Made by a program: the position numbers and the translations under genes
Assembly: GCA_019358935.1 (NCBI GenBank)
Contig: JAHHIK010000015.1
Span: forward strand, 1 to 64,000
Direction: 5' to 3'
Length of the DNA: 64,000 bases
DNA from: Tolypothrix carrinoi HA7290-LM1
GTDB lineage: Bacteria > Cyanobacteriota > Cyanobacteriia > Cyanobacteriales > Nostocaceae
Notes under the pieces: model-generated
What the model was told of the DNA's origin: nothing
The model's input: the letters and a program-made list of their open reading frames with translations, nothing else
Databases searched by the model: none
Shown: in pieces, positions 1-64,000 of the stretch
Numbering within the stretch: position 1 is the first letter of the stretch
How the letters are laid out: every line of letters starts with the position of its first letter

Positions 1-1
1 A

Positions 2-91
2 GACAAATTGAAAGCCGTTCCTAACTGGCAAAAACGGCTTAGAGAATACGTTGAACGGTTGATAGCTGGACAAACGGGAAATGATGGGTAG
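2..91 (+). CDS. 3' end of a small hypothetical protein (starts before the window)
   Basis: Open frame DKLKAVPNWQKRLREYVERLIAGQTGNDG* ending at TAG 89-91; resembles small cyanobacterial proteins I recall next to tnpB-type elements. Confidence 0.5.
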   Translation, partial: DKLKAVPNWQKRLREYVERLIAGQTGNDG

Positions 92-182
92 GCTTGTCCA
101 GATATTAGCGAACAGCAACTAACCCCTCCAGCAGTCAATCCTTAAATTACCCAGACTGATTCTTAAAGTTCAAAGTTCCCTT

Positions 183-215
183 AGAAACCCGACTTCTTTA
201 AGAAGTCGGGTTTCT
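183..215. repeat. Perfect palindromic REP-like element
   Basis: AGAAACCCGACTTCT-TTA-AGAAGTCGGGTTTCT, followed by a partial second copy of the right arm. Confidence 0.8.
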
Positions 216-279
216 GGACAAGAAGTCGGGTTTGGTGGACACTCACCTGGTAAAATCAGGTTGAGCTAATTAATGGGTT

Positions 280-1314
280 TTGGCTGTGTTAGCAGCATTG
301 CTTTATGGTCAGGAAGATTTACGCCTAGAGTCAGTTGCCGATCCTACTCCTGGTGAGGGTGAAGTCGTAATCCTTGTGGGATGTGCGACAACTTGTGGCA
401 CGGATTTGAAAGTTTGGCGGCGCGGCGGTCATGCTAAAATGCTGAAGCCTCCAAGTTTGTTTGGTCATGAGGCAGCTGGACGAGTTGTCGCATTGGGTGC
501 AGGTGTTACAGGTTGGAAAGTAGGCGATCGCGTAGTCGCTAATAACTCTGCCCCATGCATGAAATGCTTTTTTTGTCAACGTCAAGAATATTCGCTTTGC
601 CCGAATCTAACTTGGAATAATGGCACTTTTGCGGAGTACTTGAAAATTCCGGCAGCGATTGTAGAGCATAATTTGTTGCCGATTCCTGATGAGTTGCCGG
701 ATGAATTGGCAGCGATGACAGAACCTTTAGCTTGTGTATTGCACGGGGTAGCGCGTTCTAATGTCAAAGCTAAAGATAAAGTAGTCGTGTTGGGAGATGG
801 AGCGATCGGCTTGATGTTTGTCGCCAAGTTAGCCTATGATTGCGCTGCTGAGGTTTTGCTGTTGGGTGGTAACGATACTCGGCTAGAAATTGGGAGAAAG
901 CTGGGTGCAGCAAAGACTTTTAATTATCGTCAGATAGCAGATATTCCGAGTTTGGTGAAAGAACTTACCGATGGGTGGGGTGCAGATGTGGTGATAGAAG
1001 CGACAGGTGTACCGAGTGTTTGGGAAAGTGCGATCGCCTGCGCTCGTCCTGGTGCTACAGTCAACTTATTCGGTGGTTGTCCGCGAGATACGACAATTAC
1101 TGTAAATACAGAACAGTTACATTACAGCGAACTTACACTAAAAGGTGTATTTCATAATACTCCGAAGTTTGTGCGGGAAGCTTTATCACTCATCGCTAGT
1201 CGAAAAATTCCCTTTGAGTTACTTATTAGCGAACAGCGTCCATTGAAGGATTTAGAACAGGTATTTTCTGATATGAAGGCACGTAAAGTAATTAAAGTAG
1301 CAATGATTCCCTAA
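280..1314 (+). CDS. Zinc-binding alcohol dehydrogenase (MDR family, threonine/sorbitol dehydrogenase-like)
   Basis: CGTD, GHE, CxxCxxC-x7-C structural Zn site, GDGAIG Rossmann motif. Confidence 0.9.
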   Translation: MAVLAALLYGQEDLRLESVADPTPGEGEVVILVGCATTCGTDLKVWRRGGHAKMLKPPSLFGHEAAGRVVALGAGVTGWKVGDRVVANNSAPCMKCFFCQRQEYSLCPNLTWNNGTFAEYLKIPAAIVEHNLLPIPDELPDELAAMTEPLACVLHGVARSNVKAKDKVVVLGDGAIGLMFVAKLAYDCAAEVLLLGGNDTRLEIGRKLGAAKTFNYRQIADIPSLVKELTDGWGADVVIEATGVPSVWESAIACARPGATVNLFGGCPRDTTITVNTEQLHYSELTLKGVFHNTPKFVREALSLIASRKIPFELLISEQRPLKDLEQVFSDMKARKVIKVAMIP

Positions 1315-1531
1315 AGAAAACGGACAAGAACGACGTAACTGACAATCCTAAGATATTGCTTTATAAATTCAGTAAACGCACCGTCGATCGCCCAGTAAAA
1401 TGTGTTCTACTCGAGTCAACATCACACGGGAGGCAACGGTATCGCTGTTGCCTGATGCTCTGTTATGGCAAGGTTAGCGGGTTCTGTTGCAATCTTAGAG
1501 AAATTCAATTCTTTAATTAGGAACGACAGCA

Positions 1532-1948
1532 ATGTCTAGAGAAATTCAATACATCAATCCAGTCGGGTTAAGTAACCCATCTCACTACGGCTATGGTCAC
1601 GTTACCGTTATCCCTCCTGGCGCAACACTAGTCTACATCGCGGGTCAACTGGGTGAGGATGAAAACGGTAATTCGGTTTCTGATGACTTTGCTGCCCAAT
1701 TGAAACAGGCATTTGCAAATCTTCGCACAGCATTAATTGCAGTTGGAGCAACCCCAGAACAAGTGGTGAAAATTACACTGCTTTGTGTCGATCATAATGC
1801 TGAAAAACAACGATTGATATCACTAGAACGTAATGCAATGTGGAATGGCGATCGCAAGCCAGCGAGTACGCTCATTCCAGTACCAAAATTGGCAGTGGAC
1901 GGCATGTTGTTTGAAATTGATGCCGTTGCAGTCATTTCAAACTCTTAA
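1532..1948 (+). CDS. RidA/YjgF family protein
   Basis: LVYIAGQ, QAFANL, PASTL..V..L, FEIDAVA motifs. Confidence 0.85.
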   Translation: MSREIQYINPVGLSNPSHYGYGHVTVIPPGATLVYIAGQLGEDENGNSVSDDFAAQLKQAFANLRTALIAVGATPEQVVKITLLCVDHNAEKQRLISLERNAMWNGDRKPASTLIPVPKLAVDGMLFEIDAVAVISNS

Positions 1949-1965
1949 CCATTGAGGAGGTCTTT

Positions 1966-2418
1966 ATGTCATTACCCCTAATCTTGCAGCCTGGAGAAGG
2001 AAAATCAGTCAAGATTCGCACAAGTACTTGTACCTTCAAAGTGACTGGGAAAGATACACACGGTCATTTTGGGCTATTTGAGTTTGTCATGGAGCCAGGA
2101 ACTGAGGGTGCAAGTCCTCATATTCACAAACAACTGACCGAAATCTTCTATGTGGTTGAAGGTGAAGTTGAACTCGTCGTGGATCAACGCAGGGTGACTG
2201 CTGCACCAGGAACGTTGATGCTCGTGCCGGAAAACATGCCGCATGGCTTCTCCAATCCAGGACAAACGCGATCGAAGCTGTTAATCCTGTTCTGTCCTGC
2301 TGATTCACGAGAGCAGTATTTTGAGGGTTTAGCAGAACTCACAAAAGATGGGCGACAGCCCAGCCAAGCAGAGCTACTTGAATTGATGCAGAAGTTTGAC
2401 CAGTATCCAGTTTCTTAA
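1966..2418 (+). CDS. Cupin domain protein
   Basis: PHIH...EIFYVVEGE...PHGFSN cupin motifs; GAGGAGG RBS; 17 bp after the RidA gene. Confidence 0.85.
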   Translation: MSLPLILQPGEGKSVKIRTSTCTFKVTGKDTHGHFGLFEFVMEPGTEGASPHIHKQLTEIFYVVEGEVELVVDQRRVTAAPGTLMLVPENMPHGFSNPGQTRSKLLILFCPADSREQYFEGLAELTKDGRQPSQAELLELMQKFDQYPVS

Positions 2419-2644
2419 CTTTCTGCCGCAGTGAAAGTGGCTGAAGCAGTCGGCGATCGCGCAAATGTAGCAATCTCAATCTGATAAGAATATCTGTTGA
2501 TTTTCACATTTTGATTCTAGTTCACGGGGCGATCGCTCGATGTCAGATGTCATATGAGAATTGACATTTATTTCTCCAAAAACGGGAAAACTATGATTAC
2601 ACCCTTTTATGAGGGGAAATCGCAGTATTAATTGTGAGGAGAAA

Positions 2645-3238
2645 ATGCTTAAAAAACTTCTACCTTGTTTTTTAGTTCCCTTAATTTGCCTGGGAATGCT
2701 TTCTGATTCTAAAGTTAATGCTTTACCAGGGCAAAGTACAGAAGAAGTCGGCACTTGGATTAAAGCTAATTCTACACTTCGTCCCAGCCGTGGAGAGCGA
2801 TTTTTGATTCAAAAGACTGATACAGCAGCACAGCGATTTACTTTTCAAGCATCGGTGTTGCCTCCTGGGAAAGTCGGTTTTACCAAAGACCGCAGCAGAA
2901 TACGCACCGAACGGATTGCGATGTATGATGCAATTAACGGCATTACGGCTCAACGGTTGCAAGAATCGTTGCGGGTGATTTATGGGTTGGATATCTATCA
3001 AGATTTCAATCGCGCTCAGGTGATATATGAGTATCCAAATCAAAGTGCGATAAATAATGCGCGTTTGGCGAAAACCCCTATCAGAGAAGCTTTACAGGGA
3101 GAATTGCGTGTAGGCGATCGCTACGCATACTGGGTAGAAGTTGCTCAACCCAAAGAAGGTAAAGCCTTCGTCGGTCAGATGACAGTTTTGCTGAAAACCG
3201 ATTTAGATAAGTTAGAAGCCGAATTGCGAAATCGTTAA
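2645..3238 (+). CDS. Conserved cyanobacterial exported hypothetical protein
   Basis: Signal-peptide-like N-terminus then ALPGQS; ATG 2645 preferred over 2609. Confidence 0.75.
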   Translation: MLKKLLPCFLVPLICLGMLSDSKVNALPGQSTEEVGTWIKANSTLRPSRGERFLIQKTDTAAQRFTFQASVLPPGKVGFTKDRSRIRTERIAMYDAINGITAQRLQESLRVIYGLDIYQDFNRAQVIYEYPNQSAINNARLAKTPIREALQGELRVGDRYAYWVEVAQPKEGKAFVGQMTVLLKTDLDKLEAELRNR

Positions 3239-3582
3239 TGTAGAGTTTGCCAATCGCCAGAAAAGATACTTTCAACAGCGATTGTAATTCGCAGCAAGTC
3301 TTCTTTTAGCAGCGGGGGCCATTCTATCCCAGCTTTGCGCCCCGCTGCAAACAACTGTTGACTTTTGATGCTTAATTGATACAGCGAGTTAGCTAGTTCC
3401 CTCTCTATAATTGTAGCATCCTTGAGTTCTTCAAAAACCACTTTCAACGCCAATAAAATCGAAGTAACGTGACCAGGTACAGGTGGTTTTCCGTGTTGCA
3501 TCCGCATTAACAGGGCATCTGAGTTTTCCTCAGTTGTTATTGCCTGGTCAATAAGCAATTTGCGAGCAGTTTCGTAATTCAT
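3235..3582 (-). CDS. Conserved cyanobacterial hypothetical protein (often mislabelled dethiobiotin synthetase)
   Basis: 115 aa, GKPPVPG..TSILLALK motif, no P-loop. Confidence 0.75.
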   Translation of the reverse strand: MNYETARKLLIDQAITTEENSDALLMRMQHGKPPVPGHVTSILLALKVVFEELKDATIIERELANSLYQLSIKSQQLFAAGRKAGIEWPPLLKEDLLRITIAVESIFSGDWQTLH

Positions 3583-3633
3583 TTTTACAGAGTACCATTG
3601 AACCGCACATAGAAGGCGATCGCGCTGCCACCA

Positions 3634-3805
3634 AAAAGCCCGCAGGCTATAAGCCTGGGGCTACACGGACAAAGCCCACCTTCGTGGGCTAAGAATTGCA
3701 GCCCACGAAGGCGAGTGCGTGTCGCAGACAAGGTAAGCTCTGTTTGTATAGCCGCACCCTTCTAGGGTTTAGGGTAAAATATTTGTTCAAAATTGGGATG
3801 CTCCC
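3634..3805. repeat. Composite REP/MITE-like dispersed repeat
   Basis: Hairpins CAGGCT-ATA-AGCCTG and GCCCAC-CTTC-GTGGGC; ends in TTGGGATGCTCCC; related copy at 28334-28412. Confidence 0.6.
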
Positions 3806-4014
3806 TGTCAACTTGACTTTTTTCTCATATCTCAAATAGGAACGCTTAAAACAGAGCTTTATATGCCTGCCAGCGAAAACGCAGGAACTTCGCGGCTACT
3901 TAATATCTTGCCATATTGCAATTAAGTTAAGTTATTTCATAGCGAAAGGCTTGAAACAAAATATTTTTATTAATTTTTAAGTTTTTAACTTTATGAAAAG
4001 AGTGATTATCTAAT

Positions 4015-4140
4015 TAAGTAGGCGAGCATCAATAAATTTAACTTGCTTTTCTTTTCTGCCCAATGCTCTATGCCCCATGCCCTATGCCCTATGACCTATG
4101 CCCTATGAGTGATGTTAATTTTTATTAATCTACCTAGTTA
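4015..4140. repeat. MITE-like element with internal heptamer tract
   Basis: Ends TAAGTAGG...CCTAGTTA, internal (ATGCCCT)n, GAGTGATGTT core shared with 36704-36873. Confidence 0.55.
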
Positions 4141-4307
4141 CGATTAAGTTGAAGTCAGGGCGTTGCTGATTCTGAAACTTCATCAAGTTATAAATCCGAT
4201 TATTAAGTTTTTGATAATACTTGTGTCGGCTTGTACGCTCATGCCCCAATATATTGCCGGAATTGGTACGCTTAAAAGAACTAAGCTAATGATTAAATTG
4301 AGGTCTG

Positions 4308-4529
4308 ATGACTCCTACGATTATGCGTCAGCTTTGGACTGTGGTTGAAACAGCCCATTCCAAGACCCTCTTGCAACTAGACGATGCTAGCTTGGTGCAA
4401 TGGTTAGTCAAACAAACCAAAACGCAAGCATTGTTAGATTGTAACGAAACCGATTTTCTCTGTGACTACATTCAAGCCAGGTTAAGCCTGATTCGTGACA
4501 TCGCCCATGACCGTCAATGTTACGGCTAA
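4308..4529 (+). CDS. Conserved small cyanobacterial hypothetical protein
   Basis: MTPTIMRQLW..VE...LLQLDD..LVQWL...YI..RL.LIRD pattern; GAGG RBS. Confidence 0.75.
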   Translation: MTPTIMRQLWTVVETAHSKTLLQLDDASLVQWLVKQTKTQALLDCNETDFLCDYIQARLSLIRDIAHDRQCYG

Positions 4530-4559
4530 GACAATCATGATTGATTCGTGGGAGCGTGG

Positions 4560-4685
4560 TTGGTTGTTAGTGGTTAGTGGATAGTCGATAGTCGATAGTC
4601 GATAGTCGATAGTAATTAGCAACTAACAACCAACAACCATCAACTAACAACCATCAACTAACAACCATCAACTAACCACTAACAC
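4560..4685. repeat. STRR heptamer tandem repeats
   Basis: (GATAGTC)n and (AACTAAC/AACCATC)n between convergent genes. Confidence 0.85.
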
Positions 4686-4693
4686 TCATACTA

Positions 4694-5788
4694 TTAACTT
4701 TTTCGCGGCAAATAACCTTCTACCAAGCAGTCGGAACCTACTACACGCCAATTAACACGTTCTAAGGGCAAAGCCTCAGTCATAGTGGTGAAGCCTAAAT
4801 CACCCACAGGTGTGGGTGCATTGTTACCACCAATGATTTTCGGAGCGATAAAGGCAAGAATTTTTTGTATAGCACCTTGAGCGATCGCACTAGCGGCTAG
4901 CATTCCGCCACACTCCCACAAAACGCTACAAAAACCCCGCTCATACAGATAAGCCATTACCTTATCTGGCGTGAGTGGAGTTAGTTCCAGCACCTCTACT
5001 CCCTGTTTTCGCAACAATTCTTTAACATCAGGGTTAGCATCTACTTCTGTTAACACCAAAGTGGGAGCTTCGGTAGTTTGCCACAAGTGAGCATTTTCTG
5101 GCAATCTCAGACTGCGACTCATCACCACCCGCAAAGGATTATTTGCCCCCTCTTGATGGCTGGTTAAATAAGGATTATCCTGTCGTACTGTATTACCACC
5201 GACAATTACAGCATCGCAAGCTGCCCGCAGTTGATGTACTTCATTGCGGGCATCTCGGTTTGTCACCCAAGCACTGTGACCGGCGCTGGTAGCAATTTTC
5301 CCATCTAAAGTCATGGCATATTTCAAAATGCCCAAAGGTCGTTTGTAAAGAATACGATGGACAAAACCTTCATTAATTTTCTGGCAGGCTTCTTCATCCA
5401 CCCCTGCCACAACTTCTATCCCAGCGGCGCGTAAACGGGCAATGCCGCCCCCCGCAACCAGGGGATTGGGGTCAACCATACCTACTACCACCTTTGCCAC
5501 CCCAGCAGCAATTAACGCTTCCGAACAAGGCGGAGTGCGTCCGTAGTGATTGCAAGGTTCCAGGCTGACATAAATTGTCGCTCCACGAGCGGCAGCGCCA
5601 GCTGCTTTCAGGGCAAAAACTTCCGCATGAGGTTCCCCAGCACGAGGATGAAATCCTTCCCCGACAATCTCGCCATCTTTGACAATTACCGCTCCCACTA
5701 AAGGATTTGGCGAAGTGCGTCCGGTAGCGCGTTTTGCGAGTGACAAACACCGCTGCATCATGCGCGAGTCAAAGTCATTTCCCACCAT
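4694..5788 (-). CDS. ribD: Riboflavin biosynthesis deaminase/reductase RibD (N-terminal extension cut off by an IS)
   Basis: PNPLVG, HAE, LEPC..YGRTPPC, MTLDGKIA, ECGG motifs; probable restart at ATG 5788 (or TTG 5809). Confidence 0.95.
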   Translation of the reverse strand: MVGNDFDSRMMQRCLSLAKRATGRTSPNPLVGAVIVKDGEIVGEGFHPRAGEPHAEVFALKAAGAAARGATIYVSLEPCNHYGRTPPCSEALIAAGVAKVVVGMVDPNPLVAGGGIARLRAAGIEVVAGVDEEACQKINEGFVHRILYKRPLGILKYAMTLDGKIATSAGHSAWVTNRDARNEVHQLRAACDAVIVGGNTVRQDNPYLTSHQEGANNPLRVVMSRSLRLPENAHLWQTTEAPTLVLTEVDANPDVKELLRKQGVEVLELTPLTPDKVMAYLYERGFCSVLWECGGMLAASAIAQGAIQKILAFIAPKIIGGNNAPTPVGDLGFTTMTEALPLERVNWRVVGSDCLVEGYLPRKS

Positions 5789-5847
5789 TTTCTGCGAGTG
5801 TGAATTCAAACCAACTGCCGACTTTACTAAAGTGCATTTTCTTCACT

Positions 5848-7211
5848 TTGACACTCCCCATGCCGTCATGCTGAGGATTCTTGCGTCACGGGGACTCCAA
5901 TGAATTTACCCTCAGCAAGCATCTTGACCGTGTGCCCCACGGCTGCAAGTCCGCGTATCGCGACTACTTGAGCGGCTGCAACATCTCTATCAGTCGTGTA
6001 GCCGCAATGTGAACACACATGAGTACGTTCTGACAATTCCTTCAAACCTGTCTGGGTTCCACAGTTTGGGCAAATTTGACTTGTTTTACGACTGTCTACT
6101 TTTTGAAAGTACACATCACGCTTAAAGCAAGTTTGCTCAAGAATATTGAAAAACTGTCCAAATCCTGCATCTAAACAGTGCTTGCCCAACATTCCACGAG
6201 ATAACCCGACAAGATTCAAATCTTCAACAAACACCATTCCAGTGTCGTTACAGATTTGATGAGACAGCTTTCTATGAAAGTCTTTACGGCAGTTAGCAAC
6301 GTACTCATGCAATGAAGCAACTTTTTTTTGGGCTTTATGCCAATTGTTCGATCCTTTTCGTTTTTTAGAAACGCGCTGTTGCAGCAATTTCAGCTTGCGT
6401 TCAGCGTCAATAAAAAATGCAGGACGCTTGACTAAAAGACCATTAGAAGTTGCAATGAAGCTTGTTAACCCTACATCTATTCCTGCTGCTTTTCCGTGTG
6501 GAAGGGGAGAGGGAACAGACACATTCCACTGGATGGTTAACATTACGTACCAACCGGAGACACGTTTAACCACACGCGCTTGCTTGACTACTCCTCCATC
6601 TGGCACTTGACGCGATTGGCGGAACTTAACCCACCCAATCTTAGGCAAGTTAATCATACCTGAAGAGAGCCTTTCCCCTTCCATTTGAGGAAAAACAAAA
6701 CTACGCATTCTCCCAAGCTTTTTAAACCTGGGGAACCCGTGGTTACGCTCCCACATCGCTACAAATGCAACCTCAAGTCGTTTAAGAGTTTGCTGCAAAA
6801 CTTGAGACTGAACTGTTTTTAAATCAGGATAGTCCTTCTTTGCAGCAGTTAAAGACTTACATTGACTAGCGTATGTAGGGCGCGGCGCGTCAGCAGGAAT
6901 GATGTAGCAACCACGGAGGTTACAAGCGTCTATCTGACAACTACGTGACTGATACCAGTCCTTGCGCTCACGCAAAGCATGGTTGTAGACACGACGATTG
7001 ATTTCAAGCCAATCCTCAAAAATATTCGATTGTTCTTTGCTTGGTTTTAGCTTGAATTCGTAGGTCAGATTAAACACTTTTATCACCTCCTATACCTATT
7101 ATACACACAATTTTAAAATTCGTAAAAACGATTTATAAGATTGACGAATATTAAAATTGCCTGCTTTCTACATCCCCATGCCTGAAGTCAGGGGTATGCA
7201 GCGCGTTTTCG
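5848..7211 (-). mobile_element. IS200/IS605-family non-autonomous element (tnpB only, IS1341-like)
   Basis: On the minus strand it begins right after TTAC (7215-7212), has a left-end hairpin CATACCCCTGACTTCAGGCATGGGGATG, and ends ...GGCATGGGGAGTGTCAA at 5848; no target duplication, no tnpA. Confidence 0.85.
5866..7077 (-). CDS. tnpB: RNA-guided endonuclease TnpB
   Basis: N-terminal YEFKLKP HTH, RuvC GIDVG / VEDL / DRDVAAA, Zn ribbon CPNCG..CSHCG; AGGAGG before GTG 7077. Confidence 0.95.
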   Translation of the reverse strand: MFNLTYEFKLKPSKEQSNIFEDWLEINRRVYNHALRERKDWYQSRSCQIDACNLRGCYIIPADAPRPTYASQCKSLTAAKKDYPDLKTVQSQVLQQTLKRLEVAFVAMWERNHGFPRFKKLGRMRSFVFPQMEGERLSSGMINLPKIGWVKFRQSRQVPDGGVVKQARVVKRVSGWYVMLTIQWNVSVPSPLPHGKAAGIDVGLTSFIATSNGLLVKRPAFFIDAERKLKLLQQRVSKKRKGSNNWHKAQKKVASLHEYVANCRKDFHRKLSHQICNDTGMVFVEDLNLVGLSRGMLGKHCLDAGFGQFFNILEQTCFKRDVYFQKVDSRKTSQICPNCGTQTGLKELSERTHVCSHCGYTTDRDVAAAQVVAIRGLAAVGHTVKMLAEGKFIGVPVTQESSA

Positions 7212-7262
7212 GTAATTATGTAGGGATGCATTTGGTTGATCAACCACTGGGGAATTATCCAT
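7212..7262 (-). pseudogene. ribD: Orphaned first 17 codons of ribD
   Basis: ATG GAT AAT TCC CCA GTG... = MDNSPVVDQPNASLHNY, ending exactly at the TTAC insertion site; resembles the Nostocales RibD N-terminal extension. Confidence 0.7.
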
Positions 7263-7602
7263 AACTTTGGGCAATAACAAGGATTAAGGAGTAGGGAGTA
7301 GGGAGTAGGGGGTAGGGATAAGAATTGAAGAATATATAAACTTTTAATCTTTTTAATCTCTAGCCCCTAGCCCCTAACCCCTAGCCCCTAACCCTAGCTT
7401 GAATCTATATTGCCAGATGATGCCCAAATTCATTTGAAAAATTTCGGAGTAAAGCCACCACAAACACAGGTGAATCCTTACTCCTGACTTTTTCCTCAGG
7501 TTTTCACCCAAGTGCGATCGCACTTTGCCCTCAAAACAAATAACTTTCTCACCAATTACCCATTACCGATTCCCCATTACCGATTCCCCATTACCGATTC
7601 CC

Positions 7603-8247
7603 TCATGACTGTGCCAATTTTATCTGCTGCCACCATCTATTTAAGGGATAATAAAGCACAGGTGCCCAGAGACTACTGAGAATAGCAGAGGCAAGGGCGA
7701 CTTTTTGGTAATATGTCCAGATGTCTTGGACATTGCGATCGCCCATCCAAACTAATAACGACGCAAAAATAGTTTCTTCTAAAACTGTCATTCCAAAGAC
7801 AATTAAGGCAATAGAAATAAAGTCTTCTTGGATAAAACGCTGTTTCTGCATAAAGCCAGTAATCATTCCCACTATCCCCAAACTAATAGCATGACTGGGG
7901 TTGGGCGATGTCATGGCATCTTGAAGCAGCCCCAAAACTATACCTGCTAATGCTCCTTGAAAAACCGTGCGCTTCACGCTCCAAGATACTACCCAAATCA
8001 ATAGCCAGTTAGGTGCAATTCCCAATAATTCCATCCCTGGAAGACGGATAGGCAACATCATTAAACATAACAGTACAGACCCAACCGTCACCGTCAAATC
8101 CAGCACTTGACGCAACTGGGGATTCCATTGAGAAACAGGCTTAATTTTTGGTTTCGATGGCGGCTTCGATTGCGATTTCGATGGCGATTTTCGCTCTGGC
8201 GATTTTGGCTTTCGCTGCCTGCTGCGACCTAATGCAGGAATCTTCAT
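7603..8247 (-). CDS. mreD: Rod shape-determining protein MreD
   Basis: Hydrophobic, PNWLLIWVV, GLLQD; downstream of mreC. Confidence 0.9.
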   Translation of the reverse strand: MKIPALGRSRQRKPKSPERKSPSKSQSKPPSKPKIKPVSQWNPQLRQVLDLTVTVGSVLLCLMMLPIRLPGMELLGIAPNWLLIWVVSWSVKRTVFQGALAGIVLGLLQDAMTSPNPSHAISLGIVGMITGFMQKQRFIQEDFISIALIVFGMTVLEETIFASLLVWMGDRNVQDIWTYYQKVALASAILSSLWAPVLYYPLNRWWQQIKLAQS

Positions 8248-8280
8248 TATTTTTAATATATTTGGGAAAATTTAATTAGA

Positions 8281-9096
8281 CTATTGCGGTTTTTTATCTA
8301 TCGATTCAGGTTTTGCTGGCTGTTGAATTTCTGGCGTTTGGTTTTCCGGCTTGGGAGATACAGTTACCCAATCCAAAGACCTAATTGACGAGGAAAGTTC
8401 AATTGTTGCCACTGATGCTGGGAGTTTCTTCAAATTTAAAGACTTCACTCGTCCTACCGCCAAGCCAGAAGGAAACTTCTGACTGTAATTAGATGTAGAA
8501 ACTAAATCTCCAGGCTTGACATTGGGAACTTTTTCATAAAATTCCAACACACCATCAGCAGAAGCATCTCCACGCAAAACGCCTTTAGCTCCAGTGCGGC
8601 TAATTGTTACACCTACTTGGCTCTTGAGATCGCTAATTAACAACACGCGGCTGGAATTGTCAGTAACCTTTTCTACCAAACCTACCAATCCACCCTCAGC
8701 CTTGACAATGTAACCTTCTTGTATTCCGGCACGGCTACCGCGATTGATAGTTACTTGTTGCCACCAATGGTCGGCACCGCGTCCTACTACCCGCGCCGGA
8801 ATTGGGCGGGCTGCTGGTGGTTCTTTTTCAACGTAACCGAGTAAGTTTTTGAGCTTTTTATTTTGGCTTTCTAAATCTTCTATGCGCGTTTTCAGTTCCA
8901 ACACCCGCGCATCCTTAACACGTTCTTCTTGAGTTGGACCTGTATGCAACATTTGCAACGGACGGGTCATTTCTTCATACATACCCAGCAGAAGACCGCC
9001 TTGAGTTTGTCGAAGCATCCAAGCGCCACCAACTACTAAACCTAGCAGCCCGATTTGTAATCCTTTGCGCTCCCACCAGCGACGCGAAGTAAACAT
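8281..9096 (-). CDS. mreC: Rod shape-determining protein MreC
   Basis: Coiled coil, ARVVGR, GLVGLV, VLLISD, GDLVSTS, FPSGLAVG; start ATG 9096. Confidence 0.92.
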   Translation of the reverse strand: MFTSRRWWERKGLQIGLLGLVVGGAWMLRQTQGGLLLGMYEEMTRPLQMLHTGPTQEERVKDARVLELKTRIEDLESQNKKLKNLLGYVEKEPPAARPIPARVVGRGADHWWQQVTINRGSRAGIQEGYIVKAEGGLVGLVEKVTDNSSRVLLISDLKSQVGVTISRTGAKGVLRGDASADGVLEFYEKVPNVKPGDLVSTSNYSQKFPSGLAVGRVKSLNLKKLPASVATIELSSSIRSLDWVTVSPKPENQTPEIQQPAKPESIDKKPQ

Positions 9097-9180
9097 ATAT
9101 ACCTTTTTTCTAAGAATATTTTTGCAAAAGATATTGGATTCACTTGATGTAGAACCCAATATCTAAAATTGTTCCATATG

Positions 9181-10224
9181 TTACATATTGCGAGAACGTC
9201 CGCTGAAAACACGTTCCAGCTGCTTGAAGTTCTCTAATACACGCCCTGTTCCCAACACAACACAGCTTAAAGGGTCAGCCGCTACGTGGGTGACAATGCC
9301 TGTTTCATGACTAACTAGTGTATCCAAACCTTTCAGCAAAGCGCCACCACCGGCTAACATAATGCCGCGATCAATAATGTCTGCCGCCAGTTCTGGAGGT
9401 GTCCGTTCTAGTGTCCGCTTCACAGCTTCAATAATTACTGAAAGCGGTTCCGCCATACTTTCACGAATTTCTGGACCTTTGATGGTGACAGTGCGCGGTA
9501 GTCCAGAGAGCAGGTGTAAACCTCGGACTTCCATCATCGCTTCTTCGTCTTCATGAGTCGGATAAGCTGAACCAATGCTAATCTTGATATCTTCGGCGGT
9601 GCGTTCTCCAATCACTAAGTTATGAACTTTTTTCATATAATTCATGATGGCTTCGGTCAGTTCATCACCAGCGATGCGAACTGATTCGGAGATCACCGTA
9701 CCTTGGAGACTCAACACAGCTACTTCTGTGGTGCCACCTCCAATATCGATAATCATGTTTCCAGTCGGTTCAGCAACGGGTAAACCTGCACCAATTGCCG
9801 CTGCTACTGGCTCATCGATTAAATAAACTTCTCTTGCACCTGCTTGGGTGGCTGCATCCATTACAGCTCGTCGTTCTACGCCTGTGACTCCGCTGGGAAT
9901 ACCTATGACAATCCGTGGTAAGACCAGAGATTTGCCCTCATTTACACGCTGAATAAAGCTTTTTAGCATTAACTCGGCTGTATCGAAATCAGCGATTACA
10001 CCATCGCGCAAGGGGCGCAGCGCAATCACATTTCCCGGTGTCCGACCAAGCATTTTTTTTGCTTCTTCTCCAACTGCCAGTGCTACCTTTTCGGTTTGAT
10101 CGATGGCAACTACTGAAGGCTCTTGGAGTACAATACCTTTACCAGATACATAAACTAGGGTGTTGGCGGTACCGAGGTCGATACCCATATCCCGCGATAA
10201 GGAAAATTTACTGAAAAGACCCAC
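9181..10224 (-). CDS. mreB: Rod shape-determining protein MreB
   Basis: [22 protein letters not shown] actin-like motifs. Confidence 0.97.
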
Positions 10225-10558
10225 GCCTCTCTACGCCCCCTAATATTTAATACTTTTGACAACTACCATAAGAGTGATTTGTGCTGAATTTTATTACGTT
10301 TTTTATTCATAGTCTAGTAAAGTAGACTATTTTCTCAGTAATATTTGGGAATCTTTACTATGTCTTACGACGATTACTTTTTGATATTCTCCCGCTATAT
10401 CAGTAGATCCGTATAAAATTTTCGGTAAAATAGAGAAAATTTGATTGTTTGTTAAGTAATTATAATTGTTAATTATTTAACATACTATCAATTGCTTTAC
10501 AATTCGCTATTATAAGAGTCACGAGTAGTAAGTACGCCTGTACTGAAAGGTGAAAGAT

Positions 10559-10924
10559 ATGAGCATCAATGTTGTGACTCTGGTTGGTCGTGTTGGCACT
10601 GACCCAGATATGAAGTATTTTGAGTCAGGTAAAGTTAAGTGTCGGTTAACACTGGCGGTGAATCGGCGATCGCGCAACAGCGATGAACCCGATTGGTTTA
10701 CCCTGGAATTATGGGGAAAAACGGCGGAAGTAGCAGGTAATTACGTAAAAAAAGGCAAGCAAATCGCTGTTAAAGGTTCCTTAAAGTTTGACTCATGGAG
10801 CGATCGCAATACAGGCATCACTCGCTCATCACCAATTATCCAAGTAGACCAACTAGAATTGTTAGGTTCCAAACGGGATGCAGATGATATGGGGGATGGG
10901 GAATGGGGAATGGGGAATGGGTAA
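10559..10924 (+). CDS. ssb: Single-stranded DNA-binding protein
   Basis: INVVTLVGRVGTDP, DWF..ELWG, KKGKQIAVKG; C-terminus encoded by an STRR tract. Confidence 0.92.
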   Translation: MSINVVTLVGRVGTDPDMKYFESGKVKCRLTLAVNRRSRNSDEPDWFTLELWGKTAEVAGNYVKKGKQIAVKGSLKFDSWSDRNTGITRSSPIIQVDQLELLGSKRDADDMGDGEWGMGNG

Positions 10925-11036
10925 TGGGTAATGGGTAATAGCGAATGGGGAATGGGGAATGGGCAAAGAACACGTTCCTAATTACCAATTTCCAATTACC
11001 TATTACCAATTACCCATTCCCCGATTCCCAATTTCC
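10890..11036. repeat. STRR heptamer tracts in inverted arrangement
   Basis: (GGGAATG/GGGTAAT)n followed by (ATTACC..)n. Confidence 0.85.
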
Positions 11037-11038
11037 AG

Positions 11039-11785
11039 TTAATAACTAATTTGCAGTGTTACTGATGCGTCTACTTCTTGTTCACCACCAACGACGGGGG
11101 TAGAAGCATCTTGTGCTTCTAACTTGGCGCTCCTACTATATGCAATAGGTGGTGGGGTGGGCGCATTCGCATTATTAACTTGAATGCTGACTATTTCTTT
11201 GGATTTAAAGCCTAAAGAAGCAAAAACGGCATCAGCTTGTTGTTGAGCTTCTTGGGTAGCTTTTCTGAGTGCTTGTTTTTGCGCTTGAGCGATCGCTGAA
11301 TCACTAGCGACAAAACTAACACTATTAATCTGCGTAGCTCCCACTTTCACCGCTTCGTCTAATAATGTACCAGCTTTCTCAATAGCAATGCGAAAACTTA
11401 CAGTATTTGTAGCCGCATATCCTGTAATTCGCTGCACATTATTGTTATAGCTATAAACTGGGTTAAGTCTAATACCCGTGGTTTCTAATTTATCTACATT
11501 CCGGCTCTTGAGCAACGCTACCACGGCTGACGATCTACGGGCAGCTTCTTGTTGTACATCTTGTGCAGTTTTACCTTGAACTTCCACACCTAGATTTACT
11601 AGAGATAAAGTTGTCGGAATTGATTCCATCCCGCGACCAGTAACGGTGAGGGTTCGCAACATTTTTTCTCTTTCTTGTGCTAAACCAGGTTGGGCAAAAC
11701 TTATACATGCAATCAAGACAAAAGGCAGTGTTTTCCACAATTTGCCAGCATTAAACCGAGAACCAGCTAAAACAGTTGTATTCAT
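11039..11785 (-). CDS. SIMPL (DUF541) periplasmic protein
   Basis: Signal peptide, TLTVTGRG, GYAATNTV, PVVGGEQEVDASV. Confidence 0.88.
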   Translation of the reverse strand: MNTTVLAGSRFNAGKLWKTLPFVLIACISFAQPGLAQEREKMLRTLTVTGRGMESIPTTLSLVNLGVEVQGKTAQDVQQEAARRSSAVVALLKSRNVDKLETTGIRLNPVYSYNNNVQRITGYAATNTVSFRIAIEKAGTLLDEAVKVGATQINSVSFVASDSAIAQAQKQALRKATQEAQQQADAVFASLGFKSKEIVSIQVNNANAPTPPPIAYSRSAKLEAQDASTPVVGGEQEVDASVTLQISY

Positions 11786-12041
11786 ACTTTGTTCCACTCC
11801 TCAAACAATTATTTGTAGACGCTTCAACTTTGCGCGTCACTAGTGATATGTTCCTACTTTCGCATTGCAATAGTCAAAGGTGAGAGCGGTTACATTTTTT
11901 GCAACTGAAAATTGGGTAATTGTTAATGGTTAGGGGTTAGTAGAAGAGGATCGGGTGTTTTGTCAGCGAATTATGACAAATCCGGTTTTAGTTACAGCAT
12001 ATTTCAGGTAAATGAGGTACATGCATAAAACCCAAAACCCT

Positions 12042-12070
12042 GTAGAGACGTTCCAGTGGAACGTCTCTAC
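12042..12070. repeat. GTAG-type REP palindrome
   Basis: GTAGAGACGTTCC-AGT-GGAACGTCTCTAC; degenerate relative at about 39067-39095. Confidence 0.8.
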
Positions 12071-12100
12071 GTGTATTCAATAAAAACGCAATCTGCTGTA

Positions 12101-12297
12101 GTAACCTTGCCAGTATGACATTCCATAAATGTCTTTAAGCTGGGTTGGGTTAAACCAGGAATGTTGAGATTGGGGTTAACTGCTTAGGCTATACCATCAA
12201 TTGCCACAGGAATTTCTTTGAGTGTAAAACCCCGCTGTTGTGCCTTCTGGTATTTTTCATCTTTAATTGAGCGAAATGACTGGAAAAAAGATAGTTC
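12101..12297 (-). pseudogene. PstS-like phosphate-binding protein fragment
   Basis: Manual translation ELSFFQSFRSIKDEKYQKAQQRGFTLKEIPVAIDGIA*AVNPNLNIPGLT, then frameshift to QLKDIY..TGKV. Confidence 0.75.
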
Positions 12298-12366
12298 GTT
12301 TTCCTCGCATAGTTATTAACAAAAAACGTTATTTTTTGCTAGACATTACATTTTTTAAATTCAGTG

Positions 12367-13416
12367 TTAACCAATATTTTGAAATACTATTTTCAATAAC
12401 TCAGCTTTTGTAAAAGGCTTGGTCAAATAGCCTGAAGACCTAACGATTTTTGCCTTTGCTCTATCTTTAAAACCTGTTCTTCCTGTCACCATAATTACAG
12501 GTATACTTTTGAAAGATGAATGTTTACGTAATAAACGACAGAATTCATAACCGCCTATATTCGGCATTTCAACATCTAGTAAAATTAAATCTGGTTTGCT
12601 GCGGATGACTTGTGTTAAAGCTTTCAATGGATCGTTAATTCCGAGAACAGAAAATATTTGATCGTCTAAAAATAGTTTCATAACATTCAATACAGTTAAA
12701 CTATCATCGATACAGACGATTGTGTAAATTTTTTGGTTTGTATATTGTTCTTGCTTGTTGGGAATATTATCATCTAGAAGAATGCTTTTTTCTGACAATT
12801 CTTGTCCAGTTGATATTTCAGTTGGTGGTTGAAGGTTTAAAGGTTGAAAAGACGACTGTTGAAAAACTGCTGACTCGATAATTTTCGGATTTCGTGATTT
12901 GTTTTCACACTGTTCAACTAATGAAGGCACATCTAGATAACAGAACTTTGGCATATCGTTCAAGAAGCTTTCAGGAGTAATTTCATAATTACCCTCATTT
13001 AAAGTAAGAAATGACTTCAAGACTTCTAATGCCAATTCCTTGATGAGGATACTTGCTTGTTCAAAGCTAATATATTTCTGCTCGACTAGCCAGCAAATAG
13101 CCATATAATCTGGACGTGGTGTTATTTGGTTTTCAACACTAGTTTCAAATCTTGCACGCAACTGCTGCTTAATTCCACTATTTAAAGTAAGAATTTCTTG
13201 ACTCAAGTCCTGCAACTTTCTATCAAGCAAATCAAACATATTATTTAAATAGCAGGCATAAACTAGTTTACCCTCCTCTACATAGATTAACCAAGATTCT
13301 GAAGCACTAAATACTTGCAAACAACAAGTAGAAGAATTACTGGTTATTTGACTTAATAGAGATAAAGGTTCTAAGTTCTGTGAAATTCTGTATCGAAAAA
13401 TAGGAAATGTATTCAT
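12367..13416 (-). CDS. PatA-family response regulator (PATAN/DUF4388 + receiver)
   Basis: N-terminal PATAN-like W.IY.EEGKLVYA; C-terminal CIDDS, LLDVEMP, YLTKPF. Confidence 0.85.
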   Translation of the reverse strand: MNTFPIFRYRISQNLEPLSLLSQITSNSSTCCLQVFSASESWLIYVEEGKLVYACYLNNMFDLLDRKLQDLSQEILTLNSGIKQQLRARFETSVENQITPRPDYMAICWLVEQKYISFEQASILIKELALEVLKSFLTLNEGNYEITPESFLNDMPKFCYLDVPSLVEQCENKSRNPKIIESAVFQQSSFQPLNLQPPTEISTGQELSEKSILLDDNIPNKQEQYTNQKIYTIVCIDDSLTVLNVMKLFLDDQIFSVLGINDPLKALTQVIRSKPDLILLDVEMPNIGGYEFCRLLRKHSSFKSIPVIMVTGRTGFKDRAKAKIVRSSGYLTKPFTKAELLKIVFQNIG

Positions 13417-14515
13417 TGTAAATACTCTTTGCTCAAGTCAACAATTGTCTAGATTTTCAAGAACAGGGAAACGTTCAAAACATAATTAAAACTGAAGTAG
13501 TCCCTTTTTTACTTTGAGAATTTTTAACTTTTAAATTAATACAGGTTTGTGAAAACTAGTTGAATTGTAATTTCCGACACTAGCTTTTAACTTCTGTAAA
13601 ATATCTACTGTTGTTTGGAGATAAAAAGAAATTTGGTCAAATGAATTATTAGTCATTTCCGAAATTTTGACAACTTTTTCATCAGATTAGTAACTTCTGT
13701 AGACGTTTACATTTAAGATCCTGTTGCCGACGCTTAACTTTTTGAGAAGTTTCCCGTAAGGTTTTTTGCAGACTCAAGATATTTTATTTTGTGGGATTAA
13801 TTAGCGCACCCCCAGTTTTAGCAGTGTCAGAGGCATTACCAAGGAGGGGTAAAGGAAAAAGAAAAAAACTTTTCATTTCTTGTGGTATTTTGAAGAATCT
13901 GCATTAAATATGCAGCAAAGTTAAAAGAACGAATGCTTTAGGGGGGAATTTTCAGAACGCATTCCTTTTTAATCGAAAGCCTCATTTGCTCGATGGAATC
14001 TAAAGTATGGTTGGTTATTAATGCAAGTTTTGAGTGGTTCACTTGCAATGATTGTCAATCGAAGAGAGAACGATCGCGCGATCGCTTCTCTTAGTGATGA
14101 TAGATGACTACTCGATCCGCAATTGCTGCGACTGCCCCAATCCCCAGTATCTGTAATAATATTCTTGCTTTGTCAAACGCGATCGCGCTCATCGGTACTC
14201 AGGTTGTGCTGAAATAAATTTTTTAATGCAAACACATGCAGAAGCTGACACCTTCACTATGAGGCGTACTTTTAAATTTGAGGAAAGCACCCTAAGTAGT
14301 AGCTGAAAATTAGTGATACTACTTAAGATAACAGCAAACTTTGAAAATGTTTAATTTTTACTCTTTGATGCAGTCGAGAAAGCTATTCCTCCTCATGTTA
14401 ATTTTTATTACAACAACGTAGAATCACACATAGCTGATGCAAAAGTTATTTCACCTAGATATTACAGAGTTTTTGCACTCCCGACCGGAAATTAATTTAA
14501 ATAAAAGCTTAATAA

Positions 14516-14760
14516 GTCGGTGTAGCGTAAATAATCAGTAAACCTTATGCCGATCCAACATAGAATGATGTCAAACGGGTGGTTGTGGATGTGCAGGCAA
14601 TCAGAAAAGTACCCACCACCGTAACGCTAGCCCAAATCAAGCAGGATGCTAATTGGCAAAACTTTGACTTACTGCGTCTAGGTCGATTGTCGGTAGTTCC
14701 GGTGTCTGAGTATTATTGCAGCGTCTGTTGGAATTAGCAAGCATCTACCAATTAATTTAA
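14516..14760 (+). pseudogene. EVE-domain protein, decayed C-terminal half
   Basis: VGVA*IISKPYADPT*NDVKRVVVDVQAIRKVPTTVTLAQIKQD...LLRLGRLSVVPVSE, then frameshift to QRLLELA. Confidence 0.75.
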
Positions 14761-14825
14761 AGGGCTGACTGTAGCGCATCTATAATAATTGGTTTAAATA
14801 AAAGAGAAGGATTTTTACAGAACCA

Positions 14826-16289
14826 ATGCAGTTTTTAGGTGCAATTAACTTCTCTTTGCCTCTGCTGGCAAGCGCAACAGAAACAGCAGACAGTTCAATG
14901 GTACTAGCAGCCGTGCTGCTAAGTTTAGTAGTGATTTACCTCGCAAGCAAAGTTGGTGGGGAGTTATCCAACCGATTTGGTTTACCACCTGTGTTGGGTG
15001 AACTCGTCAGCGGTGTGGTGGTGGGTGTGTCTGTTCTACATCTGTTGGTGTTTTCTTCTGGTGGTACAGACAATTCTAATTTGATTATTAGCTTTCTCCA
15101 AAGCACTGCCGGTTTAAGTCCAGATGCTGCTGCTGGGGTATTTGCAGCGCAGTCTGAGGTGGTTTCGGTTTTGGCAGAACTCGGTGTGATCATCCTGCTG
15201 TTTGAAATCGGCTTGGAGTCGAATTTAAAAGATTTGATGGCAGTGGGTATCCAAGCCAGTATGGTGGCTGTGGTGGGGGTTGTAGTACCCTTTACTGCTG
15301 GCACTGTCGGATTGATGACTTTGTTCGGTATCGATGCCTTACCAGCAATTTTTGCTGGGGCAGCTTTGACTGCGACGAGTATTGGTATTACTTCTAAGGT
15401 ATTGTCAGAATTGGGGCGGCTCAGTTCTAGAGAAGGACAGATTATTCTTGGTGCTGCGGTGATTGACGACGTACTGGGAATTATCGTTTTAGCGGTAGTT
15501 GCTAGCTTGGCGAAAGATGGTGCGGTAGATGTAAGCAAAGTTGTTTATTTGATTATCAGCGCTAGTGGTTTTCTGTTGGGCGCGATCGCTCTGGGTAATT
15601 TTTTCAATAAATCTTTTGTAGCGATCGCTGATAAACTTCAGACACGCGGCGAATTGGTGATACCTGCCTTCATCTTCGCTTTTGTCATGGCATATCTTGC
15701 CGCAGCTATTCAACTAGAAGCGATTCTCGGCGCTTTTGCGGCTGGTTTAGTCTTGGAAGAGACTGATAAGCGCAAAGAACTGCAAAAGCAAGTCATTCCC
15801 ATTGCTGATATGCTGGTGCCGATTTTCTTTGTTACTGTTGGCGCAAAAACCGATTTAGGAGTTTTAAACCCAGCAATTCCCAGCAACCGCGAAGGTTTAA
15901 TTATGGCTACTTTCCTGATTTTAGTCGCCATTTTCGGTAAAGTAGTTACAGGCTTAACGGTGTTTGGTCAACCGGGAATTAACCGCTTGGCAATTGGTGT
16001 GGGAATGATTCCCAGAGGCGAGGTAGGCTTAGTGTTTCTTGGTATTGGCTCTTCTATTGGTATTCTCTCCAAACCACTGGAAGCAGCAATTATCATGATG
16101 GTTATTCTTACCACCTTTTTAGCTCCTCCTCTGTTACGAATTGTATTTCCCGATTCAGAAGCGGTGGGTGTTGCAAGCGAACTGATTTTAAACACTTCTG
16201 GTACACCGTTGGCAGTCGAATCACCAACTGCGATCAATTCAAAGTCAAATGATGCCGCAAATCCGGAAGCAACCCCGGATGGGCATTAA
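14826..16289 (+). CDS. Cation:proton antiporter (CPA2, NhaS3-like)
   Basis: Multiple TM helices, LFEIGLE, ATSIGIT, AAVIDD, GMIPRGEV. Confidence 0.92.
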   Translation: MQFLGAINFSLPLLASATETADSSMVLAAVLLSLVVIYLASKVGGELSNRFGLPPVLGELVSGVVVGVSVLHLLVFSSGGTDNSNLIISFLQSTAGLSPDAAAGVFAAQSEVVSVLAELGVIILLFEIGLESNLKDLMAVGIQASMVAVVGVVVPFTAGTVGLMTLFGIDALPAIFAGAALTATSIGITSKVLSELGRLSSREGQIILGAAVIDDVLGIIVLAVVASLAKDGAVDVSKVVYLIISASGFLLGAIALGNFFNKSFVAIADKLQTRGELVIPAFIFAFVMAYLAAAIQLEAILGAFAAGLVLEETDKRKELQKQVIPIADMLVPIFFVTVGAKTDLGVLNPAIPSNREGLIMATFLILVAIFGKVVTGLTVFGQPGINRLAIGVGMIPRGEVGLVFLGIGSSIGILSKPLEAAIIMMVILTTFLAPPLLRIVFPDSEAVGVASELILNTSGTPLAVESPTAINSKSNDAANPEATPDGH

Positions 16290-16323
16290 TCAAAGTCCCA
16301 CTTCAAGACGCATTTTTAACTAA

Positions 16324-16366
16324 GTTATGAGTGAGTAGTTAATTAAAAACTGCTCATTCATAACTC
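16324..16366 (+). terminator. Hairpin after the antiporter gene
   Basis: GTTATGAGTGAGTAGTT...AACTGCTCATTCATAAC imperfect inverted repeat. Confidence 0.5.
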
Positions 16367-16919
16367 AGTAGTCTGTCATGGGTAAAAGCGATCGAAGAAA
16401 GGAAACTTTTTATCTTTAACATCCGTCGCCTAAAAATGTAAAATCTTAGCAGTTTTTTTTCTAATTACTACTAACATAATGTTATTTGTTTGCAGTCTTC
16501 CCCTTCAAGCGTCCCAATAATCGATGCGATGTTTTACAAGCAATTAGGAAGTAATACTTACAAGTTTTGCCTCATCAGTTAACAACAGTTGAAATTTTTG
16601 ACGAGCGTGCATCAGCATCAATTACCAGAAAAAAGTCAACACAAATCCCTGCTTGAGTCAAGTATCATAAGCGTGAGATTGACTGCTGACTTTAATTGGT
16701 GGTTATTTCTTTGTTAGTGCAATCGAATACTCGAACGATGCTGCAAAGTGATGTGCTAACAACATGAAAAATTAAAAGCAATGTGCATTCATGGCATCAT
16801 TAAATGTATTTTGATACCAAAGCACGCTTTTTGACAGTTTGGGGGCAAGGGTAGTGAAGATTTGCCAATATTTTGACAGATTGACAGATAAACGCAAACG
16901 CTCTTCAGGAGAAAGAACT

Positions 16920-18806
16920 GTGAAACTACACTGGCTACTACCTGGCACTTTTGGAACTATCTTCATGCTATCGTCACCGACTTTGGCTGCAAGATTGGAA
17001 TCGTGGCGTTTTGATGTTAATCAAAATCGGTTGGAAATTAATACCACCGGAGATGTTCAACCCCAAGCGCAATTACTCTTCAACCCCACGCGCTTGGTAA
17101 TTGACTTGCCAGAAACAACATTTGAGCGATCGCCAAACCAACAGCAGTTAAATGGCGGATTTCGCTCTATCAATGTCACGCAGCTGGATAAATTATCTCG
17201 CATAGTCGTTGAACTTAGCCCAGGTTATACCCTAGACCCCAAACAGGTGAAATTTGTTGGCATAACTGCCAGTCGCTGGACGGTACAATTACCAAAACCA
17301 GCTGCACAGCAAGTCGCTTCCCCCAGAAATCTTTACAATGTGGTGATAGGAAATAACAAACCAGATGCCAAAATTGCCAACACCACAAACGCAAGGACGC
17401 AAATCGAGAATTTACTTATAACCGGAGACGGGTTTTTTATCCGCACGACTGGTGCCCGTCCTCAAGTTGATATAAATCGCAGCGACGACAGAAAGTCAAT
17501 TAATATCGATATTGCCGGTGCATCTTTATCGCCTAATTTGCAGCGCGAACGGGCAATTAATCGCTATGGTGTCAAGCGCATTCAATTCACCCAGCGGGAA
17601 ACACAACCACCTGTTGTTCGCATAACTTTGCAGGTAGATAAAAATAGTTCAGATTGGCAAGTAAATCTTAACAGTCCCCGTGGTTTAATACTTCTGCCCA
17701 GTACTGTTGTCAGATTGCCTGCTAGTAGTAATCTGGATAATACAAGTGGCACTAGCTCCTTACCACAACTACCGCCAAATACTTCCACTGCGAATAAACT
17801 CTCTACAATTGAGTCCGTGGAACTTGCCGGTAATGGTACACAATTAGTTATCAAAGGCGATACTCTTACAGAGTCACTCCGTGAACGCACTTTATCTGCT
17901 ACTGGTGGGTGGGATAGAGCTTCTGGTTTATTCCGTATCAGCATCAATAATGCTAGATTAGCACCTTCAATCAAAGGTCCTAATTTAAATAGCAATAGCC
18001 CGATCGCTAGAGTCCGTCTGCAATCGTCAGGCTCAAATACTGTGCTTGTTTTTGTCCAACCAAATCCGGGAGTACAAATTGGGGAACTAAACCAAATCAA
18101 TAGCCAGACTATAGCTTTACAATTAAAACGTTCTGTGCAACGTTCTGGGCGAATCATACCCCCGATTAGTGGTTTACCTCCCTTACCACTACCAAGTCAA
18201 GTTCCATTTCCAGATCCAAACGCTCGATATCCCGCACCATCGCGGAGTCGTCCCCGCATTCCGTCGGGACGAGTGGTAGTTATGATCGATCCTGGACACG
18301 GTGGTAAAGACTCTGGTGCCGTTGGCATTGGGGGACTGCAAGAGAAAAATATCATCTTGCCGATTAGTCAAAAGTTGGCGCGGATTTTGCAGCAAAGTGG
18401 GGTGCAAGTGATACTGACAAGAAATTCTGATTATTTTGTCAGTCTTCAGGGAAGAGTAGATTTAGCAGATCGAGCTAATGCTGATGTATTTATCAGTATT
18501 CACACTAATTCTGCCGGTTTACAACGTCCGGATGTCAGCGGATTGGAAACGTATTACTACGACAGTGGTTTAGGTTTGGCTCGTATAGTCCATAACAGCA
18601 TTCTCCGAAGTGTGAATGTTAGAGATCGAGGAGTGCGACGAGCGCGATTTTACGTTTTAAGAAAAAGTTCTATGCCTTCTATTCTCATAGAAGCTGGTTA
18701 CATGACTGGTCGGGAGGATATCGCTAAACTAAGAAATCCACAATATCAAAATCAAATGGCGGAGGCGATCGCTCGCGGTGTCCTCCAGTATCTAAAGCAA
18801 AGATAA
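16920..18806 (+). CDS. amiC1: N-acetylmuramoyl-L-alanine amidase with AMIN domains
   Basis: PTRLVIDLP AMIN repeats, DPGHGGKD, SIH, ILIE; AGGAG before GTG 16920; first of a tandem pair upstream of murI. Confidence 0.9.
   Translation: MKLHWLLPGTFGTIFMLSSPTLAARLESWRFDVNQNRLEINTTGDVQPQAQLLFNPTRLVIDLPETTFERSPNQQQLNGGFRSINVTQLDKLSRIVVELSPGYTLDPKQVKFVGITASRWTVQLPKPAAQQVASPRNLYNVVIGNNKPDAKIANTTNARTQIENLLITGDGFFIRTTGARPQVDINRSDDRKSINIDIAGASLSPNLQRERAINRYGVKRIQFTQRETQPPVVRITLQVDKNSSDWQVNLNSPRGLILLPSTVVRLPASSNLDNTSGTSSLPQLPPNTSTANKLSTIESVELAGNGTQLVIKGDTLTESLRERTLSATGGWDRASGLFRISINNARLAPSIKGPNLNSNSPIARVRLQSSGSNTVLVFVQPNPGVQIGELNQINSQTIALQLKRSVQRSGRIIPPISGLPPLPLPSQVPFPDPNARYPAPSRSRPRIPSGRVVVMIDPGHGGKDSGAVGIGGLQEKNIILPISQKLARILQQSGVQVILTRNSDYFVSLQGRVDLADRANADVFISIHTNSAGLQRPDVSGLETYYYDSGLGLARIVHNSILRSVNVRDRGVRRARFYVLRKSSMPSILIEAGYMTGREDIAKLRNPQYQNQMAEAIARGVLQYLKQR
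17862..17885. repeat. 24-nt small dispersed repeat inserted in-frame into a HIP1 site
   Basis: GCGAT-[ACTCTTACAGAGTCACTCCGTGAA]-CGC; paralog amiC2 has an intact GGCGATCGC at the equivalent position. Confidence 0.75.
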
Positions 18807-19505
18807 CTCAATTTCAAAAATCTGAGTAAATACACTTAATTGTTCTGTTGATTTTCTCAACTGAGCAATAAAAATGTGTAACTAAGCCAGAGCGATCGCT
18901 CACCATCTACAACACTCATGATAAAAATAGATTTTCCCTAACCCAAGCGCCCAAGCGCCTTCCTAATCCAGAGGTGATTAATTTTCCGCTATAACACCCC
19001 ACATATATTTTTCTCAATATCACAGAATGAGAATATCTGACACCGTGTCGTAAGTAGGGGCAATTCATGAAGGGTCCCCTACAAGATTTTAGGAAAAGCA
19101 CTCATTCCTAAATATTAAAGAGTAGCACCTCACCAGCTTTGCCTCACCAACTGACAGCACTTGACATTTTTCGTATTTTGTGCGTAAAACACCAAAAATC
19201 CATTTATACATCAATTCTTGGCTGATTCAAGTGTAATTAACCCGAAGATCGCTAAGTATGAGTTATTCTGATAAGCTCTTTTTTGGTGTAATCTGATGCT
19301 TTAAAGACAGAACTTTTATGCTTTAACATCATGGCAAATTGACTATTGCGTGCTAAAATTTTACGCCATTAGCTGTGTCTTTAATACAAGCGCACGCGCC
19401 ATGAGCGCAGCATCAAAGCTAAAGATTGGGCGGTGACGGTGTGAGGATTTATCAATATTTTGACGGATTGACGGCTCCCATGAATGCGAATCAGGAGAAA
19501 GGACT

Positions 19506-21440
19506 GTGAAATTACACTGGTTACTACCCGGTACTTTTGGAAGTATTTTGATGCTATCGTCGCCAACTTTGGCGGCGAAATTGGACTCTTGGCGTTTTGA
19601 TGCCAACCAAAATAGATTAGAAATTAATACTACAGGGGCTGTTCAACCCCAGGCACAATTAATATTTAACCCCACTCGTTTAGTAATTGACTTGCCGGGA
19701 ACAACCTTTGGGCGTCCGCAGCTAAGGCAGCAGGTAGGTGGTGCAATTACCTCAATTCGTGTCGGGCAGTTTGATGAACAAACAACTCGCATCGTCGTCG
19801 AATTGATTCCTGGTTATACCCTAGACCCCAACCAGGTCAAATTTGTCGGCGCAACTGCTAGCCGGTGGACAGTACAAATACCAACGCCAGTAGCAGAGCG
19901 AGTAGGAACTCAGCCCACAGACATTGCCGCGACGCAACCAACAGCTACCAGCGCTCCCCCCAGAAATATTTACAATGTGGTGACAACTCAACCGAGCACT
20001 TTAGCCCCAGCGACTAAGGCATCGGTTATCAGCGCCGCACAAGGAACGACTCAAATTGAAAATTTGCGGATTACAGGCGATGGATTTTTTGTCCGCACGA
20101 GTGGCGGTAATCCTCAGATTCAAATAAATCGCAGCGACGATAGAAGGGCAATTAATATTGACATCGCTGGCGCATCTTTATCACCAATTTTGTTGCAACG
20201 GGATGTGCCGGTTAATCGCTACGGTGTCAACCGCATCCAATTTTCGCAACTGCAAACCAGCCCACCTGTTGTTCGCATGACTATGCAGGTGGACACAAAT
20301 AGTTCTGACTGGCGGGCAAGTACCAGTAGTGTTGGTGGTTTTATAGTTCTACCGAATACAGGTGTAGTCAGATTACCGGGAAGTAGTAATATTCCACCAG
20401 TTCCTGCAAGCACCAAAGAGCGCCCCATCCCACCACCTGTTGTAGCCAACTTGCCAGCAACAATTCAGTCTGTAGAACTGGCAGCTACTGGCACGCAATT
20501 GATTGTCAGAGGCGATCGCAATTTATCTGCCAACGGCTCTTGGGATAGATCCACTGGATTTTACCGCATCACCATTCCCAATGCTCGCTTGGCTCCCTCT
20601 GTTAGAGGTCCGGTATTTAGTCCTAATAGCCCGATTCAGAAAATACGCTTGCAACAGCAAGACTCAAATACTGTTGCCATCTTTGTTCAACCCGCCCAAG
20701 GAGCGCAAATTGGCGAACTCAACCAAGTTGGCGATCAATTTATCGCTTTAGAAATACAACCCTCTCGACGGGTACCAACATCATCATCCAACATTTCTCG
20801 ACTTCCTTTCCCTCCCCTACCACCACCAAACAGAGTCCCATTCCCAGATCCACTTACTAACGACCGACCGACACCACCGCCACCCTCACGCGGAACTCGC
20901 ATAGGACGACCGGTGGTAGTTATTGACCCAGGACATGGCGGTAAAGACTCCGGTGCGCCCGGTTTGGGAGGACTTTTAGAAAAAGATGTCATTTTGCCTA
21001 TTGGTAAAAGAGTCGCCGCTATTTTAGAGCAAAATGGCGTAAATGCAGTTCTAACGCGGGATTCTGACTATTTTGTTGAACTTCAGGGACGGGTAGATAT
21101 AGCAGCCCGAGCTAATGCTACTTTGTTTGTCAGTATTCACGCTAACTCAGTTGGTAACCGCCCAGATGTGAATGGGTTAGAAGTTTATTATTACGACAGC
21201 GGTTATAGTTTGGCGGAAGTGGTTCGCCGGAGTATTCTGCAAAACATCAGTACTATCAAAGACCGGGGAACGCGCAAAGCTAGATTTTATGTTCTCAGGA
21301 AAAGTTCTATGCCCTCAATTCTTGTAGAAACAGGCTACATGACCGGTCGCGAGGATAATCCCCGATTAGGAAACCCAGAATACCAAAATCGCATGGCGGA
21401 AGCGATCGCTCGTGGTATCCTCAGGTATCTACAACGTTAG
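19506..21440 (+). CDS. amiC2: N-acetylmuramoyl-L-alanine amidase with AMIN domains
   Basis: Paralog of 16920-18806; DPGHGGKD, SIHAN, ILVETG. Confidence 0.9.
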   Translation: MKLHWLLPGTFGSILMLSSPTLAAKLDSWRFDANQNRLEINTTGAVQPQAQLIFNPTRLVIDLPGTTFGRPQLRQQVGGAITSIRVGQFDEQTTRIVVELIPGYTLDPNQVKFVGATASRWTVQIPTPVAERVGTQPTDIAATQPTATSAPPRNIYNVVTTQPSTLAPATKASVISAAQGTTQIENLRITGDGFFVRTSGGNPQIQINRSDDRRAINIDIAGASLSPILLQRDVPVNRYGVNRIQFSQLQTSPPVVRMTMQVDTNSSDWRASTSSVGGFIVLPNTGVVRLPGSSNIPPVPASTKERPIPPPVVANLPATIQSVELAATGTQLIVRGDRNLSANGSWDRSTGFYRITIPNARLAPSVRGPVFSPNSPIQKIRLQQQDSNTVAIFVQPAQGAQIGELNQVGDQFIALEIQPSRRVPTSSSNISRLPFPPLPPPNRVPFPDPLTNDRPTPPPPSRGTRIGRPVVVIDPGHGGKDSGAPGLGGLLEKDVILPIGKRVAAILEQNGVNAVLTRDSDYFVELQGRVDIAARANATLFVSIHANSVGNRPDVNGLEVYYYDSGYSLAEVVRRSILQNISTIKDRGTRKARFYVLRKSSMPSILVETGYMTGREDNPRLGNPEYQNRMAEAIARGILRYLQR

Positions 21441-21442
21441 AA

Positions 21443-21650
21443 ATGGGGCATGGGGCATGGGGCATGGGGCATAGGGCATGGGGCATAGGGCATAGGGCAT
21501 GGGGCATGGGGCATCGTCCAAGTGGGCATTGGTAATAATTCTTTCCCCTTTTCCCTTTCCCCTTTTCCCCTCTTCAAAAAGCCCATTACCCATTACCCAT
21601 TACCTATTACCCATTACCCATTGCCCATTGCCCAATGCCCAATCCCCAAT
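21443..21650. repeat. STRR heptamer tracts
   Basis: (ATGGGGC)n ... (CCCATTA)n. Confidence 0.9.
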
Positions 21651-21692
21651 AATCCTGTATCTTAAATCCAAAACCTAATTAAAAATCAAACT

Positions 21693-22565
21693 GTGCTTTT
21701 ATCTTCCATTTTTGAAGGCAATCAAAATCATTATTCCGATCTTGAACCCCAACGTGCCCCGATTGGCATCTTTGATAGTGGTGTGGGTGGTTTGACGGTA
21801 CTGCGACAACTCTATCGGCAACTCCCCAACGAATCAATCATTTACTTTGGGGATACAGCTCGACTTCCTTACGGTATTCGTTCGCAGGCAGAAATTTTAC
21901 AATATGTGCGGGAAATTCTCACTTGGATGCAACAGCAACAAGTGAAAATGGTAATTATGGCATGTAACACCAGTTCTGCTTTAGCTTTAGAGACGGTGCG
22001 TGAAGAATTTAACCTGCCGATTCTTGGAGTCATTCTCCCAGGAGCGAGGGCAGCAGTGCAACAAGGAAAGCGGATTGGGGTAATTGCGACCCCAGCAACT
22101 GCCAAAAGTAATGCTTATCGGCAAGCTATTCTGGAAATTGATCCAGATGTTCAAGTTTGGCAAGTCGGCTGTCCGGAGTTTGTGCCCCTGATTGAACAAA
22201 ACCGGATTCAAGACCCTTACACTACTGATGTTGCCCGGTCTTATTTGGAACCTTTAATACAGCAGCAAATTGATACTTTAGTTTACGGCTGTACCCATTA
22301 TCCTCACCTGGAACCAGTACTGCGATCGCTTCTACCTTCCTCTGTCAAGTTAGTTGACCCAGCTGTTCATGTCGTTGCCGCTTGTACCCAAGAGTTAGAC
22401 CTTCTGGGCTTAAAAAATACCCACCCACCACAGCCAACTCGCTTCGCTGTCAGTGGTTGTCCACAACAGTTTGCCCAGTCCTCGTTACCGTGGCTTGGCT
22501 GTACCCCAATGGTTGAAGTTGTGCGCTTCACCGATGCCGCAATTTCTCACATCCAGAAAGACTAG
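21693..22565 (+). CDS. murI: Glutamate racemase
   Basis: IGIFDSGVGG, ACNTS, GCTHYP. Confidence 0.96.
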   Translation: MLLSSIFEGNQNHYSDLEPQRAPIGIFDSGVGGLTVLRQLYRQLPNESIIYFGDTARLPYGIRSQAEILQYVREILTWMQQQQVKMVIMACNTSSALALETVREEFNLPILGVILPGARAAVQQGKRIGVIATPATAKSNAYRQAILEIDPDVQVWQVGCPEFVPLIEQNRIQDPYTTDVARSYLEPLIQQQIDTLVYGCTHYPHLEPVLRSLLPSSVKLVDPAVHVVAACTQELDLLGLKNTHPPQPTRFAVSGCPQQFAQSSLPWLGCTPMVEVVRFTDAAISHIQKD

Positions 22566-22693
22566 TTAAAAAGTTAGGAAAAGCGGAATGATGAGTTATG
22601 AGTTTAGAATTCTAAACTCCCAACTCCCAACTCCCAACTCCTTACTCCCAACTCCCAACTCCTAACTTTTAACTCCTAACTCTTAACTCCCAA

Positions 22694-22891
22694 CTATTGA
22701 CTATTAACTACTTTCGTCACATTTGGCGTTAGCGATATCTCCCGCTTATGTTTTCCGCTAGAAGCTGAAGTGACACTTTTAGGTACAGGCTTTTGCCCTG
22801 TTCGCTTCGCCAGAGCTAATAATAAATAGACGGTGAATAAATAACCCGCAGCTAAAACAAAAATCATCATAGGCATGTTTCCGTAAATCAT
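22694..22891 (-). CDS. Small membrane protein, hypothetical
   Basis: Single hydrophobic helix plus basic tail; purine-rich RBS region. Confidence 0.6.
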   Translation of the reverse strand: MIYGNMPMMIFVLAAGYLFTVYLLLALAKRTGQKPVPKSVTSASSGKHKREISLTPNVTKVVNSQ

Positions 22892-23772
22892 TCTTCTACC
22901 TGCACCTTTCTCAAACGAATATAAAATTGCATAGAATTAGTAGAACCATTACCAACAAAGTAAATCTTTGATGGCTGTAGTTTGCTATAGTGAACTTTTC
23001 CATAGAGTTTTTATTCTCTACGGTTAACCAATTAATTATTAAATTAGTTTTTTCACAGACCATACCTACCACAACAGTTAAATTGCTAAATAGCAATTAC
23101 AACTGCTGCTTCAGCAGTCTACCAGTCTGCGTTCTTCAAAAGCGTACCTCATGGCAGGAGCAACACTTATGCTCAACGTATGCAGCAAATCGTGTAACGG
23201 CTTCCCATAAGGGCAACCCTTAGCTCCCAACAGACAATCAGTTGCGGCGAAAACCGCCTTCACCAAATGCCTTCCCGTGTAGGCTTGCACATCGCAGCAA
23301 AAATCAAAAGAATAATTTCTTTGATTCAACCTACGACAAGTTATTTAGACTCACCACACTTTATGAGTAAAATCACCTATTGATGATTTATCTTTTTGGG
23401 GTGAATTTCTCAAAAATTTTAAATTCCTTAATTTTAGCGTAACACAACAGTCCACACTTTTAGCCAACTTTAGTGCTAAATTTAAAAATTTCTAGGCAGC
23501 CACACAATCATGGTGAAACAATTTAGTCTTAGTTGCAAATAAATAATGGATAAGCGTATTTATAGATACTTTCAGGTGTTGTTGCGAACGTCACTTACAG
23601 ATTCTATAAGCAAAAATAAATTTATTACTAAAGCGCATAGTTACATCTATCTTATGGAGGTTATTTTGAAACTTAATAAAACTCTTTCATAAATTTCCTT
23701 AACTATACAGAGGAGAATAAAGTATATATTATTTCCCAACTTTCAGAATAGCGGTGTTTGACCTTTATAGGC

Positions 23773-23979
23773 AGGGGAGCTCTTAGCACTCTAGCAGGGG
23801 GAGAAAGATTCTGGAATTCCCCTGCCTTCATGGTCTCAAGCCCCTAAATTTATTTATGCTCAAGGGAAAAATATTCCCAATCGCTCCGGCGTTGCACTCC
23901 TAAATAATGCGTCAAGAGTTTTAATCCTTATCATTTATGTATGGGGTTCTCCCCCCTGCTAGAGTGCAAGAGTGCCCCT
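23773..23979. repeat. MITE-like element
   Basis: ~33-bp imperfect terminal inverted repeats (23773-23805 / 23947-23979) sharing GCACTCTAGCAGGGGG. Confidence 0.65.
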
Positions 23980-24265
23980 TGTCCTCTTCATTGACGAACA
24001 GGCTATGCGTATACGAGTCATGCTATTTTATCAACCTAGGACTTAAGATTAGCAGTTTAAAAGAAAGAGATATTTTCTATAAAAAATAGTTATGTGTTTG
24101 CTTTGAGTGGGAAATCAAAGCTGGAGATGAAACATAAAAAAATAAGGGTATCTGTGACGGATAGCGAGGATTGCGATCGCGAAAACTTTGCGACGGCACA
24201 GGCTTATCTTAAAATGAGTATAGGATATGTAAACTTTCTTAACTTAAGCCAGAGTCCGCCCATCC

Positions 24266-25237
24266 ATGACCCCAGCTACCTCCTTTTTTTCCCCTGTGGA
24301 AGCAGACCTGCGAATACTAGCAGACAACCTGAAACAGCTAGTTGGAAATCGCCACCCCATACTCTATGCAGCGGCAGAGCATTTATTTGGAGCTGGGGGC
24401 AAGCGCATAAGACCGGCAATTGTTCTATTAGTATCGCGCTCAACAATGCTAGAGCAAGAAATCACGCCGCGACACCGACGCCTAGCAGAAATTACAGAAA
24501 TGATTCACACGGCAAGCTTAGTGCATGACGACGTGGTGGATGAATCAGATATGCGGCGTGGTGTTCCCACAGTTCATAGTTTGTTTGGCAACCGCATTGC
24601 TGTATTAGCTGGAGATTTTCTATTTGCCCAATCTTCCTGGTATTTAGCTAACCTGAACAACTTAGAGGTAGTGAAACTGCTGTCTGAGGTGATTATGGAT
24701 TTGGCTTCAGGAGAGATCCAGCAGGGACTAAATCGCTTTGATACTAACACCTCGATTGAGACTTACTTAAAAAAGAGCTATTACAAAACTGCGTCATTAA
24801 TTGCCAACAGTTCTAAAGCAGCCGGGTTACTGAGCGACGTTTCCCAAGAAACCGCCGAACATTTGTATGGCTACGGTCGTAATCTTGGTTTGGCATTTCA
24901 GATTGTGGATGATATTTTAGATTTCACAAGTTCGACGGATACCTTAGGTAAACCAGCCGGATCGGATCTGATCAGTGGGAATTTGACTGCACCAGTTTTA
25001 TTCGCTTTGGAAGAAAAACCATACTTAGAAGTGTTGATTGAACGAGAGTTTGCCCACGTTGGTGATTTAGAACAAGCGCTGGCGCTGATTGAAGATAGTC
25101 AGGGAATAGTGCGATCGCGCGAGTTAGCAGCCGAACATGCCAAACTAGCGATTGAACATCTTGCGGTTCTCCCACCCTCAGAATGCCGGCAAGCCCTGAC
25201 TAATATGACTGATTATGTACTGAGTCGGCTCTATTAA
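24266..25237 (+). CDS. sds: Solanesyl diphosphate synthase
   Basis: GGKRIRP, HDDVVD, KTASL, FQIVDDILD. Confidence 0.93.
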   Translation: MTPATSFFSPVEADLRILADNLKQLVGNRHPILYAAAEHLFGAGGKRIRPAIVLLVSRSTMLEQEITPRHRRLAEITEMIHTASLVHDDVVDESDMRRGVPTVHSLFGNRIAVLAGDFLFAQSSWYLANLNNLEVVKLLSEVIMDLASGEIQQGLNRFDTNTSIETYLKKSYYKTASLIANSSKAAGLLSDVSQETAEHLYGYGRNLGLAFQIVDDILDFTSSTDTLGKPAGSDLISGNLTAPVLFALEEKPYLEVLIEREFAHVGDLEQALALIEDSQGIVRSRELAAEHAKLAIEHLAVLPPSECRQALTNMTDYVLSRLY

Positions 25238-25310
25238 AAAAGGGAGTAGGGAGTAGGGAGTAGGGAGTAGGGAGTAGGTAATTTTTATTGTTAACACTCC
25301 CTACCCTGTT

Positions 25311-25784
25311 CTAGGCAATATCAGGTGGAATTTGAGGGCGAGAATGTTTTTGTTGCAAAGTTTCTTGGATTAACTGCTGTAACTCGGTTCGCTTAATTTC
25401 CACAGCGTTGGTACTCATGCCAGGAGTCTCAAAAAAAACTATACTATCTACGGGTTCTAATGCCACAAGTTGAAACAAAATGTCAGCAATCAAAACGGGT
25501 GCAGCTATTACTTGAGGGTCAAGCCCAGCATTCAAGCTGAGTGGAACATCCTGTAAGGTAGGGTAAGCGTAGATCGCACGCTTTACATCGCCTGGATTTG
25601 CACGGTTGCTCAATGTAGTTAAAACCCAGTCTTTTTCCAAATTTTGGAGAATATAATACTGGGGGTGACGTAACGATGAAGCGATCGCGCTAATAACTGG
25701 GGCGATTGCTGTGACAAGTTGTGGTGTTATACCATCGTTGGGTGCATTGTCAATCAGCAATTGAATTTGTGTTTTTAAGTCCAT
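25311..25784 (-). CDS. Conserved cyanobacterial hypothetical protein divergent from hetZ
   Basis: LLIDNAP.DG.TP, YYILQNL, WVLTTL pattern. Confidence 0.75.
   Translation of the reverse strand: MDLKTQIQLLIDNAPNDGITPQLVTAIAPVISAIASSLRHPQYYILQNLEKDWVLTTLSNRANPGDVKRAIYAYPTLQDVPLSLNAGLDPQVIAAPVLIADILFQLVALEPVDSIVFFETPGMSTNAVEIKRTELQQLIQETLQQKHSRPQIPPDIA
25516..25530 (+). promoter_or_regulatory. HetR-binding site of the hetZ promoter
   Basis: GGGTCAAGCCCAGCA fits the GGG-N5-CCC HetR box; about 460 bp upstream of the hetZ ATG. Confidence 0.75.
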
Positions 25785-25987
25785 AACGACCTGCAAATAA
25801 CTTTTGGGTAATGGCTATAAGATATTTACGTGTGAATAATCTCACTATGAGCTGGGAATAATAGATGAGAAGCAAATCCTAAACACAGATCTGCCTGCGT
25901 TTAGCTTATACGCAAAACCCAAAAAGCCAATACCTACGTTCATACAGGTTGTAACCAAGTATGTTAGGGTTTTTTTAAACTGAGACT

Positions 25988-27178
25988 ATGAATTTAGCCG
26001 CAACCGCAACTATTCAGGGAGAAAATTCTATCGGAGTGGAGGGGATATTTCAACTTCTGTTCAAGGAGTTAAGCCAATTAACCAAAGCTTCGGAGCAGAA
26101 TTGCCACGACGTGGCTACACGAATTACCGCCGAAGTTTACCGGATTTGCAATGAAAGTAAACGCATCCAAGCTTCCGGTGCAGTGGAAAGCTCGGCGATG
26201 ACCTTAGCCAAACATAGGCTACAACAGTGTCTCAGATACTACCAGTTAGGTTCAAATCGGGGTAGGGTCGAATTACATAGCACTTTGAGTGCGATTATCT
26301 ACCGTTACATTAATCCTCCTCAGAGGCAGTTGAGCTATCAGGGACGACTGACGATCATTGAAGATTTCTTACAAAGTTTTTATTTGGAGGCGTTAAACGC
26401 TTTCCGGCGCGAAAATCAGCTTCCCTCTACCTATCGCCCCCAGAGTCTTCTGGAATTAGCAGAGTATATGGCATTTACCGAGCGCTATGGCAAGCGCCGG
26501 ATTCCCCTACCAGGACGACAGCAGCAGCTGATTATTTTGCGGGCGCAAACTTTTTCTCAACAACAGCCCCCCGAAAGCTCTGTAGACATCGAACAAGCCG
26601 CAGAAGGTAGCGCTAATGAAGGCGATGGTTCTTGGGAAGATCCAGCCGTGCAGCAATTGCGAAGTGCGATGGCGATGCAACCCGAACCCGAACCCGAAGA
26701 AGATACGTTGCGTTCTGTTGTGGTTACGGAGTTAATGAACTATCTAGAACAACGGCAACAAACCGACTGCGCTGATTACTTCGCCCTTCGCCTTCAAGAT
26801 TTATCCGCGCAAGAAATTGAGTCAATTTTAGGTTTAACTCCTCGCCAGCGCGATTACTTGCAGCAACGCTTTAAATATCACCTGATTCGTTTTGCCTTGC
26901 TGCATCGCTGGGAATTGGTTCACGAGTGGTTAGAAGCTTCTTTGCCCACTAACTTGGGCTTGACTCCCCAACAATGGGAAATTTACACCGCACAACTCGA
27001 CGATAAACAACGGTCTTTATTAGAGTTGAAACAACAAGGACAACCTGACGAAAAAATTGCCAAAACTTTAGGGTTATCAATGGCACAACTGCAAAAGCGG
27101 TGGTTTAAAATTCTGGAACAAGCTTGGGAAATTCGTAACTCGTTAGTGTCCGGATCAGGTGCATCTACTCATGAATAG
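25988..27178 (+). CDS. hetZ: Heterocyst differentiation protein HetZ
   Basis: YYQLGSNRGRVELHSTLSAIIYRY, RRIPLPGRQQQLIILRAQ, C-terminal HTH; followed by patU. Confidence 0.9.
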   Translation: MNLAATATIQGENSIGVEGIFQLLFKELSQLTKASEQNCHDVATRITAEVYRICNESKRIQASGAVESSAMTLAKHRLQQCLRYYQLGSNRGRVELHSTLSAIIYRYINPPQRQLSYQGRLTIIEDFLQSFYLEALNAFRRENQLPSTYRPQSLLELAEYMAFTERYGKRRIPLPGRQQQLIILRAQTFSQQQPPESSVDIEQAAEGSANEGDGSWEDPAVQQLRSAMAMQPEPEPEEDTLRSVVVTELMNYLEQRQQTDCADYFALRLQDLSAQEIESILGLTPRQRDYLQQRFKYHLIRFALLHRWELVHEWLEASLPTNLGLTPQQWEIYTAQLDDKQRSLLELKQQGQPDEKIAKTLGLSMAQLQKRWFKILEQAWEIRNSLVSGSGASTHE

Positions 27179-28151
27179 TGACTCAGAATCCTTACAACAC
27201 CAGTTACTTGCTTGGCTTTTGGCATCGGATGTCGAAGCAAGCTTGCATCCCTCGGCTGAATGTGAGGAAATTGACGGGGTAGAAAATCCGCTCTTTGAAA
27301 CCACCACTTCCATAAGTGGTGATTTTGAGTCGGAAGGGATACCCCAAACCTTTCAACTGGGAGAAATTCCTACTGTGCAAGAACGTTTCCAAGCCGTCAT
27401 TAAACGTCGGCTACAAGTCCAAATTCAAGACCACCCGCCTTTATTCCCTTGGGAAACCCAATTAAAAGATTACCCCGATTACGTAGACAGTCCTTCGGTT
27501 GCATTAGTTCCAGCATACGGGTGGATGGCACAGCAATCGAAACTGAATATACCTGTATCTTTACCTGAAAAAGTTTTTCGGCAATTGCTAGAAAAATGTC
27601 AGGCGATGCTGGTATCTTCTCTGCCTCTGGGGGCAAAATTAGTTCAGGTAGTCGAGAGCTTGTTTCCTAACGATGCCCAAGCACTCAACGACTTAGCAGG
27701 AATGGTGCTAAGAAGTCCCTATCGCTCTGTGGACGCTCTAGAGAAAATGCCGATCAAACAAAGCGATTACTCCGATTTAGGAGAACGCCAACAGATGGCT
27801 TTATCTTTGCTAGCAGCTAAACAATTACTGGAAAATCTGACTTTGCCAATTTCAGATAGCAATCCAGTAGTCGAAAGAGAATGGCTAACTAGCGCGGGTG
27901 CTATCAACCTCAAAGTAGAATATCAGTCTCAGGGTAGAGTGACAAAACTCTGCGTTATGGGGGAGCTACCCACGGCGGGGATTTTGACACTCCAAGGAAA
28001 TGGCACTCAAGCAAAGGCGATGTCTTCTACTTCGGGATGCGTCAGTGTTGAGTTATACGGTCAGCCACTTAACCAGACTTATACTTTGGAGGTTGAGTTC
28101 CCTGAATTAGAGCAACAATCACTTTTGTTTGTCATTCCGCCGATGATGTAG
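27171..28151 (+). CDS. patU: Heterocyst pattern protein PatU (unsplit)
   Basis: Overlaps the hetZ stop; GEIPTVQERF, PPLFPWE motifs. Confidence 0.85.
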   Translation: MNSDSESLQHQLLAWLLASDVEASLHPSAECEEIDGVENPLFETTTSISGDFESEGIPQTFQLGEIPTVQERFQAVIKRRLQVQIQDHPPLFPWETQLKDYPDYVDSPSVALVPAYGWMAQQSKLNIPVSLPEKVFRQLLEKCQAMLVSSLPLGAKLVQVVESLFPNDAQALNDLAGMVLRSPYRSVDALEKMPIKQSDYSDLGERQQMALSLLAAKQLLENLTLPISDSNPVVEREWLTSAGAINLKVEYQSQGRVTKLCVMGELPTAGILTLQGNGTQAKAMSSTSGCVSVELYGQPLNQTYTLEVEFPELEQQSLLFVIPPMM

Positions 28152-28333
28152 CCCATATTACCACTGCTAGCACGCGAAGAGTTGATAAACGCCGATTGAT
28201 AAGATAATTATCCTGGTTTTGAGGCTCATCTTTTTTTAAAAAAAGCGGTCGTTAGGGTGTCTACGGGAAGCGGCTATGAAGAAAACACGCTCCTTTGGTA
28301 ATATCAATTTTCTGTAAGGATGCGCGGAATATC

Positions 28334-28412
28334 GCCCTCAGGCTGGAAGCCTAGGGCTATACAAACGTTCGCCCTTGGCGTTCCCGAAGGGTAGCCTGCC
28401 TTCGCAGGCTAG
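28334..28412. repeat. REP-like repeat with inserted SDR-like segment
   Basis: GCCCTCAGGCTGGAAGCCTAGGGC...AGCCTGCCTTCGCAGGCT, related to 3634-3690. Confidence 0.55.
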
Positions 28413-28525
28413 GCGCTCACTGCTTACGGACAAATGGTATAAGTTCCCGCTTTCAAAGCAGTAGTGTTCGTTACGTCTTCATCATCGCACCTGCTTGTAC
28501 ACCCATTAGCTGCTTTCTGATCAAA

Positions 28526-30838
28526 ATGTTTAATTTGTCTAGGATAAGTTGGCGTTTACCTGTTAATCGTTATTGGCGGCATTTGCAGTATAAGCCTTTA
28601 ATCGAAGTGGAAGATTCAATTACCTTACGGGTGCTGGTGCTAGCTTTGGTAATTGTGGGAATTTTGGCGACGGATATTGCGGCTCAAACCAAATTTAGTT
28701 TTTGGGCAATTCCTCTAAGCGTGGTGGGTGCGATTTGGAGTTATTACCGTCGTCGAGATGCTAATGTATCGGTTAAGTTTTGTATCGCCATTGGAATGTT
28801 AGTAGCACTTGGTGCTTTCTTAGGGCGATTGCTGGGCGAGTTGAATGATACACGGCTGGGTTTAGCTGAATTACTAATTCAATTACAAGTCCTTCACAGT
28901 TTTGATATGCCTCGCCGCAAGGATTTGGGGTATTCAATTGCGATAGGGCTGATTTTGCTTGGTGTGGCAGCGACGCTAAGTCAAACTTTTGAGTTTGCGC
29001 CAATGTTGATGTTGTTTTTAGCGATCGCCCTACCAACTTTAGTTATAGATTACCGTTCTCGCCTCGGCTTAGAAAAGGAAAAAGGTAAAAGCGAGAAGCT
29101 AAACTCCAGAAAATTATCTTCTCTTTTACCCTTTTACTTTTTACTTTTTACTTTAATTGTCGGGCTGGGATTGGTAATTTTTGCTGTTATGCCCCGCTTT
29201 CCTGGCTATCAACTGCGGACTTTCCCTGTAAGTTCTCCTATCGAAGTTAAAGGCGGTTTTACAGGACGCAGTATCATCAATCCCGGTTATGTGCGCCAAG
29301 GTAATGCCAATAATCAAGGCAATAATAGCAACGGCACGACGGAAAATAAAAACGGCAAACCGGGGCAATTAGATAATACGTTTTATTACGGTTTTAATAG
29401 CCAGATTAACCAAAACCTGCGGGGAGAAATGAAACCCAAAGTAGTGATGCGGGTGCGATCGCAAGCCGAAGGTTTTTGGCGTGTGTTGGCGTTCGATCGC
29501 TATACGGGTAAGGGATGGGAGATTTCCCGCAATGAACAAGTTCTTACCGTCAAGCGATCGCCTTGGTCTTACCAAATTTTTCTCAACCCCCCAGCAATAG
29601 ATACGCCAACTAAAGAAATAGTACAAACTTACACTCTGGTGTCGGATTTGCCTAACTTGATTCCGGCTATGAGTTATCCGAAGGAAGTATACTTTCCGAC
29701 ATCGGTGATAGCTGTTGATAAAGAAGGTTCTTTGCGATCGCCTGTGGGATTATCATCAGACCTGACTTATACGATAATTTCCGATGTACCATTACGCGAT
29801 CGCACTTCTTTAGGAAAAGCTTCAACTAACTATCCCCAAAATATTAAAAATTACTATCTACAAATTCCCCCAGAAATTGCCGAAAAAGTCCGACAACGCA
29901 CCGAAGAAATTTTAGCTAATTACAACCGCGAACGAGTCGGAAAGTCAGAAAAATTTCTTGATTCGGCTTACGAAAAGGCACTTTATTTAGCTCAATATCT
30001 CAAGCAAAATTATTCTATTCCCGAAAATCCCTTAGGACTGCCTTATTTAGGTGATAAAGAAGACTTGGTAGAAACCTTTTTGTTTAAGCAAAAAGGAGGC
30101 TATCCAGACCACTTTTCCACAGTTTTGACGGTGATGCTGCGTTCTATTGGCATTCCAGCGCGGTTGGTGGCAGGATTTAGTTCCGGAGAGTTTAATCCAT
30201 TTACGGGGATGTATGTTGTTCGCAACACCGATGCTTATGCAATGACAGAGGTGTATTTCCCCAAACATGGTTGGTTTACGTTTGATCCAATTCCCAATCA
30301 TCCGCTGATTCCACCATCGATAGAAGAGACTCAGACTTTTAGCGTGTTGCGTCAATTTTGGAATTGGGTTGCAGGCTGGTTGCCCTCGCCGGTGACAGGT
30401 TTATTAAATAATGTATTTGGGGCAATATTTAGTTGGATTGCTAGAGCGATCGCTCAATTTTTTGCTTTATTTTCTCAAGGTTGGCTTGGTGTATTGACAG
30501 GCTTAATTTTAGCAACTACAACGGCTTTTTTAAGTTGGTTGGGTTGGGTACAGTTAAGAGAATCATTGAAGCGTCGTACTTTCAGAAAATTGCCACCAAT
30601 GGAAAGCCTTTATCAACAAATGCTGCAAACTTTAGCCGAAAAAGGTTTTAGCAAGCACCCAGCACAAACACCTTTAGAATATGCTAGCGTGTCATACCAG
30701 CATCATTCAGAAGCAACGGCTGAGGTAATAGATGAAATTTGCCAAGCATATAATAGCTGGCGTTATGGTGGTCACAATCCTAATTTGAATCGACTGCGAC
30801 AAAGATGGCAAGAAATGAAAAAGGCTGCTAAAAGTTGA
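28526..30838 (+). CDS. Membrane transglutaminase-like protein (DUF3488 / TGc / DUF4129)
   Basis: N-terminal TM block, FWRVLAFDRY, LRSIGIPARLVAGF, GWFTFDP, QTPLEY. Confidence 0.88.
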   Translation: MFNLSRISWRLPVNRYWRHLQYKPLIEVEDSITLRVLVLALVIVGILATDIAAQTKFSFWAIPLSVVGAIWSYYRRRDANVSVKFCIAIGMLVALGAFLGRLLGELNDTRLGLAELLIQLQVLHSFDMPRRKDLGYSIAIGLILLGVAATLSQTFEFAPMLMLFLAIALPTLVIDYRSRLGLEKEKGKSEKLNSRKLSSLLPFYFLLFTLIVGLGLVIFAVMPRFPGYQLRTFPVSSPIEVKGGFTGRSIINPGYVRQGNANNQGNNSNGTTENKNGKPGQLDNTFYYGFNSQINQNLRGEMKPKVVMRVRSQAEGFWRVLAFDRYTGKGWEISRNEQVLTVKRSPWSYQIFLNPPAIDTPTKEIVQTYTLVSDLPNLIPAMSYPKEVYFPTSVIAVDKEGSLRSPVGLSSDLTYTIISDVPLRDRTSLGKASTNYPQNIKNYYLQIPPEIAEKVRQRTEEILANYNRERVGKSEKFLDSAYEKALYLAQYLKQNYSIPENPLGLPYLGDKEDLVETFLFKQKGGYPDHFSTVLTVMLRSIGIPARLVAGFSSGEFNPFTGMYVVRNTDAYAMTEVYFPKHGWFTFDPIPNHPLIPPSIEETQTFSVLRQFWNWVAGWLPSPVTGLLNNVFGAIFSWIARAIAQFFALFSQGWLGVLTGLILATTTAFLSWLGWVQLRESLKRRTFRKLPPMESLYQQMLQTLAEKGFSKHPAQTPLEYASVSYQHHSEATAEVIDEICQAYNSWRYGGHNPNLNRLRQRWQEMKKAAKS

Positions 30839-30961
30839 TTAATTAGGGCGATTTATAACTTTTTAATTCGGAATATAGCTGTTTTAGTCTAAATGCCAAT
30901 TTGATACACTTAGAGGAGAAATCATTTACCTGACTCCTACAACCCAGGAGGAGTTGACTTA

Positions 30962-32395
30962 ATGCGATCGCCGTCAAAATTTCTATCAGAAATCCGTACC
31001 ACTTTGCAATTAACAGTGCCTTTGGGGGGCATTCAACTAGCAGAAGCATCCGTGAGTTTTATCAATAGCGTGATGATGGGATTGTTAGGCATTGAATCCC
31101 TCGCGGCTGGTGCTCTGGGTGTGATCACCTTCCAGACTCTAGTTTTCTTGTGTATGGGGGTTTTAGAAGGAGGCAGTCCCCTAGCGGCTGAAGCCTTTGG
31201 CGCTGGAGACACAGATCGCATTCGCCAACTTTTTGCTCAAGGATTCTGGCTGGTGGTGATGCTATCTTTACCCATGATGTTGCTCACTTGGCATCTAGAC
31301 TCGATTTTACTTTTATTGGGTCAACAAAAAGACACGGTAGCCTTAACTAGCACTTATTTAAAAGCCATTGTTTGGAGTTTTCCAGCAGCGGTAGGTTTCT
31401 TAATCCTCAAGGAGATTGCCACTGCCCTCAATCGTCCCCAACTCATTAGTGCGATCGCCCTGACTAGGATTCCCCTCAATATTATTGCTAACTACCTTTT
31501 AATATTTGGGAATTTAGGCTTACCAAGTTTAGGATTAGCGGGGATTGGTTGGGCTGGCACTTTTGTCTTCTGGGTAAATTTCCTTGCTGCTGCTGCCGTA
31601 CTTGCCTTCCATCCTTCGTTTAAAGAATACAAATTGTTTGGTTCTTTACAGTTTAATCGAGATGTGTTTGGCGAACTTTGGCAAAATGGCTGGCCTCTGG
31701 GATTAGAATATGCCTCTACATTTTTCTTGTTTACCTTGATTGCCTTATTAAGCGGCTATATGGGAACAACCCTATTAGCTGCAAATGAAATTGTCGTGCA
31801 AAGTATAGAATTATCATTGATTGTGCCGATAGCAATCTCTTACGCTGCCATGACGCGAGTGGGACAAATGATGGGTCAGAATGACCCCACTGCTGCAAAG
31901 ATGGCAGGATTTGCCACAATTGCCATCGGTATAGCAACAACTAGTTTAATTGCCGTTGGTTTATTTCTATTTCCAGAGCAGATTGCCACTATCTTTTTAG
32001 ATGCAAGTGAGCCAGATCATGTTCTAGCAATCACATCTGCAATCCCCTTGTTGAGAATTTCAGCACTTTTTCTCATTGCTTTTGGACTTAACATGATTGC
32101 TTTAGGGACGTTGATGGGTATCCAAGATGCTCGCTTACCTTTAGTGATTAACATACTGTTTCAGTGGGGTATTGGGATGACAAGCGGTTACCTGCTTTGC
32201 TTCCATCTCAATTGGGGATCTATCGGCTTGTGGTCAGGGTTAACGATAGGAACTACACTAGCTACACTGTTTTTAATCTATCGTTTTTACCTTTTAACTT
32301 CTGAGATTATCGAATTTAGCGAGGATGGTGAAGGGCTAGACAAAAGTAAAACCGCAGATGAAGATCAAACTCCTGTATTGAAATCATTTTCTTAA
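30962..32395 (+). CDS. MATE family efflux transporter (SxtM/GntT-like)
   Basis: About 12 TM helices, VMMGLLG..LAAGALG, LGLAGIGWA, TRVGQ..G; AGGAGG RBS. Confidence 0.88.
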   Translation: MRSPSKFLSEIRTTLQLTVPLGGIQLAEASVSFINSVMMGLLGIESLAAGALGVITFQTLVFLCMGVLEGGSPLAAEAFGAGDTDRIRQLFAQGFWLVVMLSLPMMLLTWHLDSILLLLGQQKDTVALTSTYLKAIVWSFPAAVGFLILKEIATALNRPQLISAIALTRIPLNIIANYLLIFGNLGLPSLGLAGIGWAGTFVFWVNFLAAAAVLAFHPSFKEYKLFGSLQFNRDVFGELWQNGWPLGLEYASTFFLFTLIALLSGYMGTTLLAANEIVVQSIELSLIVPIAISYAAMTRVGQMMGQNDPTAAKMAGFATIAIGIATTSLIAVGLFLFPEQIATIFLDASEPDHVLAITSAIPLLRISALFLIAFGLNMIALGTLMGIQDARLPLVINILFQWGIGMTSGYLLCFHLNWGSIGLWSGLTIGTTLATLFLIYRFYLLTSEIIEFSEDGEGLDKSKTADEDQTPVLKSFS

Positions 32396-32411
32396 TCGCT
32401 ATTAGCATATA

Positions 32412-33284
32412 TCATGCCTCACTGCGTGATAACTTCCTATAGACATCGAATAAGCCGTTTGAGATATCTAGATTCTCTGGACACAAAGTCTCATGTGCCT
32501 CTGGCAGCTTGTACCAAGGAATAGTAGGGTACAGGTGGTGAACATAGTGATAACCGTTGTTATGAGTTAAAAGATTAGCCAGAAAATTAAGGTTCGATCT
32601 CGTCCCGGAGACAGTATGAAAGTGATCGTGTACCTCAGACCAATATACATAACAAGGAAAGCACCATACCAGAGGGACTACCCAGTATAGCAATAAGATA
32701 TCGATATGTCCCGATAGATAGAAGCCAATCACAACAACCAACCAGAATAGGGATACCTTAAAGCCACTTTTGAATGGATGCCAATCCAAATTCTTCAGAT
32801 GAATGTATGCGTCTATTAAAAAGTGATATATGGCAAATCCAATCACAGGTTTAACAAACCAGAGCCAGAACAGATTTTTATCCTCCTTGTATAAACCCAA
32901 CATTTCATAGTACTCAGGGATATAGTCTTCCTCACTCCCCAAACCTTTATGATGGGGAAAATGATGTTTCCGATAGGAGGATATTGTTCTCAACACAGGA
33001 AATCCATAGAGAAACTCTAGCTGTTCATTCCACAATTTGTTTTCAAATAAATTATTGTGTGTTGCTTCGTGTAACAATCCCTCTCCAATGGCAAATTGAA
33101 AGATACCAATCGCCCATACTGAAACTAGATAAACAAATATGTTGTTTATCCAAATACTAAATGCAACAATCAATAAAATTGCCATCCAGTCTCTCAGCAA
33201 TGCTAAGAACGCTCTCAGATCGTTCCGTTCAACAAAGTCAATTGGTTTACTTGGTAATTTTTCTGTAAGATTAGCGTCAGTCAT
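32412..33284 (-). CDS. Membrane di-iron fatty-acid-desaturase-superfamily enzyme
   Basis: His boxes HEATH, HHFPHH, HYVHH plus EVHDH and PTIPWYKLP. Confidence 0.88.
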   Translation of the reverse strand: MTDANLTEKLPSKPIDFVERNDLRAFLALLRDWMAILLIVAFSIWINNIFVYLVSVWAIGIFQFAIGEGLLHEATHNNLFENKLWNEQLEFLYGFPVLRTISSYRKHHFPHHKGLGSEEDYIPEYYEMLGLYKEDKNLFWLWFVKPVIGFAIYHFLIDAYIHLKNLDWHPFKSGFKVSLFWLVVVIGFYLSGHIDILLLYWVVPLVWCFPCYVYWSEVHDHFHTVSGTRSNLNFLANLLTHNNGYHYVHHLYPTIPWYKLPEAHETLCPENLDISNGLFDVYRKLSRSEA

Positions 33285-33333
33285 TTTCTTGATTACGTTA
33301 TTTTTTTGATATTGAATCTAGGTTTATGTTGGA

Positions 33334-34065
33334 CTATTTGCCTTCGACGTACTCACTCATGCAATCTATCACTATCTCCTTGATTGCTGCTTTTGGAGAC
33401 ATTTTTAATAACCATCTGATAGTATTTAAAATGTCCTCTTTTTGAATCATGTCGTGGGATTGATAGGGTGTAGCTGCTTGTTGAGCCATATTCGTATCAA
33501 CCCAACTCGGACAGATAGCCGTGACTTTGATTCCATGCTTGATTAGATCAAAGTGAATAGCTTCAGTTAACCCGAAAAAGGCATATTTAGAAGCACTGTA
33601 TACACCCCAATCCGGTTCAGCACCTTTAGCAGTGATGCACACTAAATTTACTATCTGACCAAACCCTTGCCGTTTCTTGATGGGAACAACAGCTTGGAGA
33701 AAATAAAAACCTGCTTTCAAATTAATTGAGAGGATTCTGTCAAATTCGTCAATTGGTACATCAAGGGTTCCCTCTGTCCACGCTCCTGCATTATTGAAAA
33801 ATAGATCAATACGTCCCCATACCTTGTCAATTTCCGCAACAACTTTATGTACAGAATCGCGCTCTGTAATGTCAATTGCAAACAGTAGTGGTTGTGAGTC
33901 AGGATGCAAATCGAGTGCAGCAATTTCTGAAGCAACAGCTTGCAAATTTTCAGCAGTTCGCGCAACAAGAGCTAGACGAAAACCGTCTTCAATCAACCCA
34001 AGTGCTACTGTTCTCCCAATTCCTCGACTACCACCCGTCACCAATGCAACTTTTTGCTCAATCAT
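33334..34065 (-). CDS. SDR family oxidoreductase
   Basis: TGGSRGIG, NNAG, YSASK, CPSWVDT. Confidence 0.92.
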   Translation of the reverse strand: MIEQKVALVTGGSRGIGRTVALGLIEDGFRLALVARTAENLQAVASEIAALDLHPDSQPLLFAIDITERDSVHKVVAEIDKVWGRIDLFFNNAGAWTEGTLDVPIDEFDRILSINLKAGFYFLQAVVPIKKRQGFGQIVNLVCITAKGAEPDWGVYSASKYAFFGLTEAIHFDLIKHGIKVTAICPSWVDTNMAQQAATPYQSHDMIQKEDILNTIRWLLKMSPKAAIKEIVIDCMSEYVEGK

Positions 34066-34114
34066 TTATCTCTTCCAGCCATAGCTATACTTTTTATCCT
34101 TCTTCTGTCAACTT

Positions 34115-34624
34115 CTAAATAGGCAAATCAAAACAATGTATATCGTCAACTTCATTTAAAAGACTGATTAGTTTTTTCGCTGACTGTAATAAGGCTTCTT
34201 TGGCAGATAACCCAATAATTTCTTCTTGGTTACTAGTTATTAGTTCTACCTCTCCTTCAAATCCTATATACCTATAATCTAAGGTTAATTCATCTCCATA
34301 ATTAATATCATGCAAAGCAAAAAAGAAGCCAAGACATGACAATAGATTGGGATTGGTTGTATGATTAATATAATCTGCATCGTGAGGTGTTTTCCTACAG
34401 TAAAGAAAATAATTTCCACCCCATCTCATACCAGCATTCATGGGAAAATAGTTTTCTGTTTTCAACTCTTCTAGATACTGTTTTTCTAAAACAATATTAT
34501 CGATGGTAAAAGTAGTGATCGGAATAAAAACTATACTTCCTTTCGGTATAAATTCTAAGCTAAATAATCCCTTACCTGCATTAGGTATCCTAGACTCTCT
34601 GATTTCTGCTTTGATGCACAACAT
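34115..34624 (-). CDS. Stand-alone SET-domain methyltransferase
   Basis: GKGLF, YINHTTNPN, GDELTLDY SET motifs; no post-SET cysteines. Confidence 0.85.
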   Translation of the reverse strand: MLCIKAEIRESRIPNAGKGLFSLEFIPKGSIVFIPITTFTIDNIVLEKQYLEELKTENYFPMNAGMRWGGNYFLYCRKTPHDADYINHTTNPNLLSCLGFFFALHDINYGDELTLDYRYIGFEGEVELITSNQEEIIGLSAKEALLQSAKKLISLLNEVDDIHCFDLPI

Positions 34625-34649
34625 AGATTATTTTTATTGATTAATATAT

Positions 34650-35945
34650 CTAAATCATTACTTCAACTAAAGTATCTGGCTTTATTCTCTGAAGATGCCA
34701 GTCGGTAATTTCTTCACCTAGTATCATAATAGGAATACCTGGAGGAACTTGTTTAAAACAACAACAACTTATCATACCTTTAGCTTGCTCAAGTAAAAGC
34801 TTTTTCTTCTTGCCAAAAAAAGCCTCCCTTGGTGAACAGCGTATCACCGGAGTGCGAACCAAAAAATCTTCATCAAACACCTGTCTCTGTTCTTTATCAG
34901 CAATAATTTGATAAATTTCTTCAATAACTTGAGTGACATAGACAAAATCATTATCAGTATTTTGAAATGAAAAAATTAGTAATACTCCTCTTTGATTTGA
35001 ATATTCATAGTCAATGCCACGTTCACCAATTAAGTCACCAATTTCATCACCTGTTGCGCGATCGCTATACATAAAAAACTTTAATGGATCGCTAATTTGA
35101 GAATCATAGGTTAAGACATTTCCCCAATTATCAAGCAGACATCGTAATTCATGGCAGTTGCAAGCAGCCTTTTGAAAAAGCGACTTTCTTTCATCTCCAA
35201 AAGCCAGCCGAATAGCTTCTTCTATACTTAATAAAAGTAGGTTACTCCGTGATGTTGTTTCAAACAGTGATAGTGCTGCGATCGCTTCTGACTCTGTAAT
35301 TCTTGAGGCTTCAGGTAAATGAAGTAATGCTGTTTGCACAAGACTACCTACAAACTTGTGCAGGCTATGAACAACCAAGTCAGATTCTTCAGCCAACGCT
35401 GACAAATTCTCCTCCTCTAAAAAAGGAAAATGAGTGCCATGCGCTTCGTCGATCATGAACTCAATATTTTTAGCTCGGCAGTATTTTGCAATCTTTCCTA
35501 AGTCAGTCGTGATGCCATCATAGCTGGGATGTGTTAAAAAAAGTGCAGTAACTTCTCCTGCTGTTTCTAATGCTTGAATAACTTCTTCATCTGTTGGCAT
35601 GAACGAACGCGACGGAATAAAAAATGGCTCTAATCCTGAGAGGACAAATCCATGAATTATCGACAGGTGACTATTCAGACCAATGGCGATTTTTCGATGT
35701 CTTCTTGCCAGTATGGTACAGGCAATCAAAATTCCTTGGGTGGCTCCTCCTGTGAGAAAAAAGGTATGTTTAGTTTTATATAGCCCAGAAAAATATTTTT
35801 CGACATTATAAAACTTGTCACGGGTAAAGAAAGGTAAATCATAGGCGTAGATGCGATCGTCAAAATATTCAGATTCTCCTCGAATGCCTTGATGAGCAGG
35901 TGTGTGGAGCCGAAGTTTTATTTCTGGGGAATGAGATGCAATCAT
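34650..35945 (-). CDS. Orn/Lys/Arg decarboxylase-family PLP enzyme
   Basis: LHTPAHQG, GATQGI, HLSI, PSYDG, IDEAHG, HSLHK (PLP Lys), TTS, PPGIP. Confidence 0.88.
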   Translation of the reverse strand: MIASHSPEIKLRLHTPAHQGIRGESEYFDDRIYAYDLPFFTRDKFYNVEKYFSGLYKTKHTFFLTGGATQGILIACTILARRHRKIAIGLNSHLSIIHGFVLSGLEPFFIPSRSFMPTDEEVIQALETAGEVTALFLTHPSYDGITTDLGKIAKYCRAKNIEFMIDEAHGTHFPFLEEENLSALAEESDLVVHSLHKFVGSLVQTALLHLPEASRITESEAIAALSLFETTSRSNLLLLSIEEAIRLAFGDERKSLFQKAACNCHELRCLLDNWGNVLTYDSQISDPLKFFMYSDRATGDEIGDLIGERGIDYEYSNQRGVLLIFSFQNTDNDFVYVTQVIEEIYQIIADKEQRQVFDEDFLVRTPVIRCSPREAFFGKKKKLLLEQAKGMISCCCFKQVPPGIPIMILGEEITDWHLQRIKPDTLVEVMI

Positions 35946-36333
35946 CAGCCGTCACTGAGTTTGGATTAACTACTAAATAATCACAAGCTTTGGCTAAAAG
36001 ATTAACACTTGGGGTTGCATCACCAGCAAAACCTCCAATTTCCGCACGGACTCCTGTTGGGACAATACTTACAGCAACAAAAGGTTTAGCTGAAGAAATT
36101 TGACGATGGCGAATATCTAATAAAGAAGACCAGACAGGCTTTCTATCTGTTTCCAGAAAACTGCATTCAAACACCAACTTCTGTTGGCTCCCTGCGGTCA
36201 AGATGATTCGGATAGGTGTTCCAGGTAGTCCCGTTTCTCCAATTAGATGAGCAATTTCACTCCAAATTTTTTGCTTTGGTGGGCATTCAATTTCAAAATC
36301 TTTTGTAAAAACTTGTGACACAATTAAACTCAC
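35869..36333 (-). pseudogene. DUF3326-family protein, N-terminal fragment
   Basis: IVPTGVRAEIGGFAGDATP...CDYLVVNPN motif; family-like sequence stops near 35945 and the frame runs out inside the decarboxylase gene. Confidence 0.65.
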
Positions 36334-36703
36334 TAAATAACCCCAAGTGTTATTTATACCTTAAATTGACGATTAACTTCTATTTTTTCCTTAAATTTAC
36401 CATCTACTAAAGAAGTAAAGGAGAGTTTCATACCTTGCTTTAGATGGATTTGAAGTCGATGACCCGAAACTTGGACGACTCTGAATTTATCTGGGGCAAA
36501 ATTTACAATGCGCTCTTGCGCTGCCACACATCCGATATCCTTGGTCTAGGTTGAACGTATGAATCCGAGAAGCTTCAGCAAGAGTTCTTAAACTTTACTG
36601 CTGGGTCGTTTTGTCATTTCTTAGTCTAAACACCAATTAATCAAATACCCATTAAATCTTACTTATGATTTATATACTAATTGTGATTAAATTCGCTACT
36701 AAG

Positions 36704-36873
36704 TAAGTAGGCAGAAATAAAAATACTTATGTAAACAAATGTAAAAAGCGTGCTTTCTTCCTATTTCCTATGACACCAAATGTCTCAACAAAGGGCATCT
36801 TTGCATGACGCTGGCTCCCCCATACCCTATGCTCGACCGATCGCGAGTGATGTTTAATTAGCCGACCTACTCA
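36704..36873. repeat. MITE-like element (same family as 4015-4140)
   Basis: TAAGTAGG...CCTACTCA ends, GAGTGATGTT core. Confidence 0.5.
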
Positions 36874-37075
36874 ATAGCTTGTGTTAGTGTTGCTTTGCCT
36901 ATGTCTTGAGAAGGATTTTGAGTAGTATTTGGGCATAAATAGCTAAAAAAAAGCAGTGATAATTTAAAAACGCTTATTGGCTTGAATTTAATCGTTGTAA
37001 CTCCAATTTTTTATAGATAACATGTAAATAAGTTACTAATAAGCTTCTCACACTGTATTTGGCATAAGTTTTTTT

Positions 37076-37342
37076 ATGGACATTCAGTTAATCAACATCG
37101 GTTTTGGCAATATCGTGTCTGCCAATCGAGTAGTTGCTATTGTCAGTCCAGAGTCTGCCCCGATTAAGCGGATTATTACTGACGCAAGAGACAGAGGTCA
37201 ACTGATTGACGCGACTTATGGTCGTCGCACTAGAGCTGTAATTATCACTGATTCCAGCCATGTGATTCTCTCAGCGATTCAACCGGAAACGGTAGCAAAT
37301 CGCTTTGTAGTTTCCCGCGAGCATCAAGTTGTAGATAATTGA
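37076..37342 (+). CDS. remA: RemA/DUF370 family protein
   Basis: [28 protein letters not shown]; upstream of gmk. Confidence 0.93.
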
Positions 37343-37504
37343 TTGGGGGTGGGTTGAAAGCCCCACCCCTATTTGCGCCATATCAGCAGTAATATGTGAA
37401 TTAGACAAGTTTTCTGTCACCCATGCTACCAATTTATTAGTCTATACTCGCTCTCGCGAATGACTAATGAATAATGTCTATCGATTAATTCACAAGTTGA
37501 GCGG

Positions 37505-38104
37505 ATGATGCAAGTTTTATCCATCCAGAATGGTGCTACTACCAAAGAATGCCCCCCTCTGGGCAGGCTGATTGTTTTAACAGGTCCCAGTGGTGTCGGC
37601 AAAGGCACACTCATGCGATCGCTTCTACAGCGTTATCCGGAGCTATACTATTCAGTATCCGTGACGACTCGTTCTCCCCGCCCTGGAGAAATCGACGGCA
37701 AAAATTATTACTTTATTAGCCGTAACAAATTTGAACAATTGGTTGCTCAAGGTGAATTCCTAGAGTGGGCAGAATTTGCGGGTAACTATTACGGCACTCC
37801 TCGTGAAGCGGTACTTAACCAAATTCGCGCCGGTAAGACGGTTGTGCTAGAAATTGAGTTGGAAGGGGCACGACAAATCCGCGCTTCTTTCCCTAGCGCC
37901 CTCAGCATCTTTATTCTACCGCCTTCATTTGAAGAATTAGAGCAACGGATACGCAATCGCGGACAGGATTCAGAAGAAGCGATCGCTCGTCGTCTGCAAT
38001 GTGCCCAAGAAGAAATTAAAGCCGCTGAAGAATTTGATATTCAAATCGTGAATGACGATTTGGAGACCGCTGTAAATGCGATCGCTGCTGCTTTATTTGG
38101 TTAA
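37505..38104 (+). CDS. gmk: Guanylate kinase
   Basis: [27 protein letters not shown]. Confidence 0.96.
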
Positions 38105-38267
38105 CAGAACACATTTAAACCACGAAGGAATTGTTTATCACCCCTTGGACGCTCACCCGGACAAAAATGAGACGGTTCCTTCATCCCTTGGGTATACGCG
38201 TAATTTGCGGATCTATAAAACGAACGCTTGTGCCATTTTTGTCTACACGAGTGTGAAACCCAACAAA

Positions 38268-38312
38268 TAAAGGACACGAAGAAAAAGTTAAGTTTTTCCT
38301 TTGTGTCCTTAT
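38268..38312. terminator. Probable bidirectional terminator between gmk and psaL
   Basis: AAGGACACGAAGAAAAA...TTTTTCCTTTGTGTCCTT hairpin. Confidence 0.55.
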
Positions 38313-38345
38313 CTTATTCACACTGTCATTTGACTAATGACTAAA

Positions 38346-38867
38346 CTAACCGCCGAATAAACCTTGAATTAGTTCGATATTAGAAGCCACAAGGTAAGCA
38401 ACTACTGCACCACCAAGACCACCGATTAAGAAAGCACTGCCAAAGTTACTCCAACCTTCTTTAGTTTTAAAAGAATCTGGAGGATTGGGTACTGTTACCG
38501 TGGCAACTGGTTGGGGAGGATTGCTATTAGCATACAGGGAGAGGGTGCCAGTCAGAATAACAATCAAGCCAATGGTTGCTAGTAACCCAGCTAAGTTGGC
38601 ATTATCTGTATTCCGCAGGGGACCCAATTTGGCAAAGGGACCAAATATCCAGTAACCATGAGCCATACCGACTTCTAACCCTCGTCTGAAGGTAGTTATA
38701 CCTGGGCGATAGGCGGGTAAATTATTAATAAACCACTTGCTCAACCCAGAAGCATTAATCGGCGTTTCTAGATTTCCCCGCTGCGGATCGCGCCATTCTG
38801 GAAAGACAACCTCGCGATTTCTAGCATCGCTAGGACTATTTTTTGATGCGTCTATTGCTTGCGCCAT
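38346..38867 (-). CDS. psaL: Photosystem I subunit XI
   Basis: GNLETPIN, NLPAYR, RGLEVGMAHGY, GPLRN. Confidence 0.97.
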   Translation of the reverse strand: MAQAIDASKNSPSDARNREVVFPEWRDPQRGNLETPINASGLSKWFINNLPAYRPGITTFRRGLEVGMAHGYWIFGPFAKLGPLRNTDNANLAGLLATIGLIVILTGTLSLYANSNPPQPVATVTVPNPPDSFKTKEGWSNFGSAFLIGGLGGAVVAYLVASNIELIQGLFGG

Positions 38868-39128
38868 ATTTTGCGTTTGCCTCTAAATAAGATGCTTGAT
38901 TATTTATTATTAGTAATAATTGTGTCTAAATATGATTTTTAACAGCGAAGTTTAGAAAAGTTAATTAAGCATATATAGAGATGTCAAAATTATATGCTGT
39001 TGACAGCATTACCAGTTTCCCAAAATTAATTTGTTAGCAGTTAGTAGTTAGTTGTCAATTAACTATGTACAGACGCGAGGAACATCGCGTCTCTACTAAC
39101 TGCTAACAAAATTGTTTAATTCCGTCGA

Positions 39129-39263
39129 TTATGGCATCGGGTGGAAAAGTAGGTCGGGGAACAAGTTGTTAAATACAATCCACAAAACGGCAACAAAAAT
39201 CAAATGAGCGAACAGTAAAACTGGTGCTAGGGAAAGATATTTAAGGAAATAGTTCTGCTGCAT
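39129..39263 (-). CDS. psaJ: Photosystem I subunit IX (not in the ORF track)
   Basis: MQQNYFLKYLSLAPVLLFAHLIFVAVLWIVFNNLFPDLLFHPMP*, between psaF and psaL. Confidence 0.92.
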   Translation of the reverse strand: MQQNYFLKYLSLAPVLLFAHLIFVAVLWIVFNNLFPDLLFHPMP

Positions 39264-39301
39264 GAATCATTCTCCCAAATAAGTAAAATTGAGGTGTATT
39301 G

Positions 39302-39799
39302 TTAGCGTGGTGAAATGGGGATTTCGGTATCTTTAGCTGTCAATTCGCCAGAAAGCAACTCTTTCACGGCGGCTAGGGGCCAAGTAAAGCCTGACAGCAT
39401 TAGTGAAAATGCCTTTGGCACCTCGATCATGATTTCCTTTTTCTCTACGTCCCCACCTTCTTTCTTGATGGCTTGCAGATAGGCGCGACCTACCCAACCA
39501 ATCCATCCTGCGACATACAGGAAGAGAATGCCCGGTATTATAAAGTCACCAGCGCGATCTAGACGACCATCGACTATCAGATGAGGTAAACCTTCTGGAC
39601 CACACACAGCTTGGGCATAACGCTCAAATCGCTTTTGCCCGGAGGCAGGGTCTGAGGTAGTGTTACGCGCCTCTGCTGCCCGTTGTAGAAAAGCAGGAGA
39701 GTCCTTGCAGGGTACAAGGTCAGCCCCTAACGCTTTTGCTGGCGGGGCAAAATTGAACATTAGACAAATCGCCAAAACCAAAGTAAACAATCGTCTCAT
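39302..39799 (-). CDS. psaF: Photosystem I subunit III
   Basis: [34 protein letters not shown]; start MRRLF at 39799. Confidence 0.97.
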
Positions 39800-39974
39800 T
39801 GAGTTGTTTCCTTTTATTACGAAACAAAAAGTTTTAGTACAAAACGAAGCGGCTTGTACAGTGTTTATCAACATTACTAGGAAGTCATCATACTCTTGCC
39901 TGGGAACCGAGTAAAGTTTAAGTAAATAAAAGTTAAAGCTTCGACATCAAGTCTCAATTAACCATAATCCTGTC

Positions 39975-41021
39975 ATGGCAACCGTTTTAGCTATAGAAAC
40001 CAGCTGCGATGAAACTGCCGTAGCAATTGTAAACAATCGTCAAGTTTGTAGTAGTATTGTTGCCTCGCAAATTCCGGTTCATCAGCAGTATGGCGGGGTA
40101 GTACCAGAAGTGGCATCCCGGCAGCATCTAGAAACGATAAATCAGGCGATCGCTCAAGCCCTCGAACAAGCAAAACTAGATTGGGAAAAAATCGACGGAA
40201 TTGCCGCAACTTGTGCCCCCGGACTCGTGGGAGCGCTTTTAGTGGGGTTAACTGCCGCCAAAACCCTGGCAATAATACACAACAAGCCATTTTTAGGAGT
40301 TCACCACCTTGAAGGTCATATTTACGCGACTTACCTAAGCGAGCCAACTATCAAGCCTCCTTTTCTTAGCTTACTGGTTTCCGGCGGACACACAAGCTTG
40401 ATTTATGTCAAAGATTGTGGTATATACGAAACTTTAGGACAAACTCGCGATGATGCGGCAGGTGAAGCTTTTGATAAAGTAGCGCGGTTGTTAAAGTTGG
40501 GCTATCCCGGTGGACCGATGATTGATAAACTGGCGCAGTCAGGCAATCCGCAAGCCTTTGTTTTGCCAGAAGGAAAAGTTTCCTTACCGGGTGGGGGGTA
40601 TCATCGGTATGATTCGAGTTTTAGCGGGTTAAAAACGGCAGTACAGCGACTAGTGCAACAATTTGAGAAAAATGGCGAGCAAGTGCCTTCAGAGGATATT
40701 GCGGCGAGTTTTCAAGAAACCGTAGCGCGATCGCTTACCAAAAGAGCGATCGCCTGTGCCCTTGACTACGATCTGAAAATTATCGCCGTCGGTGGAGGGG
40801 TAGCCGCCAACAGCGGTTTGAGGAAACATTTACAAGCAGCCGCCTGTGAGCGTAATCTGCGCGTGTTATTTCCCCCAATGAAATATTGCACCGATAACGC
40901 CGCCATGATAGGCTGTACAGCCTCAGAGCATCTAGGGCTTGGTCATATTTCGCCACTTACCCTAAGCGTTCAATCAAGACTGTCGCTTACCCAAGTCATG
41001 GATTTATATCAAATCGGGTAA
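39975..41021 (+). CDS. tsaD: tRNA N6-threonylcarbamoyladenosine synthase TsaD
   Basis: [37 protein letters not shown]. Confidence 0.97.
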
Positions 41022-41028
41022 AGAGGAA

Positions 41029-41186
41029 AGGGGACAAGGGGGACAAGGGGGACAAGGGGACAAGGGGGACACGGGGGACACGGGGACAAGGGGGACAAGG
41101 AGACAAAAAGAATAATTCTTCTTTCCCCCCATCCCCCATCCCCCCATCTCCCCATCTTCCCCTCCCCCACTCCTAACTCCTAACTC
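41029..41186. repeat. STRR tandem repeats
   Basis: (GGGGACAAG)n and (CCCCATC)n. Confidence 0.85.
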
Positions 41187-42098
41187 CTAACTATTAACTA
41201 TTGACCGGATGTGATTGGCAACCGCATTTGGCTGCTCTAACATTGCCAAATGTCCGCAATCAGGAATTTCAATCACATTGTCACCAGAGTATTGGAACAG
41301 AGAATGAAAGCTAGCTAAATGGCGAACATACTTCGGTTCCATAATTTTATCTTCCGCACCAGCTAAGAAATAAACTGGTTGTTTAATTTTGGATACCAAC
41401 TGGGGTAAGCGGTTAATTTCTTCCTCAGTTGTCGAGTCTAGCAGCGTTCCTAGAGCAGCTTCCGGGTCAGCCACAACAAAATCAATCACCCTTTGACGTG
41501 CCCAAAAGCGATCCAAAGGACGTGCCACAGTATCTCTAGTAAACAGTAAATCAATCAAAGGTACTTGGCACAACCACCTCGGACGGATTTGCAAAAGCCG
41601 CTGACCTGTTGAGCGAAATTGCTCAAAAGCTTCTTTGAGATAAATTCCACCACCTGCGTTAATACAGATGACACCCTTAACGCGATCGAGCATTTGTGCC
41701 GCACCCCAAAGAGCGATCGTGCCTCCTAAAGAATGACCAATTAGCCAAGCACTGGTAATATTCATCTGTTGCAGAAGAAGCGCTAAATCCTGAGCATAAG
41801 CAGCTGGAGTATAAACAGAATCGAACGGATAGCCAACTTGACAACGGTCATTGTCAGTTAGGCTCAAACTAGATGTGTCTTCGCGACTAAAATCAATTTT
41901 TGCCTCAGGCTGGGACTCACCAAACCCACGCAAATCATAAGACAGGCACTGGAAATCAACTGATAAGTGAGAAATCACAGGTTGCCAGTATCCACGGCTA
42001 TTGAGCCAACCGTGGATAAAAACTAAAGCATGGGGGTAGGTCGTGGGAGCCGTTAGCTCGTATGCGTGTGGAACGCCCAATATTTCAATCCTTGCCAT
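41187..42098 (-). CDS. Alpha/beta hydrolase
   Basis: FIHGW, DLRGFG, GHSLGG, CGHLAM. Confidence 0.9.
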   Translation of the reverse strand: MARIEILGVPHAYELTAPTTYPHALVFIHGWLNSRGYWQPVISHLSVDFQCLSYDLRGFGESQPEAKIDFSREDTSSLSLTDNDRCQVGYPFDSVYTPAAYAQDLALLLQQMNITSAWLIGHSLGGTIALWGAAQMLDRVKGVICINAGGGIYLKEAFEQFRSTGQRLLQIRPRWLCQVPLIDLLFTRDTVARPLDRFWARQRVIDFVVADPEAALGTLLDSTTEEEINRLPQLVSKIKQPVYFLAGAEDKIMEPKYVRHLASFHSLFQYSGDNVIEIPDCGHLAMLEQPNAVANHIRSIVNS

Positions 42099-42286
42099 AA
42101 TTCCATCGTACCCTTAAGGGCGGGCGCGACTAAATACGAGCGAGGAGCGTGGGTAGTGGGTAATGGGTAGTGGGTAATGGGTAGTGGGTAATGGGTAATG
42201 GGTAGTGGGAGCGTGGTTAAGTGTTGACCGTCAACGCTCCAACGCTCCAACGCTCCAGCTAATAACCACTAACAACCTAACTTTTT

Positions 42287-43006
42287 TCATTTTCCCATTA
42301 ACCTCTGTCGCACCCCTTCGGCAATTTTGTTACCTAGATATTCAGGAATCAGGCTTTCATTGGGTCCCAACAAGTAAAGAATAAGGCGTGTACGTCCGCG
42401 CCAAACCAGTAAATTCGCATTTACCACCAGCAAGTCTTCCAGCCAAATGGCGTACATCACTTTGTAGAATAATCCCGGTTGGTTATCAGCTTCAATAACT
42501 AAGGCAGGGAGATGAAAGACCGGATCGACATAGAATTCGGTTTGTACTTGTTCTAAGCCGGCATCAAGGTTGAATTCTACTGCTAGCATTTCTTCTACCT
42601 CAAACCGACCTCCTAAAGCCTCGCGAACAGCACGGCAGACGTTTTCGGCGGTTTTCTCGGTCAAAGCTCTACTGCCACGAGACACCAACAGTTTCATAAA
42701 AACCAACATCGGCGGTCGGATCTGACCGTATAGACTTAAACCGTGGATAGTCAGCCCATAAGCTGCCAGCACACCAAAAATATCACTGAGGAGAAAAGAC
42801 TGGTTGCGGTAGGCAAAATGCAGGGCACTTTTGCTACCTTCCGGTTTCAACTCAATAACCGCGCGTCTGGTTTTATAAAGACGGTAGGCTAGCCGCAAAT
42901 TTTGCAGTTGAATCTCACTGCTAACAAATTGCTCATAAAACTGGGGAAACGCTCGGTTAAAGCGTTTTAAAAGTTCCAGGGTCGAAGATTTTAAACCAGA
43001 AGCCAT
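42287..43006 (-). CDS. Conserved hypothetical protein with two ACT-like segments
   Basis: NQSFLLSDIFGVLAAYGLTI and DNQPGLFYKV..AI...L.V; real start ATG 43006 (upstream extension is STRR-derived). Confidence 0.75.
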   Translation of the reverse strand: MASGLKSSTLELLKRFNRAFPQFYEQFVSSEIQLQNLRLAYRLYKTRRAVIELKPEGSKSALHFAYRNQSFLLSDIFGVLAAYGLTIHGLSLYGQIRPPMLVFMKLLVSRGSRALTEKTAENVCRAVREALGGRFEVEEMLAVEFNLDAGLEQVQTEFYVDPVFHLPALVIEADNQPGLFYKVMYAIWLEDLLVVNANLLVWRGRTRLILYLLGPNESLIPEYLGNKIAEGVRQRLMGK

Positions 43007-43406
43007 TTTTGGGTTAAGACTCGCTCTTATTCGTCGCCAAGGGACGCTTGGACTAGGGGGAGAGGGGGAGGGGGGGAGCTGGGGGAGCTGGGGGAGCTGG
43101 GGAGATGGGGAGATGGGGAGATGGGGAGGACAAGGAGGATAAATGCTCAATGCCTAATGCCCAATTCCCAATGCCCAATGCCCAATTACCAATTACCTTT
43201 TTCCCAATTACCAATGCCCCAGTCTGGGCGTGTTTATATACAATTGACTCTCATATCCTTCGGTTTTGGTTAATTTCTCCTAGGCTCTACAACAAAATGC
43301 TAAAGTTGAAAATGATTGGTGTGAAACACGCCCTGACTGGCTAAACCAATTGAAAATCCCAAAAACATTAGAAAAATTTTCAGTGTGAGGGGTTGCAAAT
43401 GGGTAG

Positions 43407-44030
<624 letters not shown>

Positions 44031-44342
44031 TCCCTGAAATAAATAAATATGCTTGCTGACCAAAAGTAAGTTATGATGGTAAAAGCCTATTTTTATTATA
44101 GAACTAGGTTCGTTTAACTTATTTCTCGGTGTAAAGACAAATTTTTGTATTTGCATTTGACAAATTATTTGCAAAATAGTTTGACGATGAAATAAATTAA
44201 CTAAGCAACCATAAAATCTGATAAGATGTCATAGTTGCTCTGCAAAAGCAAAAATATGGTAACGTTACCAAAGTTTTGCTTTTAAACAAAGCAATTATGT
44301 CAAATTCATGCTTAACCACTATATAAAGTGGATTAATATAAC

Positions 44343-44416
44343 CGGGATGTAGCGCAGCTTGGTAGCGCGCCTGCTTTGGGAGCAGGATGCCGCAGGTTCA
44401 AATCCTGTCATCCCGA
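44343..44416 (+). tRNA. trnP: tRNA-Pro (UGG)
   Basis: CGGGATG/CATCCCG acceptor stem, anticodon arm CCTGC-TTTGGGA-GCAGG, GGTTCAAATCC T-loop. Confidence 0.97.
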
Positions 44417-44428
44417 TTTTATAATGCG

Positions 44429-44476
44429 AATCATAAAACCCTAGATTTATTAGCAGAATCTAGGGTTTTTATGATT
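44429..44476 (+). terminator. Terminator hairpin after the tRNA
   Basis: AATCATAAAACCCTAGATT...AATCTAGGGTTTTTATGATT followed by T-run. Confidence 0.7.
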
Positions 44477-45116
44477 TTTTATTAAAAAATAAAAACTTCC
44501 TGAGAGTTTTACTAAAGATTGAGTAAGGGTTGTACTCAAAAAAGTATCAAGATTATAATTTTTAATTAGTATAAATACATATTTCTTTTGGCGGCATATC
44601 TGATTTTAGCATCTCAGTATAAAGCATTTATGTTAATTGGGGCGGTAAATGTTTAAATGGTATTCTTGTAAAAATAAGCACATAAAAAAATAAAATTGAT
44701 GGAACGATCCATTAGGCAATGGCGTCAACTATCCTCAGAAAAGACAATAAAATGGCATTTATCGCCTTAAAGGTAGAGGACATTTTTCGCTGCTTGTAGA
44801 AAGCCTAACTTTTCACGGTATGTGGATTCATGATGTGGGGGTATAAGGTATTAATTTTTCGGAAATTTGCTTTTATTGGGAATTTTTCTGATTTTTCCTA
44901 CACCCACATCGCTTTCTTCGAGTTTCCAGATTTCGTCGTTAGGTAGAAAGCGGCAGCAATCAATGCTTTTACAGCATTTCTCTGTGAAAAGCAAGGCGAA
45001 ATTAAGAAAACAACGCTGTCAATTGGCGAAGACGATACTATAACTAAAACAAGTTGGTTCTGTGCCAATCCAACCAAAGTCTCGACTTAATTAAAGTATT
45101 GATGCGAGGAAAAGTC

Positions 45117-45947
45117 ATGAAATCATTGGTTCGCTGGGGCGCAACATTAGGATTAATCGGAAGTACACTGCTCTCGACGGTATTTGTGGGAAATGTCCCA
45201 GTGCTGGCATTGACAGAACAACAAGTCAAAGAGAAACTCGATTCAGTACCGGTTTATTTAATTACTAACTCCCAAGGTTTACCTTTAAGCCGTCCTCTTC
45301 CACAAGGTAATAACGGGCAAAAATCCACTGGTTCTGTAACTGGTGTTTATCTAAGTCGGCAGGAGGCTCAGTCGTTTATTAAAGAATTACAGAATGTTAA
45401 AGGCAAAGACCCGAAAATGGATGAAGTGGTCAAAAGCCTACAAGTGACGGCAGTGCCTTTAGGGGTAATTTATCAGCAATTGCAACAAAGCAAAAATCAG
45501 CCAAACCGCCTTCTATTTGCCTTTAAACCTGTAGATACGGAGGTGAAGGGAGCGATGGACTTGCTACGTCAAAGCGGTCAGCAAGTAAATCAATTTAAAA
45601 GCGTGCCTGTTTTTGCTGTCAGGTTTTCACCAGAACAAGGATATGTACCAATTCAACTCAAAGCTGACAATCAGCAACTTATTCCTTTGTTTTTAAGCAA
45701 GCAAGATGCACAAGGTTTGTTGAATCAGGTGAAGTCAAAGTATCCTAAAGCTGATATCCAGGTAATAGATGTAGACGGTGTAATTAAAACTTTGCAAGAT
45801 AAAAACGATAACTGGCTCTCGCAAGTTGTCTTAGTACCATCCCCAGAGTCGAGAGAATATATCAAGACACTTCCCAGAGAAGGAAATAAGCCTGCTACTC
45901 CAGCTGGTGGCGGCAATAAGCCTGCTACTACTCCCAAGCGTCCTTAA
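45117..45947 (+). CDS. tic22: Tic22 family periplasmic chaperone
   Basis: Signal peptide, ALTEQQVKEKLDSVPVY, VPVF, IPLFLSKQD. Confidence 0.88.
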   Translation: MKSLVRWGATLGLIGSTLLSTVFVGNVPVLALTEQQVKEKLDSVPVYLITNSQGLPLSRPLPQGNNGQKSTGSVTGVYLSRQEAQSFIKELQNVKGKDPKMDEVVKSLQVTAVPLGVIYQQLQQSKNQPNRLLFAFKPVDTEVKGAMDLLRQSGQQVNQFKSVPVFAVRFSPEQGYVPIQLKADNQQLIPLFLSKQDAQGLLNQVKSKYPKADIQVIDVDGVIKTLQDKNDNWLSQVVLVPSPESREYIKTLPREGNKPATPAGGGNKPATTPKRP

Positions 45948-45957
45948 TGCTTTCGGC

Positions 45958-46863
45958 ATGGTGGATAAGCAGCCAAATCTAGTTTCTGGTTTACAACTTT
46001 GGCAGTGGCGCAATGCAGCAATCAAGGCAGCGATCGCCACTGATGTTTCATCATCTGAGGTAGATTGGTTACTACAAGAAGTAGCTGGTTTAGACCGCTT
46101 GGCGTTGCGTTTGGAATCTTTTAAAGACTCCTATGCGATCGCTCTAAAATTACCTTTAGAAGATTTAGAGCATCTTTGGCAGAGACGATTAAATGACCGC
46201 TTGCCAGTGCAGTACATTGCTGGAGTTACACCTTGGCGACAGTTTCAAATCGCGGTGTCGAATGCGGTTTTGATTCCCAGACCGGAAACTGAGTATTTAA
46301 TTGATTTGGCTGTGGCTGCAAGCTTGGCAAATCCGCTTTTACAGCAAGGTCACTGGGCGGATTTGGGGACTGGTAGTGGGGCGATCGCTTTAGGATTAGC
46401 AGATGTCTTAAGTAAGGCAACGATTCATGCTGTTGATTGCAGTTCAGATGCTTTGGCGATCGCCCAACAAAATGCTTTAAATTCCGGTCTGGCTGACCGT
46501 ATTCGCTTTTATCAAGGTTCTTGGTGGGAGCCGCTAGAATTGCTCAAAGGTCAATTTAGCGGCATGGTGTCAAATCCGCCTTATATCCCCACCAGCACCG
46601 TACCTACGCTACAACCAGAAGTAGTTGACCATGAACCACATCTAGCTCTGGACGGGGGTGCTGACGGCTTAGATTGCATCCGCCATTTGATAGAAATTTC
46701 TCCGGCTTACTTACGACCTGGTGGCGTATGGTTGGTTGAGATGATGGCAGGACAGGCGGATGCAGTGCGTGAAATGTTGCAAAATCAAGGTAGCTATTGC
46801 AATGTTGAAATTCATGCTGATTTAGCGGGAATTGAACGCTTTGCCGTTGCCGAGCGTTGCTAA
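45958..46863 (+). CDS. prmC: Release factor glutamine methyltransferase
   Basis: PVQYIAG, LIPRPETE, DLGTGSG, SNPPY, HEPHLALDGG. Confidence 0.95.
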   Translation: MVDKQPNLVSGLQLWQWRNAAIKAAIATDVSSSEVDWLLQEVAGLDRLALRLESFKDSYAIALKLPLEDLEHLWQRRLNDRLPVQYIAGVTPWRQFQIAVSNAVLIPRPETEYLIDLAVAASLANPLLQQGHWADLGTGSGAIALGLADVLSKATIHAVDCSSDALAIAQQNALNSGLADRIRFYQGSWWEPLELLKGQFSGMVSNPPYIPTSTVPTLQPEVVDHEPHLALDGGADGLDCIRHLIEISPAYLRPGGVWLVEMMAGQADAVREMLQNQGSYCNVEIHADLAGIERFAVAERC

Positions 46864-46906
46864 TAGATACAAGTAGCTGAGAAAGCGTTGCGTAAGTCCT
46901 GGGATT

Positions 46907-48046
46907 TTAAGAGTTGAAGTCAAAAGTCAAGTTTTCCCGAAGGTCAGAGGGAATTTTTATCATCTCACCTTGGTCACCCAGGCGCTTACGCGCCTCAAAA
47001 AATGCTTGCTCCATACCTTGAGTGTAATTCAGCAAAAGGAGCTCGTGTTCAAACTGCACGCGACTTTCTATTTCATCTACTAATAGTCGTTTCCATTTAT
47101 CGATCATTCCCCATTTCACTCCCACACTCGGCATGACCATCACACATAAGGGCACAAGTTCCTGTTCTACAGGTCTTATACTTTTCTCTAGCACACTAAG
47201 CCACAAGTAAGCCTGGAACATATCTAAGTCCCGAAGACAAGAGTGTGCTACATCTGGATCGCTCAATCCACCTCTTAGGCTACGATGATCGGGAAATAAT
47301 TGTAAAAGTCGGCAGTAAACTATTGAACCAATCTCAGGAGCCACTCTTAACATTTGCTCAACTAAAGTTAAGGCTGGAGAACCTAGCTGATGTTTAGCGG
47401 CAGCTGCACAGACTCGCTGCCACGGGATAGCGACTTGTTCTTCAACAAACTTCAAGTAGGGACACAGCAAAACTTTCTCCACTGATGTCAGCTGATTAAT
47501 AAGTAACTTGTTACTGAAATTGAATAGCGTAGTCAGAAAGCCAACGACGCGCCAATCCTTTGCTGTTACGTGTTGATCCTGATATTTCAGTAATAGTTGT
47601 TCTAGTTCATTTGCCAGCTTTTCTATATTTGGTATCGCCGATAACGAAAGAGAAACCTGGTTAGAAACATTTCCTGTTGACATTTGTGTCGTTATAGGAG
47701 TGACAACCATACCAGACTGCTGTTGGTAAATGTCCAGTACTTTCTCATACACTTGGCAGGCAAATTGATTTATTCGCTGCCCCAAGTGAGAATCAATAAT
47801 GTCAGGAATATATTCATATAGAGATTTCGCCTGTGTCCCTGCTTGATGGCTTGTGCTATCTAATACATTATTCACTAATTTAGCTGCGGTTAAGCCTCGA
47901 GCTTCTGGTGAAGCTGCTTTCATCAATTCTCCATAGAACTTGGGATTTTTGGATAGAGAAGATACGTCAACTGTATAACGCTCTGCCCAAAGCTTAACCA
48001 AGCGCTCAACCGAGGGACATTTAGAAGTGTTAGTGGATAGCAGCAT
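46907..48046 (-). CDS. Hypothetical protein with phycobiliprotein/globin-like C-terminal segment
   Basis: 379-aa ORF containing HSCLRDLDMFQAYLWL. Confidence 0.7.
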   Translation of the reverse strand: MLLSTNTSKCPSVERLVKLWAERYTVDVSSLSKNPKFYGELMKAASPEARGLTAAKLVNNVLDSTSHQAGTQAKSLYEYIPDIIDSHLGQRINQFACQVYEKVLDIYQQQSGMVVTPITTQMSTGNVSNQVSLSLSAIPNIEKLANELEQLLLKYQDQHVTAKDWRVVGFLTTLFNFSNKLLINQLTSVEKVLLCPYLKFVEEQVAIPWQRVCAAAAKHQLGSPALTLVEQMLRVAPEIGSIVYCRLLQLFPDHRSLRGGLSDPDVAHSCLRDLDMFQAYLWLSVLEKSIRPVEQELVPLCVMVMPSVGVKWGMIDKWKRLLVDEIESRVQFEHELLLLNYTQGMEQAFFEARKRLGDQGEMIKIPSDLRENLTFDFNS

Positions 48047-48206
48047 AAATTAACTTCCTATTATCAAGAGAAAATAATTTACACAAAATTTTATAACTGT
48101 ACGGGTGCAATTATTGTGTTGTTTGTATAAAGTATCCAAGTAAAAAAGTCGTGCGATGTAGTTCGCTCTCGTGTTCAAGGCAGAATTGCGATCGCTTCGG
48201 GTTAAT

Positions 48207-48797
48207 ATGACACAAGTTTCTTTAGTAGACCTTATTGCTGGTGCCCGCGCTGGCTTTTTGGTGAGCTTTCCTACAGATACTGTTCCCGCACTCGCAGCGC
48301 TACCAGAAAAAGCAGAATTAATTTTTGCAGCGAAGCAACGCAGCCTAGATAAACCTTTGATTTTGATGGCAGCAGATGTAGAGGATTTGTGGTCTTATGT
48401 TGTAGGTAGTGATGAAGAGTATAAAATTTGGCGCTCAGTTATGGATAAGTATTTGCCGGGAGCGTTGACATTGGTGTTACCAGCGTCAGGGTGTGTGCCA
48501 AAAGCAATGAATCCTACAGACTCAATGACTATTGGTATCCGAATACCGAACAGTGCGATCGCTCAAACTATTTTGGCGCAAACAGGTCCCCTTGCCACTA
48601 CAAGCGCTAATGTGTCAGGTCAACCTGCTTTGCAGACAATAACAGAAATAGCGGCTCAGTTTCCCGATGTTCTGACTTTAGCAGAAACAGAATGCCAGGG
48701 AGAAACACCAGCCATCGGTGTACCTTCGACTGTTGCTAAATGGACTGGGAGCAATTGGCAAATTTTACGTCAAGGTGCAGTGAAGTTAGAGTTCTAA
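48207..48797 (+). CDS. tsaC: L-threonylcarbamoyladenylate synthase (YrdC/Sua5)
   Basis: FPTDTV, KQRSLDKPL, PGALT, TTSANVSG, ILRQG. Confidence 0.92.
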   Translation: MTQVSLVDLIAGARAGFLVSFPTDTVPALAALPEKAELIFAAKQRSLDKPLILMAADVEDLWSYVVGSDEEYKIWRSVMDKYLPGALTLVLPASGCVPKAMNPTDSMTIGIRIPNSAIAQTILAQTGPLATTSANVSGQPALQTITEIAAQFPDVLTLAETECQGETPAIGVPSTVAKWTGSNWQILRQGAVKLEF

Positions 48798-48844
48798 GCT
48801 AGAAAAATTACTTAAATAGCTGTGAAGTTGTTTTATCAAGAAAG

Positions 48845-48998
48845 AAGTCAGAATTCAGGAGTCAAAAGAATCCTGTGGGACTAACTTATGAATGAAGGGT
48901 TTAAGAGAAGAACGCCAAAATCTATGATTTGGCGGTATCTCAATATGACTTAGTATAATTTTTGACTTCATTTTCTTATGACTCCTGAATTCTGACTT
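48845..48998. repeat. MITE-like element
   Basis: Perfect 20-bp inverted repeats AAGTCAGAATTCAGGAGTCA at 48845-48864 and 48979-48998. Confidence 0.7.
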
Positions 48999-49268
48999 AT
49001 CTGATATCTTTGGGCTAAATTTTGTTAATCGGAAGTTAGAATTTCCCCAAGGAAGTCAGAATCAAGGAGTATGCTGAGTGATAGGAATGGGGCAGTTTTG
49101 CTTCATTGGGTGCTGAATATAAAAACTGCTGATTTTTCTCTTCAAATTTCAAATAAATCACAAAACAGAAAAATCTTTACCTACAGCTTAGGATTTGCAG
49201 ACTAAAAACTTGGGAATTTTGCTTCGCTTTTTTTGATGGTTAATTAATAACTTGATATTGCCAAATTT

Positions 49269-50186
49269 ATGGATTGGAGCAACTGGGTATATTTGGGAGC
49301 GGGAATAGCATTGGGGCTGAGTTTGAGTGCGTTATTTGCGTTTAGGTTCCCGTCGTCTAGCTCATCTGTAGCGCTTGAGAAACAAGATGTATCAGCACTT
49401 GAGCAAGAAATGAAGCGTATAATGCTGGCGTATCAAATGGCAAAGGAAATGAGCCAGTTTAAAGCGGGATTTTTAGCACGGACTACCCATGAATTGCGAT
49501 CGCCTCTTAATGGTTTAATTGGTTTACATCAGTTAATTTTGTCAGATTTATGTGAAGATGCGGCGGAAGAACGAGAATTTATCGCCCAAGCTCACGAACG
49601 TGCGCTCAAGCTACTCAAGTTAATTGATGAAATTCTCAAAGTCTCCAGGACTGAATACGGCAACAACAAATTAGATATCCAACCCCAATGTTTAGCGGAA
49701 GTTTTGCAGGAAGTTCATAGCTTAACTTATATGCTGGCGGCAAATCGCAATTTTACCTTGCAACTTTTGCCACCCGATCCAGAAATTTATGTTTTGGCAG
49801 ATCCGCGCTGGCTAAGGCAAGTATTGCTAAATTTAGTAGATACTTCGATTACTCAGATGGAAGAAGGTAGTATTTCTATTTCAACTGCTTCTTCACCTAC
49901 AAGTAAATTTATTCATATTTGCTTGGATGTGCCAACTAATGCTATCCCTACTAGTGAGCCAATAGATTTAATTAAATCTGAATATAAACTGCCTGATACT
50001 GACAAGCAAAATGCTTTTTTTTCGCCGGGAATGAGGCTATTACTAAATCAAACTTTGTTGGAAGTGATGGGGGGAAAGTTGGAAATAGTTTCTCCCGTCA
50101 CCGATGAATCAACTGAGCATTATAGCAGGCTACAACTTTCTATCCCCCTAATGATTCCTGAAGCTGGATTTCCGGAGTCGGCATAA
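49269..50186 (+). CDS. Histidine-kinase-like protein (HisKA plus degenerate ATPase domain)
   Basis: THELRSPL H-box, ADPRWLRQVLLNL; no clear DxGxG boxes. Confidence 0.8.
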   Translation: MDWSNWVYLGAGIALGLSLSALFAFRFPSSSSSVALEKQDVSALEQEMKRIMLAYQMAKEMSQFKAGFLARTTHELRSPLNGLIGLHQLILSDLCEDAAEEREFIAQAHERALKLLKLIDEILKVSRTEYGNNKLDIQPQCLAEVLQEVHSLTYMLAANRNFTLQLLPPDPEIYVLADPRWLRQVLLNLVDTSITQMEEGSISISTASSPTSKFIHICLDVPTNAIPTSEPIDLIKSEYKLPDTDKQNAFFSPGMRLLLNQTLLEVMGGKLEIVSPVTDESTEHYSRLQLSIPLMIPEAGFPESA

Positions 50187-50604
50187 GGTTATTGTGATTG
50201 TATAACACCATCGTGGTGCTGGAATTGCTCTGGAAACCAATTTTTTTGTAGAATCCCTGTTGGTGTGTTGTCATCAGATACACGCGCTCAACTCTGTGCA
50301 TGTGCGGATGACTCAAAACCGTTTCTACCAGTTTGCTTCCCAGTCCAGTACCGCGATAGTCTGGGTGAATCACAACATCCCAAATTGTGGCACGATAGAT
50401 ACCATCAGAAGTTGCCCTAGCAAAGCCAATTAATCGTTCTTTATCGCGGACGCTAATTACTGGCTGACTGTTAGCAATGGCTATACCCATATCTTTTATA
50501 CTGCGCCCTTTTGCCCAGAAAGCAGCAATATTAAATAGCTCTTGGAGTTGGTAAAGGTCAATTTCTGACTTGCGATCGCTAAATTTAATTTGAGTATTAT
50601 TCAT
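50140..50604 (-). CDS. GNAT acetyltransferase
   Basis: [32 protein letters not shown]. Confidence 0.9.
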   Translation of the reverse strand: MNNTQIKFSDRKSEIDLYQLQELFNIAAFWAKGRSIKDMGIAIANSQPVISVRDKERLIGFARATSDGIYRATIWDVVIHPDYRGTGLGSKLVETVLSHPHMHRVERVYLMTTHQQGFYKKIGFQSNSSTTMVLYNHNNLMPTPEIQLQESLGG

Positions 50605-50781
50605 GCCACCGTATCCAATTTTTACAATATATTTGCTATCGTTAACTTTTATTTTTTTCAGATAGCTATAGTAGTATATCTATTGGAAACACATGATACG
50701 GGCTATCCTGAAGTCAGATTTTTCTATATATCGCCTGTAGTGTATATATTCCAACTATTTTAAAATTTTATACTTCAAGGT

Positions 50782-51174
50782 TTATTGACAAATCCACTTC
50801 CATAGTGGATGACTCGATCCTTGCTGGCGTATCCGACAAACTTGTTTTTCTAAACGTTGCTGTTCTTGGTGTGGTAAACCGATTAAAATATTCCGACTTT
50901 GCCAAACTAAAACAGCAACAGTCATACCGATACAAAAAGCTAAACCAATGGTAGAGAATGGATGATAAAAAAGTCCATATCGCACCGCTACCCAGGTAAA
51001 ATATTGTCGCCACAGAACAATTTCTTCACGCAAAGACCACAAGCAAATCGGCGCAAGGGTGAGCCACAAAAATAGGCAGAACAACCATCTACCATATACT
51101 GTTAATCGGTGTAGCCTTTGCACTTGTTGAGTAAAAGATGGGTCTGTGATTGGCGATTTTTCAAATTGATCCAT
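50782..51174 (-). CDS. Conserved membrane hypothetical protein
   Basis: Two TM segments, GRW, FTWVAVRYG, SHPLW. Confidence 0.75.
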   Translation of the reverse strand: MDQFEKSPITDPSFTQQVQRLHRLTVYGRWLFCLFLWLTLAPICLWSLREEIVLWRQYFTWVAVRYGLFYHPFSTIGLAFCIGMTVAVLVWQSRNILIGLPHQEQQRLEKQVCRIRQQGSSHPLWKWICQ

Positions 51175-51184
51175 AGGCGAGGGG

Positions 51185-51446
51185 GTGTTAGTTGTTAGTT
51201 GTTGGTTGTTAGTTGTTGGTTGTTAGTTGTTAGTTGTTAGTTGTTAGTTGTTAGGTGTTAGTTGTTAGTTGTTGGTTGTTAGTTGTTAGTTGTTAGTTGT
51301 TAGTTGTTAGTTGTTAGTTGTTAGTTGTCAAAAATTACTCTTATCCATTAACCACTATCCACTATCGACTATCCACTATCCACGCTGCCACTATCCACTA
51401 TCGACTATCCATTAACCACTATCGACTATCGACTATCCACTATCTA
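51185..51446. repeat. Long STRR tract
   Basis: (TTGTTAG)n followed by (CCACTAT/CGACTAT)n. Confidence 0.92.
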
Positions 51447-51459
51447 CTAACTTTCACCT

Positions 51460-52416
51460 TTATGCATCCATTGGTTCTGTGGTGGCTGTGGGTGTGGATG
51501 AATCGGTGCGTTCTCGCCACCAAGCTAAAAGAGTACTAGCGATGAAAATACTGGAATAAGCGCCCATTGTAAAGCCAATAATCAAGGCTAGGGCGAAGTT
51601 ATGCAAAGTTTCGCCGCCAAACAGAAAGATAGCAAATAATGTCAGCAACACGGTTAAGGTGGTGTTGATTGACCGTGCTAAGGTTTGGTTAACTGCATCG
51701 TCTACAATCTCGCTAATTGGTCGATTCGGATTAGTTTTGACGGTTTCGCGAATGCGATCGTAAATGACTACGGTATCATTCACTGAAAAACCTGTGATTG
51801 TCAGTAGGGCGACAATGAACAGACTATCAACTTCAGTGCCAAATATCAAACCCAAAATCGAGAACGCACCTACTGTAATCAAGATGTCGTGAAACAAAGC
51901 AATAATCGCAAAAATGGCATAGTCTAACTGAAAGCGGAAGTTCATGTAGACGGTGATGCCAACAAAAGAGACGAGGAGAGCTAATAAACCAGACCTAAAT
52001 AGTTCTTGCCCTAGTGTAGGACCTACGGAGTCAATTTGATTTTTTTGCGGGTCAAAAACGCCGATTTTTTCGCTTAAGGCGTTTTGTAATTTGGTGCGTT
52101 GATCGACAGTCAAATCTTTTGTGCGAATTGTTACGCCATTCTCACCAGCAAGTTGAATGCTGCTATCGCCTATTCCCTGTTCTTTGGCTACTTCCCGAAC
52201 AGCAGCAATATCAATTGGTTTATCACAATTACCGGGTCTTGTACAATCGCGTTCAAATTGCAAGCGCGTACCACCGATAAAATCTAAACTGGGACGCAGG
52301 GGTGCTTTAATTCCCGGAGTTTGCCAAGAAATCACCATCGAAATGATACCAATGATGATGATGACAGAAGAAATAGTCCACCAAAGCGATCGCGATTTAT
52401 TTATACTTAGTTTCAT
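51460..52416 (-). CDS. secF: Protein translocase subunit SecF
   Basis: [34 protein letters not shown]. Confidence 0.96.
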
Positions 52417-53825
52417 TGAGCTACCTCTGCCTGATTCGAGCTTGGCAGGTTAGGAGAGAAAAGTTGTGGCTTCTTCAATGCGGGTATTGAAATTGCCAAA
52501 AACATCAGTGTCCGACTACAGGTAATCGCTGTAAACATACTAACTGCTACACCCAAAGCCAAAGTCAGGGCAAAGCCTTTGACTAAGCCAGACCCCAGCC
52601 AGAACAAAGCAGCACAAGCAATCCATGTCGTTACATTACTATCTAAAATACTAGAAAATGCTCGGTAAAAACCAGATTCTACAGAACGATACAGCTTTTT
52701 ACCTGATTGTAATTCTTCCCGCGTGCGCTCAAAAATTAGTACGTTAGCGTCAACCGCCATCCCAATACTAAGAATAAATCCGGCAATTCCTGGCAGTGTG
52801 AGAGTAACGCCCAACAAAGCAAAGCTAGCCCAAGTTAGCAAAGAGTAGATTACTAACGCTATGTCGGCAATCAATCCTGGTAGTCTATAGTACACCACCA
52901 TAAAAATTAATACTAAACTCAGACCACCGATGCCAGCATAAATACTGCGTTGAATGCTGTCTTTACCCAAGGTTGCGCCGACTGTGCGTCTTTCGGCGAT
53001 TTCTACTGGTACCGGTAATGCCCCACCGCGTAGCTGCACACCTAAGTCGTTTGCTTCTTGAGCGGTAAATCTACCTGTAATTACGGCAGCACCACCGGTA
53101 ATACCTGCGGCAGCAAATTCTGGACCGACGGTAGGAGCGCTAATCGCTTCATTATCCAAAAATATACCAATACTGCGACCAGTACCGGCGAGGTTTTTTG
53201 TCAGTTGGGCAAATAATTCCCCACCTTTGGTATCAAAGCGAATGGCAACATTCCAGTTGTTGCCTTGAGTCGGTTCGCCATAGGCATCTTTGAGGAATTT
53301 ACCAGTTAAAGGCGGGTTGGTACTTTCAAATAATTCAGCGATCGCTTGATTATTATTTTGTAACTCTTCTTTATTTTTCGCAATAGCGGCTGCGTCTTTA
53401 GTTTTGATCAATTCTTGTTGTTTTGCCTTCAATTCTTCTCGCGATCTTTGAAAAGCAAACAATTGAGTTTCCGTACCGGGTTTTTGCAAGCGAAATTCTA
53501 GCTGCGCTGTACCTCCCAGAACTCGTTCAGCTTGTTCTGGGTCGTTAACTCCCGGTAGTTGCACTAAAATTTTGTCTGAACCCACCGTTTGAATCACTGG
53601 TTCAGAAACACCCAAACCGTTGATGCGTCCTTCAACTACTCTTTTCACAGCTGACAATTCGCGTTCGGTGATTTGCTTAATCTCCGCTGTTGGTTTCACC
53701 TGAATTGTTAGCTGTGAACCTCCGCGTAAATCCAGCCCCAAGGGAATCGGAATTGTAGCAATTACCGTAATCGCGGCAATTACCATAACTAAAATCAAGG
53801 CTAATAGCGATCGCTGTCTTTGCAT
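52413..53825 (-). CDS. secD: Protein translocase subunit SecD
   Basis: [31 protein letters not shown]. Confidence 0.96.
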
Positions 53826-54019
53826 ACCATAACTCGCAACTGACAAAGGCTATGATAGCGCTATTTTATCGAGTTATGAAGGGGCTGGGGCATTGGGCAA
53901 TGGGCATTGGGCAATGGGCAATGGGCATTGGGCATTGGTAAAATTCCTCTCCCCCTGCTCCCCCTGCCTCCCTTGCCCCCCCAGCTCCCCCTGCTCCCCC
54001 TGCTCCCCATTCCCCAGTT

Positions 54020-55003
54020 CTAAACTCGCAAAGCTACCATTTTTTCTACAGCTTCGACTATTTGCTCTGGTTGAACAATTGTTAAGCGCTCTAAATTGCC
54101 ATTGTAAGGTGTGGGAATATCTTGGGAAGAAAGCCGCAAGACTGGAGCATCTAATTCATCAAACAGGCGATCGTTAATTGAAGCAATTAATTCGGCGGCT
54201 ATACCACCAGTTCGCATGGCTTCTTCAACAATAATGACTTTATGAGTTTTCCGCACGGATTCACCGATAGTATCCATATCCAGCGGTTTCAGAGATATCA
54301 AGTCAATTACTTCTGGGTCATAACCTTGTTTTTCCAGAACTTTCACAGCTTGCGCTACATGATACCGCATCCGGGAATAAGTGATGATTGTCACATCTTT
54401 CCCAGGACGCACAATTTCTGCTTTATCTAGTGGCAGTAAATATTCTTCTTCTGGCAGGTCTTCTTTCAAGTTGTAAAGCAGAACGTGTTCAAAGAACAAT
54501 ACCGGGTTATCATCGCGGATAGCTGATTTCAGCAATCCTTTGGCGTTGTAAGGTGTAGAGCAAGTAACGATTTTTAAGCCAGGAACAGCTTGAAAGTATG
54601 TTTCTAATCGTTGGGAATGTTCTGCCCCTAGTTGCCGTCCCACCCCTCCTGGACCGCGAATTACCATCGGTATTTTAAAGTTACCGCCGGAAGTATAGCG
54701 CAGCATCCCGGCGTTATTAGATATTTGGTTAAAGGCAAGCAGCAAAAAGCCCATGTTCATGCCTTCGATTATCGGTCTTAAGCCGGTCATCGCTGCGCCT
54801 ACTGCCATTCCCGTAAAGCTGTTTTCGGCAATGGGAGTGTCAAGAATTCGCAGTTCACCGTATTTTTGATATAGGTCTTTGGTAACTTTGTAAGACCCGC
54901 CATAATGTCCTACGTCTTCACCGAGAACGAATACGCTCTTGTCGCGTGCCATTTCTTCGTCAATGGCTTCTCGTAGGGCGTTGAAGAATAAAGTTTCTGC
55001 CAT
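54020..55003 (-). CDS. pdhB: Pyruvate dehydrogenase E1 beta subunit
   Basis: [25 protein letters not shown]. Confidence 0.96.
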
Positions 55004-55139
55004 TTAAATCTTTAATACAATTCTTGTTTTAGAATCTTATCGCGCCACTGGGAAAAATACAGTTAGCGATCGCACTACTTGAGTAAGATACCGCAAACCA
55101 TCAAGCAAATAGCACCCTGAATCCGGCGTGTTCCCTTTC

Positions 55140-55354
55140 CTACTCCTGCACAATTTATTATAAGTCTTCGATCAACACAATCATTCGTCCGCCCCAACTT
55201 GTGTAAGGCAGTAACGTCAACTGTTGCCAAGGAAAGGAGAACGTGCATAAACCTTTATAGCACTGTAACCTACCCCTGAGCGATCGCAAACTTCCTTTAG
55301 AGTCCAACCTTTTTCTGCGGCATATTCTTTTATCCGCAACTTCACCAATCCCAT
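55140..55354 (-). pseudogene. Frameshifted XRE/HTH regulator
   Basis: MGLVKLRIKEYAAEKGWTLKEVCDRSGVGYSAIKVYARSP / LATVDVTALHKLGRT / VLIEDL**IVQE* across frames. Confidence 0.75.
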
Positions 55355-55468
55355 GCTTGACAACAGGTAGGTATGTACCCTTGAATCTAAATAGTTAAGT
55401 ACAAAAAGCGATCGCCTGATAAGTTTTGCTCGTCAAGCGATCGCCTGAATAACATTAAATCTAATTTT

Positions 55469-55898
55469 ATGATAACAATAATTAAGCAAGAGTCAAACGA
55501 AATTAATCCTTATATCGAGATTCGTGATTGAGGCAGTGGCTGGTGCTTCTCAACATCGATGCTGCCAAAATTAAAGAAATTCGTTTGTGGAGATATATAA
55601 TTTTGGTGGTGGCTGACGGCATGAGTAGATTTGTCAGTTACGCCGAAATACCGCCAATTTTAGGAGTTGCACCTTTGACGGTAAAAGATTTTCACAGCTT
55701 GGTACAAGCGTTGGCGCAAGCTAAAAACTAATCACGTTCCGGATTATTGGTGTCAGTTTTACGCCCAAAAATTTGGGCAAAGTAACGACGAACGAAGAAT
55801 TAAAACTATGGGGGCAATTAATAGCTACCATTAAGTTTGCTTTGTCACAAAAAGTTATACAGGCGTTGCGACACTTATATGACGTTGTAATTTTGTAG
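55469..55898 (+). pseudogene. Frameshifted hypothetical gene
   Basis: Protein-like segments in shifting frames: LLNIDAAKIKEIRLWRYIILVV..FVSY / WYKRWRK..PDYWCQFY / LWGQLIATIKFALSQKVIQALR. Confidence 0.55.
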
Positions 55899-55952
55899 TA
55901 GGCACTGAAGTGCCTAGAAAATAAGCGTTGAAACGCTTACTACGAAAAAATA

Positions 55953-56258
55953 TTAAGTTTTGTTTAACATCGGAACTGGTGAGTCAGGCACTTGAGTTAC
56001 TTGATCATTATCTGGAAAGCGTTTTGGTCTTCCGGGTTTGCGCTTGTGTCGTTGATTAATTGACTTTTCGCTTGCCTGTGCTAACTCTTCAGGTGTACAT
56101 TTAAAAAGGCGTAAAGCGTCTAAAAATTTTTTTGGTGTCATTGTTGGTTCTGTACGCCCTGCTTCCCAGTTGCGAACACTGGTTTCACTGATTGCAAGCC
56201 TGAAGGCAACTTCAGCACGGCTTAGTCCTGCACGCTCTCTCAGGACTTGCATATCCAT
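55953..56258 (-). CDS. XRE-family HTH transcriptional regulator
   Basis: LRERAGLSRAEVA..L.ISETSVRNWEAGRTEP; AAGGAG RBS. Confidence 0.88.
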   Translation of the reverse strand: MDMQVLRERAGLSRAEVAFRLAISETSVRNWEAGRTEPTMTPKKFLDALRLFKCTPEELAQASEKSINQRHKRKPGRPKRFPDNDQVTQVPDSPVPMLNKT

Positions 56259-56563
56259 ATTTTCATATCTCCTTTAAAAAGTTCTCAAACGGGTTTATTA
56301 AATCAATTGACGTGAAAATGCCAATTGAAAAAGTATTAACTATATTCTTTATAAGCGATCGCCTACCAGTCTGGCAAAAGAAGCAACGCTCCACTTCTGT
56401 AGTATCTCGTAGGAAGCTTTTAATTATAACATGGGCATTGGGCATTGGGCATTGGGCATTGGGAATAGGTAATAGAAAGAAATTGTCCCCCTTGTCTCCT
56501 TGTCTTCCCATGCCCCATTCCCCATGCCCCATTCCCCATGCCCCATGCCCTATGCCCCATTCA

Positions 56564-57547
56564 TTATTTTTCTAACCACCGCGCCGCGTCTTTGGCGTGG
56601 TAGGTCAAAATTAAGTCAGCGCCGGCGCGTTTAAATCCGGTTAAAGTTTCCATAACCACGCGCTGTTCGTCAATCCAGCCGTTGAGGGCAGCGGCTTTAA
56701 CCATCGCATACTCACCGGAAACATTGTAAGCAGCAACGGGTAAGTTACAAGCTTGTTTCACGCGCCAGATAATGTCCATGTATGCCAAAGCTGGCTTAAC
56801 CATGAGCATATCAGCACCTTCAGCGATATCAAGTTCAATTTCTTTAATCGCTTCTTTGGCGTTACCTGGGTCCATTTGGTAAGTACGTCTGTCCCCAAAT
56901 TGCGGTGTAGAATCTGCCGCATCCCGAAAAGGACCATAATAAGCCGAAGCGTACTTAGCAGCATACGACATAATCGGCGTATCTTGAAATCCAGCTTCAT
57001 CTAAACCTGCGCGAATTGCTTGGACAAATCCATCCATCATTCCCGAAGGTGCGATGATATCGGCACCAGCTTTGACTTGCGATACTGCTGTTTTCTTGAG
57101 TAATTCTAAAGTCGGATCGTTCAAAACCCTTCCTGTCAAATCACCAACTTGCAAATAACCGCAGTGACCGTGACTGGTATACTCACACAGACAAGTATCA
57201 GCGATGACAATCAAATCTGGTACTGCTTCTTTTACAGCAGTTGCAGCTTTTTGGACAATACCGCAATCATGCCATGCACCCGTAGCATCGACATCTTTAT
57301 CTGCGGGAATCCCAAATAAAATAATCGCGGGGATTCCTAAGTCATAAACTTCTTTGGCTTCTTCAACAATTTTGTCTACCGAAAGTTGATATACTCCCGG
57401 CATTGATTTGACTTCATTCGCGATTCCCTCACCTGGTACAGCAAACAGAGGGTAAATTAAATCACTTGTATTCAGAACAGTTTCACGTACCATTCGACGC
57501 AATTGAGAATGGGTACGCAAGCGGCGAGGGCGATGTTGAGGAAACAT
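56564..57547 (-). CDS. hemB: Porphobilinogen synthase
   Basis: [39 protein letters not shown]. Confidence 0.98.
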
Positions 57548-57819
57548 AGCGTTTTTTCAAGATTTACCGAATTATTGGGGCGATCGCGTGCGTTGACGCA
57601 ACCTCACCCCATGAAGTATGGTAAACCCCCATATGAACCAAGTTGTCAAAATATTATCAAAGGTTAACAGGTGTGGGGAGTGGGGGAGTGGGGGAGTGGG
57701 GGACAAGGGAGACAAGGGAGACAAGGGGGACAAAAAGGCAAGTAGTAGGGGTGGGGTTCCCCCACCCGGACTTTTACCAATTACCCATTACCCATTACCC
57801 ATTACCCATTACCCATTCC

Positions 57820-58797
57820 CTATTCCCCACTCTGTTGAATTGTCAGAACTATCTCTTGCGCTACTTGGACGCTATTGAGATAGCTGTCGTGAGCCTGACC
57901 GCCATACAATAACATCGGTAAGGCTGTGTGACTGAAAGGTTGCATTAAGGATTCGACAAAAGTTAACTTGCTGATGATGTCTTTAATTTCAATGTCTTGC
58001 TTTAATCCATCGACTAAACTGTAGATTAAAGGATCGAGGGGCCAAGCTACAGGATCTGCTGGGTGAAGGTAGTTCCGCCAAGGTAGTTTGTTGCTATCTT
58101 GTTTTTGACTAAGATTGGCTACAAGTTGTTTTAACTTCGGTGTAATATCGTGACTGGCGCGTTGTTCTGCTTGGTTTTCTGTTAATTCTGGCATCAAAGC
58201 TTGATTTTCGCCTTTGACTATATCCAGTAAACTGAAGATAGCGATCGGTGATGCCATTGTGTGAATGCTGACGAGGCGGATACCTTCTTCTGGGTTCGGT
58301 TCTAAGCCATCAAAGCAGCGGCGAATTGCCATTGCGCTTTCATGACCGGGGATAGTCGTGTCATTCCAACGGGCTGCGAATAGTATATCAAAAAGGATGA
58401 ATGTTCCCCAACTGTGGGTAACTAGATGTAAGCGATCGCCTTTACTCGCGTTTTCTAATCCCTGTTCTATCTGTATCCTCAGCGCTTCCACAATCTTAGA
58501 TCCGACACTGCGGCTGATATACAAAGCCGCATCACCCATAAAGTGAAGAATTGCATTTTGGCGTGTATTTTTAAACCATAGTTGATGCCAACAACCGTCA
58601 GCATGTGCGACCTTGGACATTAGGTCTTGTTCTGATTGAATGTTGACATCACCCCAATACAAAGGTATTGGTTTGAGGTTGTAAGAGTCGCCAATTAACC
58701 TGTTGATGTGTCCAATTAATTGCTTGGCGTAGGTGGGTTCCTCTCGGCGATCGCGAGTATTCACACCATGAATAAATAAAATGTAGTCAGTAGCCAT
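57820..58797 (-). CDS. Alpha/beta-hydrolase-like hypothetical protein
   Basis: FIHGV, THSWG nucleophile elbow, ADPV, C-terminal AHDSY. Confidence 0.7.
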   Translation of the reverse strand: MATDYILFIHGVNTRDRREEPTYAKQLIGHINRLIGDSYNLKPIPLYWGDVNIQSEQDLMSKVAHADGCWHQLWFKNTRQNAILHFMGDAALYISRSVGSKIVEALRIQIEQGLENASKGDRLHLVTHSWGTFILFDILFAARWNDTTIPGHESAMAIRRCFDGLEPNPEEGIRLVSIHTMASPIAIFSLLDIVKGENQALMPELTENQAEQRASHDITPKLKQLVANLSQKQDSNKLPWRNYLHPADPVAWPLDPLIYSLVDGLKQDIEIKDIISKLTFVESLMQPFSHTALPMLLYGGQAHDSYLNSVQVAQEIVLTIQQSGE

Positions 58798-58942
58798 CTG
58801 AAAACCTCTTAAAATTACGATACAAAGAATTTTTGATGGTTATGACTTCAACCAGTTACAATAATTTTCCCTAAAGTTGGCGGCTTGCTTCAATAAAAGT
58901 TGTAAAAGACACTTTCATCGGATTTAGGCAAAGTTATGGAAA

Positions 58943-59055
58943 AACGTAGACGCAAAGCGGTGAAGCAGCGCGGTCTTGGGGGTTTCCCCCATGAGCGACT
59001 GCTGAACCCGAAGGGCTTGCCGCAGGCTACCGCAAAGGGCGCAAAGAGCGCAAAG
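58943..59055. repeat. Nested small dispersed repeats
   Basis: GC-rich block with hairpin TGGGGG-TTT-CCCCCA embedded in GTAGACGCAAAGCGG..CTTGCCGCAGGCTA, next to (CGCAAAG)n. Confidence 0.6.
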
Positions 59056-59292
59056 ATAAGAGGTTATGAAGAGTTTTTGCGTAAGTTGCGTTTTTGCAAA
59101 GATTAATGGACACAAAACAAAGCGTCACAAACTTAGGGCAAAATTTAGCACATGTCAGACAAACTACTATAAGTGCTTAACTGTCCTCTGCCCTACTAAC
59201 TTATGAGGTTGTGGGGCAATTTTATATTTTACAGCTTATTTCCCATCTTGATGATGGATAAGAAAAAAATTATCAAATTAATTAACGATCGC

Positions 59293-59330
59293 TGGCTAGT
59301 AGTAAATGTTTAGGCATTTATTACTAGCCA
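59293..59330. terminator. Hairpin downstream of the DUF4870 gene
   Basis: TGGCTAGTAGTAAATG...CATTTATTACTAGCCA. Confidence 0.6.
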
Positions 59331-59337
59331 ATTTGTG

Positions 59338-59679
59338 CTACAAAACCCGGAAAATGAAGGGATAACGAAACGGTTTATCAGGATCGCTTAGAACAGTGGT
59401 AAGCGCCCAAATCGTTAATCCCCAATGTAGGAGATATCCTAACCCTGCCAATGGAAGCAGCAAACCAAAGGTGACAACAATTAACGCTGTAATAATTGCA
59501 CCATAAAGCCAGACATTAAAGTGAAAATTAATGGCTTCTTTGGCATTTTCTTTCACAACGGGGTCATCGCTGACGAATAGCATGGCAATAGGTACACCAA
59601 CAGATACAAATGCCGTACTAAAAAAGATCGCTCCATGACACAGTGCTGATAGAAGCTTTCGCTTATCCGTGTCGTACAT
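59338..59679 (-). CDS. DUF4870 membrane protein
   Basis: LSALCH, NAKEAINFH, FRYPF. Confidence 0.85.
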   Translation of the reverse strand: MYDTDKRKLLSALCHGAIFFSTAFVSVGVPIAMLFVSDDPVVKENAKEAINFHFNVWLYGAIITALIVVTFGLLLPLAGLGYLLHWGLTIWALTTVLSDPDKPFRYPFIFRVL

Positions 59680-59816
59680 TCGGTATCTCCGATTAAATCA
59701 AGTTTTAACTTACCCTATCGACCCTATCACGAGCTTCGTTGTCTTAAGATTAAAAGACTCGCTAAAGTTGGAAAAAATTAAGTTAAGTTAAGTTACAAGG
59801 TAAAGCTTTATCAATT

Positions 59817-61445
59817 ATGTCTACTGAACTTCAATCTGAACTGAATCAAGCTGTTAAACAACGTCGCAATTTTGCGATTATTTCTCACCCCGACGCTGGG
59901 AAAACTACGCTGACAGAAAAGCTACTTTTGTACGGAGGTGCGATTCACGAAGCTGGAGCGGTCAAAGCACGCAGGGCACAGCGCAAAGCGACTTCTGACT
60001 GGATGGCAATGGAACAACAAAGAGGTATTTCGATTACTTCTACGGTGTTGCAGTTTGAATATCAGCATTGCCAAATTAATTTATTAGATACTCCTGGACA
60101 CCAAGATTTCAGTGAAGATACTTACAGAACTTTAGCTGCGGCTGATAACGCGGTGATGCTAATTGACGCGGCGAAAGGTTTAGAACCGCAAACACGAAAG
60201 TTGTTTGAAGTGTGTAAAATGCGGGGTATTCCGATTTTTACATTTATCAACAAGCTCGATCGCCCAGGAAGAGAACCGCTGGAATTGTTGGATGAAATTG
60301 AGCAAGAATTAGGCTTGCAAACTTATGCGGTAAACTGGCCCATTGGGATGGGCGATCGCTTTAAAGGTGTATTCGACCGAGATAAACAGCAAATTCACTT
60401 GTTTGAACGTAGTGCCCACGGTAGTCGCGAAGCGCGGGATACTGTAGTTGATTTGGGCGATGCGAAAATAGAAGAACTATTAGAAGAAGAACTTTACTAT
60501 CAACTGAAAAACGATTTAGAACTTCTTGAAGGAGTTGGACCGGAACTTGATTTAGAGTTGGTGCATCAAGGAAAAATGACACCCGTGTTTTTCGGTAGCG
60601 CTATGACCAACTTTGGGGTAGAGTTATTCCTCAAATACTTCCTCGACTACGCCCTCAAGCCAGGTGTCCATAATAGCAGCGTTGGCGAAGTTCCGCCTAC
60701 CTATCCGGAGTTTTCTGGATTTGTTTTCAAACTTCAGGCTAACATGGACCCGAAACATCGCGATCGCGTGGCATTTATCCGCGTCTGTACGGGCAAATTT
60801 GAAAAAGATATGACGGTGAATCATGCCCGCACTGGTAAAATTATCCGTTTATCTCGTCCGCAAAAATTATTCGCTCAAGAACGGGAATCGATTGATGTAG
60901 CTTATGCAGGCGATGTTATTGGTTTAAATAATCCTGGTGTTTTTGCGATCGGCGATACAATTTACGTTGGGCAGAAGTTGGAGTATGAAGGTATCCCCTA
61001 TTTCTCGCCGGAATTATTCGCGATTCTCAGAAATCCTAACCCCTCTAAATTCAAGCAATTTCAAAAAGGTATTTCCGAATTGCGCGAAGAAGGTGCAGTA
61101 CAAATTATGTACTCAACTGATGAAGCTAAACGCGATCCAATTTTGGCGGCAGTAGGTCAGTTGCAATTCGAGGTGGTACAGTTTCGCTTGCAAAATGAAT
61201 ATGGCGTGGAAACCCAGCTAGAATTATTACCCTACAGCGTCGCTCGTTGGGTTGAGGGTGGTTGGGAACCTTTGAATAAGGTGGGACGTTTATTCAACAC
61301 CACTACGGTCAAAGACAGCATGGATCGCCCTGTGTTGCTGTTCCGCAATGAATGGAATTGTCAGCAATTAGAACAAGACCATCCAGAATTGAAATTGAGC
61401 GCAGTAGCCCCGGTGTTTTCCAGTCAACAACCAATGGAAGGATAA
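59817..61445 (+). CDS. prfC: Peptide chain release factor 3
   Basis: [33 protein letters not shown]. Confidence 0.98.
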
Positions 61446-61519
61446 TTCACTGGTTGTGGCAAAATCAAGCGCGGATGATTTATGAGGTATAAGTTCACAA
61501 TTGGAGTCCAAGGATTTGT

Positions 61520-63754
61520 ATGCCTTCACATGCCGAATCGTCTTTGGAGGCTGGTTTAGTTGCCCTCAAACAAGGGGATTATAAAAATGCGATCGCTCAA
61601 CTTGAACCGATTGCTAGCAATACCGATCAAAGAAAAGTTGCTGTATTGCAAGCTAAAGTAGGGTTGGTGATGGCTTATGCACGCAGCGGCGATAACTCGA
61701 AAGCGATCGCCCTGTGTCAAACTCTTACAGAGATTAACAATCCTCAAGTTAAGCAGTGGGCAGACCGCGCCCTCAAAGAATTGACAAAACCGAAAAAATC
61801 TGATAAAGAATCAAAAAAATCCGAAACTGGATTTGTCCCCATTAAAAATTCCGGCGATAATTATCGCCCAGAACCTCCTCCAATCAATCCCTTAAATTCG
61901 TCGGTAACACAAGTAGTAGTCAAAATTAATAATCCCAGCAACGAATCAGATAACTTTTTACCACCAGCTAATCGACTCGCCAAAAATACACAAATGTATT
62001 GGCGACACGCTGGACGCGCAAAGGTATGGCAACCCAGGCACAAGTCAAATTTACTACCTTTACGGCTGCTGACAGCAGGTACATTCGTCGCTCTCTTTTG
62101 GGTGATGCGGGCAATTCTCAAGCTGCTGATGAATTGGAGCAATAATATTTTATACAATATCCGCTTGCAGCCATTGCAGCTTTTTTATCGAGATCCAACT
62201 CAATTTCTGCTGATAGTCTTGGGAATTCTGATTTTAGCATCGCCTTGGTTGTTAGATTGGCTGCTGACTAACTTTTATGGTCGGCGACAGTTGCCCAAAG
62301 AAACCTTAAATATTCACAGTCGCGAAGCGGTGCGACTGCTGCAACGTTACTGTCAACAGCGACGCTGGCGATCGCCCAAATTAAGTATTTTACCGATCGC
62401 TGCACCAATTGCCCTGAGTTACGGTCATTTACCCCGCACTGCTCGAATTGTAGTTAGTCAAGGGTTATTAGAGCAACTAGCAGATGATGAAATCGCCACA
62501 ATCTATGCCAGTCAGTTGGCGCATATTGCCCACGGTGATTGTCTGGTGATGTCTTTGGTGTTGCTGGTGACGCTGCCGATTTATCGAGTATATCAACAAG
62601 TTTCCCAGTGGACTGACAATATACCAAATAAAATTTTGCATCTACCGGGAGTAGTAATATCTAGTCTGGCTTATGGCGTTTGGTGTTTGCTGACTGGCAC
62701 GGCTTTATGGTTATCTAAGTTGCGGCTTTATTATAGCGATCGCCTAGCTGCCGAAATCACCGGTAATCCAAATGCTTTAGTTCGCGCTTTCCTAAAAATT
62801 TCTATTGGCATTGCAACAGATATCGAAAAACAAGAACACACTTCTTGGCAAATCGAAAGTCTGAATATCTTAGCACCAGTCAGTTACCAACAGAGTGTTT
62901 GTTTAGGTAGTATTGCTGGTCAAATTCCTTTTGAATCATTTTTAATGTGGGATAGTCTCAATCCTTATCGGCGATGGTTTACAATTAACAATAGTCACCC
63001 AATAATTGGCGATCGCATCCAACGCCTTTGTGAAATAGCTCGCCATTGGCATTTAGACCTAGAACTATATCTCACCAATCAACAACCCTTAAAAATCAAG
63101 CGTCATTCTTTTATTTTACAAATCGCGCCTTTTTTAGGAATTCCTTTCGGTTTGATGTTTGCTGGTCTTTTATGCCTAATCTGGCAAATAGCATTCGCAT
63201 TCAAGTTGTTGAATTTGAAGTGGATATACGACGATTGGTCATTCGTTACAGGTTGTGTACTTATTGGCATTAGCATCGGTACTGTCATGCGGATTCTTTA
63301 TTTCTTTCCCGATGCAGATATGAAACCTTCGATACTGCAAAGTTTTCTACCTGATGCTAGCACCACCGTACACGCTGGCGATCGCCTGCCCAATTTGTTA
63401 GCTAACCCATCAGCCTTGCCTATCGACAGTATCAGAGTGCGTCTTGTTGGTAAGTTATTAGGTCGTAAAGGCACTAGCAACTCTTTAGAACAAGACTTAA
63501 TTTTACAAACTAACACTGGTTTAGTGAAATTACATCATATTTCTGGGCTGTTGCAGTTAGTCAATCCCCAAGACTGGATTGGTCGGCAAATTACTGTTAC
63601 AGGTTGGTTTCGTCGAGGTGCGACTCCTTGGATCGACATCCAAACGTTACAAACTCAAAACGGTCAAACTATTAATAGTTTTCATCTTCTTTGGTCTATG
63701 GTTTTGGCAGTTGCAACACTAGCTTGGGGTGGGTACATCCTTTTAAAGGGGTAG
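61520..63754 (+). CDS. TPR + M48/HtpX-like membrane protein with degenerate zinc motif
   Basis: N-terminal TPR-like helices, IVVSQGLLEQL.DDE, SQLAH in place of HExxH, SHP..GDRI. Confidence 0.8.
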   Translation: MPSHAESSLEAGLVALKQGDYKNAIAQLEPIASNTDQRKVAVLQAKVGLVMAYARSGDNSKAIALCQTLTEINNPQVKQWADRALKELTKPKKSDKESKKSETGFVPIKNSGDNYRPEPPPINPLNSSVTQVVVKINNPSNESDNFLPPANRLAKNTQMYWRHAGRAKVWQPRHKSNLLPLRLLTAGTFVALFWVMRAILKLLMNWSNNILYNIRLQPLQLFYRDPTQFLLIVLGILILASPWLLDWLLTNFYGRRQLPKETLNIHSREAVRLLQRYCQQRRWRSPKLSILPIAAPIALSYGHLPRTARIVVSQGLLEQLADDEIATIYASQLAHIAHGDCLVMSLVLLVTLPIYRVYQQVSQWTDNIPNKILHLPGVVISSLAYGVWCLLTGTALWLSKLRLYYSDRLAAEITGNPNALVRAFLKISIGIATDIEKQEHTSWQIESLNILAPVSYQQSVCLGSIAGQIPFESFLMWDSLNPYRRWFTINNSHPIIGDRIQRLCEIARHWHLDLELYLTNQQPLKIKRHSFILQIAPFLGIPFGLMFAGLLCLIWQIAFAFKLLNLKWIYDDWSFVTGCVLIGISIGTVMRILYFFPDADMKPSILQSFLPDASTTVHAGDRLPNLLANPSALPIDSIRVRLVGKLLGRKGTSNSLEQDLILQTNTGLVKLHHISGLLQLVNPQDWIGRQITVTGWFRRGATPWIDIQTLQTQNGQTINSFHLLWSMVLAVATLAWGGYILLKG

Positions 63755-63769
63755 TTGTTATTAGTTAGG

Positions 63770-63930
63770 GGATAGTTGATAGTTGATGGTTGTTGGTTGA
63801 TAGTTGATAGTTGTTGGTTGAGGGTTAACAGTCAAAAGTCAATAGTTATCGACGCTCCCACCATCGACTATCCACCATCGACGCTCCCACCATCGACGCT
63901 CCCACCATCGACGCTCCCACCATCGACGCT
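63770..63930. repeat. STRR / 15-mer tandem repeats
   Basis: (GATAGTT)n and (CCACCATCGACGCTC)n. Confidence 0.85.
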
Positions 63931-64000
63931 TTATTTTCCTAAATGTTACATTTCTTAACACAATTAGCAACTGACATAACTGAGTTTTGTAACTTAGTGA

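Follow-up and report, generated by a model that had tools for sequence, protein, structure and literature searches.

Organisation of the locus

Whether six closely packed genes of Tolypothrix carrinoi HA7290-LM1 form one pathway to an exported amine, as a sequence-only reading had proposed, and whether this copy of the pathway still works, was examined in a window of 64,000 nt on contig JAHHIK010000015.1 of assembly GCA_019358935.1 (source genome G000). The block at 30962..36333 comprises five minus-strand ORFs and one plus-strand MATE gene, with Pfam matches to MatE, FA_desaturase, adh_short, SET, OKR_DC_1 and DUF3326 (Table 1). An ORF check returned the proposed ORF set, strands and coordinates, including the 16 nt between the stop codons of the convergent MATE and desaturase genes, and the proposed flanks, a transglutaminase-like gene and remA-gmk, were recovered by Pfam. 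On the gene content compared here, it is fairly probable that the block is a copy, broken not long ago, of a modular cyanobacterial cluster, the intact form of which would make and export a modified polyamine.

Table 1. Features of the cluster and its borders in the 64,000-nt window.
Feature	Position	Strand	Evidence
Core gene (tgl) with TgpA_N, transglutaminase and DUF4129 domains	28526..30838	+	Pfam; left border of the variable-content site
MATE efflux transporter	30962..32395	+	TIGR00797, 204 bits (cut-off 147); convergent on the operon
His-box membrane di-iron desaturase/hydroxylase-like enzyme	32412..33284	-	Pfam FA_desaturase; three His boxes in the sequence
Short-chain dehydrogenase/reductase (SDR)	33334..34065	-	Pfam adh_short
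Stand-alone SET-domain SAM-dependent methyltransferase	34115..34624	-	Pfam SET, E 2.6e-10
Fold-type-I (ancestral AAT-fold) PLP decarboxylase, cluster-specific clade	34650..35945	-	Pfam OKR_DC_1
Deletion junction	35946..35947	.	blastn and junction sequences: 1,314 nt missing relative to G001, 1,307 nt relative to G006
5' stump (about 129 codons) of a long-form DUF3326 (PavB-family) gene	35947..36333	-	PF11805 profile positions 2-44 of 337
Core genes remA and gmk	37076..38104	+	Pfam; right border of the variable-content site

The tight spacing described for the co-oriented genes holds for the minus-strand gaps of 25, 49 and 49 nt, but the 77-nt overlap of the DUF3326 and decarboxylase ORFs exists because a deletion joins the former (35947) directly to the latter (35946). 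The GC content of the block (39.2%, against 42.3% for the genome) lies at the 9th percentile among 2,879 equal-sized windows, and that of the minus-strand genes (37.9%) at the 4.5th percentile among 3,707 windows; the AT-richness that had been called visible is accordingly real but modest, with ordinary GC3 in the MATE and desaturase genes. A promoter/terminator scan stayed at chance level (14 versus 18.2 expected; 7 versus 4.7 expected), and the PADLOC 2.0 anti-phage defence models matched none of the six cluster proteins. Synteny of the interval between tgl and remA, suggested earlier as a check, showed a site of variable content, which holds copies of the cluster, is occupied by unrelated genes in two genomes (G004, G010) and contains nothing in G008.

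Deletion in the DUF3326 gene

The DUF3326 ORF, previously treated as an incidental fragment, turned out to be the stump of the core gene of the cluster, cut by a 1.3 kb deletion. The stump is 85% identical to residues 2-128 of the 438-aa protein of G006, and its ORF continues past the junction to a stop at 35869, its last 25 residues being read from the decarboxylase gene in the wrong frame. The deletion took some 70% of the DUF3326 gene, including 26 of the 37 invariant columns of the family, along with the start and ribosome site of the decarboxylase gene. The missing DUF3326 coding part was not found elsewhere in G000, and among the repeats listed none flanks the deleted segment in G001 or G006. 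The deletion in this copy is probably recent.

An assembly artefact is disfavoured, as an independently assembled contig of run X1 spans the junction unchanged and without a loose end, but X1, the sole run with the deletion, may itself be the source of the G000 assembly; run X2 has 1,320 letters at the junction. With DUF3326, the constant core of the family, destroyed in the window, the pathway probably no longer works in this copy: its core step is lost in T. carrinoi HA7290-LM1, which therefore probably does not make the end product.

DUF3326 and decarboxylase proteins

A DUF3326 match is present in 397 of 401 cyanobacterial genomes, nearly always as a short housekeeping form of about 354 aa that lacks the N-terminal extension (about 80 aa) of the long form. 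G000 itself carries a housekeeping DUF3326 and a housekeeping AAT-fold, SpeA/YaaO-like decarboxylase on different contigs (C54, C119); they belong to the same Pfam families as the cluster proteins but to separate clades. In quick trees computed without bootstrap, the cluster DUF3326 forms a clade of its own apart from the housekeeping paralogues, and the cluster decarboxylase splits from its housekeeping cyanobacterial paralogue with SH-aLRT values of 97-100. Only three papers in the literature searched name DUF3326.

The structure model of DUF3326 (pLDDT 88) had no clear relative in fold searches: the best Foldseek hit reached E 7.6e-4 with TM 0.18, the best VIA-align scores (Z 8.8) were to generic Rossmann-like domains, and the alignment with saccharopine reductase (Z 7.8, rmsd 7.7, 138 aligned) was within background. 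Nothing below E 0.26 was obtained with the profile against PDB sequences, and the ESM Atlas search gave no usable match outside PF11805. As far as the model can tell, the condensation chemistry proposed below is unsupported by the fold. Complex prediction for DUF3326 and the decarboxylase scored 0.00, which counts neither for nor against a complex.

The decarboxylase scores 83 bits with OKR_DC_1 (cut-off 27), and its closest PDB match is 2x3l, an Orn/Lys/Arg decarboxylase family protein of S. aureus. Relative to G001, the window protein lacks 16 N-terminal residues; its native upstream region is gone, the deletion having taken the native start, a conserved N-terminal stretch and a Shine-Dalgarno-like element, while an in-frame ATG and all PLP motifs are still present. 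The DEAH and S-x-H-K motifs are invariant, as are D182, H185, H212 and K213 in 27 aligned sequences. Outside the window, all five strong matches of the decarboxylase lie in clusters with a long DUF3326. Substrate specificity among ancestral AAT-fold Orn/Lys/Arg decarboxylases is described as not predictable, and the ancestral fold-type-I homologues of cyanobacteria and YaaO as not polyamine-related, in PMC8503589.

Tailoring genes and exporter

The reading frames of the SET, SDR, desaturase and MATE genes are unbroken in the window. The SET protein has intact SAM-binding and catalytic motifs in the alignment and falls in SET clusters of the ESM Atlas (0.97), whereas PDB searches gave matches only at E 0.23-0.78; its target may be either an amine or a protein, and the literature searched yielded no example of a SET protein with a small-molecule substrate. 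The position of the usual catalytic Ser of the SDR is occupied by Cys in all five close homologues. PDB searches up to E 1 matched nothing for the desaturase.

Close homologues of the SDR occur in 5 of 301 family genomes, each time beside a long DUF3326 or its stump. Close SET homologues were found in 10 of the 301, and homologues of the desaturase in 24, mostly in other contexts. Both SET and desaturase genes are frequently found away from DUF3326.

Related clusters in cyanobacteria

A fold-type-I decarboxylase gene lies at most 500 nt downstream of the long DUF3326 gene in 20 of 25 cyanobacterial genome loci, and at one further locus decarboxylase genes lie 1.2 and 5.3 kb away; the same linkage was observed in 20 of the best 28 metagenome loci. 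Close long forms come from the named sources Cylindrospermopsis/Raphidiopsis, Gloeotrichia, Anabaena, Aetokthonos and Okeania. The 36% match in G004 branches apart in the tree and was excluded from the family count.

Behind this two-gene core, the clusters vary in their enzymes for methyl, hydroxyl and acyl transfer, and they include an exporter. Twelve of the 25 genome loci have a MATE gene no more than 9 kb from DUF3326 and five have an NRPS, so that the description as NRPS/PKS-free is true of the window copy but not of the whole family. Sister clusters contain an A-T-C NRPS with a terminal condensation domain, a PapA5-like acyltransferase, GNATs, a sulfotransferase, an amidino-group-modifying enzyme, methyltransferases, 2OG hydroxylases and a flavin amine oxidase, with MATE, EamA or SSF transporters. 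In two cyanobacterial loci the decarboxylase directly behind DUF3326 is replaced by a trimethyllysine-dioxygenase-like enzyme, in one case followed by a threonine-aldolase-like gene; such a partner would fit a DUF3326 product that still bears an alpha-amino-acid end. At distant, non-cyanobacterial loci the partner is of unrelated fold (type III, n=9; AdoMetDC, n=1; phosphatidylserine-decarboxylase type, n=1), and for all four type III partners tested the top-scoring model was that of carboxynorspermidine decarboxylase (156-291 bits, under its cut-off of 409).

As the earlier reading had asked to be checked, the gene set of the window does recur. All cluster genes are present in G006, where DUF3326 is intact (PF11805, 230 bits), and at a different chromosomal site in another genus (G551) DUF3326, decarboxylase, SET, SDR, half a desaturase and a convergent MATE stand in the same order. 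In G012 DUF3326 and decarboxylase are both kept but are not adjacent. Decay is repeated: the desaturase is lost or damaged in G001 and G551, the SET gene of G009 has a stop codon, 5' stumps of DUF3326 stand beside intact SET and/or desaturase genes in G000, G002 and G446, SET remains with a desaturase or alone in G516 and G488, and some lineages are reduced to lone genes. The dN/dS values of 0.16-0.43 across the cluster genes show past purifying selection; on the G000 branch, N:S counts of 9:8 (SET), 14:11 (SDR) and 28:22 (MATE) indicate no special constraint. No description of this family, or of the gene set of the window, was found in the literature searched, in agreement with the earlier statement that no such cyanobacterial cluster had been characterised.

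Comparison with known pathways

According to a preprint (bioRxiv 10.64898/2026.06.12.731819), PavB (DUF3326) and PavA (decarboxylase) are both required for N-(5-aminopentyl)pentane-1,5-diamine, and pavettamine synthesis joins two C5 amines. PavB is the only DUF3326 protein with genetic data. Neither a plasmid search nor the 120 matches listed for the profile search included PavB itself. The pavABC survey in that text, made by cblaster with homologues of all three genes at at least 50% identity, never mentions cyanobacteria in the part available. The pavABC genes of Burkholderia s.l., as described there, resemble the cluster in pairing a DUF3326 gene with a basic-amino-acid decarboxylase domain, the match being at the level of the Pfam family PF11805, and also in using oxygenases, needing no NRPS/PKS, being horizontally mobile and having one natural copy as a pseudogene. 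By the same account, PavA is a fusion of Rieske and type III decarboxylase domains, whereas the decarboxylase of the window is a stand-alone fold type I enzyme and no cluster protein has a Rieske domain; PavC is a JmjC/cupin hydroxylase, which the window cluster lacks, other 2OG oxygenases occurring in sister clusters; and the tailoring set of SET, SDR and His-box desaturase with a MATE is unlike pavABC.

The carboxy(nor)spermidine pathway (CASDH/CASDC, NspC) likewise pairs a condensing enzyme with a decarboxylase, and NspC-like decarboxylases adjoin DUF3326 in non-cyanobacterial loci, but CASDH and CASDC make housekeeping polyamines without tailoring or export, and the cluster decarboxylase is of fold type I. 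The guanitoxin cluster, cited together with saxitoxin clusters in the sequence-only reading, is similarly cyanobacterial, NRPS-free and amino-acid-derived, with a MATE and a GntB-like enzyme. The likeness is weak, and identity was rejected: the desaturase scores 108.5 bits with the GntB model (cut-off 380) and the MATE 31 bits with GntT (cut-off 525), no other gnt model (GntC cyclase, GntA N-hydroxylase, GntI kinase, GntJ methyltransferase) matched among the seven window proteins scanned with NCBIfam, and the gnt pathway as summarised in PMC12371840 is without DUF3326 or a decarboxylase. GntB is called an alpha-ketoglutarate enzyme there, yet the NCBIfam GntB model matches the His-box family here.

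Proposed pathway and alternatives

We infer each chemical step, substrate and product of the cluster from gene content and homology. The long DUF3326 would couple a basic amino acid with a diamine of the cadaverine or putrescine type, giving an N-alkylated amino acid ("carboxy-polyamine"), a role like that of carboxyspermidine dehydrogenase in the route to spermidine. Decarboxylation by the dedicated PLP enzyme would follow and yield a triamine, which the di-iron desaturase-like enzyme may hydroxylate or desaturate; the SDR may adjust the oxidation state, the SET protein may N-methylate the amine (or act on a protein instead), and the cation would leave the cell through the MATE. More broadly, and tentatively, the long DUF3326 may represent a new amine-condensing class, and overlooked cyanobacterial clusters may diversify a polyamine backbone into exported hydroxylated, methylated, acylated or aminoacylated counterparts of pavettamine.

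The earlier proposal, a cassette that makes an amine for export, is supported, the genes travelling together, but its decarboxylase-first logic is not, DUF3326 being the core. If free Lys, Orn or Arg were the first substrate, decarboxylated before SET, SDR and desaturase tailored the diamine, the window copy could still be working without DUF3326, as its remaining ATG, PLP motifs and four unbroken genes would permit and as the flexible gene order in G012 might suggest. That is unlikely given the constancy of DUF3326, the position of all five strong decarboxylase matches within clusters that have a long DUF3326, the loss of the native decarboxylase start region in the same deletion, and the further decay of other lineages to lone genes. 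That the genes are unrelated arrivals at the site between tgl and remA, sharing no pathway, accords with its variable content, but it is largely refuted and highly improbable, as the same order recurs at another site in G551 and all five close SDR homologues sit within such clusters.

The cassette might instead modify a macromolecule, with DUF3326 moving an aminoalkyl group onto a protein lysine in the manner of deoxyhypusine synthase, comparable to the 5-aminopentanol modification of EF-P, together with a YaaO-like decarboxylase, SDR and SET protein. The SDR YmfI reduces the EF-P ketone, which gives an SDR a role in that modification, and SET domains are protein-lysine methyltransferases. YaaO, of the decarboxylase class to which the top PDB match 2x3l also points, acts in EF-P modification according to PMC8503589. 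We nevertheless regard this as quite improbable: the core is accompanied by transporters (MATE, EamA or SSF), NRPS and acyltransferases, the triamine made by PavAB is a free one in the pavettamine preprint (bioRxiv 10.64898/2026.06.12.731819), and deoxyhypusine synthase ranked only 47th (E 0.01) in the DUF3326 fold search. About equally doubtful is selective retention, by which a costly synthase was lost while SET, desaturase and/or MATE were kept as protection in a non-producing, resistant form; the stumps beside intact SET and/or desaturase genes and the SET-retaining remnants would suit it, but desaturase losses and the SET stop codon look like ordinary stochastic decay, and the N:S counts of G000 speak for no special constraint.

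Implications

The copy in the window is not the one to use for studying the modified-polyamine pathway; a natural comparison series is provided by copies at one chromosomal site that range from intact through partial to broken. Since DUF3326 is near-universal in cyanobacteria, the compact long-form clusters offer a testable route to assigning its chemistry. If the proposed pathway is true, the version related to the window would include a SET-domain enzyme methylating a small molecule, and counterparts of pavettamine would exist in bloom-forming and benthic cyanobacterial genera. The only link to toxicity is that the nearest characterised pathway makes pavettamine, a plant-borne, bacterially made livestock poison. 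Given the genera from which close long forms come, blooms and mats may contain cyanobacterial amine metabolites of a class that has gone unrecognised.

The cassette and its genomic setting

All six ORFs claimed in the sequence-only reading were found in place and matched Pfam families DUF3326, OKR_DC_1 (decarboxylase), SET, adh_short (SDR), FA_desaturase and MatE. The cassette was flanked by a TgpA/transglutaminase-like gene (tgl) on one side and remA-gmk on the other, in a cyanobacterial genome of 7.96 Mb with a GC content of 42.3%, and the closest named relatives of the decarboxylase were from Cylindrospermum and Cronbergia. The block, which had been described as visibly AT-rich, was indeed lower in GC, but only mildly so (39.2%; 9th percentile of 2,879 genome windows). 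Against 2,519 long ORFs, GC3 was low (3rd–7th percentile) for SET, the decarboxylase and the DUF3326 stump, and not low for MATE and the desaturase.

Deletion in the window copy

The cassette was present at the same site in two genomes of the genus (G001 and G006), with which the window was colinear at 86–96% identity with the sole exception of position 35947/35946, where 1,314 or 1,307 nt were missing relative to G001/G006. About 129 codons remained of a DUF3326 gene encoding 438–442 aa when whole, and the deletion took 26 of the 37 alignment columns that are invariant among 65 family members. Also deleted was the stretch between the DUF3326 and decarboxylase genes, where a Shine-Dalgarno-like element lies, and the decarboxylase was 16 N-terminal residues shorter than in G001, a conserved S-T/A-Y stretch among them. 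The deleted DUF3326 coding part was absent from the rest of the host genome, where the sole match was the housekeeping paralogue (25%).

A contig of sequencing run X1, possibly the source run of the genome, spanned the whole stretch with no difference and with no loose end at the junction; in run X2, 1,320 letters were present at the joint, and run X3 diverged there into other sequence. No stops or frameshifts were found in the remaining cassette genes, for which pairwise dN/dS was 0.16–0.43 (flanking core genes 0.15–0.21), and lineage-specific changes in the stump were one non-synonymous to six synonymous; the deletion is therefore probably recent, and may possibly have arisen in culture. The window copy is very likely broken.

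Distribution and decay

In five of the 11 genomes searched, the cassette or its remains occupied the tgl-remA site, the complete form in G006 alone. The desaturase was missing there in G001, the desaturase and 48 DUF3326 codons were left in G002, and G009 retained MATE, DUF3109 and a SET gene with a stop. The site was empty in G008, contained unrelated genes in G004 and G010, and lacked the cassette in G003, where tgl was partial; G005 and G007 were left without site assignment. A genome of another genus, G551, had the identical gene order next to different core genes, with the desaturase halved. MATE and desaturase also converge on an air-metagenome contig, as in the window, so this is a natural arrangement. 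Three genomes from a different genus (L178–L180) carried remnants of the cassette (SET, desaturase, a 49-codon DUF3326 stump and a scrap of MATE), showing that the family has decayed repeatedly.

Long DUF3326 and its decarboxylase partner

DUF3326 matches were obtained in 397 of 401 cyanobacterial genomes, nearly all of the short form (ca. 354 aa). The long form of the cluster (435–440 aa) occurred in seven of the 401, the window stump not counted, and in 23 of 301 genomes of the host's family (the window's included, G004 dropped). The cyanobacterial long forms made up a single branch (SH-aLRT 99) apart from the housekeeping form in a quick tree. A confident AlphaFold model of the intact G006 protein (pLDDT 88, pTM 0.91) gave structural matches to generic Rossmann-like domains only, and the invariant Gly-rich loop P88-D101 and E268/H273/H285/E311 set could serve nucleotide and metal binding.

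A fold-type-I decarboxylase followed the long DUF3326 within 500 nt in 20 of the 25 genome loci examined. Decarboxylases lay 1.2 kb (type III) and 5.3 kb (type I) away in G012, a trimethyllysine- or butyrobetaine-dioxygenase-like gene replaced the decarboxylase in G529 and G550, the G644 locus stopped at a contig edge, and in G640 DUF3326 was interrupted by a transposase-like gene. Of the best 28 of 80 metagenome loci, some of which duplicate the genome set, 20 had a type I decarboxylase. The cluster decarboxylases formed a clade apart from the housekeeping paralogue in a quick tree. At distant DUF3326 loci (31–41% identity) the adjoining enzyme was of type III in nine, of the AdoMet-decarboxylase type in one and of the phosphatidylserine-decarboxylase type in one; all four type III partners tested scored highest with the carboxynorspermidine decarboxylase model, under its cut-off. 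The conserved element beside DUF3326 is thus a function, decarboxylation, via unrelated folds, and not one protein.

Tailoring genes and cluster variants

Tailoring behind the DUF3326-decarboxylase core varied from locus to locus, one set consisting of an A-T-C NRPS, a methyltransferase and DUF3109, and another of a PapA5-like condensation and an amidino-modifying enzyme. Sister clusters carried oxygenases (PhyH, TauD, proline-hydroxylase-like), transferases (CmcI-like and other methyltransferases, GNATs, a sulfotransferase), flavin amine oxidase, aldolases, and MATE, EamA or SSF transporters. A C domain in terminal position implies that the nucleophile is a free amine (cf. VibH); its HHxxxDG was intact in L019, H-Y in L055, and the pattern had no match in L062. 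The NRPS variant is a candidate for producing aminoacyl-polyamine amides, and the decarboxylase-free variant resembles the carnitine pathway in its logic.

All five close SDR homologues were tied to the cluster family. SET, found beside a long DUF3326 or the window stump in six of 11 places and beside remnants in several others, is less tied to it than SDR. The desaturase, present in 24 of 301 genomes and mostly in other contexts, is a roaming tailoring gene.

The second accessory cassette of the host (L016), located between ndhF- and ndhD-like genes and with no DUF3326 nearby, might take an amine of this kind as its substrate. A further small cassette, at L198 and L199, combined a desaturase homologue (60–62%) and an MFS transporter with a SET gene of a different kind, and the 3.8 kb fetched contained no DUF3326. 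A DUF1415-like gene, for which the window's genome has no counterpart, adjoined MATE in several clusters; in G006 the two were separated by a tandem duplication of 35 nt.

Coordinates and gene content of the loci
Locus	Coordinates	Content
Window	30962..36333	Cassette
L178	7659-9560	Cassette remnant
L179	6666-9006	Cassette remnant
L180	8245-8790	Cassette remnant
L017 (host contig C54)	3404-5370	Housekeeping short DUF3326 (354 aa) directly downstream of small ferredoxin-like gene
L166 (G004)	5787-9398	Third DUF3326 type (417 aa), branching apart; EamA transporter, polysaccharide pyruvyl transferase
L122	9386-14132	Distant DUF3326, then 889-aa protein with C-terminal fatty-acid-desaturase domain; second case of DUF3326 paired with desaturase-like enzyme
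L019 (also L020, L153, L055)	9911-19994	NRPS variant: one or two decarboxylase genes, A-T-C NRPS, class I methyltransferase, DUF3109-like protein, MATE
L162 (G529; also L063, L158)	6117-15560	Decarboxylase-free; trimethyllysine-/butyrobetaine-dioxygenase-like genes behind DUF3326; in G529 also threonine-aldolase-methyltransferase fusion
L023 (G012)	2828-15631	Expanded, partly frameshifted; type III and type I decarboxylases, amidino-modifying enzyme, PapA5-like acyltransferase, three DUF3109-like genes, two MATEs
L022	13316-13894	DUF1415-like gene (174-192 aa across the three loci; weak match, E 0.001-0.016)
L021	12407-12985	DUF1415-like gene
L019	20277-20801	DUF1415-like gene
L016 (host contig C64)	9150-13612	SET paralogue (70% to window's), MATE (41%), NodU/CmcH-type carbamoyltransferase

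Comparison with known pathways and proposed biosynthesis

The likeness to guanitoxin proposed earlier was not borne out, as membership tests placed the cassette outside that group. In the literature searched, DUF3326 was named in three papers only. According to one of them, a preprint (bioRxiv 10.64898/2026.06.12.731819), pavB (DUF3326) and pavA (Rieske and decarboxylase) of the Burkholderia pavettamine cluster are both required for N-(5-aminopentyl)pentane-1,5-diamine and for the hydroxylated products of this triamine, pavettamine last; its authors propose lysine decarboxylation and condensation with cadaverine, leaving the order open, and their homologue search, which demanded the full three-gene set, makes no mention of cyanobacteria. 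The cyanobacterial family appears to work similarly, although it is not a member of pavABC. Against a simple polyamine reading count the fold-type-I ancestral homologues (cyanobacteria, YaaO), reported in PMC8503589 as not polyamine-related, and the nearest solved structure of the decarboxylase, 2x3l.

We place condensation before decarboxylation, on the basis of the NspC-like partners and of the loci in which a dioxygenase (plus an aldolase in G529) replaces the decarboxylase. DUF3326 would join a diamine to Lys or Orn, and the decarboxylase would convert the resulting N-alkylated basic amino acid into a triamine. Hydroxylation or desaturation would fall to the His-box enzyme, adjustment of the redox state to the SDR, methylation to SET and export of the product to MATE. 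Intact copies are likely to build a polyamine-type scaffold; with the core step lost, the product is probably absent in the window strain. A broken copy of a polyamine-making and -exporting cluster, its chemistry inferred, is on balance the explanation that we favour overall. The window cassette is real but has decayed; it belongs to a family of cyanobacterial clusters that is undescribed, and what is of value is that family and the intact copy in G006 rather than the window copy.
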